Shown here: in pieces, positions 1 through 64,000 of the stretch
How positions within the stretch are numbered: the stretch's first letter is position 1
Layout: every line of letters starts with the position of its first letter
Assembly (NCBI GenBank): GCA_964276515.1
Contig: OZ193910.1
Coordinates: 3,472,001 to 3,536,000 of the forward strand
Source: Gordius albopunctatus
Lineage: Eukaryota
Reading direction: 5' to 3'
DNA: 64,000 bases
Position numbers and translations under genes: made by a program
Notes under the pieces: generated by a model
The model's input: the letters and a program-made list of their open reading frames with translations, nothing else
What the model was told of the DNA's origin: nothing
The model's database searches: none

Positions 1-339
1 AGGTCTAAGGCAAATATTCGAAATTTGGACAAATGAAAAATTTATATTTTTACATTACACCTATTTACTTTAATAATTTTTTGAAATAGGTCATGCATGG
101 GTCACCCTTAAAACCAACGAAAAAATTATCTTGTCAAATTCTTTTAAGTTCATCCCGCCTTATTCCTACTGCTTGAGCTTGTATTTGCTGTTACAACTTA
201 ACCTCTTAAGCATTTTACCTCTCTTGATGATAGAGCTTATGCGTCCAAGCCCATATGCTAGTATTTTAATCTAACCGATTTATCGATTTTTTAATTTAGT
301 CAAGCTTTAATTTAGGATTTGAAATGTATCTGACTTGCT

Positions 340-790
340 GGTTCGATACCCGGAGAGGACAATTTTTTTTAAATTAAATTAATATATTTTTCTTGTTAAT
401 ACCATTGATAATATGAAGTTTTGGCCGTCCACTGGCTACCGACTAATAAAAAAATTACTATTGGCCAAAGTAAGATTAAAATTGATTTATTTTCTTGATT
501 ATAATTATAGGCTAGTTATTTGGCTGTCTGCTAACCATTAGAAAAGATCACCACTGGCCAAAGTGATGGAAAATTTGTATAAATAATTAACTAATCATTT
601 TGCATTTAATACACCCCTATAGGCATTCTCGCACCTTCCCACCTTTCTCGCCCATAAATTGCATAGCAAATATGCTACTTTTATACGGAGTATAGATGAG
701 TTACGTTCCCCCTTCCCTTCCCCTCCTCCCTTTTCCGTCTCCCCGTCTCCCCTTCCCCCTTCCCACGAGAACCGAAGGCCCGAATTTTTT
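340..790 (+). mobile_element. 3' part of a non-autonomous Helentron/DINE-1-like element (same family as 19445-21364)
   Basis: Shares the internal repeat units, the 3' sub-TIR ATAAATTGCATAGCAA (~654), the (CCCCTT)n tract and a degenerate terminal hairpin plus T-run with 21237-21364. Confidence 0.65.
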
Positions 791-1390
791 AATAATACTT
801 ATATATTTTAATTTTTGGATAACATTAGTTCAATAAGAATCTCAATTCAACAGAAAATTATTTTGACAATGCTGTTATCCGGATTGGCAAAACTACCAGG
901 GGTTGTGATCAGTAAAAATTGTAAAGTCGCGATCTTCTAAAATATGTCGGTAATGTTTAATTGAAAGATAAATTGCTAAGAATTCTCCCCCGAATATACT
1001 ATATCGAGTTTATGTTTGGCTCAATTCGTAATTAATATAATAGAATTATGGAATATTTACGATATGGGGGCTATGAGAATATATTGTGATAATAATTGTG
1101 ATATGTAGTGTTGAAATAATGATGTTGAGATAAAACACGTTATTAAAATGAGTGAGCGAAAAGAAAGTAATGAAGGAAACAGTAAAAACAGCTTAGCGAT
1201 ACAACGCGTGGCACAAGGAATATAGAAGTTACATATTAAATGACGCGAATATACATATATAAACAACGCAGCTCACCACAATGGTTTTCGGCGAGTTGAT
1301 AGGGCAGCGACGTGGTGTAGCATCAGCTGTAGCGCCAATGCATGTAAATAAATTTGACGCAAGTGGTCAGTTTAAACTTAAAAAGCCTAG

Positions 1391-14175
<12,785 letters not shown>

Positions 14176-14481
14176 ACTAGCCCCACATTTTAATAAGTTT
14201 TTATTCCAATTTTGGTTTAAATTTCCCGAAATTTATCGACAAAATTACGTTTTCCGATCAATTTTCCCGTTCAAACAGGTCATATACCGTGATTTAACAC
14301 CCGCTATAAAAGGATACGCTGGTTAAATAATTATTGTTACAACTCCAAAAATGATGTATATAGAGTATGGTGATTTAATGCTTTCAAATTGTTTCCGCTA
14401 TTTTATGATAATCCGAAAAATAAATTAACGCCAGGAAATGTTATACCGTATTTGTTTAATTTGAACGTGTTTCTATAGTTT

Positions 14482-17400
14482 CTTCTTCTTCTTTCTATGG
14501 CTGCTTGTCACCTAGACTGGTGGTCAGTCCTTTCAGCATTCGTTTCCATTTGTTTCTATGTTTACATAGATCTTTCTTTATCTTGTAGACTTTCATATCA
14601 TGCCGTATTTTATGAATCCAGGTAAGTCGTCCCTTCTTTCGGCATGGCCATACCATCTTAGTCTATTTGTTAGGAGCTTTGTCGCAATTGATGGAGTACC
14701 CAAAATTCTTATTTCTTCATTTCGCCTATGGTCCTGTTTGCTTACACCTAGCACCCATCTTAGCATTCTCATCTCCATGGCCGCAAGACATTGCTCTTCT
14801 CTTTTAAGTATAGCCCATGATTCCGAGCTATACAAGACTGTTGGCTGTATGATGGATTTATACACGCCTTTTAGTCTTCTCGGGATGTTTTTGTCACACA
14901 GAACACCTGTCAAGTCCCTCCACTTGAGCCATCCGGAATTTATCCTTGCTTGTATTTCTTTATCCATTCCAGCATCCGATTGCAGTGTTGATCCTAAATA
15001 TTTGAAGGAATCCACGCCACGCTTGTAAGTTGCCAATCGCCTAAAGTAAGGGATGCACTTTGCTGGTTTTTATCCGATTTAAACTTTGTCTTCGTGTATT
15101 CTGTTTTCTTTCGATTTACCCTGAGACCACTATTCTCTATTGCATTTACCCATCTATTTACAGTATTAGCCAATTCTTGTTCACTTTTGGCACAGAGAAT
15201 TATATCGTCTGCAAAGATCATTGCCCAAGGAGCTTCCTCGCCCAAATCCTTGGTAATATTATCCATTATCATTATGAATAGGAAGGGACTAAGAGCTGAA
15301 CCTTGATGGACTCCAGTATTAATGGCGAAGCCCTTTGTAGTCCCCACCGTTGTTCTAACATATGTTCTATTTCCCTTCTACTTATCCTTTATTGCTCTGA
15401 CGTATGCTTCTGGCACATTGCTTTCTTCAAGACATTTCCAAACTAAATTACGAGGAACTTTATCGAACGCTTTTTCTAGATCGATGAAACACATGTGCAA
15501 ATCCTCTTCCCTTTCTTTAAACTGTTCCATTAATCTTCTAACACTGGTTAGGGCGTCTGCTGTAGACCTCTCCAGCATAAATCCGAATTGTTTATCTCGA
15601 ATTTGAACCATACTCCGAAGCCGTTTTTCGATCACTTTTTCCCACACCTTGAAAGTGTGACTCATAAGCTTTATCCCTCTGTAATTGTTGCAATCCTGAA
15701 TGTCCCCTTTCATCTTGTATATCGGGATCATGTAGCTATCCCTCCACTCGTCAGACATTTTACCCGTTTTCAAGACATTGTTGAAAAGGTTGGCGAGGAA
15801 TTGTGCACCAGTATTGCCTAACGCTTTAAAGCCCTCTATTGGTATATTGTCGGGTCCAAGAGCTTTTCCTGACTTTAGTTTACCCATAGCAACTTTCACT
15901 TCCGTTTCCGTGATCCAGTCCGCTGTGTTTAATTCTCCTATTGTGTTTTCCTGGTTATTGTCTTCGACTACAGGCCCATTTTCAATTGATAAATCGCTAT
16001 AATAGTCGTACCATCTTTGTAGTATATGGCTGTCGTGTGTTAGTATTTCTCCCTTTTGACCCTTGATTAGCCGGCATTCTAGGTAAATTTATAGAATTTC
16101 GGGCCCTTGACTTTGCGATTTTGTAGATCAATCTTTCTCCTTCCTTTGAGTTTAGTTTTAAATTTGTATCGTCGTATACCTTGTTTTTAGCTTTCGTTAC
16201 GAATTTTTTAGCCGATCTTTTAGCTACTTGGTAAGCTTGCTTATCATTACTATCCTTGCTTTTATACCATATTTGTACAATCTCTTCTTTTCCTTGATAC
16301 ATTTTTGCACTTCTTCATTCCACCACCACGTCTCCTTGAGAATTATTTTAGTTGGCTTGCTTTCACCTAGTGTTTGTCGTCCCGCTTTTCGCATTGTGGC
16401 AGCCATACCTTTCGATTGATCCTCACATGAAGTATTTTCCTTAAATTCAGCATGTTTAATTACTTGTTCTTTAAAATGTTGAATATTATCCTTTAGTTTC
16501 CTCCGTTGTATAGTAGCGGCTACTCTTTGTAACTTTTGCCCTTTAATATAAAGTCCATCACCAACAGCTTGTGTTGGCAGGCCAATATTTCACTCGGTAT
16601 TACCTTAACATTTTGAACATACTTTAAATGCGCTCTGTTGACTAGAAAGAAATCTATCTGAGTGGTACGGCTGCCGCTTTTGTACGTTCTAAGATGTTCC
16701 TGTCTTTTTTTGAATAAGGTATTTTCTTTTGCTAGGTTAAAAGATTGAGCAATTTCTAGAATTTCCGTTCCTCCTTCATTTCTTAGGCCGTAACCCCGAC
16801 CACCGTGATTTCTTTCAAATCCTCCCTTGATTTGCCCACGTGACCATTGAGGTTCGCTCCGATAATTATTATTCCCTCTTTACTGAATTGGGATAGAACA
16901 ACTTCAAGCTCCTTCCAAAAACACTCTTTTTCCGTCTCAGAGCATCCACTTTGAATGGCGTATGCTGATATAACGTTTATCGTAGTAGATTTATAACAAA
17001 GCTGTATCGCCATAATTCTGTCATTGATTCTTTTAACGTCGACGACAGTTGGCTGAAATTCTTCCGATAGCACTATACCGACGCCATTCCGGTGAGTTTC
17101 TGTACCGTAAAAATATAATTTGTATCCGTCCCCTATGTATTTTGCTTTTTGGCCTTTCCATTTGGTCTCTTGTATACACGCGATATCGATTTTTCTCTTC
17201 CTTAGAACGTCTGCCAATTCTCTGCTCTTGCTAGTCATTGTACCAATATTCCATGACCCAAACTTTATCCTACGCAAACTAATGTCTTTAACCGCTTCCG
17301 TTTGTTGAGAGAGCGGTAGTCTTCGCTTATTTCCCACACATTCCAGGCGAAGAATGCGCGTTTTCATTCTGCGTCTTTGTTGTAGTATACATTTTGGTTT

Positions 17401-17685
17401 ATATGGAATGAGGGAGTATTGATATCCCGGCCTTCCAAGCCTGACGGAACTATTCTTTATGATACAATCATTTTGGTGAATTAACCTAGCACCTCCATTC
17501 CACTAAGTACTCCCTCAAAAAGCCAAGAAATTTTAGTCTGACCCTTCACCAAGAAGCTTGCCAATAGGTTGACCCGACCAGTAACAAACATAAAAATTGT
17601 GTTTGACTACCAAAGGTATAGCTACTTGGACCACGAGAGTACACAAGCTCAACCACCACTACAAGGTATTTCTGGCTCGGTTGAG
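14482..17685 (-). mobile_element. Full-length but frameshifted RTE-clade LINE (APE endonuclease + RT)
   Basis: APE motifs (GSWNIGT, CIQETKW), RT motifs (FIDLEKAFD, HQGSALSP, FADD), (GAA)n 3' tail, and 15-bp TSD GTGTTTCTATAGTTT at 14467-14481 and 17686-17700. Confidence 0.93.
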
Positions 17686-18074
17686 GTGTTTCTATAGTTT
17701 ACCAAACTTAATTTAGGCTCGAGAGATGAATAAAAAATAATGGTGAATGCTCATTCTTTTGTTATAAAATATACACATCATTATACTCACCAATCTAAAA
17801 ATTAAAAAAAAGAATCACTTAATTTTGTAGAAAGCTTTAAAAATTGCTGTTATAATAAAAAATTAAAAACCAATTTAAACCAAATATTAAATTTAATTTA
17901 CAAATATATATGTATATTAAATACCCCATTGCCTTTTAAATATTTCAAAGCAAGAAATAATTTTATTATTTATCAATAAAAAGCTTAAGAAGATATTTGA
18001 GAGCTTTATTTTTAATTAAAATCATAAAAAATTAATTGGTAAATTTTATTGTGTATAGGTGCAATTATTGCTAT

Positions 18075-19188
18075 CTACCTGTAGTGGTGGATGAGCTTGT
18101 GTGCTCTCGTGATCCCAGGAGCTATACCCTAAATGCAATTTCGTTTTTACTGGCGGGGTCAACCTATTGGCAAGGTTTGGTAAAGAGGCAGACTCTAATG
18201 AAATAGACGTGCTAGATTTACCTAAAAATATGAGTTAGTCTAAACAAAAGTTAAATTCACCAAGATGCTGGCATCATAAGGAATAGTAGCTAGACAAACG
18301 CCCAAAAACAGGTGTGTCATATTGGAAAGCCGAGATATCAATATTCTCTCATTCCATGTTTACTACTACAAAGAAACAGGATGAAAACCAAGATAGGGCC
18401 TTTCCCTCAAGCGACGCGCCCGTTCTCTGCCTGGAATGTGTGGGAAATAAACGAAGACTGCTCTCTCCACAAACGGAAGCTATTAAAGACATTAGCTTGC
18501 GTAGGATCAAGTTTGGGTCCTGGAATATCGGTACAATGACAAGCAAGAGCAGAGAATTTGCTGATACGTTTAAAGGAGGAAAAAATCGATATTGCTTTAA
18601 GAGACCATATAAGTGAAATATATAGGTGACTGATACAAAACATATTTTATGGTCACAGAAACGCATCGGAATGGCGGTGGTGTAGTATTATCGAAAGAAT
18701 CAACAAGAACAAACAGTCGTCGACGTTAAAATAATCAATGACAGAATTATGGCGATTCAGTTGTGTTTTAAATCTTACGATCGTTGTATCAACATACGCC
18801 TTACAAAATAGTTACTCCGAGGTGGAAAAAAATTGTTTTCGAATAGAGCTGGAAGATACGCTATCTCAATTTGGTTAAGATGAGCTGATAGTTATTGGAG
18901 CGGACCTTAATGTCGTGGGTAAATCACGAGGAAGCTATGAAAGAAATCACGGTGGTCGGGGTTACGTAAGAACTTAAGGAAGTACGTAAATTTTAGAAAT
19001 ACCTTTTCCAAGAAGAGGCAGGAGCACCTTATTTTCTCACCAAGAGAACACACCTTAAGAATTTTCAAAATATAAAGGTAATACCAAGTAAAATATTGGC
19101 TTGCCAACACAAGCTGTTGGTGATAGACTATATATTAAAGGGCAAAAGGTACAAAGAGTAGCGGCTACAATAAAATGGAGAAGACTTA
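18075..19188 (+). mobile_element. Decayed 5' fragment of the same RTE family (5'UTR + APE)
   Basis: Peptide LECVGNKRR...RRIKFGSWNIGTMTSKSRE matches the 16783-17367 ORF; many stops and indels. Confidence 0.85.
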
Positions 19189-19444
19189 GGGTGCGTTTGT
19201 GATGACACGCGAAGCGAAAAAAAGCGAAATTAATTTTTGGGCTAATTTATCAAACTCTTCATTTTTTTATTAATATCTTTCTATTCACCGCGAAATTTAT
19301 CATATATCACGAAAATAACAATTGTAAATAGGATGCGTTCTTGGTGAAATCGCAGATTATTTTCGCCTGCGGCAAAAAGTGAGCGAAAATAAGATACAAA
19401 TCATTTTGTACTTTTCGCGCAATGGTTAAAAAATTGGATGCGGT

Positions 19445-21364
19445 ATTAATTGCTATGCAATTTATGGGCTCGTTTTTGGTTGTCCGTCCGTCCGTCCACC
19501 AAGTTATTTACACCAGCTTCCCGACCTGGAGGTTGCGGGTTCGAGACCCGGAGAGGACAAAATTTTTTTTTTTTTTAAATTAAATTAATATTTTTTTCTT
19601 GTTAATACCATTGATAATATGACTTTTTGACCGTCCGCAGGCTACTGACCAATGAAAAAATGACCACTGGCCAGATAAATCGAAATTTTTAATTTTTTGT
19701 TTTTGAATAGTTTAACATTGATAATTACCCTATGCCCTCCCCTACAAGGGCCTATGGCTCTATTTATATGGTTCCCTGTTCCCCTCCAAAGGCTTATGCC
19801 TCTATTTAATGTGGGTTTGAATCCCGGCGAACGTTCTAAATTGATGGTTCGAGACCCGGAGAGGACAAAAATTTTTATTTTTTTTTAAATTAAATTAATA
19901 TATTGTTCTTGTTAATACCATTGATAATATGAATTTTTGACCGTCCGCAGGCTACTGACCAATGAAAAAATGACCACTTGCCAGATAAATCGAAATTTTT
20001 AATTTTTCGTTTTTGAATAGTTTAACATTGATAATTACCCTATGCCCTCCCCTACAAGGGCCTATGGCTCTATTTATATGGTTCCCTGTTCCCCTCCAAA
20101 GGCTTATGCCTCTATTTAATGTGGGTTCGAATCCCGGAGAGGGCAAAATTTTTATTTTTTTAATTAATTTAATATTTTGTTCTTGTTAATACCATTGATA
20201 ATATGACTTTTTGACCGTCCGCTGGCTACTGACCAATGAAAAAATGAACATTGGCCAAATAAATCCTAATTTTTCGTTTTTCCTTTTTGAATAAGTTAAC
20301 ATTGATAATTGAAAAAAATTACCATTGGCCAAATAAATCAAAATTTTTTGTTCGTTTTTGAATAGGTTAACATTGATAATTACCCTATACTTTTTAATAA
20401 TTGCTATGCAATTTATCTAGTTTTTGGGTTAGAATCCCGGAGTTTTTTTTGACTCTTATGATTGTTCTTGTTACTATCAATGATAATAAGACTTTTTGGC
20501 CGTCCGCTGGCTGCTGACCAATGAAAAAAATGACCATTGGCCAAAATGTGTATCCGAGTTTATTTTTTCGTTTTTTTTGAATATTATGATTGTTCCTGTT
20601 CCTACCATTGCTATTATGACTTTTTGGCCGTCCGCTGGCTGCTGACCAATGGAATAAAATGACCATTGGTCAAAATGTGATTCGAAAATTTTTTTTTCGT
20701 TTTTTTTTGACTGTTATGAATTTATATCCACTTTTACCGTGTCCTGGCTGCTGGCCAATGGAAAAAAATGACCATTGGCCAAAATGTGAATCGAAATTAT
20801 TTTTTCCGTTTTTTTGACTATTATGATTGTTCCTGTTCCTACCATTGCTATTATGACTTTTTGGCCGTCCGCTGGCTGCTGACCAATGGAATAAAATAAC
20901 CATTGGCCAAAATGTGATTCGAAAACTTTTTTTTCGTTTTTTTTGACTATTATGAATTTATATCCACTTTTACCGTGTCCTGGCTGCTGACCAATGGAAA
21001 AAAATGACCTTTGGCCAAAATGTGATTCGAAAATTTTTTTTTCGTTTTTTTTGACTATTATGATTGTTCCTGTTCCTACCATTGCTATTATGACTTTTTG
21101 GTAATACAACTCCCGTAGAATTTAACTAACCATAAAGCTTCCCCTTCGCTCCCTCTCTCCCCCTTTATGATATTTGGCATATACACTTATTTAGTGCTTC
21201 CAACCTTCGTTTTGCAATATTCACGCAAGTATTTCCATAAATTGCATAGCAAATATGATACATTTATACGGAGTGTAGATGAGTTCCCCCTTCCTTCCCC
21301 TCCTCCCCTTCCCCCTTCCCTCCCCTTCCCCCTTCCCACGAGGGCCGAAGGCCCGAGTTTTTTT
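19445..21364 (+). mobile_element. Non-autonomous Helentron-associated (DINE-1/HINE-like) element(s) with expanded internal tandem repeats
   Basis: 5' sub-TIR ATTGCTATGCAATTTAT (19449; second copy ~20400), (GTCC)4 at 19482-19497, inverted sub-TIR at 21237-21252, 3' hairpin GGGCC-GAA-GGCCC (21342-21354) followed by a T-run. Internal ~300-bp and ~120-bp repeat units. Confidence 0.75.
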
Positions 21365-21699
21365 ATACAGTTGTATATTTTTATAGAATAATTACAATCT
21401 TATCAATGAATAACTTTAAAAATTTTTATGTCCCCCCCCTGATTGAACTTTTAAACATTTTGCCCCCCCTCCATAATTTCCCATGGATATCAAGACTTTA
21501 GAATTTGTTTATTTCTTCCAAATGGCTTAAATTGATATAATTTCACCAACTAAAACATTGAAAATAGTTTATTTGCCCAAAACATTTTTCGCATAAAACG
21601 CCATAATATAAAAATAAACAGATTGAAAAATTGCATGGTGCATAATCACTGGGAATTAATATGTTGGAAAAAATTAATTTTTGAGTTTCGTTTATGTGA

Positions 21700-22214
21700 A
21701 ACGTTTGTTTTACGAAACATAATCCCCTATACCTCTCCTCCATTTTTGATATATCTTGGTGTAAGCGTTCCCTCTGTTCATCACTCACTGCCCCTAAATT
21801 AGATGGGAAAAAATTCAGGCGGGAATGTAGGTAATGAATCTTCAAGGACATTCGGCATTCCAATTTTTGGTATGCCTTGAGTAACCTTGTTATCCCTAAT
21901 TGATAGTTCTGGGATTTATGGTTTCCCAAAAAATTCTGACACACCCATTTAAATGAGTCCTAAGCCTCACTTTCATCTGGATTCATCGAGCTATCAAAAG
22001 TTGAATCTTGAAATAGCATCCTGATTTGAGGTCCAATAAAGATCCCCTCCTTGATCTTTGCGCAACTTAACTTTGAGAATTTTACCTTCAAATATTGAAA
22101 TGCGGGTGAATTGTTCCGACCCATTGCCTTTACCAGGTTTTTTATTAACCTCAATTTGATGTTCAAGGGTGATGAAATGATTTTTTGCGTATTGACCAAT
22201 GGGCATACCCCCAT
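21700..22214 (-). mobile_element. Chapaev3/CMC-type DNA transposase relic
   Basis: Motifs PLNIKLRLIKNLVKAM...KIKEGIFIGPQIR and MSLKIHYLHSRLNFFPSNLGAVSDEQRERLHQDISKMEERY, split by a stop. Superfamily assigned from recalled motif similarity. Confidence 0.7.
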
Positions 22215-23252
22215 ATAATTTAAGTTAAAATACTAGATCTAATTTTCAAACTCGGATAATTGCTAATTGCGCAGAAAAAAATATCAAATTTAAGTTTATT
22301 TTTATTCCTATACTATTTATTTACCATATATTCTTTATAAATTTGCAATTTGATAAAAAACAAACACCATAATATGTTTTTGTGATAATTGGTTATACCG
22401 CCATCTATAAATATTTTTGTTGGAAATTCTATTTTTCGAATTTTTGACCATCTCGTAGCCGCTCCCAAACTTTTTATGATTGAAATATGATAATGGGTCA
22501 TAAAGGAGTTCACATTGTGAAATTGGTGATTTTATATACCGGAGAAATATGTTTTTATGATTTTTCACTAATTTTACCACAAAAAATTAACCGCAAAAGT
22601 TAGATGGTTTTTGGTTAAATTATTTTGATAGAGATTTTTTAGGAACAAAATGCACCAAAATTTGAGTGAATAACGCAATTACTTTCAAAAATAGTAAAAT
22701 CCATAAAAGGCTCCCAAACGTGATTTTGGCCCTTTAAACGTCCATAACTTAAAAAGTATTGGCCCAAAATGGCTAAAACTTTCAGAAATTAATCTAATAA
22801 ATGAGACCTACACCCTCAGCAAAAATTATCCTGATCTGAAATGGTCGGTCGAAAATGTTTTGATTTGTCGAAGATATGTTTATAGGAAAGGAACTCGTTA
22901 TGTTATCTCAAAAAATGGACTAATTCCTCAACAACTCATGCATATTGTAATTAATTCGCATAGATCGAAATGCCAAATTAAAAGTGATAACTTTAGATGA
23001 TAATCCTGTAAATACAAGAAGACCATTGTATGAGCAGCTCATATCATCTGTGTCCTTTCTAGAAATGCTTCCAATTGATCATCACATTGTTTAGAAAGGG
23101 GCCATTAACCTCACTGTACAGTTATTTGCAAGAATATTTATGTTATATTTAAAGTGAAGATATATAATAATCTCTTTGTATAAGACAAAATATTTTACAA
23201 TGGATGTAGCATATATAAATAAAAAGTTTTATAATTCATTGTTGGTAAAATG

Positions 23253-23435
<183 letters not shown>

Positions 23436-23669
23436 TCAAGTTGCCCAGCCGGACATAATAATTTTTTTAATTTTTAGCACCCATTTCGTTATATCTTCGG
23501 ATTATAAATTCAATAAAAAACAATATAAATTACATAAAAAATCTCACAAGGCCTGAATGATTCAAATCTCGTTATAATTACCCCAACGGGCGATACTTTT
23601 CTCATCTCTCCTTGGCAAAAATTTTGAAAATTCCCCCCTCCCCTTGAGAAAATCCTGGCTAGGCGCCTG

Positions 23670-24075
23670 GGTAGTATATGTCCCTAATACAGCCAACAGT
23701 CGTCCTGTATAGCTCGGGATCATGGGCTGTAACAACGCCAAGCGTCTATGGAGATTAGAATAGAATGCTAAGATTGAGGTTAGGATTAAGCAAAATACAA
23801 CATAAACCCAATGAAAAAGTAAGGAGATATCTGGGTACAGCTACAGGGTCTATGAAAAAAAGGTCATAACAAATAGACATGGCCACGTATAGTAAAGAAA
23901 ATTGGGAAGACATATTTTGCAGGAAAACTAATAAGAGCAAGAGCCAAGCTTACATGGAATCATAAAATAAGGCACCACAAGATAAATAAAGATCTATGTA
24001 AATATAGAGACAAATGCAAATTAATGTTGAGAGGACTGACCACCAGCCTGGTGAAAAATAGTCAAAAAAGAAGCC
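23670..24075 (+). mobile_element. Decayed RTE 3' fragment
   Basis: Nucleotide similarity to the 3' end of the 14482-17685 RTE (e.g. GGACTGACCACCAG, CTGTATAGCTCGGGATCATGGGC). Confidence 0.7.
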
Positions 24076-24330
24076 TAGATTTTTAAATGCACAAGAAATT
24101 TATCTATTCTTAAATTAAAATAAATAGGAGATAAAAAGAGACAGTAATTATACTTTTTTACACCTGGAAAATTGCACTTAAATATTTTAATTGATTACAC
24201 CATGTTTTAAAAAAATATTAGTATTTTTCTCTACTTCTAATTTTATAACTCTAACTTCTTTAGAAAGATGGCATGGGTATATAAATTTTTTTATTTTCAC
24301 ATTCCTCAAGGAAAAGCAATAAAGTATAAG

Positions 24331-24510
24331 TAGTGTTGTAAAAATGGTTGGGTTATTTTTGGTCAGCCTTTAATTTAAATTGACCAGACCAACAATTTTA
24401 TGGTATATTCTTCTCAGTGAACCACTAGGCTTTATCAAAATTTGAAAAACAGAGCATCAACCATGAGTCTTAGTTCAACCATACAAAACCCAACCATTAT
24501 TACAACACTG
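24331..24510. mobile_element. MITE of the TAGTGTTG family
   Basis: Ends TAGTGTTGTAAAAATGGTTGGGTT / AACCCAACCATTATTACAACACTG are inverted; related ends at ~4918, ~8852 and 43949. Confidence 0.6.
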
Positions 24511-24807
24511 CAAGAGTTAATTATTAAAAGCACTTGCACTAGTGCCTTTTGTATCTGGTGATTGAATCTACACTAGAACTGGTCTTTGTGAAATAAAGTA
24601 TTGAGTGCTTTAGGTGTAAATTCTACATATTAAATTTTTCAACTAATAAAATATAAATCTACATGAATGAAATATAAGTTAAACACATTTTGCCTATATA
24701 AATTATACTATAAACACTTCATTACAAAATCTAACAAAGATTGTACAAAAATTGTTTAATCACAATTTTGAACATAAACACAACAGCTTTTAATTGAGAA
24801 ATCAATT

Positions 24808-25197
24808 TTATTTGTTAAATTTTTGTAGTTTTGGCAAAATGTATTTTCCCAAACCTGCAGCCGCATCAGCTTCTCTTTGCAGATAGGCTGGATGTTTGGA
24901 CAAATATTTTAATTTCTGCTTATGCACTTTAGATTTTTTGTGAATTTCGAGAACGTCATTAGCTATGAAATGTTTGGCACAAGTTGAACAGTAATGCTGC
25001 CCAGCTCCTATAATTCAATGTTAAAACATAACTTATATTTTACCAGGTAAATCTAAATCTATGGGGTTAGAAATGTTTTGATCTTTGACAATTTCCTCAT
25101 GAATTTGATCAAGATCTTTAGTTCTTCTTTTAGTTCTAGCTTTTTTTTTATGAAAAAGATTTGTTTTGTGGGGATTTTGAGATTTATATCGACCCAT
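24808..25197 (-). CDS. ZNF593: ZNF593/Bud20 pre-60S C2H2 zinc-finger protein, 117 aa; exons 25197-25044 and 25007-24808 (36-nt intron)
   Basis: Translation MGRYK...RTKRRTKDLDQIHEE...DLDLPG|AGQHYCSTCAKHF...HKKSKVHKQKLK...EADAAAGLG carries the family motifs. Intron retention gives an in-frame TAA. Confidence 0.92.
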
Positions 25198-26035
25198 TGC
25201 TCAAACTGATTACATAATCATCTGTTATCGTTTGCAATAGTATGGTTATCTCTAACTACAATTTTTGAAAAAATAACTGCTATTTCGTAGATATTTACAT
25301 CTTAAAAATTTTATAATGTAGATAATTTACTTGACGGTTTTTATTTTTATCTACACGCTAATATTAATATTTCATTTAGGAACTTAATATTAAAACCTCA
25401 AAGATAACATCTGCTTGTAATTTTTGCATAGTATTCCGACCATTTATCTTAGCTAAACCAGATAATAATAGAATAAGGAATATTTTAGGCCATATTTCTT
25501 AGTTTTGCTGAATTTCATGATAGAATCTCTAAAGCCAATGATTCATAGTGATACGAAAACCCCAAGAAAAATCTCGGTCTTTTGAAAAATTGAGTCACGA
25601 TTGAGACGTAAATTTTGACTTCAAGACGAGACGATATTTTATATACGCGATATCGGCTTAAAATTTTTTTTACTGGCCATCATATAATATAAGGTAAATT
25701 TAGTATAAATTTTTATTTTAGATGATTCACATATAAACTGTTCAATGCAAATAAATATAATTGGCTTTTATTAAACATTGGATGTTTTGATACATACAAT
25801 TTAATTAATATTAAATGTATATCCGCTTCAAATTTGAATTTTTGACATTTAGCTTGTACAATAAAATATGAGAGGCCTTCAGAGCTTGTAAATAATTTTT
25901 TTAATATGTTTATTACATGTTTTTATCCTGAGCATTAATATAATATGAACCTGATTGAGTTCTGATTAAGTCGTAAGTAACACTAAAACATCTTCAAATT
26001 TACCACAAAAATTCTACCATCCTATCTGATATGAT

Positions 26036-27742
26036 TAGTGTTTCGATCTCGTCTCGTCTCGGCAGCGATTATGAAAATCTCGATCTCGTCTCGTCTCTAT
26101 CTAGAAAAATCTCGATCTCGTCTCGACGAGAATTCTCGTTTCGTCTTGACTTTTAAAAAAAAATATATACGGAACAAAAATTTATCCTGTTTTATTAAAA
26201 ATATTAAATAAGTTTTAAAAAATTAAAATTGCAAATTTTTATATTCTTTGCTAAACTTTAATACACAAACATTTTAAAGATTTAGCGGGACACGACATCT
26301 AATTGTCAATATAAAGATATGAATTCATTCAAAAAAATAACATTTTCTATGGGAAGTGCAGACTAAAAAACTATAAATAAATTTGAAGTATAGAAAATTA
26401 AATTTAATTGTTCTAGCAAATTATAACGTTTGTAGTGACGTCAGTTATTGACGTCAATCGGAAATCAATGACGTCTGGGAAACTTAATTCTAAGGCCTTC
26501 CCAGAAAATAATCTATCTTCATGGAAGCGCATCGATGAATTAAATCTTCCAAGAATATTATCGATTTTTCTAACAATAATGATTATGTATTTTAACATAT
26601 ATATATAACGCACTGTGTTAACTATCACTAAGAACGTTACACGTTTGTATCAAATCACCGTGTTTGTCAACTATATAGACTTAGAAAATAATAATTTCGG
26701 TTATAGTTGACTTAGTTGCACAATTTAGCAAATTGCGACCCTCTATTAACCCTGGCTAAAGCTTCAAAGTAGACCTTAACATATTTAAGGCAAACATTTA
26801 AGTCCATTAGTACCATTATTAATTATAGCCCATAGTGTTTATTGCATGTTTACTATAGCGTTATAAATCACAATGTGCGAGTGACTTTTAATGGATAATA
26901 TTATTATTTACAGAATTGATAACTAGATGAACATATAAAAACGGGTAGAAACAACAATAAAAGCAGCATTATTATAGGATTAGGAATATGAGGTTTTAAA
27001 CTCTAAATTGCACGTATTTAAATTTATCACAAAAATCATTAAAATCAAATTTATATTCCAAATAATTATCTTCCAATTCTAACTAACTTTGACATTAAAT
27101 AGTTATTTATCGAATAGAGTTGAAGCATAAAACTTCTAGAAAACTCATGCTTTAGATTTAATCTATTGCGGTGTCATTAAATAATCTATTGTACTTTTGA
27201 AATCGTTAAGCGGGTGCTAAAAAATCTCGAGCCACCTTAGCTTAACTAGTTTAATTATTCAAACTGATTGACCACCAATTTATAATTGCCGCATCATGCA
27301 GGATGAGTAACTGCGAAATTCAGATATGCTTTAGTAATATTTACTATTCAATCAGAACTCATTCTAAGCCTATATTTTTGTAATATTTAATAATGCTATG
27401 GATTTAAATATGTGATAAAGATATTATAAAATTATTCACATACTCTAAGGGTCAACCTAAATCCTGCAAAAAATATAATATTTACAGGAATTTTTTTAAT
27501 GTCAAATATATTCCATACGTATTAATTTAAACTTAATACCTTAAATTTAAATCATGAAAATTAAAATACACAATAATTTACTAAAATATAACGATAAAAA
27601 AGTCGAGATCTCGCCGATAAAATCTCGTCTCGACATCGAAATTCTCGTCTCGATCTCGACTCCATCTTTTGAATTCTCGTCTCGTCTCTGTTTTTCGAGA
27701 CGAGACGAGACCAAGATTTTTCTCGGTTTTTCCGCATCACTA
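26036..27742. mobile_element. Non-autonomous hAT-type element
   Basis: TAGTG...CACTA ends, subterminal TCTCG/TCTCGTCTCG arrays, 8-bp TSD GATATGAT (26028-26035, 27743-27750). A further inverted end of the family starts at 25546. Confidence 0.75.
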
Positions 27743-28137
27743 GATATGATGATATTTTAAATCGTTAACTAAACAAAGTACTTTGATAAATTTGGCTAAA
27801 ATGCTTAAAGATTTTTTGAGCACCCCAGCGAATTCTGTGCCCAACGACTGATTTCAAAAGCATCTTTTGTATCCAATCATGAATTTGCCACGATCTATAA
27901 TTCACCTCATCATGGCACACCTTTAAAGTTCTAAATCTACAAATCACATTATTAATTTGTTTTGCCATTTACATTATCTTTCACCTTATATTGGTAGGGT
28001 TGGCAGATTTTAATTTTATATAAATGTTAAGATTTTGCAAAATATAATATATATGAGCCTAAGTATTATTAATAAATAAATATTTTATGGCAAAATAATT
28101 TCATAAAGGACACAAGTAAATATTTGGGCAATATCTA

Positions 28138-29985
28138 AAGGAAACGGCCTCTCAAATCTTGGGACGAACTAAGGGCGGCAGAGCTCGCAAGCGTGAACTA
28201 TGCTGGTGGAATGACTCGGTTAAAGAGGATATAGAAGAAAAGAAGGCGTTGTATCTACGATGGTACAAAACGAAGAAAGGAGAAGACTACGTGGCATATC
28301 GTAAAGCGAAACGCAAAGCTAAGATAGCGTTTGCGATAGCGAAGCAAAGATCAGGGAGAAAAAAAGTCGAGATGTCGGGACACTGAAAGTCATTAAAAGC
28401 GAAGAGGGACGAACGTTGTGCAAACCGAAGGAAGTCATCAAAAGATGGAAAGATTATTTCCAAAATATGATGAACAAAATGAATGATAGAAGACCGCAAG
28501 AGAGGGTGGAACCGAACTCGAACTTGGTTCTACCATTGCAGGCTTATGAATTAGGAGCGCAACTAACGAAGATGCGGAAAGGGAAAGCGCTAGGTCCCGA
28601 TAATTTACCGATCGAAGCTTGGCTTGGGTGCAAAGTAGAAGGAATCGACATAATGACAGGCCTATTTAACGCTATTCTGTATGAGAGTCGTATCCCTGAC
28701 CAATGGAGGGAAAGTACGATCATACCCATATACAAAGGCAAAGGAAACGCGCAGGAATGTGGCAACTTTAGAGGTATCAAGTTGACCTGCCACTCACTAA
28801 AACTACTAGAAAGGGTGCTAGTGAAAAGGCTCAATGACGAAGTCTGTCTCTCGCCCAATCAGTTTGGATTTGTGGCCGGTAAATCAACGATGGATCCAAT
28901 CTTTGCGTTGAAGCAGACGATGGAAAAATATGGTGACATAAGAAAGAACTTACACATGGTCTTCATCGATTTAGAAAAGGCCTACGATAGGGTTCCGAGA
29001 GAGTTAATATGGTGGTCCCTTAGAGCCAGAAATATACCCGAAGGATATGTTCGACTTATCAAGGAAATGTATAATGGTGCGGTTGCATCTGTTAGGACTA
29101 CCGTAGGAGAAACAAAACCCTTCCGAATAATGATCGGACTACATCAAGGGTCAGCGTTAAGCCTATTCGTGTTTAATCTAATTATGGATACAATAACAAA
29201 GGACTTGCACAAGCCAGCCCCTTGGACTATGCTATATGCCGACGATATTGTCCTATGCGATGAAACAAGAGAAGAGGTTTTTCATCAGGCGAAAAAATGG
29301 TCAGAACGTTTTTCGGAATTCGGGTTAAGACTCAGCGAGAAGAAAACGATTTACATGCAAACGATGGGCGGTAGTCCGCAAATGCACAAAAATGACGGTC
29401 CAATGTTCACATATCTTGGCTCGCTATACCGCCGAAGTCCATTCTCGGATCAAGAAAACATGGCTCAAGTGGCGCAGCATCTCCGGTGTCATGTGTGACA
29501 AGAAGATACCAATTTGGTTGAAAAGCAAGGCGTACAAAACCATCGTGCGACCGGTCTTGCTTTACGGGAGCGAAACATGGTCTGTAACCACCGCGGAGGA
29601 GAAACTCTTGCAAGTCACAGAAATGAGAATGGTGCGATGGAGCTTAGGCTACACCAAGCTGGATCGCATGACGAACGAATCCTTGATGACAAAGATGGGT
29701 ATACAAGCGACGAAGGACTTCTTAAGAGAAAATCGACTGCGGTGGTACGGCCATGTATTACGAAGAGACGAAGACGATGTCACACGCCAAACGCTGGAGA
29801 TGGACGTGCCTGGAAGAAGAGGAAGGGGCAGACCATGTGCCACCTGGAAACGACTGGTCGAAAAGGATATGGACGTCAAACAGATGGAAATTGGCATGGC
29901 ATTTACGCGACTCAGATGGAAGAGGCTGCTGAAAACGTACCCCACGTCTGTGGGATTTTCAACACGATAAAGAAGAAGAAGAAGA
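28138..29985 (+). mobile_element. 5'-truncated RTE LINE (RT), frameshifted
   Basis: RT motifs FIDLEKAYD, HQGSALS, YADD, RLRWYGHV; (AAG)n tail at ~29970-29985; same family as 62925-64000. Confidence 0.92.
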
Positions 29986-30370
29986 ATATAATATGAATTT
30001 ACACTATAATAAATCGTTTACTTTTTAAATGTAAAATTAATTGTTATCAAATTATATACGTGCAATTTATTGAAAACTTAAATTTATTGTGTTACGAATT
30101 TAGTAACAATGCTACTCTTATTGGTTATATTACAGCTTAATCAATGCAACTAATTCACTGGTCAACAAATAATGGACTTGATCAACCGGCAAACTGTTTG
30201 CAGATTCTGGTAGAGTTATTTACTGTGAACACAAATATGTTTTTGATTTTTTTTCTATACGTCAAGCTTTTTAAATATTCGCTGTCAAAGTTGCCAAAAG
30301 CAGCAATTTTAGCTTTTTTCAAACGTCAATAACTTGTAATCGGTAAAAATTTTATTTAATAGATTTAATT

Positions 30371-33030
30371 TGTAGATAAGGGGGAGAGGAATGTATTTAC
30401 AATTTTTTTATCCTAGCACATTTGTTTTTCAATTGTATACAAAATTAATTTATCCCTATCTTTTTAAATTGACAGATTACACCAGACTTGAAGTCGCTCT
30501 CCCTTCTCTTTAACACTAGGAATTAAGTGTTTTACTCTACAACTACCACTACATTAATACCACTGCTTTTCATAAATAATTTAACAATTTTGCCCCCCCC
30601 CCCCCATTTTTTTCCCCAGGTGATTTGCCCTCTCCCCTTTTACCCTCTCACTCACTCAGACCAAGGGGGCGGGCAGTCACCCCTACCCGGCCCCCTCTTG
30701 ATAAGTTATAGAGTAAAAAAATGGGTAGGGGGGGGGGGGGATCAACCCTCCCCCCCCCCCCACGCTCCCGTGCGAGGAAGAGGGTAAAAAAGGGTAGGGG
30801 CAAATCCCCCCCCCTTTGGGTGACGGATAGGGTGATAAGTGTAGAGAGGTAATAGGAGCGCGAAGTGCCTCCGGGATACGTTAGTTACCTGCGTGTTGTC
30901 GTTATTTACCTGTGTGTGGTCAATCAAAAATTATGATTAATTAGTTGTAACTTATATATGCGTTTGATATACACGTCTTACTCACTTACTATTTTCTTAC
31001 TATTGTGATATCCTTTCGTAACGTGTTTTTGAAGATTATTTCCCCGCTCCTAACAGTGGCATCGTGAAGCCTACGCGGAGATGCAGAAATATAAAACAAC
31101 GGCGAACATCGACGCTTTTATAACACAATTTGAGCTATTCCTAAGGAGCAATAAGACGGAGACAGATTAGTAAAAAGCAGCTCTATTATTAACCAGCCTG
31201 GATGTGGAGACATTCCAATTAATACTAGAGGATTATAGACCTCAAGAGTTGACAGGAATTACATATGAAGAAGCTAAAAATTGGTTAAGAAAATTATTCC
31301 AGAGGAATTCATGCGCGAGGGCGAAGATGTATGAATTCTCAAAGGTTCGACAAGGCCAGGGAGAGACGATAGACGCGTACGCTAATAGACTCAAGGCCGG
31401 AGCAAACAGCTGCAACTTCGGGAACGAAGAGTTACAGAACAGAATCGTCGACCAATTCATTATAGGATTGCGCGATAGAAGCTTAAAGGCGAGACTATTG
31501 GCAGAAAATGACATCCAATGGGACCGCCTACGGGAGCTGGCGGCAAAGCACCTGGCAGGACGGCCCGAAGAGGCGTGGAGCGTATTAGCGATACGAGAAG
31601 CGTGGCCTGAGCCGACCCAGATTCCCAGGTTAAACCATGCTTTATATGTGTTAACAGTAGATATATATATTAATAACGAGTTATTCCAATGCATCTTTGA
31701 TACGGGCGCGACGATCGCGATAATACAGGTGCAAAGATGGGCAAAGGAGATCCCACGCAATAAAGAGCCCGTCCCGATGGTGTACGCGTACGGCCACGAG
31801 GAAATAAAGATCGTAGCCAAGGTACAAGCCGATTTCCGAACGAGGAACACGAGGAAACAGCTGTTGTTATTATTAGCAGACGTAGCGGGGCCGCCGTTAT
31901 GCGGGATAGATTGGATCCAAGAATTCGAGCCCGAAATCTGGCGTCGGATACGTTGGAACTCGAGAGCTGCGGCGGACGGTTCGCGGTCAAATACATGGAA
32001 AGACCGAAGAATACCAAATCCGCGATCGAGCACTTGATGAAGCAATGGGATGGCAAGCTAAATGAATGTCCAAAAGCAGTCAAGGGAATAACAATGGAAG
32101 TGCCGTTAAAAGAAGGCATAAATCCCGTATTTATCCCCGCACGAAGGGTGCCGATGGCATGGAAGAAAGAAGTGGAAGAAGAGTTGGACAAATGGGTCAG
32201 AGGCGGAGTAATAGAACCAATCGGTTTTTCAAGATGGGCCAGTCCAGTGGTACCCGTAAAAAAAGCGATGGGAGCCTGCGATTATGTATAGATTACCGGT
32301 TTACGATAAATAAACACGCCCAAGGTTTGTTGTACCCCTTACCCAAAATCAACGATTTGTTAAATAAACTCGATAACGCGTGTTTTTTTTACGAAGCTGT
32401 ACCTAACGAAAGCGTACTTACAGCTGGAATTAAGGCCAGAGACGAGCCAACGATTGACTATCTCTACGCAAGGGCTTATTTAAAGTTAACCGGATGCCTT
32501 TTGGCTTAAATTGTGCCGCGGCGATTTTCCAAAAAACAATGGATCAAATATTAGAAGGCATAGAGGAGGTAGCGGTATACATCGACGATATACTAATTGC
32601 AGAGGAAACGGAAGAAATCTACAACGAGCGGTTACTCAAAGTACTAGAAACGTTACAAAAGTGGGGGTTCATGCCAAACATTGCCAAGAGCATATTGTGG
32701 GTAAAGGAAGTAACCTTTTTGGGATAGGTAATAAGTAACAAAGGGATTCAAATCAACAACAATAAAACCGAACTAGTCAAGCAGTGAAAGAATTTAACAA
32801 ACAAAAATGAAATACAATTGTTCCTTGGGTTAACAGCATATTTTTCAAAGTTCATTAAGGACTACGCCAAAATCGTGCACCAGATTCAGAAACTCGTGAA
32901 AAAAAACGTGATGTACCACTGGGGTGAAAAAAAACAAGGCGCATTTGAAGCCATCAAGTCCGCGCTTACGAAAGCCCTCCTACTGGCATACTTTAATGGA
33001 GATTGGGAGACGGGCCTGGTCGTAGAATAA
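30371..33030 (+). mobile_element. Truncated Ty3/Gypsy LTR retrotransposon (5' LTR, PBS, gag-protease-RT), degenerate
   Basis: Putative LTR end ...CTAACA followed by PBS TGGCATCGTG (~31057), Gag MHR-like RQGQGETIDAYANRL, protease FDTGA, RT WASPVVPV/MPFGL/YIDDIL. Breaks off before RNase H/integrase. 5' boundary uncertain. Confidence 0.85.
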
Positions 33031-33149
33031 TGGTTTAATATAGAAGAGTTCGATACGCGTGAATAAACGCCTCTAGCGAAAGTTTCTTACGAAACCGTAC
33101 CTAGGGGAATCCAGGATCGGGCCTAACCCGGTCCCGGATTTATTATTAT

Positions 33150-33269
33150 TATGCATCCAATGTATAAATACACCCGTCTGCCCTCCGGGTATCACTTGTC
33201 TTTTTTCCTACGTGACACCCTCCTCACCTTTTTCGCCCAACTTGTCCCCAAGACTTATTCCCTAAATTT
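33150..33269 (+). promoter_or_regulatory. 120-bp direct-repeat module with CCAAT, TATA and Inr (copies 33150-33269, 35923-36042, 36233-36352)
   Basis: CCAAT directly before TATAAATA (33163); Inr-like TCACTT with its A 31 nt downstream (33194), which is canonical Pol II spacing. Confidence 0.6.
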
Positions 33270-33280
33270 TTTGGTAGTGA

Positions 33281-33990
33281 ATGGTTAATACAAGGTCCCA
33301 AGACCACCATAATAGTTTCTTTTTGATTACACCTGAAACGTCTATGACTTCACCACCTACCAACACGAACTTAAGGGCTGGATCAGGCACCGACAACGTT
33401 GTAGAAGGGTTACTGGCAAGAATAGCCACTATGCAGGAAACGGCCGTAAACGCCCTAACAAGACAAGCTGAAGGACAGAGAGTACAAACTGAGGCCCTGC
33501 AGCAACTACTACAGCGGACATCGCTGGGGCCCACATCAACTGCTTCCACCCCAACACTGCCTCCCAACACTCAACAAGGGGGGCCCTCAACCCTCCAAAT
33601 TATGCCAGCGCCGGAGCCGCCGCGAACAATCGCCTCTGTGTTAGACGATATCAACCTGCACAAATCCTAGACCCCGACAACAAGGCGGCTAAGAGGGATA
33701 AACATGAGGCGAAATTCGCCATCCACTGCGCTAAACTCACCAGGATACCAAAGACTCTTGAAGAACTGATCCCCATAGATGATCAGCTCAAGAAAATGTG
33801 CCTGGCAATTAAGTTTAACTGGAAAACGGCTGCTTCACAGGACTCCGTATGACTTAAGGAAATGAGAATGCAAGACGTGGACGTCAAGAAGGACGCTCAG
33901 CGCCGACAGTTTTTTCCGAGAGCTGGCAGGGGCGGAAGCGCACCTAAGGGCCGCAACGTCAAAAAGGGCGCGGCCCCTGCCAAGGGTTAG
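33281..33990 (+). pseudogene. ORF1 (Gag/core-like) of the 3083-bp element; frameshift near 33655 and TGA near 33850
   Basis: MVNTRSQ..., a helical region, then in a shifted frame ...KRDKHEAKFAI...LAIKFNWKTA...RRQFFPRAGRGGSAPKGRNVKKG* with a basic RGG tail. Gag/core identity inferred from position and composition. Confidence 0.6.
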
Positions 33991-35915
33991 AAAGCGCCTC
34001 AACAAAGTTGCAGCAAAATGGGAGTTCGGGCCAAATGGCTTACCGACTCCCCACGGCGATTCGAATATAGTTTCCCCTATGTGGCTTAAAAGTGTTTTTC
34101 ACTTTCTTAGGGAAACGCGACGTATAATCTTTTCGCCACCCAACGATGACGGACCGCTGCTGCCGGACACTCCGCCGTCTACTCCGCCGCCACATACCGA
34201 CTCCCCGCCATTACCTACCGAGTTGGAACAGCGCCTCGCTGACTCCGAGCCATCCCTCGTCCGGGACGCGGGATCGGGACAAATCCGATCCCTAATACAA
34301 GCGCACAAAGTGTTCTTCGGCTGGAGCAAAGCGACTTCCTCCGCTAAACCCAATGGCGTACTCGACATTCGTACCTCACGCTTAATACCGCACGAGCTCA
34401 TGTCGCCGTTTAGCAGGAAGGTAGCCACAAAAGGCTACAAAGCCTTTCTAGATGCGTACAACATCAGACTTAATGGAGGACTGATACAGCCCCCCAAGTC
34501 GAAAAGATACTCGAAAGGCTCCCCGGCCTTCTTCACCGAAATGATACGGGCAGGAATCGTTTCAAGAGCGGCGAAACTCCTAATCCGATCTGCCACCTTC
34601 TTTATAGCAAAACCTAATGGGGACGCAAGGGTAATTACCGATCTTTCGCATGCATCTAGGAATTTCGTCCCCAAACCTATGAAGTTGGCAAATATACCGC
34701 TTACAGCCAAACATCTTGCGGCAGCGCGATGGGCCGCGAAAATCGATTTCAAGGCCGCCTTCTTCTCTATACCAATCCACCAGAGCACGAGAAAATACTT
34801 GGGATACGTATGGCGGAGGAAGCCCTTCGAATACAACGTGCTCCCCATGGGGACCTCTTTCTCTCCCTTCGTGCTCCAAATGATAGTGAGCGACTTGGCT
34901 AAGAAAGCCGTGAAACGATCCAAGTATAACGTTTACCTGGACGATCTGCTGATATATAGCGACAAATACGACAACGTCCAGGAAGACCTGGAGGACCTGG
35001 CCGACCTCGCCAAAGCATGGGGTCTTACAATAAATGTAGCCAAGTCCTCGATTATGCCGACTCAACGCATCGAGTACCTAGGCATGGAACTCAAACTCGA
35101 CGTCTCGGCAATTAAGTACAAACAAGGCACTGCTGACCGACTACAAATCGTGGCAGATATCCTCTTCCTCGGCACTAACACGTGATGTCCCGATCAACAC
35201 GCTGCTTGAGGCGCTCGGCATTCTTAATTACTTCTTTTACAATTTAACAGGCATGTCCAAGTTGTTTTCCAGCTTCTATAGCCTCACAAGAAGCGACCCC
35301 CAGTGGTTAGATAGGAACTTAGCAGCTAATAAACTCATGGCGATTCTAAAGCTAACACACGAGACCATACCGCTCTGGGTTAAATCATCCAACATCGTAT
35401 ACGTTGACGCCTCGGGAACACACATAGGGATAATGGATAGCTACGGGTGGCACTCAAACAGCTTCGTAAATGCGGCGGCGTCCTTCTGATGGCGATGGAG
35501 AGAACCGTATCACATCACCCTATCCGAGACAGTAGCGGTTCTGTATGGCTAAGTTCGCTCTTTCCTCAGCGGCCACAATCACCCTAAACTAATAAACGAC
35601 TCAGCTACGGCATACTACGTCCTCAAAAAAGGGGGATCAAACTCTCCTATCATCGAGGAAGTAATAGCAACGTTCGTTAAAACGTACGGCGTCAAGCACC
35701 TGCTCAACATACACTTTAACCTATCATGGATACCGACACACCTCAACCCGGCCGACAAACCATCCCGACAATGGGCACCTGACACACCGGATAGCGAACT
35801 ATCAAACACGGATATTGACTACGTCCTTCAACACGGACTCCCGAATGACGATGACATAGACCTGGCTTTTTGGGAAAACGAAATACCGGTCGAAATAGTC
35901 GATCTAGAACCATAA
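33866..35915 (+). pseudogene. ORF2: reverse transcriptase + RNase H; frameshift near 35175, stops near 35487 and 35550
   Basis: RT motifs FFIAKPNGDARVITDLSHASR, KIDFKAAF, LPMGTSFSPF, YLDD, IEYLGM; thumb LLEALGILNY. RNase H tetrad VDASG / HITLSET / INDS / WIPTHLNPADKPSR read by eye. Frame is open from 33866 and ends TAA 35913-35915. Confidence 0.88.
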
Positions 35916-37386
35916 CAAACCCTATGCATCCAATGTATAAATACACCCGTCTGCCCTCCGGGTATCACTTGTCTTTTTTCCTACGTGACACCCTCCTCAC
36001 CTTTTTCGCCCAACTTGTCCCCAAGCCTTATTCCCTAAATTTCGTTTTTACCACACACTTACGCGCATTTATTCACTTATACGCGATCTCGCTTTACGCA
36101 CGCTTATAATTTTTATATTTTATTGTGCTGCTTCGATACGCGTGAATAAACGCCTCTAGCGAAAGTTTCTTACGAAACCGTACCTAGGGGAATCCAGGAT
36201 CGGGCCTAACCCGGTCCCGGATTTATTATTATTATGCATCCAATGTATAAATACACCCGTCTGCCCTCCGGGTATCACTTGTCATTTTTCCTACGTGACA
36301 CCCCCCTCACCTTTTTCGCCCAACTTGTCCCCAAGACTTATTCCCTAAATTTTTTGGTAGTGAATGGTTAATACAAGGTCCCAAGACCACCATAATAGTT
36401 TCTTTTTGATTACACCTGAAACGTCTATGACTTCACCACCTACCAACACGAACTTAAGGGCTGGATCAGGCACCGACAACGTTGTAGAAGGGTTACTGGC
36501 AAGAATAGCCACTATGCAGGAAACGGCCGTAAACGCCCTAACAAGACAAGCTGAAGGACAGAGAGTACAAACTGAGGCCCTGCAGCAACTACTACAGCGG
36601 ACATCGCTGGGGCCCACATCAACTGCTTCCACCCCAACACTGCCTCCCAACACTCAACAAGGGGGGCCCTCAACCCTCCAAATTATGCCAGCGCCGGAGC
36701 CGCCGCGAACAATCGCCTCTGTGTTAGACGATATCAACCTGCACAAATCCTAGACCCCGACAACAAGGCGGCTAAGAGGGATAAACATGAGGCGAAATTC
36801 GCCATCCACTGCGCTAAACTCACCAGGATACCAAAGACTCTTGAAGAACTGATCCCCATAGATGATCAGCTCAAGAAAATGTGCCTGGCAATTAAGTTTA
36901 ACTGGAAAACGGCTGCTTCACAGGACTCCGTATGACTTAAGGAAATGAGAATGCAAGACGTGGACGTCAAGAAGGACGCTCAGCGCCGACAGTTTTTTCC
37001 GAGAGCTGGCAGGGGCGGAAGCGCACCTAAGGGCCGCAACGTCAAAAAGGGCGCGGCCCCTGCCAAGGGTTAGAAAGCGCCTCAACAAAGTTGCAGCAAA
37101 ATGGGAGTTCGGGCCAAATGGCTTACCGACTCCCCACGGCGATTCGAATATAGTTTCCCCTATGTGGCTTAAAAGTGTTTTTCACTTTCTTAGGGAAACG
37201 CGACGTATAATCTTTTCGCCACCCAACGATGACGGACCGCTGCTGCCGGACACTCCGCCGTCTACTCCGCCGCCACATACCGACTCCCCGCCATCACCTA
37301 CCGAGTTGGAACAGCGCCTCGCTGACTCCGAGCCATCCCTAGTTTCGGCGAGTTGTTAGGGCACCGAACGCTACTAGATTTCAGAT

Positions 37387-37560
37387 GGTGCCCTATCAGC
37401 TCGCCGAAAACAATCTCGCCGAAATTAATGTCCCCCAGTTAAAAAAAGGTCCCCTAATTTAAAATCGTCCCCCATTCAACCAATCACAAAACGGGGGACC
37501 TTTTTTAACTGGGTGACATTAAATTCGGCGATATTGTTTTCGGCAAGTTGACGGGCCACC
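37387..37560. mobile_element. Palindromic Mutator-like MITE
   Basis: ~70-bp TIRs (GGTGCCCTATCAGCTCGCCGAAAAC... / ...GTTTTCGGCAAGTTGACGGGCCACC) and 9-bp TSD ATTTCAGAT (37378-37386, 37561-37569). Solo ends at 37342-37365 and ~1285-1307. Confidence 0.8.
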
Positions 37561-38742
37561 ATTTCAGATTGGTATCCGCGATGAGAATAAAGCCAACGTC
37601 GGGAAAGGGTTAGGCGATATACAATTTGTATGCGAGTGTTACATAATCTTTCGCTTAAAGTCAAACTACGGGCGGCCAAAATTAAATCATTGCAGTTTTT
37701 TTATTTTTGACTAGTGAGAATTGCATTCCATTATATTGTGAATTAATCCTAGTTTTATATTAATATTTATGTAACCATATTTATGTAACTATATAAATTT
37801 TAAAATGAAATAACAATAGTTGTCCTATTCAGATATAATTTTTATTTAAAAAGTGTAAGAGTGGAAATTCATGCCTAATACATTAAATGTCCAAAGCATT
37901 CAACATTTTTTGAGTTACGATGTTACGAATGCACAATATTTACTAATTACAAGGTATAACTTTTAAAACAAGTTCTTGAATTTAATTTGAACAATAAGTA
38001 TATAGAATATAAATGTTAAGAAGCACATTAAAACTATTTTATCGATAAAAATTAAAAATGGGTTAAATTTATAAAAAAAAATATTCATACTAGAATTATG
38101 AGCAAGCTATATACATTTGTAAGTATTGGTTAATATTAGATAAGCAAATATGATTTCAAACCATAAATTTAGCCAATCTAATTTCTTAATATAAAAATTT
38201 TTGATAGTACACAACTACTCATCTATATTTAATTGTATTAAATTTTGTAATGCATTTAAGTAGCACATGTCTAAATTCCTATAACAAAGTCTAATTTCTT
38301 AATATAAAAATATGATAGCACACCACTACACATCTATATTTAATTGTATTGAACTTTGTAATGCATTTAAGTTACACATATCTGAATTTCCATAACAAAG
38401 TCTAATTTATGAATACCAATAGCTAGAACTTTATTAGAAGGTCAAACAAGTAAGTGCATACAAATAGCTTTTAAATATATTTAATAAATAAAGGCTTGTT
38501 ATACATTTATGCACTATGAGACTAAATTTAACAAAATAAGAACCATCTAATAAATATCATCGACTATAACTTTATAAAAAGATCAAATCAATCAATTAGC
38601 ATACAACTTGCCTTATCTTTAATTACCAAATTAATTAAATTAATATTTGCTATATATCCCGAGTCTTTAGAATTTACAGTAAGGATTATTTGTCCACAAT
38701 AAATAATCAAACTAAATGATAAAATCTAAAATTAAAAAGGAT

Positions 38743-41700
38743 TTAAATGAAATACATTATGGTGTTTCTTTTCGACTTTAGAAGCGTTTTGGACACTTTG
38801 TTAGAGCCTAAATTAAATAATGTATAGGATTAAACATTGTTTTTATGCAACAATAAGTTATAAAATGATTAGATTAATAGTTTTTTTGGAAAAAAGGTAT
38901 TAGAAAGTATCGCATAATAAATTTAACGGTTGACTAAATGTGTTTTAAGGTGATAGGACGTTTATCGTCAAAATTACGGCCGTTTTTCTTCGGAAAAGGT
39001 AAAGACCGTAGGTTAGTCTAATTTTTGTACTATATTTTGAAGAGAGTATTTTTCACAGTGTCGCTTCATAGCTTAATCGCTAAGATAGTGATATCGAATA
39101 CAATAAACCTTAAAAATATTCGAATCGAATTCAAATCTCGAATCCTTATTATATTATTCGACGAATATCAAATCATAGATTTTTCAAACAAAAATTTCGA
39201 ATCGAATACAAAAAATATTCATTTGAAAAGCCAGAGGTGTAGTTTCAATTGAAATGGCCCGTTTTTAGGAAAATATCCAATTTACCCCCATTAATTAATA
39301 AAAAAGAATGCGATTAAATGATTTTCCAATAAAATTCAGATAATACTAAATTGCTTTAACATTACATCATCACAGTATTTTTATTTTTTATGAATTTTGT
39401 AAATGATATATATTTTAAAACGCTATTTATGTTAAGCTATTTCAATATTTTTTTTATTGCGCTTTCACTTCAATCAACCAAAATTACTATAATCTGTGTC
39501 CTTTTCTTATTTCTGCACATTTCAAATTTCAGCCATAATTATAATAAATTTAAACAAACTTTTGGATTCAAAAACTTTTAATGGCTTATAAGCAAAATAA
39601 TTAATTGTGCCCAGTTTATATGTTTCTTCTTTATCAACTAGGAAATAATTTTCGATGGAGTTATTCTGTAAGGATTTTAATCTTTTTGAAGCAGGCAATG
39701 ATTTTTAATTTGAATCTTCATCCTCCCTATTTAATTAAAATGTTCATAAACATATAATTCAACAAAAAACTAAAATGTCAAAAATGCACATAAAAAATAA
39801 AACGAGCATTTAATTATTCTACTGAGCAAAAGTACTGAGCAAAATAATTTGTTTTCAAATGTAAATTCCAAATAAAATAAATAATCATTAAATTTTATTT
39901 TAACATCAGTAGCTAACCCTTTAAATTTCACATATCTTCTTACATGATATATATATATTAAACTTTTGTAAATTAAAATTTAAAACCGTTTGATTTTTTA
40001 TATTAAGTTATAAGCAATCAAACTAATTTTATATTAATGGCTAAGTTGGAAAACTCAACATTTATTTTTAAATTATGGACAAAATATTATCAAATATTAA
40101 GTTATAAGGAATCAAATTAATTTAATATATTAATGGCTAAGGTGGAAAACTAAATATTTATTTTTAAATTATAGACAAAATATTATCAAATATTATGTAA
40201 TAAGCAATCAAACTAGTTTAATATATTTTATTAAATTATGGACAATTGTTGATTATATCAAATATTATGTTACAAGTAGAGCCCTGCACCGAGTTCGGCC
40301 CGGCCCGACGGGATTTCGGGCCGGCCAAATTTTAAAACATTGATCGGGCCTCGGGCTTGGATCGGGCCTGATGGGCCAGCCCGACCCGTGGCCCGAGCCC
40401 GAAAAAAAATTTGAATAAATATTAATCCAAAATATAATTACAATACAAAATAATCCCCCTACATATAAATATTTAGAATTTTACTACCCCCCATATATTA
40501 ATTTGTTTGATTTTAAGTTTTTGATTTAGACGCATTGCGTGTTTTTAAACCCTAATACAACCAAAATAATAATATATCGGCTGTTTTGCAATCACGGGGT
40601 GATTCGGCAATTATAGAGAATATCGATATAGAAATAGTTAAAAGCCTAATAAATTTTCTGAAGCCATTTAAAACGGCTAGTGATGAATTGGAGGCTGATG
40701 CAAAGCCGACCATTAACATGGTACTCTTATGCTATTACAGACTAATCGAATGTTTGAAAAAGGCCAAAAAGGACCTTTAATTTTTAAATTCAAAATTTAA
40801 ACTTGATATTATTCATAAATTATCCGCATTATTAAATCCAAACTATCGAAATTTAATAATGGTACGAATTTGATGACATTTGTCACCATGTACGAAATTT
40901 AATAATTATGGAGGAAAAGATTTAGGCTAATCCTCCGGTTAATACAGTTACGCCTAGTATAGCCGTCGAGCATGGTAATTTTTTAATTTGCATTAAGCAC
41001 TTATTATTTTTCACGATAATATAATGGAGGAAGAATTTTTAGATTTTAGTAGTTGGGAAGAGCCCAGAATAGATAACGAAGCTGAGGAAGATGAATTACA
41101 TAAATATTTAAATACGAATTATATTGATGGTATGGAAGTTTTGGAATAGTGGAAGATGCATCAGAGTGAATTTCCTTGTTTGAGCAATTTGGCTAGATAA
41201 TATTTGGCAATACCTGCTACATCAGCTAGCAGTGAGCGAGCCTTTTCTACAGTTGGGCGAGCTTACGAAGAGAGAAAAACTTCGTTAAAACCCGAGAAAT
41301 TAGACTCCACTTTATTTATTTACCATAATTATTCATATTTTAAATCACATAATATTCGCGATACGTAATATATTTATAAATAAATTTTTGAAATAAAATT
41401 GGTACAAATTTACATTTTTACAAAAGTCGGGCCGGGCTCGGGCCTGAGTGAAAAAAACAAATCGGGCTCGGGTCGGGCTCGGGCAAAAAATAAAAAAAAG
41501 TTTCGGGCTCGAGTCGGGCTGATAAAATTCAATTTTGCAGGGCTCTAGTTACAAGCAATCAAAATCAAATACTATTTGCCTAGAAACTCAGTATTTATTG
41601 ATTAAAAAATGCAATCTAGACTAGAAAACTATTTTATTATCGTAATTAAAATATGATACATCATTTTTTAAATATATTAAAATTCTTTGAATGTGTCTCT

Positions 41701-44700
41701 TTTTCAGGAATAATAGCTTGAGAACCTAAATAAATATAATTAAATTTGAAATTAATATACCTGTGCATAATTTTAATGAATGCGAAGCTGTCTCTTTTTC
41801 ATCAATAATAGCTTGAGATCTAAATAAATATAATTAAATCTAAAATTTATATACTTGTGCATAATTTTAATGAATCCCAAGGAGAGGATTTTAAATTTTT
41901 TTTGTACATGGGCATACTCGCTGTGTACAAATTAAATTAAAATTATCAATATATTATATCACTATCTATTCTATTGTGACTGTAACCTCTCTTAAATTGC
42001 ATCTTTAAAACATTTAAATGGTCATAATAGATGTCAAATATGGTGTAATTTCTTTCACATAAAATCCCTGCTAACTTAATGCATCTATTCTTAATCTTGT
42101 TGAATTTTTGATTTTTTGAAAGAGTGTTTTTTCTTTTAGGGATAGTATTTAAAGATATTTATAATTGATTAGAAATTGAGGTTACAGTTGTGGTTTTTCT
42201 CCACCTTTGATTACACAGTTCCATATCAAATAATGGAATATTGAGGTATTCCCTCACCTTAAATATATGGGAGCAGGGTAAGAGAATGGCAGTTTGAAAC
42301 CCACAAGAACAAGTAGTTTTTGTGGTGGTCAAGAGCTGAACTTCAATTAAAAAATGATCTTCAGCAATTTTTATATTTAATTTCTCCTTTTTTTATTTGC
42401 TCCATATCCAAATTAAACGAATAATTTGTTAATAATCCCTGAATAAAAATTCTGCACTGTCTGGCAAAAATCGTTTGGATAGAATTTTATAAACAAGAAT
42501 TTCAAATTAAAATTACACAACGCTAATGTTTAAATCTAAAATTAAAGCAAAAGTTCAAAGATTAAGAATTAAAGTCGTAAAAATATATGGGAAAAATTCA
42601 GTTTAAAGCCTAAAATACCGGTCTGAAGATGTGCCTGATTAGAGCGTTTTAATTCTTCAATCATGTATTGATCGATTTTAACGTCGGCGATAAACAGATC
42701 TTTTAGTTTGTCATACGTTTCCGCTTTTATGAACTGCGATAGGACTTCTTCTATAAAGTCCATATATTCCTACAAATTCAGACACACAAACAAAAAATAG
42801 TATAGTTTAAATCACGAAACATTGGGTTTTTTTTGCATTTATTTCATAAAATTTAAATATTTTTGTAAATAAAAAATTACCGTGCATCTGGTCTGTAGCG
42901 TTTCCTCTCTCATGACGTATACACTTTCAGCTAACGCCATTTCTTTTTCATAATAATTTCTAGTAAAGTGGAAAGAAATTCATATTTACCCGATGATTTT
43001 AGATTTGAGAATCTTCAAACCGTAGTATGAATGTTAATATACAAAGATGCAAAAATACTAGGTGTAATTCAAAGGAAACGCGTCGGGGTGGATGTGACCT
43101 TAAACCTATTTAAAATCATTTGAAATCGAACTTACACCGTGTTAGGGTATAAAAGAAAAAAATCATTTTTTGTAAGTCTATTTTTTGCCAATTAAAGCAT
43201 CGAATTTTGACATAAACATGTCTATAAAAATTTAGTTTCAAATTAGAATCAGCCGATATATAGCAATCGGAAGTTGTTGAGGATCGTTAAAATCTAAACA
43301 AATAATAATAAATTTTCTTTGAAGATTATTTTAGTCAATTTAGCCCAAAAGTAAGAATAAAAAAGTTTTATCTCCACTTTAAACGGGATAGGTATACAAA
43401 GATTCTTTAATTTTCTGGGTCAATACAGCAATTTATTTACATTGATTTCGTAAATTTGACGGCAATATTTTAAAGATATATAATTAATTTATATTCTCGT
43501 TCAAATATTTATTATTTTTAAAGCCACCCACATAAATCAGGAAAAAGTAACGCTTTCCAACTGAGGGATAGGAGGGAGGGGAAGGCAAAGCTTGAAATAC
43601 ATTTTTCAATGCGTTTGCTTACAATACATTTTTTCGTTGTACTTACGCAATTCATTTTGTTTTTGTATCGACTCCTTCCTCTGCTCTTCCAAAACGAATT
43701 GCTTGTTAGACATCACTTTCTGCAATCCAAAAATTTCGCATTTAAATATTTAATACAAAAATGAGTTTATAAGATAGACTGGCAAACGAAGGGCTGATTA
43801 TTAAATTAAAATTATTAATCAAATGCCTCATCAAAAATGGCGTCCTCCACCCTTACTTAATAATCATCAGCTGTTTATTTCCCCCCCCCCCTCAAAACAA
43901 AAAGATATACTAAGTGTAATATAAAATTCGCAAAGGTATACTACTAACTAGTGTTGTCAAAAGGGCTGGGTTTTGTTTGGTCGACCTTTGGTCTTGGTCG
44001 ACTAAACATGAACATACCGAAGCTTCTTTTTGGTCTCTCTTTTTCTTAGTCGACCTCTAGACTTAGTCGAAACTTGAAAAGGAGACCAGAGTTTAGTCTT
44101 AGCCAAACAAAACCCAGCCATCTTTACAACATTACTACTACGAACCTGCTGTATTCGTCTATTATTTTCTTCCAAATCTACAGTTATCCCCTTAGCATTT
44201 ACGTACAACTGCGGTTCTAGATTTTCTAACAGAGTCAGCAGGTTCAAAGATTTAAAAGTTATTTTGGCAGGGGCAGCAGAAGGGGGGTAGTGTAGTGTGG
44301 GATGGCGTAAGTTCATGATTTTGGATTCTTGCAGGGCTTTCATGTTCTTGTGCCGATTGAACGTGGTTTGAGGTGTATCTTTATTCGGAAGTATGACCTG
44401 AAAAAATATTAATAACCATCTATCACACTAAATCGTCATGAATTTTTATAGTTCACATTATATATGTATAACTAGAAGAGGGTTTTTTCAAAATCTCTTT
44501 TAGGCAGCTAAAAATATTATTTAAAAATATGGTTTAAATTAATAAAAATATTTGTATAAGGTAATATTCTTCGTAAAATTGTTCAATTGAACTCGTTCTG
44601 ATGGCCAAATAAGCGTTGAATTGAAATGATAGGAATTCCATATATAATTTGCATTCAAAAATTTATGGTAGAAATCTTTTTTTTGTTATTATATATAAAA

Positions 44701-44984
44701 CGAAATCTAAATATTTATCCATTATGTTTCCATGTGAAATGTCGCATAGTTTCACAAATGGAATAGAAAAACAGTCTTAAAACTATCCAGCAATGATGAC
44801 CTTATCAAAATCAAATTAGATTTTTCAAAATTTTTCTCCTTTATATATGCTAAAATACCAGCCTATTTTTTATATCAAAAATATTAAGAAATAAAAAGAA
44901 ATTTAAGAGAATAACCTTTTTGGCCAGGGCGGAAAATTGAGTTTTGTCAAAAAGAGGTGCAGCTTTGGCTACATTTACCACCAT
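38743..44984 (-). CDS. Putative 8-exon, ~252-aa protein of unknown function; exons 44984-44916, 44397-44146, 43719-43647, 43105-43059, 43012-42990, 42959-42881, 42769-42619, 38807-38743
   Basis: All junctions are GT-AG and phases join into one open frame (MVVNVAKAAP...EYMDFIEEVLSQF...GSNKVSKTLLKSKRNTIMYFI*). No family recognised; first and last exons are least certain. Confidence 0.5.
40277..41547 (+). mobile_element. Internally deleted hAT transposon
   Basis: TIR TAGAGCCCTGCA/TGCAGGGCTCTA, 8-bp TSD GTTACAAG (40269-40276, 41548-41555), GCCCGA subterminal repeats, hAT dimerisation relic FPCLSNLAR*YLAIPATSASSERAFS. Inserted in a ~120-bp AT-rich tandem array. Confidence 0.92.
41680..42460 (-). 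pseudogene. MULE transposase/ZSWIM1-3-like relic with a SWIM zinc finger
   Basis: Minus-strand peptide TTCSCGFQTAILLPCSHIFKVREYLNIPLFDMELCNQRWRK (CxC...CxH SWIM), then LSKNQKFNKIKNRCIKLAGIL; frameshifts and stops; downstream ~94-bp duplicated mini-exon units. Confidence 0.7.
43949..44134. mobile_element. hAT-type MITE (TAGTGTTG family)
   Basis: Inverted ends with GGCTGGGTTTTGTTTGG / CCAAACAAAACCCAGCC; imperfect 8-bp flanks CTACTAAC / CTACTACG. Confidence 0.7.
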
Positions 44985-45007
44985 AGATATTTGAGATTGT
45001 TTAACAC

Positions 45008-47190
45008 TACCTACGACGGTCCCAAGTCCGTGTGGAAAAAGTGGAGGGTTGGCGTCAGGTCGGAAACCGGCTATAAAAATCAACTCCAAAATGTATGATA
45101 GTTTCAAACGAGATTTTACAAGAAAAGGCTAGGGCGTCGTCCACAAACGACGCGCACTGCATACCCCGCCCGTGCAATGTGAAAAATACACTAGGGTTAC
45201 TGCCCAACTCACAACGAAGGCGTTTAAGGAAACTAGCTGTGGAAAGAATGCGAATTACGTGCTGGAATGTGGGAACGTTGACGGGGAAGAGCATCGAGGT
45301 CGCACAGATGTTAAAAATAAGAAAGGTACACATCGCCTGCCTACAAGAGACGAGGTGTAACGGAACGAAAGCTAGGGAATTAGGAGAAGGATACAAGCTT
45401 TTCTACAGTGGGTCACCAAATCGTAGAAACGGGGTCGGCATCGTTCTAAGCGAATCGTTCAAGGACAAGGTGGTGGAAGTCAAACGTTGTTCCGACAGAC
45501 TAATGTGGGTGAAGATTGCGGATCAAGGGGGCCTCCTAACCGTTATGTGCGCGTATGCTCCCCAAATTGGGTGTTCGGAATCAGAGAAAGACATATTCTT
45601 CGAATCATTGGAAAAGGAAATACAAGAAATCCGACAGGAAGAAAGGCTAATTATTGGGGCCAATTTCAACGTTCACGTAGGAAAAGATCGCCTCGGGTAT
45701 GAACGCAATCCTGGAGGCTATGGGCATGGTCTGAAGAACAAAGAAGGGGAAAAACTTCTCCAAGTATCCCAAGCATATGACATGGCGATCGTTAACACCT
45801 ATTTTCAAAAGTGCGAAGATCCTATTGTGACCTTTAGAAGTGGGAAGCATTTTAGTCAAATCGAGTATTTGCTTATACGGCGAAAGGACTTATTGAGTAT
45901 CAAAGATTGCAAAGTAATACCGGGAGAAGAAATCGCCAGGCAACATCGTCCCCTTGTTATGGATCTTGACAGAAGAGTATTTGCCGAAAGAAGAAAGGTA
46001 TATGAACCTCGAATTCGATACGAAAGGCTAAAGGATACGTCGACGAACGAAGAATACCATCAAAAAGCCTCCTCACTCTTGGGTGCAAGGAAGTTGCAAA
46101 GGGACGTAGACGAAGATTGGGAAACGCTATCTAAGGACATTAAGGAAACAGCGATTCGTGTTCTAAGACAGACCAAAGGAGGCAAAGCTATGAATAGGGA
46201 ACTATGGTGGTGGGATAAATCGGTTAAAGATTTCATCGAAATAAAGAAAAATCTATATAGACGGTGGCATAAATTAAAAAAGTCGGAGGATTATCAAGAG
46301 TACAGGGACGCAAAGAGGGCCGCAAAAAAGGCCGTTGCAAAAGCGAAGAATGCTGCGTACACCGAGATGGCAAACAAACTGGATCATAAAGGGGGCGATA
46401 GGCTTATGTACAAATTGGCCAAGATAAGGGAGAAGAAAAGTCGAGATGTCGGAGTTCTTAAAATAGTCAAAAGCGAGAAGGGTCAAACCTTATTCAAGCC
46501 AAAGGAAGTGATGGAAAGGTGGAAAGGATATTTTAAGAAACTTATGAATATTGCAAATGACAAGGATTCCCTTCCCGAAATTGAGCCAAATATAAGTATG
46601 GTCGAACTCTTTCAGAAAGATGAGGTTAGGACACAAATGAACAAGATGCAAAAAGGAAAAGCAAATGGCCCAGATGGAATACCTATGGAAGCATTGCTCG
46701 AATGTCGTGAAGAAGGAGTCACCACCATGACGAACCTCCTTAACAAGATATTGGTAGATGAGCGAATCCCTAATCAATGGAGTGCAAGCACGATTATACC
46801 CTTATTCAAAGGAAAAGGAGACCCTCAGGACTGCGGCAATTACAGAGGTATCAAGCTAACTTGCCACTCCTTGAAGCTTTTGGAAAGGATCTTAGTAACA
46901 AGGCTGAAAAATGAGGTGGAAATATCGGCTAATCAATTCGGATTCGTGGCCGGCAAATCCACAATCGACCCAATCTTCGCCCTAAGACAAATGATGGATA
47001 AGTATGGTGAAAAGAGGAAAGACCTACATATGATTTTTATCGACTTGGAGAAAGCTTATAACACGGTCCCCCGCGATTTAATATGGTGGTGCCTGAGGAA
47101 ATAAAATATCCCTGACGCATATATACGGCTTATGAAAAATATCTATGAAGCCTCAAACTCTTGCGTTAGGACGACAGTTGGAGACTCTAT
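45008..47190 (+). mobile_element. 3'-truncated RTE LINE (5'UTR, APE, N-terminal RT)
   Basis: 669-aa ORF with TCWNVGTL, CLQETR, AYAPQ, NYRGIKL, FIDLEKAY; stops before the YADD motif. Confidence 0.92.
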
Positions 47191-48079
47191 CTTTAGAGTC
47201 CTTTACTAGTTTATCAAAAAGCAGCGTGGAAATTTTGAGCCCACAGGCACATATTTATACCATGACTATAACATTATACTCAACAACTTAATTAGAAATA
47301 AAGAAACTGTTAAGCAATGAGTAACTCTTATATAGAAGGAATACCCTAGAGCTCCCTCGTATATAGGCTTAAACTTTAGTAATGATTCTATCCCGTCTAA
47401 ATTTTGATCCTGCGAGTCAGGCTCTACTTAAATTGTTCGGACTAGTCAACCCCCACCCCCCCCACCCCCCACAGTCCTGAATACTCTTCTTTAGACATTA
47501 TCGGTATATGCCTATCTATACTATTTTCAAGGCTCTTACCCCCTTCCACACAACAAGCCACGTCGCTCGCAGGGGATTTAGGCGTCATGTAAGGTATATG
47601 CATGTGCATGTTGTTTCAATGTGAGAATTTTCGTTGCAACAACATAATCGAGATATTTAAGCTTCCCCCCTCCCGCATTAACTCCCACGACCCTGCTACT
47701 CCTATAATACCCTGGTAATTTCTTTCCTTCGGAAAAATTATTATATGTGAAGGGACTAAGTTAACTACTCACTCCCCACATATGTCTTCGTTAATACTTC
47801 ATCTCGTCAGCTCTACTTATATGAGCTTTGATTAAGACCCACTTACCCCCAAATCAAACCCAGGTCATTCAAGCCGCTAAGTACTTTAATCGTCATGTGT
47901 TTTCGGCTAGCCTCGCTCTTAAAAAAGATTTGAAACCGTTCAATTAATACTTCGTCATAATATTGGGCTAGGGCTCGTAGTCTGCATATCGACACCTCAA
48001 AATATATTAATTTAAGAAAGGTTCAACTCATCAGATCATAATTTCTGCCCCTACCGCGTCCTCACCAACTTAACAGCTA

Positions 48080-50961
48080 ATGAAGATCAAAATAGCTTAT
48101 ATAAATATCAATTCCCTTATGATCCAAGGCAAACAACAGATGATGCTAACATATGCAAGAAAGCATAAACTCGACATCCTTTGTCTACAGCAGACGTGGA
48201 TTCCTCATTCTAGGATCGACAGCAGCTCAGAGTACACCCTTTACCACGTGGGTTTTACAGATAATCCAGCAACAGGGGTTTCGACTTTCATAAATAAACG
48301 TCTTCCCGTTCTGAGTTTCGACTGGGTAAATGAAAGAATTCTTATAATCAATCTAACAATAGGGGTACGTGTGTTGTCGGTGATAAATGTTTATGCCCCT
48401 ACATCCTCCTACAAAACTAAGGTTATTAACGAATTTTTCAGTCTTCTCTTTGACAAAATCAAAGAATTAAGCCGCAAGTCGGTGCCAATTATAATTGGCG
48501 ACTTGAATTCATCCGTCGGGCGCACTGACCGTGACAACTATAATTTAATAGGCCCTAACACCCTAGGCTCCAACAACAAAAATGGTATTATTCTAAAAAA
48601 ATGGTGCAATATGGGAAATTGGCGAATTTCTTCAACTTTCTCAGATCTTCCCTATAATCGGCTGGCCACCTTCCGGAAAAAAAACAACTTGCAATCAAGC
48701 CAAATAGACCATCTGATCTGTAGGGCAAGACATCTAAAAATATTCAAAAACTTTCATGTAATCGTGGACCCCCTCACCGATGACGCCGACCATTGTGCAA
48801 TAGCCGCTGAACTAGTGCTGAAAGCAGCCACCCTACGTGTTCCTTCGAAACGCAAACCCCCCTAAATAAGGCCCCAAGGTCTGTCCCAAACCACTGAATT
48901 TAGGGACCACCTTCACCTAAAAATCCAAAATAGCAATCTCTCCGACCTGTCGATAAACGACCACAGCATAAAAATATCTGAAATATTTACAATTCCCTTG
49001 AAAGACCAGTGTCGAATTAGAACAAAGACATGGTTTTCAGAAAAAACAATTTGGCTCCTCAAGACAAAATCTAACATCTACTGTGATAGAAATGAGTTTC
49101 CTTTCAAAAACGCATGCTTATCCGCTCTCAGCAAGCGGATTAAATCCAGCATCAGACAAGATAAAATTGCGTTTATTAAAGCAAAAACCACAGAGGCCGA
49201 AGAGGCAGCACGTTCCAATAACAATCACCAGCTATTTACCATTCTAGACAGCCTTAACTATAACACATTCTCCAAACGAGCCTACAATAGCATAAGCACA
49301 GTTGGCGGCTCAAACGACTCCTTGGCCCAAACCAAACCTTGTGAAGACCATTTTCGTTCAATTTTATCGGCCCAGCCCGTATTTCCTGTAGTGGATATAT
49401 ACAGAGGATTTATCGTTAACTTCAAAGGCCCACCACCCCTCCACATCGATTTGGACCTACCCTATTTATCTGAAATTGACAGAGCTATCAAGTCACTCAA
49501 ATTCCACACAGCGGCCGATCCGTCAGGCCTAACCTCGGAAGCACTCAAAGCCGACCCCCTTATCTCTAGCTCTCTTTTGCACCACTTGTTTCGGAAAGTT
49601 TGGACGAAAGAGGTAATGCCGGACTCCTGGACAATAGGTCACTTGATCAAACTTTTCAAAAAAGGTGATCCATCCAATCCCAACAACTACCGGGGCGTGA
49701 CTATCATTAACCTTGAATCAAAATATTCATCAAGGTTATTTACAACCGAATTTACAGCGAGGTGGATGAAATAATTAAAAACAATCAAACTGGTTTTAGG
49801 AAGTGCCGTACGACGACAGAGCACATAATAACTTTAAGGAACATAATGGATATTTCACGGACAAGCGGTTCCCCCCTGGTTCTTGTGTTTTTAGACATCG
49901 CTAAAGCTTTTGATTCGCTGTGCCATCTATAAATTTGGGAAGCACTATGCCTCTTAGGCTTGCCTAAGAAAATAATTCTCATGATCTTTCTACTCTACGA
50001 AAACATGAAACTAGTTATCTCCCACCTCCACTACAAATCGGAACCCTTACCAGTAACATCTGGTGTCAGGCAAGGTTGTCCGCTGTCCCCTCTCCTCTTT
50101 ATAATTGCGATGGATCTAATAATGAAGAGATCCACACTTCCGACAGATGGTATCAAACTAAACGGCACTACTCTATCATCCCTGTTGTTCGCAGACGACA
50201 TTTGTCTAGTGGCCCCTTCTATCTCCAAAGCACAACTAATGTTAGACAGGTTCAGCATCCAAGCCAAGCAAGCAGGACTGCTTATAAACCCTGACAAATG
50301 CTCAATGATATGCATAAACGATCCTTCGAACTCTACTCTGGTAATCAACAACATCGTAATAAATGCATCTCAAAAAGTCCGATATTTGGGAGTGGAGCTT
50401 ACTCCAGATACCTACGCCGAAGCGGATGCCGAATCGAAGCTCCGCCGGACCATGGTCAAATTCTACTCTTGCTCGGTGATATGGCGCTCACGTCAACTGA
50501 CGCTCCAGACGCGTTTGAGGATTTTCAAAGTCACGATCCTACCAATCCTCCTATACGGTTGCGAATCTTGGTCGCTGAAGGCTCCTAGCTTAAAGAAACT
50601 GCAAGTCAGTCTTAATAAAATGCTACGTATCGTTTGTCGGATATTTTATCCGTTGAGAATAACCAACGAGGATCTATGGGTGCGTTGCAAAATCGCTCCA
50701 ATTAAAAATATTCTACTCGCGAGAAAATGGGGTTTTTTGGCTCATCAAGTGCGGAGGAAGGGAACCAACTACTGTCTATCTTACCTGTTCTGGTGTCCAC
50801 CTCCGCTAAAAGGTCGCAAATGCAATGGCAGCTGGCTTTACAAGGTGTTCCGCGATGTCCAAACAATGGGTCATGATTGGAATTCATTGCTGCCCATCAT
50901 GCAAGAGAGGAAACGTTGGAAAGACTTCTCAAAGAACAAATTATTGTGGCTCCCCCAGTAA
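48080..50961 (+). mobile_element. APE-RT non-LTR retrotransposon ORF (RTE-X/CR1-like; clade uncertain), disrupted
   Basis: APE motifs YININSL, LCLQQTW, VYAP, GDLN, QIDH, ADH; RT motifs NYRGVT, RQGCPLSP, FADD, LLYGCESW; stops and frameshifts. Confidence 0.9.
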
Positions 50962-53028
50962 GGATCTTCTCACGCACTATTCATTTACTACCTTGCATTA
51001 AAGGCTTTACATTACTTTCAAGTCAACAGGTATTACATATTTACATGTCATAATTACACTGCATGTTAATCATTTTTTTACAGCCTACTTACACACGTTA
51101 TCACTAACGTGGCCTGATGAACTTCCCATCGCATCTTATGCAGAGTAAGGTTTCTTATAAAAAGCTAAGTGACCTTTTCCCTTTTAAAATAAATAACCCT
51201 TATTTCTAACTTTTTATTTTTCTCTCCCTCCTGTTGAAATAAAAGATAGCCTGATGCATGAGACCACCCACTAGTTAAATTGCCCTCCCTCCCTCGTATA
51301 TGTAATAATACTTGTTCCTGAAAATTGTAAGAGTGCTAGCAGATCTACGTATAATAACGTCTCATATTTGCCTGGCGCCGTCGTTCTAAAAATAAACTCT
51401 TGTGCTTCCATCATACTAGTAATGGTGTTAATGCTGTTACCCCTGACCCCGCCCCCTTTACCCTCCGCGTCTATTTCTCACCAAATTTATTATTCCCCTT
51501 ATCGCTTGCCTGTTTTGTTATTTATCTGGCTCTGCCGTTCATACTCTGAACTTCCAGAATATCATTATATGGCGAAGCATGCGAGCGCAGTGCAGTCGGA
51601 AATGCAACCCCCCCCTGACAATCCTTTATTTATAATATTATACTATAGTTATATAAAATGGTGTATCAATTTATTTTTGTATTGATCATAAGTTTATTAT
51701 TTCTTTAACTACCTATTTTCCTAAAAACTTAAGTGAACTTACAATATATATAACGTCAAACAACGTGTGTTTTTTTCTGACCACCTTTTTACAAGTTTTT
51801 GCAACCTATAAATCAGTCATTTTTAAAGATTTGTTTTGCAAATTAGTTGTCAATTTTAAATAAAGGGCTAGGCAAGCCTTTCTCTTGTTATTTATCTTTA
51901 ATTTATTTATTTGATTAACCATTAAATTATCATATTCTTCCTTCTGTCTATATTTTTTTTTTCACCATACTCAAATTTTTATATCAAACTTATTTTCAAA
52001 ATTATAATTAATTATTTGATCATATTTAATCAATTTTAGTGCTTAATATCAAATTTAGGTAAGCCTTCCAGTATTAACTTTTATTCAATATCTGAGCTTC
52101 CGTATTACTTATAATTTATTTCTCTGTATGAAGTTTAAATTCGCATTGGATAGTAGTCTAGGGCCTAGATAGGCGTCGTCAATTCAAATATATCAAGGTA
52201 TGGACTTACCCCTTCCCCACACATTTCTAAAAAAAAAATATACGTTATTCTTACTAATATTCCTTCTCAATGGGTGGTCCTGACTTTATATCTCTCCCTC
52301 CTACCACTTACCCCCCCCCCCCTATTCTAACGACGAAATTAACTGCGAGCTCAAGACGAAAATGCTACTAATGTTGTATAAGACACTCACTTGGGAGGTG
52401 TATGCTTTACTTTTACCCCCCACCCCCTCCTCTTCTAGGGTATTCGATATGTGCAAAACAAGGAATAGATACTCTAACTTATTATTCTCCCCTTATCGCT
52501 CCCGGAAGATTTCTGGCGGCACTACCGTCAATACCCAACTATGAAATTAAAAATAAGTCGGAAAAAGATGGGCTCCCCCTTATAAATAATATATTTGCCC
52601 ACCCCTCTACAAATAAGAGGTAGTTATTTATAACCAGTAATCAATTTTCCCGAACAAATACTTGCTAAAATGCTATAATATATAAAATACAAGGCCGGTG
52701 ACCCTCACCTCCCGCTCCCCTCTGGAGCGACTCTATTTTTAAACTAATATATTTTCTACTGATCAAATGCTTCCGGAATTGATATCGCTTAAATACTAGT
52801 TTACTCTAAAAATAAGAGTGAAGCAGATTGACCCCCTCCCCCCATTAAAAGGAAAGTTAACCTCTACCCCTCTACAAAAATGGTCTTATTTATAACCAGT
52901 AATTCATCTACGAACTCACTTCTAATATATTAACAATATACAAAACACAACTACTATTAAGTTTTAAAATTCGTTACTAAATCCGTCTCATTCCACCCCA
53001 ACTTTTAATCCCTTATACTCAAATTAAA

Positions 53029-55920
53029 ATGATCCTAAAATTGGCTTCACTCAATACTCAAACCTTAAGAGAACCAGGAACGCTACAGAGCCTTACTTTA
53101 TTTGCCTCCCACCACAGAATTCATATTCTTTGTGTTCAGCAAACAAGATATTCACATCGCAAAGTTCTCCCCATTAACGACTATAATTGCTATTGCACGG
53201 AATGCGGCCTTGAGACTGCATCAGGGGTAGCCATTTTTATAAAAAAGGAACTCAAAGTGATTAGCATCGACTATGTTAACAACAGATTATTAATCATTCA
53301 CTTAAAAATAAAAAAGCGTTGTTTATCAATTTTTAACATATACGCTCCCCCCTCTTCCAAAAATTCTCAATCGATGGAATCCCTCCTCCAAAACATCAAA
53401 GTTAAATTTAACACTAAACACCTTAAAATCCTCGTCGGTGACTTCAATGCTTCCGTCCAGCGCACACTGGGGGATAATAAATTAATAATTGGCCCAAACT
53501 CAATTGGACCGACTAACCGAAACGGTAAACTACTTAAAAAATTCTGCTGTAAACATAAACTAAAGATAACCTCAACCTTTTCCGACCTTCCTCTGGATAA
53601 CCTAATCACATACCAAAAGAATGAAAATCACCGAGGTACCCAAATTGATCATATAATAGGCCAACTAAGAAACCACAAAATGATAAAGAACTTCCAAACC
53701 TTTCAGCCTCTAATAAAAACAGATCACTTTGTCATCTCAGCTGATCTCTTTATTAATCCCTCCTCTCTCCACACGTCAAAAAAACTTAAAAATACCCATC
53801 TCGAGCAAACATAATCAGAGACATCTCTCAACTTGAGTCCAGATTACAAACAGACTCGAAGGCACTTGGCGATCTTGCCCCCCTCACAGTCAATGACCAC
53901 AATGACACCTTAGCACAGTTTTTCACTCCATCCCAGAATGACCATCTCCATGTCAACATTAAGTCCTGGTTCTCCATCGATACCATTTATCTACTCGAGT
54001 CCCGGTATAAAGTCTTTAAGGATAAGACACTTAGAAATAAAAAAGCATGGGTCCAACATCTCACTAAAAAGATTAAAGCGGCAATAAAAAAGGACAAGGC
54101 TAATTACTTATCAAGCAAACTAAATGAAGCAGAATCTGCTGCTCGCACAAACAGTACACACACCCTTTACAAAGTGCTCAGGAACATCACCGCAAAATTT
54201 TCAGACAAATATAACTACAATACAAAACAAACATAGCTCCAACGATTCCTTGATCCAAACGGAGGCTTGGGAGAGCCACTTTAGTTCCATTCTAGATCGC
54301 CCTTATTCAATCCCCTGTTCCGACATATTCCTTGAATTTATTAACAACTTCAAAACACCCTCCACCCCTTCTATCAGTGTTGAACCACCCTCCTTAAATG
54401 AAATAAAATACGTGTTAAAATCCCTCAAACTTCATAAAGCTCCCGATGCAGAAAAAATCACAGCGGAAGCCCTTAAAGCTGATTACTCCCTGTCTAGCAA
54501 ACTATTGCATCAACTCTTCACTAAAATCTGGCTACAAGAGATCATCCCCCGCGCTTGGTCTACTGGTCTACTTAGTAAAATCTATAAAAAAGGAGACCCA
54601 TCACTTCCCGATAATTATAGAGGGATCACAATTATAAATAACATTTTCAAGGTTTTTATAAAATTAATATATAGGAGGATATATCCATTCATTGACGATA
54701 ATTTAAAAAGTAACCAAGCCGGCTTCCGTAAGTCCAAAACCACAATTGAACACATCCTTACCATCAAAAATATTATTGACATCTCTAAATCTAAATCTCC
54801 TTTAGTCCTAACATTTGTTGACATTCATAAAGCTTTCGACTCCCTATCCCACCTTTACATATGGGAATCTTTATGTCTACTAGGAATCCCCAAAAAAATT
54901 ATTAGACTTATCTTCTTTCTGTACAAAGACATGAAAGTGGTCATAAAACATCTACACCACCGCTCAAACCCAATCCAAGTCAATTTAGGAGTTAGACAGG
55001 GATGTCCATTATCTCCTCTACTATTCATCACGGCAATGGATCTCATAATTAGGAGATCCACCCTTCCTTACGACGGTATCCACATGAACGGCATCAAAGT
55101 GTCTTCACTGCTATTTGCTGACGATTTATGCATCATATCGGATTCAACTCTCAAAACTCAGAACTTTGCCGATAGATTCGTCTTAGAATCCAAGAAAGCC
55201 GGTTTAATAATTAACCCTAACAAGACTAACTTACTATCTATTAACATACCCTCCCAAAATACTACATTGTCTATTAGCAACACTTTAATCCCTTTTTCAG
55301 ATTCAATAAACTACTTAGGAGTTCTTCTTTCTCTAGACAAATACTCCCACCAAGATGCCTCTAATAAATTATCTAAAGCTCTAAAGAGTTTTTATTCATG
55401 CTATTCAATCTGGAAATCCAACGAACTGGCTCTACCGACCCGCCTTCGGCTGTTAAAAACCACCATATTGCCTATATTCCTCTATGGATGCGAAACATGG
55501 TCCCTAAAAGGTTCGACCATAAAAGCGGCCCAAACTAAACTAAATAAAATGCTCAGAATAATTTGTAAAATATTCTACCCTGAGGTAATTAGCAATCCAA
55601 ACCTCTGGACCCTTTGCGAAATCCCTCCCATAAAAAACATAATTATATCACGGAAATGGAACTTCCTAGCCCACCAGACCAGACGCAATGGACTCAACAT
55701 TTGCTTAAGAGCAATTCTATGGAGACCCCCTCAACTAAAAAAACTAAAATGTCGAGGTTCCTGGATCTACAAAACTTTTTTGGAACTCCGCTCTCATAAC
55801 CACGAATGGAATACTATAATCCCCATAATGCAAAACAGATCCGCTTGGAAAGCCTTTTCTGCCTCCAATTTCCCTTCAAAATATCCCCTCCCAATCGCCT
55901 CAACTTCGAGCTGTCTCTGA
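53029..55920 (+). mobile_element. Second, diverged APE-RT element of the same family, disrupted
   Basis: SLNTQTL, LCVQQTR, IYAP, GDFN, QIDH, TDH; RT NYRGIT, DIHKAFD, RQGCPLSP, FADD; collinear with 48080-50961. Confidence 0.9.
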
Positions 55921-57087
55921 AGCCTACAACATCGAAAATAAATGATCAGATCTATCCCTGAGACAGAGGGCGACCCATAAACTAGCTAACCACGGATAGA
56001 TACTTTCTTTCCACACCATCTAACCATGAACCCGAATCTGACGCACAAACTAGCAAGCAATGGAAAGCCTGCAAGTCCTCTTGCCAAAATAAGGAATGGT
56101 GGTATCTTATATTTATATGCTTATACTATTATACTTGTACTATTAGCTTGCACGGTCTGCTTTTACTTTATTGCTTCCGACTACTAAAAATACTGATCTT
56201 CGCTTTAACATACTAACACACTAACCACTAACCTACTAACAACTGAACACGTAACCTCTGGTTAGCGTGGCCCGAGATGCACCTATGGTGTCAGATGGGA
56301 CTCAATCTTATCTTGCCGATTTAGCTAAGCTCTTGTTTGTCATCGGGGCTTATACATACATACATACTTCGCCGCACTCCTGCACAGCCTACAGATTTTC
56401 CAGCGTCACGACGACCAATCATATATGCCCAATTTTTTGCAAAAAACATGTCATAACACTAACGTCATGGGTCATAACACTATCAGCGTGTGTCATAAGA
56501 TAAATTTAAACAACCAATCAGATTATCGCAAAATAGTTGCAATCTTTAATTTTTTTTTATTAATTTTTACACAATTCAGACGGTAAATCCATCTTTCCGT
56601 TTAGCTATAATTTTAGCAACATGAGTCACATTTCTGCAATTCCGGAAACATCAAAACGCCAAGGTATTTGTATTAATACATTGTGTATAAATGTAATTAT
56701 ATTTATACAGATATACCAAGAATAATAGTATCACTAATTTATTTATCTCACCTTCACAAACTTGGCCATTCTATTATATAAGCTTTAGAGTACTATGTTT
56801 ATTTTTACATATTATATAAAAATAGGTAAAATATATTGAAATACTAATATACATATTTAATAATTATTCATTATGTATATTTACTTGTAAATATAACCAC
56901 TAAATATATTTATACTTATATATATACATAATTATATTCTATTGACTAATATTTATGTTTTATGTACATATATATATATATATATCTACTTAATATACAT
57001 ACACTTAATAAATATATTATAATACGTGTAATATTTAAGTGTTATAAAAGATTTTTAATTGATTTGTAAATACAAATAAGTTTCAAA

Positions 57088-57715
57088 TATGTTATTTTAT
57101 TACTTAAAGACTATCTAAATCAACATTTTTAGCATTTTAAAAGCAAAAACCTAATTATGATAAGCAACAATCATTTTTTTTACAAACTTATATGTTGTTT
57201 TATTACTTAAAGACTATCTAAATCAACATTTTTAGCATTTTAAAAGCAAAAGCTTAATTATGATAAGCCACAATCATTTTTTTACAAACTTATATGTTGT
57301 TTTATTACTTAAAGACTATCTAAATCAACATTTTTAGCATTTTAAAAGCAAAAACCTTACTATTTCAAGCAACAATAATTTTTCACAGACCTTTATGTTG
57401 TTTTATTACTTAAAGACAATCTATATCAACATTTGTAGCATTTTAAAAGTAAAAACAAAATTATTTCAAGCAATAATCATTTTTCACAACCTATATGTTG
57501 TTTTATTATTTAAAGGGAACTATCTAAATCCATTTTTTAAATATTTTTAAGGCAAAAACATAAATATGTCAGGCAACAATCATTTTACACAAACTTATAC
57601 GTTTTTTACTTGAAAAGAACTATACAAATCAAAATTTTTAGCATTTTAAAAGCAAATCCCATATTATGTCTAGCAACAATCATTTTCACTGATTTATTTA
57701 TTGTTTTATTACTTG
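57088..57715. repeat. Tandem repeat, ~102-bp unit, ~6 copies
   Basis: Unit TTTTATTACTTAAAGACTATCTAAATCAACATTTTTAGCATTTTAAAAGCAAAA... recurs about every 102 bp and degrades towards the 3' end. Confidence 0.9.
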
Positions 57716-58893
57716 GAGGAATAGACACAGGGACAAGGATAGAATATCATGTAACATAAATATAAGTCAAAAAGTTGCAAATGCTAAAAACTTTGAGAAC
57801 AATATCAATGTATGCTATATACAAATAGAATGTAAACAAATAGTTTATTTACAATGTTAAAGTAACATTATTTCTTAACAAACAACACTTTTTTATCATT
57901 CACTCTTTAAATTAGTGCCTTTCCATTATTTAAAAGGATTTGATATCTGACAAAAGAGTTTTCAAATACAACATGTCACGTTCCTCCTCGTTTAAGCACT
58001 CACATTTCTCAATATTTATGAATCATCTAATGTCTTATTGTGGGTGTTTCCTTACAAACCCTTTTCATAAAGATTATATTTTTATAAAACTGCCATTTTT
58101 TCCTTCCCCAGATCTTGTGCTAATATAAAATATTATATAAAAAAACTACACCTATAATATAAGATTAAGATATTAATAGGTTTGTGTGAATTTAGATAAG
58201 GCATTGCTATACTTATACAAATAATATAAGGTTATACACGATATTAAGCATTTTTTTAACATGTTATAGTTAAAATTACATTAGTTAAAATGATCATTTT
58301 AATTTGTTGATATAAAACTATATATTATTTAATTTACAATATTTTATCCTTAATAAAACTACTAAAGTACAATTAAATTTACAATGACTCTTCATATGTT
58401 AGCTATCGGATAAATATCAGTTCATTTGATATAGAACATTATACATGATCCTATATTATAAAAAAAAGAATCATATATTATTATATAGCAAACTAATATA
58501 TTTTCATTTATTTATGATAAACTGCTCATATCTATAGTCCTGACAGTCAATTATTTAATATCAATACATTGTTATTATAAAACCTTTACTATATAGTTAA
58601 TTAATATATATTAATTATACAATAGTATTTAATATTTTAATATTAAATGAAATTTGTACAAAATACATATATTTTTCAATATTAATTTGATGCTTCAGAT
58701 ATATTGTCTAATTTGTCAACCTAGTCTCGATGTTAAAATTTCTCGATGTTGTGCATGATTCGTTTTTTAGTACATATTACATGCGTATGAATATGCGTGA
58801 AAACCGGTCTCAATTTCTAAAATACGAATATTACATTAGATTTTGCAGATATTAGATTTTGCACCAGATTCCTTCGCCGCAAACTTACTTAAA

Positions 58894-59867
58894 ATGAGAA
58901 GTAAATATATATTATATTAGTAGCTCTTGATAAAGGTAAATCTAATTTACAGAAAAAACTTGCTGGAAAGATTGCTAGGGTCAAGATTCCTGATGAAGAA
59001 AATCCTAACGATACATGATTCCCTTGAAGTGAGTTTTTTTCCTTTGTTCTTACTGGTTTAGAGGTCGAGACTATAAATTTTGTTAGACGACCCTTACCAG
59101 CGTTGATGATGGGTGAAAGGCTTACCTCAGGGTCTGCAGAGTTACTTTTTGCTATATTAATTTAGGTGTGAGTTTTTGCCCTTTGTTCTTACTGGTTTAG
59201 AGGTCGAAAGGGTTGTCTACCAAAATTTATAGTCTTGACCTCTAAACCAGTAAGAACAAAGGGCAAAAACTCACTTCAAGGGAATCATGTATCGTTAGGA
59301 TTTTCTTCATCAAGAATCTTGACCCTAGCAATCTTTCCAGCAAGTATTTTCTGTAAATTAGATTTACCTTTATCAATATTTATTAATAAAATATATATAA
59401 TATATATTTAGAATATATATTTAGATAGGTGAAGGCTTGGTTTTCCAAGCGATGGACATTCCAGAGGCTGTGCAGAAGCGACTTCAAAGTATTCAAATCC
59501 TAGTTTGGAATTATTATTAAGGAAACTGCCATTCTCTCGTTTAGTAATTGAATAATTTATATTTTATATATCTTCTTAGGTCAGGGAAATAGCTAATGAA
59601 TTAAAAATTGGAGGTGATTTTTATAGATGGCAAATAACAGCATTAGCTGCATTTCAGGAGGTGAGTTGGTTGAAAATATATACCTATTTGAAAAATTTTC
59701 ATTGTCCCTACATTATCAAATTTGAATAATTTTAGGCTGCGGAAGCCTTTATTATTAGCTTAATGGAAGCTGGTTATCAATGTTCATTGCATGCTAAATG
59801 GATAACTCTGATGCCTAAGGACCTAAATTTAGTTCGTTTTATTAGAAATGAAGACTCAAATCCTTAA
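58894..59867 (+). pseudogene. Divergent histone H3 variant, CenH3/CENP-A-like, intron-containing pseudogene
   Basis: Histone-fold exons ~59425-59543 (LELLLRKLPFSRL), 59580-59660 (VREIANELKIGGDFYRWQITALAAFQE), 59736-59867 (AAEAFIISLMEAGYQCSLHAKWITLMPKDLNLVRFIRNEDSNP*). N-tail-like KKLAGKIARVK at ~58950. In-frame TGAs. Confidence 0.8.
58927..59376. repeat. Inverted duplication, 169-bp arms (58927-59095 / 59208-59376)
   Basis: Arms are reverse complements with about 7 mismatches; the spacer holds a ~40-bp direct copy of part of the arm (59168-59207). Confidence 0.92.
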
Positions 59868-60199
59868 TACTCTATGTTTGAAGATAATTATATTTTAAAG
59901 AAACATTAACCTCAATTTGTAGTTGATTTATATTATTTGAAAATGGCGCAATTTATGCATTGACAAATCAAATGATATTAATAAATATATAAAATATATA
60001 TTTTATAGATTTGATGAATTTGTGTAATATTAAAGTAGCATTATTATTGGAATTTTGCATATATTGTCAAATATTATAAAAATAATTTCCTGTTTTGGTT
60101 ATTTGCAATTCTATGATAAGTCATTTATAATGGATCATTTATTATGGCAAAAACTTTATAATTTACAAAGCAGTTAAAGCTAATTTAGTATATGCAGTT

Positions 60200-61200
60200 C
60201 AATTAAGTTTAAAAAAAATGTATTTAAACATTCTATTAATTTTTGGATTTTTATGGCCCAAGGCCTTAAAAAGCATTAATAAGAAGAAGTATTATTATTA
60301 GAGTTGTATGGATTTGAATTTTTAATAACTTAAAAAAGTAAAATATATAATAAGTTTGCAAATTTTTCTCCCATATGAATGGCTTCTCTATGAAATAAAA
60401 ACATTTTCTGGTTGCCTTGGTCATAAAAAACCAAAATTAATTTGTCTTTCTATCTTGTGCTGACATTTGATTTTGTAGATTTTAAGTAGCATTTACTTAC
60501 TTTAAAAGATGGTTTACTGTTTTAGGGGTTTGTAGTGGCAGAATTTATGCCTAGAAGTTAAGATTCTAATATGTGTTTCACACCTTCAGATTTATGGTTC
60601 TTATAGTAAACTCGAAAATTGAGAGAATGTTTAACAAAAACTTAGCTAAAAGAATTTTATTTTTAGTGAAACCTGCCCAATGATGAAATTTAAATGGCCG
60701 CGGTAATTTGACCGTGCGAAGGTAGCATACTCATTTGCAATTTAATTGATTGCTAGGATGAATGGTTATTCTTTTACTTATTTGTACCTTTTAAAGAAAT
60801 AATTGAAATTGTGTTTCAAATGAAAACATCTGAAACAGATAAAAGAAGGGAAGACCCCAGGAGCTTCTAATATTATATTAGTTAGTTGGGGCAAATTAGG
60901 CTAAATGTGAAACTACTTATAAATCATAAATCTTGTAGATTTTAAAAAGATCCAAATTGTTTGAAAAAAAGTAAAAGTTACCCTGGGGCTAACAGCGTTA
61001 TAACATAAAACAGACCTTATGATTTATGTTGTTTGCGACCTCGATGTTGAGTTATTATGTCTGGTGGGGGTAGAGTTTCACTAAGATAGTCTGTTCGACT
61101 AATTAAAATAATCCATGACTTGAGTTCAGATCGGCGAGAGCCAGATCGGTTCCTATCTTTATAAAAGAAAACCTAGTACGAAAGGACCGGTTTTTGTTTA
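60200..61200 (+). rRNA. rrnL: Mitochondrial large-subunit (16S) rRNA copy within a NUMT; 5' boundary uncertain
   Basis: Conserved metazoan 16S motifs GGCCGCGGTAATTTGACCGTGCGAAGGTAGCAT, GAAGACCC, GTTTGCGACCTCGATGTTG, GTCTGTTCGACT, GAGTTCAGATCGG, TAGTACGAAAGGACC. Confidence 0.93.
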
Positions 61201-61204
61201 ACAC

Positions 61205-61271
61205 TCTAAAATAGCATAATTGAGCATTAAATTTAGAATTTAATGGTGGTGTTTATTAACACTTTTTAGAT
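61205..61271 (+). tRNA. trnL1: mt tRNA-Leu(UAG) copy (NUMT)
   Basis: Acceptor TCTAAAA/TTTTAGA, anticodon arm TTAAA-TTTAGAA-TTTAA, T arm GTGTT/AACAC. Confidence 0.8.
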
Positions 61272-61280
61272 TCAGGTTAA

Positions 61281-61345
61281 AACCGGTACTTTTATGAGTA
61301 TTTTAGAGCTGAAACCTCTACGTAATAGATATATACTAACTGGTT
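61281..61345. tRNA. mt tRNA copy (NUMT): Phe(GAA) if plus strand, Glu(UUC) if minus
   Basis: Acceptor AACCGGT/ACTGGTT and arm TAGAG-CTGAAAC-CTCTA; strand cannot be settled by eye. Confidence 0.6.
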
Positions 61346-61349
61346 GTCT

Positions 61350-61404
61350 AGATTAAAGACCGTAAGGCCTGAAATTACTTTCAAGGTAATTGTAGATTTA
61401 ATCT
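61350..61404 (-). tRNA. trnS2: mt tRNA-Ser(UGA) copy without a D-arm (NUMT)
   Basis: Minus strand: acceptor AGATTAAA/TTTAATCT, anticodon arm ATTAC-CTTGAAA-GTAAT, directly after the cob stop. Confidence 0.75.
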
Positions 61405-62462
61405 TAGGCTATTATATATAAACAAATAAAAGACAAGAAATAGATAAGACTAAATACCTGCCCCAATGTGTAAAAGGGCTCTTCTACTACCTGGGAACCA
61501 ATAAAACTGAGAAGTAAAAAGGAGCTAGAAGCGATTGTTGCTATAGCTTGTTGGGGTTTATTGTAAATTGTGATATTTTTATTACTGCCTAAGGTTAAAA
61601 TAAGTAAAATAAAAAGGCTTATAAATAAAGCAACTACACCTCCTAGTTTATTAGGGACTCTACAAAGGATGCCATAAGCAAATAAAAAATACCATTCAGG
61701 TATGATGTGGGCAGGGGTAGAAAGAGGGTTTGTTTCAATAAAATTAGAAACGTCTGACAAGGAGTCCGGTGACAAAAAAGCAATTACTATTAAACCTGTA
61801 AGAGGTAGAATAAAAGCGGAAACATTCTTTCACGTTTATAACATGTGAAAGGATGTTTTTATTGTTTCAGATGGCAACCCTAAAGGGTTGTTGCTTCCTT
61901 TTTCATGTAGTAATATTAAATGAGCTAAAGATAGTGCTATTAAAAGTATAGGTAAAATAAAGTGCAAGGAGAAAAATCGACTTAAAGTAGGTTCGCCGAC
62001 TCTAAAACCCCCTCAGATCCATAATACAATACTTTTACCTAGATAGGGGACGGCAGAAAGCATGTTAGTGATAACTGTGGCTGCCCAGAAAGATATTTGC
62101 CCTCAAGGGAGGACATATCCTAAGAAAGTTGTGACTATAGATAGAGCAAGCATTACTCAACCTGTAATTCAAGTGTTCGGGTTTAAAGTATAAGAGCCGT
62201 AAAAAGTCTACGAAAAATATGCAAGTAGATAAATATAAATATAAAGGATGCACCTAGTGCATGGAATCTTCGAAAGGTGAACCCTTCTCACACATTATTT
62301 TCAATTATTAAAACAGATGTGAATGCTATGTGGGTGCTCGATGTGTAGTGTATAGATAAAAATAATCCTGACACGATCTGGGTTACTAGAAATAAACCTG
62401 TTAGTGACCCTATGTTTCATCAATAGTTTAGATTAGGGGGTGTCGGAAGATCGATAATAAAC
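61404..62462 (-). pseudogene. cob: Cytochrome b NUMT, 5'-truncated
   Basis: In the invertebrate mitochondrial code (TGA=Trp) it reads IIDLPTPPNLNYWWNMGS...PAHIIPEWYFLFAY...PNKLGGV. In-frame TAA near 61838 and a 1-nt deletion near 62203. Confidence 0.93.
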
Positions 62463-62463
62463 A

Positions 62464-62560
62464 CTATGCGAAGATACAAATGAGAAAGTATTCGAGGATG
62501 CCAAAAAGTGGTTAAAGCGCTTAGCAGGATATGGTTTAAAGGTCAACAATCGAAAAGGTA
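62464..62560 (+). mobile_element. Small RTE RT fragment at the NUMT junction
   Basis: LCEDTNEKVFEDAKKWLKRLAGYGLKVN resembles LCDETREEVFHQAKKWSERFSEFGL of the local RTEs. Confidence 0.7.
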
Positions 62561-62924
62561 TACATGAAGATGAACGTTAAAAGCACCCGATTGCTAGATA
62601 ACCATTTAAAAGTTGACATGTTTATACCCATCCATAGATGTAGCATCAAGAGGGAGATTGCCCAGAAAGAGCCAAAGCACCCATCAAAAACGGATGGCAA
62701 ATGATAACTATCAAGCCCTAGGTTAGTAAAGTTTAAAGGCATTTAGGCAGTATTTCTGATATTAAAATTAATTTTTCTTATTTCCCTTTAAATTTTCATA
62801 TAGATATAAAGATCGCGCTACCAACAATACGATCGTGCTACCAATATAATGTTCGGACTACCAATATGAATCCTGGTTTATTGTCAAAACAAATAAAACA
62901 GTATAATGGACGTATCCGAGTTAT

Positions 62925-64000
62925 CTCTTCTTCTTTATCGTGTTGAAAATCCCACAGACGTGGAATACGTTTTCAGCAGCCTCTTCCATCTAAGTCGTGT
63001 GAATGCCATGCCAATTTCCATCTGTTTGACGTCCATATCCTTTTCGACCAGTCGTTTCCAGGTGGCACATGGTCTGCCCCTTCCTCTTCTTCCAGGCACA
63101 TCCATCTCCAGCGTTCGGCGTGTGACATCGTCTTCGTCTCTTCGTAATACATGGCCGTACCACCGCAGTCGATTTTCTCCTAAGAAGCCCTTCGTCGCTT
63201 GTAGACCCATCTTTGTCATCAAGGATTCGTTCGTCATGCGATCCAGCTTGGTGTAGCCTAAGCTCCATCGCACCATTCTCATTTCCGTGACTTGCAAGAG
63301 TTTCTCCTCCGCGGTGGTTACAGCCCATGTTTCGCTCCCGTAAAGCAAGACCTGTCGTACGATGGTTTTGTACGCCTTGCTTTTCAACCAAATTGGTATC
63401 TTTTTGTCATACATGACACCGGAGATGCTGCGCCACTTGAGCCATGCTTTCTTGATCCGAGAATGGACTTCGGCGGTACATCCTCCCTCTTGATGTAATA
63501 GCGCGCCAAGATATGTGAACTTATCAACCTCCGTGTACCTTGGACCGTCATTTTTGTGCATTTGCGGACTACCGCCCATCGTTTGCATGTAAACCGTTTT
63601 CTTCTCGTTGACCTTTAACCCGAATTCCGAAAAACGTTCTGACCATTTTTTCGCCTGATGAAAAACCCCTTCTCTTGTTTCATCGCATAGGACAATATCG
63701 TCGGCATATAGCATAGTCCAAGGGGCTGGCTTGTGCAAGTCCTTTGTTATTGTATCCATAATTAGATTAAACAAGAATGGGCTTAAAGCTGATCCTTGAT
63801 GTAGTCCGATCATTACTCGGAAGGGTTTCGTTACTCCTACGGTAGTCCTAACAGATGCAACCGCGCCATTATACATTTCCTTGATAAGTCGAACATATCC
63901 TTCGGGTATATTTCTGGCTCTAGGGGACCACCATATTAAGTCTCTCGGAACCGTATCGTAGGCCTTTTCTAAATCGATGAAGGCCATGTGTAAGTTCTTT
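62925..64000 (-). mobile_element. RTE LINE 3' portion, running off the window end
   Basis: Uninterrupted 350-aa RT ORF (FIDLEKAYD, YADD, RLRWYGHV), near-identical to 28416-29970; short (AAG)n tail. Confidence 0.93.

What the first reader, a model, noticed from the sequence alone, without database searches (positions are those of the whole stretch)
33049..37340. Hepadnavirus-sized (3083 bp) integrase-less RT-RNase H element in head-to-tail tandem
Seen: the unit has only ORF1 and RT-RNase H, with no room for an integrase, tyrosine recombinase, protease, GIY-YIG or APE domain, and it restarts exactly 3083 bp later. The motifs lean towards hepadnaviruses rather than classical DIRS: RVITDLSHASR (HBV RLVVDFSQFSR), LPMGTSFSPF (HBV IPMGVGLSPF; DIRS usually LPFGL), WIPTHLNPADKPSR (HBV YVPSALNPADDPSR), and EMIRAGIV, which recalls the hepadnaviral T3 motif. 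Known: hepadnavirus-like retroelements (HEART) occur in invertebrate genomes and hepadnaviral genomes are ~3-kb circles. Inference: an endogenised or mobile pararetrovirus-like element integrated from a circular or concatemeric intermediate, possibly a new lineage in this host group.
Basis: partly seen in the sequence, partly recalled or inferred. Interest (0 to 1): 0.88.

Follow-up and report, generated by a model that had tools for sequence, protein, structure and literature searches.

The report
Integrase-less hepadnavirus-side retroelement in tandem
This animal genome holds a broken 3,083-base retroelement, repeated head to tail, that encodes a reverse transcriptase but no enzyme for inserting itself; its polymerase groups, with moderate support, on the hepatitis B virus side of the family tree, and it likely copies itself through a circular or multi-unit DNA form.

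Summary
Observation confirmed: the unit 33049-36131 restarts at 36132 (1212 bp, 99.7% identical) and holds only ORF1 and RT-RNase H; no integrase, recombinase, methylase, terminal protein or core match in six frames. The four motifs cited do not discriminate; each also occurs in DIRS, Ngaro or Gypsy proteins. The three closest proteins (39-43%) are horsehair-worm (Gordionus) RT-RNase H proteins without a methylase tail. This clade groups with unnamed HEART-like RTs and hepadnaviruses (90/91, unstarred), and joining it to DIRS/PAT/Ngaro is rejected in the dense tree (AU p 0.015) but not in three sparse tests. It lacks the Blubervirales RT signature, so it is not a hepadnavirus or proto-nackednavirus. 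Named HEART sequences were not in my trees. Best reading: a new HEART-grade, integrase-less lineage that likely replicates through an over-length RNA and a circle or concatemer and is inserted by host repair. A circle is not shown: there is one junction, and both copies share the ORF1 lesions, so local duplication remains possible. New variant of a known kind; interest 0.74.

The parts
33049..36131 (+). Whole unit, 3083 bp: A-B-ORF1-pol-B-C
33049..33149 (+). Segment A (101 bp): AATAAA at 33062, then two adjacent stem-loops (about 33071-33141); predicted RNA 5' end and poly(A) signal
   Evidence: motifs; the copy at 36132-36240 folds at -37.6 kcal/mol, z -3.8, 1 of 200 shuffles as stable; function inferred
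33150..33269 (+). Direct repeat B, copy 1 (120 bp; CCAAT at 33157, TATAAA at 33163)
33281..33990 (+). ORF1, about 235 codons, broken by one frameshift and one stop; Gln/Pro-rich N part, helical middle, basic Arg/Gly tail; likely the RNA-packaging protein
   Evidence: frames; no Pfam family above cut-off; Atlas gives only a weak Gag-like lead, 0.82 and 0.79; fold unreliable, pTM 0.17
33866..35915 (+). pol frame overlapping the end of ORF1: Pro-rich N part, RT (about 34649-35092, YLDD), thumb/connection, RNase H (about 35400-35780), 48-residue acidic tail; one frameshift and two stops; ends 7 bp before B copy 2
35923..36042 (+). Direct repeat B, copy 2 (1 difference from copy 1)
36043..36131 (+). 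Segment C (89 bp): T-rich, CpG-rich, TATAAT at 36105, 27 bp before the restart; part of the element, since a contig in each run joins the ORF1 5' part to a diverged C
   Evidence: (table 5c)
36132..37343 (+). Second, 3'-truncated unit: A, B copy 3 (36233-36352), ORF1 with the same lesions, start of pol
33027..33048 (.). 22-bp filler between the broken Gypsy element and the left end; no 11-mer of it elsewhere in the window
   Evidence: (Gypsy-family contigs diverge at 33026)
31174..33026 (+). Context: decayed Gypsy element (gag, protease, RT) cut at the start of its RNase H; its 3' half is not found downstream in the window
37343..37570 (.). Context: high-copy inverted-repeat (MITE-like) element that ends the array; the true right end and any target duplication are lost

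Best explanation
This is a decayed copy of a likely HEART-grade retroelement, encoding only ORF1 and RT-RNase H, that would replicate through an RNA longer than one unit into circular or concatemeric DNA and would be inserted by host break repair rather than by an enzyme of its own. Shown: gene content, repeat layout, tandem junction, a horsehair-worm clade of relatives. Supported by trees, short of a starred bootstrap: its place beside hepadnaviruses and outside DIRS. Inferred: transcription starts at A (TATA-like box 27 bp upstream in C), runs A-B-ORF1-pol-B-C and ends after the AATAAA in the next A, giving a short terminal redundancy; the stem-loops in A serve packaging or priming; the two B copies serve as a long DR1/DR2-like pair for strand transfer; a more-than-unit product was joined into a break in a Gypsy element, leaving 22 bp of filler. 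Priming cannot be hepadnavirus-type protein priming by a recognisable TP domain, since none is detected.
For: Layout and junction. No YR/IN/MT. Top 3 of 150 listed hits (E 3e-45 to 5e-35; next 9e-26) are Gordionus proteins; P0032 ends 11 residues after the RNase H motif and P0033 has an acidic tail, neither a methylase-like tail, whereas 41 of 63 hits with a detectable RNase H end have one by my pattern, so the compact pol is a lineage trait. Trees: element + Gordionus 100/99; with five unnamed HEART-like RTs and hepadnaviruses 90/91 (44 rows); same grouping at 87 among 173 rows with the 133-row DIRS clade at 97 (FastTree); RT-RNase H tree using natural P0032, 97 SH-aLRT (quick); still outside DIRS when hepadnaviruses (84) or the HEART-like rows (83) are dropped; AU rejects union with DIRS, p 0.015. 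Profile match to hepadnaviral P from RT to RNase H end, probability 98.8. TATA - start - AATAAA - stem-loops order parallels the rotifer virus RTPV, with a 33-nt redundancy and epsilon near the 5' end (PMC12691608). Unequal crossing between B copies would drop C and A, yet both are at the junction. Contigs over the duplicated part are deeper than those over the single part in X1 (870 against 526 and 555), a weak hint that the tandem is real.
Against: Only one junction is seen, and no contig's listed pieces spans it. Both copies share the ORF1 lesions, which a local duplication after decay explains equally well. The key node is never starred in a bootstrapped tree; three sparse-tree AU tests did not reject DIRS or Gypsy (p 0.155, 0.169; 0.148); the 44 rows and the DIRS group were picked. 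126 of 149 hits are DIRS-clade, and the RNase H scored slightly better on a 4-row YR-type profile than on an 11-row hepadnaviral one (25.6 against 21.9 bits). No named HEART, nackednavirus or proto-nackednavirus was in any tree. The stem-loops lie before B, while epsilon lies after DR1 in PnNVs. No short DR1/DR2 pair exists. The right end is lost. No RNA, circle or second full copy was seen.
Confidence: 0.5

Rival explanations
1. Same HEART-grade lineage, but a linear element (terminal repeats B, or a 3' tail B-C-A regenerating the promoter) whose tandem is a local duplication of an already dead copy, or an assembly duplication; insertion by host repair or by LINE proteins in trans; no circle.
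For: Shared ORF1 lesions and 99.7% identity; B holds CCAAT and TATAAA like a small LTR; LINEs with endonucleases are abundant in the window; one junction only.
Against: The duplication starts exactly at the element's left boundary and includes no flank; C-A is kept; B has no TG...CA ends (sequence); depth hint of two copies (weak, and the runs may be the assembly's source).
Confidence: 0.27
2. A split-direct-repeat YR retrotransposon (PAT/Ngaro type) that lost its recombinase and one internal repeat, with B as repeat 'A' and C+A as repeat 'B', mobilised by a recombinase in trans.
For: [quoted passage not shown]
Against: AU p 0.015 in the dense tree; outside DIRS in every tree, also without hepadnaviruses; Gordionus relatives end the same way with no methylase; the pol stop sits 7 bp before B, unlike a random deletion; the repeat order does not fit without a second loss.
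Confidence: 0.12
3. An endogenised true pararetrovirus (Blubervirales, near proto-nackednaviruses) integrated as a concatemer.
For: Size, gene order and 5' signals resemble nackedna/PnNV genomes (PMC12691608, PMC11551314, PMC5604429); sister position in sparse trees.
Against: No TP match, no core match, YLDD, and none of TGxxFLVxKN, SQFS, P[KR][YF], SLD, SDG, PMGxG[LI]SP that run through the PnNV and hepadnavirus rows I read; outside the 100/100 hepadnavirus clade; diverged copies in the runs point to spread within the genome; no relative in IMG/VR.
Confidence: 0.08

Closest known systems
Unnamed Gordionus sp. RT-RNase H proteins (XP_065317776.1, XP_065315139.1, CAK9296138.1, CAK9296137.1)
   Same: 39-43% identity over RT, colinear thumb and RNase H, shared PMGx[SG]FSP, VYLDD, VDASxxHxG, no methylase tail
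   Different: Annotated only as uncharacterized proteins; their flanks, repeats and ORF1 could not be read here
HEART retroelements (Gong and Han 2018; Ixodes rows in PMC12691608 data sets S4, S6)
   Same: Invertebrate genome, RT beside Blubervirales; DxSH after the first RT strand and PFxxQ after LP[MF]G, by eye; the sister clade of five unnamed proteins resembles the Ixodes rows more closely
   Different: VYLDD against W-x-[HY][LI]DN; LPMG against LPFG; a separate long-branched clade; HEART's mobilisation is called unresolved (PMC12440569) and I saw no description of its termini
Proto-nackednaviruses, nackednaviruses, hepadnaviruses (Blubervirales)
   Same: About 3 kb, ORF1 overlapping pol, RT-RNase H, no integrase, NPADxPSR, similar order of 5' signals
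   Different: No TP, no core motif, no YMDD, no 11-14-nt DR1/DR2; a 120-bp repeat instead; multi-copy in the chromosome
DIRS1/PAT/Ngaro tyrosine-recombinase retrotransposons
   Same: Most numerous RT relatives, direct repeats, overlapping ORF1 and pol, no protease
   Different: No YR, no methylase, no L-x-WW motif in the connection, repeat order not A1-B1-A2-B2, RT outside the clade

Membership tests
HEART | RT groups with Blubervirales, outside DIRS and Ortervirales | tested here: met
   90/91, 87, 97 with RNase H via P0032, AU against DIRS p 0.015; support moderate; sparse tests inconclusive
HEART | Nests within or is sister to the named HEART1/HEART2 or Ixodes HEART sequences | not testable with these tools
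   Named rows were only read in a supplement; sister to an unnamed HEART-like clade at 86/72
HEART | Endogenous in an invertebrate genome, without viral structural genes | tested here: inconclusive
   Chromosomal context of LINEs, Gypsy and a cytochrome b insert read under the invertebrate mitochondrial code; host group not established; ORF1 unassigned
Blubervirales (hepadna-, nackedna-, proto-nackednaviruses) | Terminal protein domain with priming tyrosine | tested here: not met
   No DNA_pol_viral_N match; profile match to P begins at RT1
Blubervirales (hepadna-, nackedna-, proto-nackednaviruses) | Core protein | tested here: inconclusive
   No Pfam core match, but PnNV cores are very diverged (PMC11551314) and the single-sequence fold failed
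Blubervirales (hepadna-, nackedna-, proto-nackednaviruses) | RT signature (FLVxKN, SQFS, SLD, SDG, PMGxG[LI]SP, YMDD) | tested here: not met
   Compared by eye with rows and fetched genomes
Blubervirales (hepadna-, nackedna-, proto-nackednaviruses) | Short DR1/DR2 and an epsilon stem-loop downstream of DR1 | tested here: inconclusive
   No short pair between the 5' region and the RNase H end; a 120-bp pair and two stem-loops instead
Blubervirales (hepadna-, nackedna-, proto-nackednaviruses) | Circular extrachromosomal genome | not testable with these tools
   No raw reads; only assembled contigs of two runs
DIRS1/PAT | Tyrosine recombinase | tested here: not met
   six frames; other family copies not readable
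DIRS1/PAT | Methylase domain after RNase H | tested here: not met
DIRS1/PAT | Inverted terminal repeats with ICR, or A1-B1-A2-B2 split repeats | tested here: not met
   No inverted repeat over 10 bp in the unit; order is A-B...B-C
Ngaro | RT in the Ngaro clade, YR after RNase H, split direct repeats | tested here: not met
   Never joins the Ngaro-like P0003; lacks the insert after DLS; no YR
Metaviridae/LTR retrotransposons | Protease, integrase, TG...CA LTRs | tested here: not met
   Ortervirales rows form a clade without it, 100/99

The most novel reading that the evidence does not exclude
A non-viral lineage at the root of the hepatitis B virus order that already replicates as a 3-kb circle, with a 120-bp repeat pair in place of DR1/DR2 and no terminal protein or integrase: the first whole-unit anatomy of a HEART-grade element and a living model of the step from retrotransposon to pararetrovirus.
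Probability: 0.3. Interest if true: 0.9.

Novelty: new variant of a known kind. Interest (0 to 1): 0.74.

Why it matters
HEART elements are proposed as the source of hepadnaviruses (PMC12691608), yet their mobilisation is described as unresolved (PMC12440569), and in the papers I read they appear as RT sequences only. A near-complete unit with boundaries, a repeat pair, candidate RNA signals and a head-to-tail junction gives concrete predictions (RNA start at A, end in the next A, unit-length circles, no target duplication) that can be checked in existing genomes and reads. It also extends this grade to a clade found in Nematomorpha, which the supplement I searched does not mention.

Tried and rejected
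No whole genome is held for this window, so other copies, termini and target duplications were not mapped. No RNA holder listed. Rfam at E 5 over 32900-37500: 0 matches, so no known ribozyme. IMG/VR: no relative of the RT or of P0001; patterns for DIRS-type and PnNV-type RTs found 0. The metagenome scan gave 12 loci from 105 pattern matches, Gypsy in all I could read. Word-seeded searches found 1 of 1382, 0 of 1009 and 5 of 7998 candidates and missed the Gordionus proteins. Single-sequence folds of the RT (pLDDT 34) and ORF1 C part (pTM 0.17) were unusable, so no fold search was run. Atlas on the RT lists Preaxostyla RTs, retroviral and hepadnaviral fragments at 0.94-0.96, not discriminating. 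The T3, LPMG, DLS and NPAD arguments were rejected as non-specific. The cytochrome b insert has no long perfect inverted repeats, so it does not confirm a horsehair-worm host. Two of 11 pattern loci sets: of L098-L108 only 3 were DIRS-type RTs. The YR tblastn control rested on one unverified ORF and carries no weight. Four look-ups of earlier findings returned nothing. Literature searches 'DIRS + lacking tyrosine recombinase + tandem' and 'HEART + Blubervirales + retroelement + tandem' found 0 papers; the original HEART paper is not held and may describe termini.
Full report
Observation. The unit 33049-36131 is followed at 36132 by a second copy that matches for 1212 bp with 4 mismatches and no gaps, then stops at an inverted-repeat element. 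The unit is 48-51% GC in a window mostly near 30%. It carries ORF1 and an overlapping pol frame with RT (PF00078, E 4e-25) and RNase H. Pol has one frameshift and two stops, ORF1 one frameshift and one stop, and the ORF1 lesions are in both copies. Six frames with stops read as X gave no recombinase, integrase, protease, endonuclease, methylase, TP or core match. A 120-bp direct repeat B, not in the finding, lies before ORF1 and 7 bp after the pol stop, so the order is A(101)-B-ORF1-pol-B-C(89), then A-B-ORF1.

Surroundings. On the left a Gypsy element breaks off at 33026, at the start of its RNase H, followed by 22 bp that match nothing of 11 bp or more in the window. Its 3' half is not found downstream, so the right side has been deleted or rearranged and no target duplication can be read. 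Two public runs of one study hold 69% and 65% of the unit's sampled words; they may be the source of the assembly. Their contigs include copies 89-93% identical and, in each run, one contig that joins the ORF1 5' part to a diverged C. The family therefore has several diverged members and C belongs to it. Summed depth is not a copy number. Termini of other copies were not mapped.

The motifs. None of the four is specific. P0001, an RT-RNase H protein with a Dam-like tail, ends its RNase H with the same NPADKPSR and scores E 0.041 on the hepadnaviral RNase H model against 0.045 for the element; P0004 has NPADEPSR. LPMG occurs in the Gypsy loci, which were selected on that motif (five printed), and my pattern found PMG in 13 of 149 hits, five of them in the DIRS clade. 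DLS and PMG occur in Ngaro rows of PMC12691608 data set S4. EMIRAGIV aligns with the helix DLLKQGVL of foamy virus RT, 30 residues before the RT strand, while T3 sits about 230 residues upstream in avihepadnaviruses. The marks shared by the PnNV and hepadnavirus rows I read are absent.

Relatives and trees. A full phmmer scan of 1.84 billion representatives gave 12,834 hits at E 0.001 and 3 at 1e-30; the best 150 were listed. The top three are Gordionus sp. proteins, colinear with the element through RNase H and without a methylase-like tail. Of the 149 new hits, FastTree placed 3 with the element, 5 in a neighbouring clade (H1), 8 in a loose grade (H2), 7 with Ortervirales and 126 in a DIRS-type clade. 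These proteins are mostly unnamed; I call them DIRS-type from the Dam-like tail and from likeness to named rows in the supplement, not from a recombinase seen beside them. H1 resembles the Ixodes HEART rows by eye. From the 173 rows I picked 44 (4 element clade, 5 H1, 6 of 8 H2, 5 of 7 hepadnaviruses, 6 Ortervirales, 18 of 133 DIRS-type). The careful tree gave element clade 100/99, with H1 86/72, with H1 and hepadnaviruses 90/91. AU rejected union with the DIRS rows, p 0.015. Dropping hepadnaviruses left it with H1 (84), dropping H1 left it with hepadnaviruses (83), and H1 alone joined hepadnaviruses (84) (quick trees). An RT-RNase H tree of 34 natural proteins, with P0032 standing in, gave 97 for the same group (quick). 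Against this: three earlier trees of 23-29 rows gave 89/84, 77/87 and 84/78 with long-branch warnings, and AU did not reject DIRS (p 0.155, 0.148) or Gypsy (0.169); the RNase H piece scored 25.6 bits on a YR-type profile, 21.9 on a hepadnaviral and 7.5 on a Gypsy one. A four-row profile aligns to hepadnaviral P from RT1 to the RNase H end (probability 98.8) with nothing in TP.

Mechanism. In the junction, TATAAT (36105) lies 27 bp before the restart, AATAAA 13 bp after it, and two stem-loops follow (z -3.8). PMC12691608 describes a rotifer virus RNA with a 33-nt redundancy between TATA box and poly(A) tail and epsilon near the 5' end. I infer an RNA that starts at A, crosses the C-A junction and ends in the next A, which needs a circle or tandem as template; reverse transcription with strand transfers using the short redundancy and the B pair; and insertion by host repair. 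B2 lies at the end of pol and 310 bp before B in the junction, as DR2 lies at the end of RNase H in nackednaviruses (PMC5604429, passage). All of this is inference: B has its own CCAAT and TATAAA and could be the promoter, the primer is unknown, and the single junction with shared lesions fits local duplication too. I give the circle or concatemer model 0.5, a linear HEART-grade element with local duplication 0.27, a YR-less split-repeat derivative 0.12 and a true endogenised virus 0.08. The HEART-grade placement, common to the first two, stands at about 0.75.

Comparison and novelty. It works most like a TP-less, integrase-less forerunner of hepadnaviruses. It fails tested features of Blubervirales, DIRS1/PAT, Ngaro and Metaviridae. 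It meets the tree criterion for HEART with moderate support, but nesting among named HEART rows could not be tested. Searches showed no paper describing a tandem or repeat-flanked HEART unit or one in Nematomorpha; the original HEART paper (PMID 29924338) is not held, I saw nothing of it, and it may describe termini. The host of this window is not established; only the relatives are known to be from a horsehair worm.

Papers seen. PMC12691608: parts 1-2 of 3 of the text; supplement 6 part 1 and HEART passages; supplement 4 parts 2, 5, 6 and DIRS/Ngaro passages; supplement 5 (cut); supplement 10 passages. PMC11551314: part 1 of 2. PMC12440569: abstract and passages. PMC7192593: abstract and section 28. 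PMC4157794, PMC8547959, PMC6681497, PMC5604429, 10.1101/2022.02.16.480762, 10.1101/829473, 10.1101/2023.06.26.546503: passages. PMC10380579: search listing. Supplements of the preprints were not seen; the repeat table of the Gordionus genome preprint could bear on novelty.

Verdict. A real feature and a new variant of a known but poorly understood kind. Interest 0.74; the most novel reading has probability 0.3 and would deserve 0.9.

Noticed in passing
L007:1574-6805 and L002:1349-6454 (JGI metagenome contigs): Chromodomain Gypsy elements with a SET domain inserted between RNase H and integrase (PF00856, E 1e-6 and 3e-7, above cut-off); a similar stretch is visible in L008 and L011, absent in L003.
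   Followed up: partly
proteins P0058, P0054, P0151, P0156, P0157, P0110, P0111, P0165, P0086, P0107, P0081, P0037, P0154: Thirteen unnamed RT(-RNase H) proteins outside the DIRS clade, those with a readable end lacking a methylase-like tail; P0058 and P0110 pass the hepadnaviral RNase H cut-off. Several lie on contigs of 2.6-3.4 kb. Probably further HEART-grade lineages.
   Followed up: partly
window 33505 joined to 36066 (runs X1, X2): One contig per run joins the ORF1 5' part to a diverged segment C: a likely internally deleted family member of about 550 bp keeping A, B and C.
   Followed up: no
window 36043-36232: TACGC occurs 4 times in the 190 bp of C+A (32 times on this strand in 64 kb); CpG observed/expected 2.9 in C; an imperfect inverted repeat pairs C with A.
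   Followed up: partly
window 33151-33288: A 45-codon open frame starts at the first ATG of repeat B, upstream of ORF1; nackednaviruses have small ORFs there (PMC5604429), but chance is likely.
   Followed up: no
window 61404-62593, minus strand: Nuclear copy of a divergent mitochondrial cytochrome b, frameshifted.
   Followed up: partly
window 28323-29979 and 62926-64000: Two LINE copies in opposite orientation, 96-97% identical; further LINEs at 45077-47101, 48074-50958 and 52981-55917.
   Followed up: no
window 7848-8132 and 8559-8843: Perfect 285-bp inverted repeat around 426 bp, likely a young non-autonomous DNA transposon.
   Followed up: no
L101, L107, L108: Canonical DIRS1-type RT-RNase H frames in contigs filed under prokaryotic MAGs, one on a 516-kb contig labelled as an archaeon; most likely mis-binned eukaryotic DNA.
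   Followed up: no

Follow-up and report, generated by a model that had tools for sequence, protein, structure and literature searches.

A broken copy of a reverse-transcribing element with a doubled promoter-like module in Gordius albopunctatus, and its probable kinship with HEART retroelements

Introduction

How does an element that encodes a reverse transcriptase (RT) and no recognizable integration enzyme copy itself, and why does it keep two near-identical promoter-like modules on either side of a spacer with a polyadenylation signal? These questions are raised by a locus in a 64,000-nt stretch of the Gordius albopunctatus genome (assembly GCA_964276515.1, contig OZ193910.1, forward-strand positions 3,472,001 to 3,536,000), hereafter the window, in whose coordinates all positions are given. 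The original prediction, made from the letters of this stretch, had proposed a pregenome-like layout that yields a longer-than-unit, terminally redundant RNA as in hepadnaviruses. Such a doubled promoter-like module would give a testable model for the spread of poorly understood elements, and in the unit found at this locus, which is young and nearly complete, promoter, poly(A) and repeat signals can all be read.

Results

The locus is a broken chromosomal copy of a reverse-transcribing element. By self-comparison, the insert (4,292 bp) contains a 3,083-bp unit 1.39 times over, head to tail, with 36132-37340 repeating 33049-34257 at 3 mismatches, and one turn reads X-ORF1-pol-X-Y, exactly the order originally noted, where X is a 120-bp module and Y a 190-bp spacer (36043-36232). 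The features are the following.

31060-33026, plus strand: left flank, relic of a Ty3/Gypsy element (gag, protease, RT, RNase H) truncated within RNase H where the insert lies
33049-37340, plus strand: whole insert, 1.39 turns
33150-33269, plus strand: X1, ORF1-proximal copy of the module
33272-33286, plus strand: primer-site look-alike 2 nt after X1 (a weak lead), also at 36355-36369 after X3
33281-33990, plus strand: ORF1, no family match
33866-35915, plus strand: pol, RT then RNase H (RVT_1, 4e-25)
35923-36042, plus strand: X2, 7 nt past the pol stop, predicted genomic-RNA start
36043-36131, plus strand: Y 5' half, rich in T and differing between copies
36154-36224, plus strand: Y 3' half, two predicted hairpins
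36233-36352, plus strand: X3, predicted promoter of an ORF1/pol mRNA
36364-37340, plus strand: ORF1 again, broken at the same places, then the beginning of a second pol up to the cut at 37340
37342-37560, no strand assigned: right flank, palindromic MITE-like element of high copy number, directly next to the insert's cut end

The left end of the insert lies inside Y and the right end inside the start of pol, neither of them in X, and no target-site duplication was seen at 33049-37340. The integrase half of the Ty3/Gypsy relic had no match within the window, and the 22 nt between this relic and the insert (33027-33048) were assigned no origin; their derivation from the unit was rejected, as 223 of 300 shuffles matched equally well. 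A longer-than-unit insert with ends in unrelated places and no integration enzyme would most simply be explained as circular or concatemeric DNA captured by host repair. Linear DNA of HBV is described, in the accessible part of the literature, as being taken up into chromosomes by host repair.

Elsewhere in the window, a multi-exon host gene, which we take to be SEL1L-like and a sign of an animal host, occupies 1482-12000, and a 285-bp inverted repeat of 99.6% identity (7848-8132/8559-8843), possibly a young DNA transposon, lies within its region. LINE-type RT/endonuclease copies are found at 14593-19000, 28344-29979, 45095-55920 and 62926-64000, two of them 93% identical and in opposite orientation, and the host gene lies among LINE and Gypsy relics. 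Short ends related to the MITE-like element of the right flank are present at 1281-1310.

Both reading frames are broken. ORF1 changes frame near 33660-33670 and has a stop at 33850-33852, while pol, whose first ATG is at 34079 and whose frame overlaps the end of ORF1, changes frame near 35165-35190 and has stops at 35487-35489 and 35550-35552. The ORF1 pieces gave no Pfam match above the cut-off, and the C-terminus is basic, with 11 K/R among the last 34 residues. The part of pol that precedes the RT is short and DIRS-like, and no match to the terminal protein (PF00242) was seen in the pol N-terminus or in the relatives. Tblastn searches with the tyrosine recombinase (YR)/Dam and integrase parts of two matches found neither YR, Dam nor integrase in the window, where the RT control was recovered, and the unit leaves no room for a YR. 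Protease, movement protein and capsid zinc-knuckle gave no match for the unit, and none of the 6 other frames (0/6) showed a family at E<0.1.

The RT active-site motif is YLDD. The RNase H ends in NPADxPSR, a motif also present in four DIRS-side proteins and one Gypsy-side protein and hence not exclusive, and its comparison with PF00336, the C-terminus of hepadnaviral Pol, gave an E of 0.026, which falls below the cut-off. By eye, the RT has a PF-x-(L/M)-Q-M stretch and its general style in common with 7 Ixodes HEART rows, and the RT signatures of Blubervirales (LVxKN, RLVVDFSQFS, SDG, YMDD), likewise judged by eye against the accessible part of Data Set S6 of PMC12691608, were not found. A single-sequence fold was unusable (pLDDT 35).

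A protein search returned 12,054 matches at E<0.001, of which three were far ahead (E 1e-38 to 1e-45; next 1e-25) and most of the 150 best were DIRS-like. The closest relatives, at 39-43% identity, are unnamed proteins of the horsehair worm Gordionus sp., namely the top three and 8 found later, located on 4 chromosome-size contigs. No relatives were found in viral or metagenome contigs, and a further candidate locus (L001) proved to be a Gypsy element.

A FastTree tree of 206 rows was restricted to stored proteins covering >110 aligned columns of the RT; in it, the window and Gordionus sequences belong to a group of 17 rows that is separate from the bulk of DIRS-like sequences (SH 94). An IQ-TREE analysis of 54 rows, which we picked from the 206 and which held no HEART or hepadnavirus reference rows, united window and Gordionus (100/99) and placed this clade as sister to 11 HEART-like rows with a support of 86/88 (not starred); the window RT was not on the Gypsy side of the tree. 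Forcing window and Gordionus into DIRS was rejected (p-AU 0.012), with groups that had been named after the first tree. The PF00336 cut-off was passed by 3 of the 10 proteins scanned among the 11 HEART-like sister rows, vs 0 of 22 on the DIRS side, and the relatives P0025, P0026 and P0178, all from Gordionus, and P0180 had no match to this family. Dam matches, weak or strong, were present in 8 of 22 DIRS-side proteins vs 0 of 4 Gordionus proteins.

A fold model of P0025 (pLDDT 90) had its best TM-scores, among the 50 matches listed, with an unnamed 634-aa entry (0.62) and HBV P (0.60, 0.58), and scored no higher than 0.55 with the caulimovirids among them; by E-value, the caulimovirid RTs rank above the named HBV P. 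A PDB fold search gave general RT matches only, and no identity was found for entry A0A3S9H6R8. By the features tested, the element is not a hepadnavirus, a nackednavirus, a DIRS-order or an LTR element; judging from its sequence, it is likely of HEART grade next to the hepadnaviruses, and it probably stands near HEART and works as HEART do.

Six unnamed metagenomic RT/RNase H proteins (P0104, P0188, P0049, P0173, P0196 and P0158) have a hepadnavirus-like RNase H and mostly come from contigs of 1.4-3.8 kb; they possibly point to a wider undescribed HEART-like group.

The three copies of X differ at 1 (X1/X2), 2 (X1/X3) and 3 (X2/X3) of their 120 sites. This repeat is not due to chance, because in 200 shuffles of the unit exact repeats never exceeded 14 nt, and besides X a search for short DR1/DR2 found in the unit only chance-level 11-12-mers. 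The module agrees in its parts with what had been proposed: X2, which begins 7 nt after the end of the pol stop (35915), contains CCAAT at 35930, TATAAATA at 35936 and, at the canonical distance of 31 nt from the TATA, an Inr-like A (35967). We infer from these motifs a putative TATA/Inr promoter. A CCAAT 1 nt from the TATA is atypical spacing. A 45-codon upstream ORF (36234-36371) begins in X3 and overlaps the first ORF1 ATG.

In Y, the predicted AATAAA (36145-36150) lies 178 nt from 35967 and, as also foreseen, in a predicted stem, where it forms part of the right arm of a 12-bp inverted repeat (36065-36076/36142-36153) whose left arm is in the Y 5' half (pairing 0.90-0.99; region z = -5.0). 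The sequence upstream of this signal is T-rich (43%), and there is no T-rich tract downstream. The Y 3' half, with predicted hairpins at 36154-36189 and 36190-36224, is the most structured of the 120-nt segments of the unit (z -5.3, 32 segments). On the minus strand the unit has 3 AATAAA (36068, 36119 and 36222), every one of them in Y, a number reached in 1 of 2,000 base shuffles of Y, and Y may act as terminator of transcripts on both strands. The hexamer alone proves nothing, because three more plus-strand copies lie inside pol. None of the 5 Rfam matches at E<10 reached its gathering threshold.

The unit contains neither inverted terminal repeats nor an internal complementary region, in line with the claim that it is not DIRS-like in this respect. 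The claim that it is not an LTR element stood as far as TG..CA ends on X and a purine tract before X2 are concerned, both of which are absent; the only purine run found (35625-35636) was discarded as a polypurine tract (PPT), being chance-level and coding. What did not stand is the statement that no primer-binding site (PBS) is visible, since the look-alike site after X1 and X3 matches, in its first 6 and last 6 nt, the 18-nt initiator-Met PBS (as given in the accessible part of PMC1797187). Its predicted duplex has -14.9 vs -34 kcal/mol, it ranks 4th of 41 TGG sites, the TGG of one diverged copy contains an additional base, and the chance count of 0.03 makes the pattern look stronger than it is, because the pattern was fitted after the sequence was seen. 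We consider the site a weak lead towards host initiator tRNA as primer, in a caulimovirus-like manner.

Contigs of two DNA runs also hold the unit; both runs belong to one study, which may be the source of the window itself. Flanks had depths of 385-482 in one run and 175 in the other, single X contigs reached 24,292 and 3,568, and the pol contigs most like the window copy were near flank depth, which suggests tens of diverged copies, depth being no copy number. The expectation that X-Y-X would recur in other copies was borne out in part. X-end-to-Y joins were found in 3 contigs like the window copy (2+1) and in 3 whose Y 5' half has been exchanged for other sequence (1+2), and diverged copies also show the pol-end-to-X join and X-to-ORF1 contigs; one of them differs at 35 of 293 sites over X and the start of ORF1, vs 1-3 of 120 among the window X copies. 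What speaks against it is that no contig among those listed covers all of X-Y-X and that minor copies skip one X: in one variant Y is joined straight to 33315, without X3, and in another 33505 is joined straight to Y, each seen in one contig per run at about single-copy depth. The Y 5' half is shallower than the Y 3' half, whose depth equals that of ORF1.

At the MITE end, unlike flanks were seen in 28+16 and 29+18 contigs (44 and 47), vs at most 4 at any position of the element, among the 12 of 76 and 12 of 261 loose ends listed; this is a weak hint that the element has no fixed integration end. In one run (run X1), a 1,418-nt contig near single-copy depth matches window 35145-35642; the 921 bases that precede 35145 in it are unrelated or diverged, and it could be another insertion end or a subfamily.

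Discussion

The reading that we tentatively prefer, to which we give a little less than an even chance, is that the element would multiply as a circle in the manner of pararetroviruses, with a genomic RNA that begins in X2, runs past Y for a full turn and stops when it meets Y again. An RNA started at 35967 would measure ~3.29 kb with a terminal redundancy of ~200 nt, the AATAAA near the cap being skipped on the first pass and used on the second. Since the upstream ORF in the long leader overlaps the first ORF1 ATG, a separate ORF1/pol mRNA would be required, and X3 would drive it. Reverse transcription would jump across the redundancy, restoring the X-Y-X circle and keeping the X copies alike, and entry into chromosomes would take place via host break repair. 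Only an RNA that begins in X2 and stops in Y on the next turn would contain the whole of X-Y-X plus the redundancy, whereas one running from X3 to Y would lead to a circle without Y. A primer would be needed because no terminal protein was detected, a finding that also speaks against hepadnaviral priming, and host initiator tRNA is a faint candidate.

Of the two features originally linked to the skipping of AATAAA, cap distance and the stem, the stem has to be abandoned: with both arms located 3' of the proposed start, it would be present on the first pass as well as the second and gives no means of choosing between them, a task that must fall to cap proximity. Hepadna- and caulimoviruses skip a poly(A) signal by cap proximity, for which our literature search found no published support. 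In favor of the circle are the insert ends in Y and pol rather than in X, the lack of YR, Dam and integrase matches, the HEART-leaning RT and the recurrent X-Y joins. Against it count the stem on both passes, the missing downstream T-rich tract and the three pol AATAAA to be passed; the X3-less and ORF1-to-Y contigs of both runs, the shallower Y 5' half and the absence of an X-Y-X span among the contigs listed; and the weak PF00336 match of the window, the 86/88 support and the rank of caulimovirid RTs above HBV P by E-value. The pregenome-like interpretation is plausible, though not unique, and a terminally redundant RNA would be the simplest way to keep X-Y-X.

It had been claimed that the layout does not fit the Ngaro pattern, and this exclusion does not hold, because an element with split direct repeats (A1-ORFs-B1-A2-spacer-B2), in a circle or tandem, also reads ORFs-X-Y-X, and VIPER has a spacer, of ~30 bp between A2 and B2 in T. 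cruzi according to the accessible literature. X would then be B+A of a Ngaro/PAT/VIPER-type element that uses a recombinase-less mechanism: a unit-length RNA would start at the X3 Inr, read through X2 and the stem-hidden AATAAA and end at the equivalent position in the next X, with TATAAA, CA and a GT/T-rich tract as 3' signal and a T-rich upstream at X3 only, and internal X2 would bridge the cDNA ends in the circle. This would give the stem a job and agrees with a T fraction before TATAAA of 0.40 at X3 vs 0.17 at X2; in the accessible literature, moreover, the RNase H of VIPER groups with hepadnaviruses, and DR2 and DR1 of nackednaviruses are placed as X2 and X3 are. However, there is no YR, the insert does not end in X, the RT lies outside DIRS, one X must be read through while a near-identical one is used, and, as a weaker point, the contig loose ends listed show no fixed end; we therefore deem it rather unlikely. 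A recombinase could also have been lost, the locus being a dead DIRS-type remnant duplicated locally in the chromosome, as the DIRS-like majority of the best 150 matches and the breaks of both ORFs, common to both ORF1 copies, might suggest. With a distinct clade, a large score gap (3 matches at E<1e-37, next 1e-25), Dam in none of the 4 Gordionus proteins vs 8 of 22 on the DIRS side, and relatives spread over 4 chromosome-size Gordionus contigs, this appears highly improbable.

Two other readings were weighed. The second X may be incidental, duplicated by template switching or repair within a single sub-lineage, in a unit with one basic promoter and with Y as just a (bidirectional) terminator, which would suit the X3-less or ORF1-to-Y contigs in 2 of 2 runs, the near identity of the X copies and the location of all 3 minus-strand AATAAA in Y. 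Those variants, however, are only at about single-copy depth, and pol-end-to-X, X-to-Y and X-to-ORF1 joins are all present in diverged copies, which makes this distinctly unlikely. Alternatively, the X copies might be non-canonical LTRs of an integrase-less, tRNA-primed X-ORF1-pol-X element, Y being an array spacer spread by unequal crossing-over. The PBS look-alike 2 nt after X1/X3 and the position of X2 directly 3' of pol fit, but the purine tract and TG..CA are lacking, the duplex is poor and its site ranks only 4th, the TGG of one diverged copy is interrupted, and Y would go uncopied, yet its 3' half is as deep as ORF1; we regard it as very unlikely.

A broader idea can be formulated, which we consider doubtful: that horsehair-worm-type hosts harbor a lineage of integrase-less, terminal-protein-less pararetrovirus precursors, in which the X pair would be an intermediate between the split direct repeats of retrotransposons with a recombinase and the hepadnaviral DR2/DR1, a 3.1-kb circle would arise from pregenome-like RNA, priming (possibly by initiator tRNA) would predate protein priming, and ORF1 would be a proto-core.

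Comparison with known systems

HEART retroelements were reportedly described by Gong and Han in 2018. To our knowledge they are without integrase, YR, terminal protein or envelope, and none of the four was detected in the window element. In the accessible parts of PMC12691608 and PMC12440569, HEART are chromosomal RT/RNase H elements of invertebrates that stand between DIRS and Blubervirales; the former proposes them as retroelement ancestors of hepatitis B-like viruses, and the latter states their mode of movement as unresolved. Like the 7 Ixodes HEART rows, the window RT has the PF-x-(L/M)-Q-M stretch; it differs from them in YLDD vs (H/Y)(L/I)DN and in its host lineage, and in displaying a full unit with X-Y-X.

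With Blubervirales (hepadnaviruses, nackednaviruses and proto-nackednaviruses) the element shares a ~3.1-kb unit, a basic-tailed ORF overlapping pol, the lack of integrase, the RNase H end NPADxPSR, repeats at the end of pol and before ORF1, and a predicted terminal redundancy. It differs in having neither a terminal protein match nor the RT signatures of that group, in repeats of 120 bp vs 11-14 nt and in tens of chromosomal copies; as to the core, ORF1 offers its basic tail and no Pfam match above the cut-off. Ngaro/PAT/VIPER elements resemble it in a gag-like ORF followed by RT/RNase H and in X-Y-X as circle or tandem, and differ by YR and Dam, by ends that in the window are not in X and by an RT that in the window falls outside DIRS. 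Caulimoviridae, in the accessible literature, have an integrase-less circle, and their tRNA priming would fit the look-alike site, but the unit has no protease, movement or zinc-knuckle match, its RT is not Gypsy-side and its host is an animal. From LTR retrotransposons it is set apart by the lack of integrase, protease, TG..CA LTRs and PPT.

These comparisons draw further on the accessible parts of PMC11551314, PMC6681497, PMC7192593, PMC5604429, PMC8812780, PMC10033635 and PMC12241316 and of the preprints bioRxiv 2022.02.16.480762, 2024.06.11.598342 and 2026.05.21.726589. A survey of nematomorph transposable elements reported DIRS only in a mermithid nematode, and our literature searches found neither such an element in Nematomorpha nor the X-Y-X layout, although the original HEART paper or Repbase may already describe similar termini. 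Together with its multi-copy sister family in the chromosome-level assembly of Gordionus, the window unit turns the movement of HEART into a matter of simple tests on RNA ends, circles and copy junctions.
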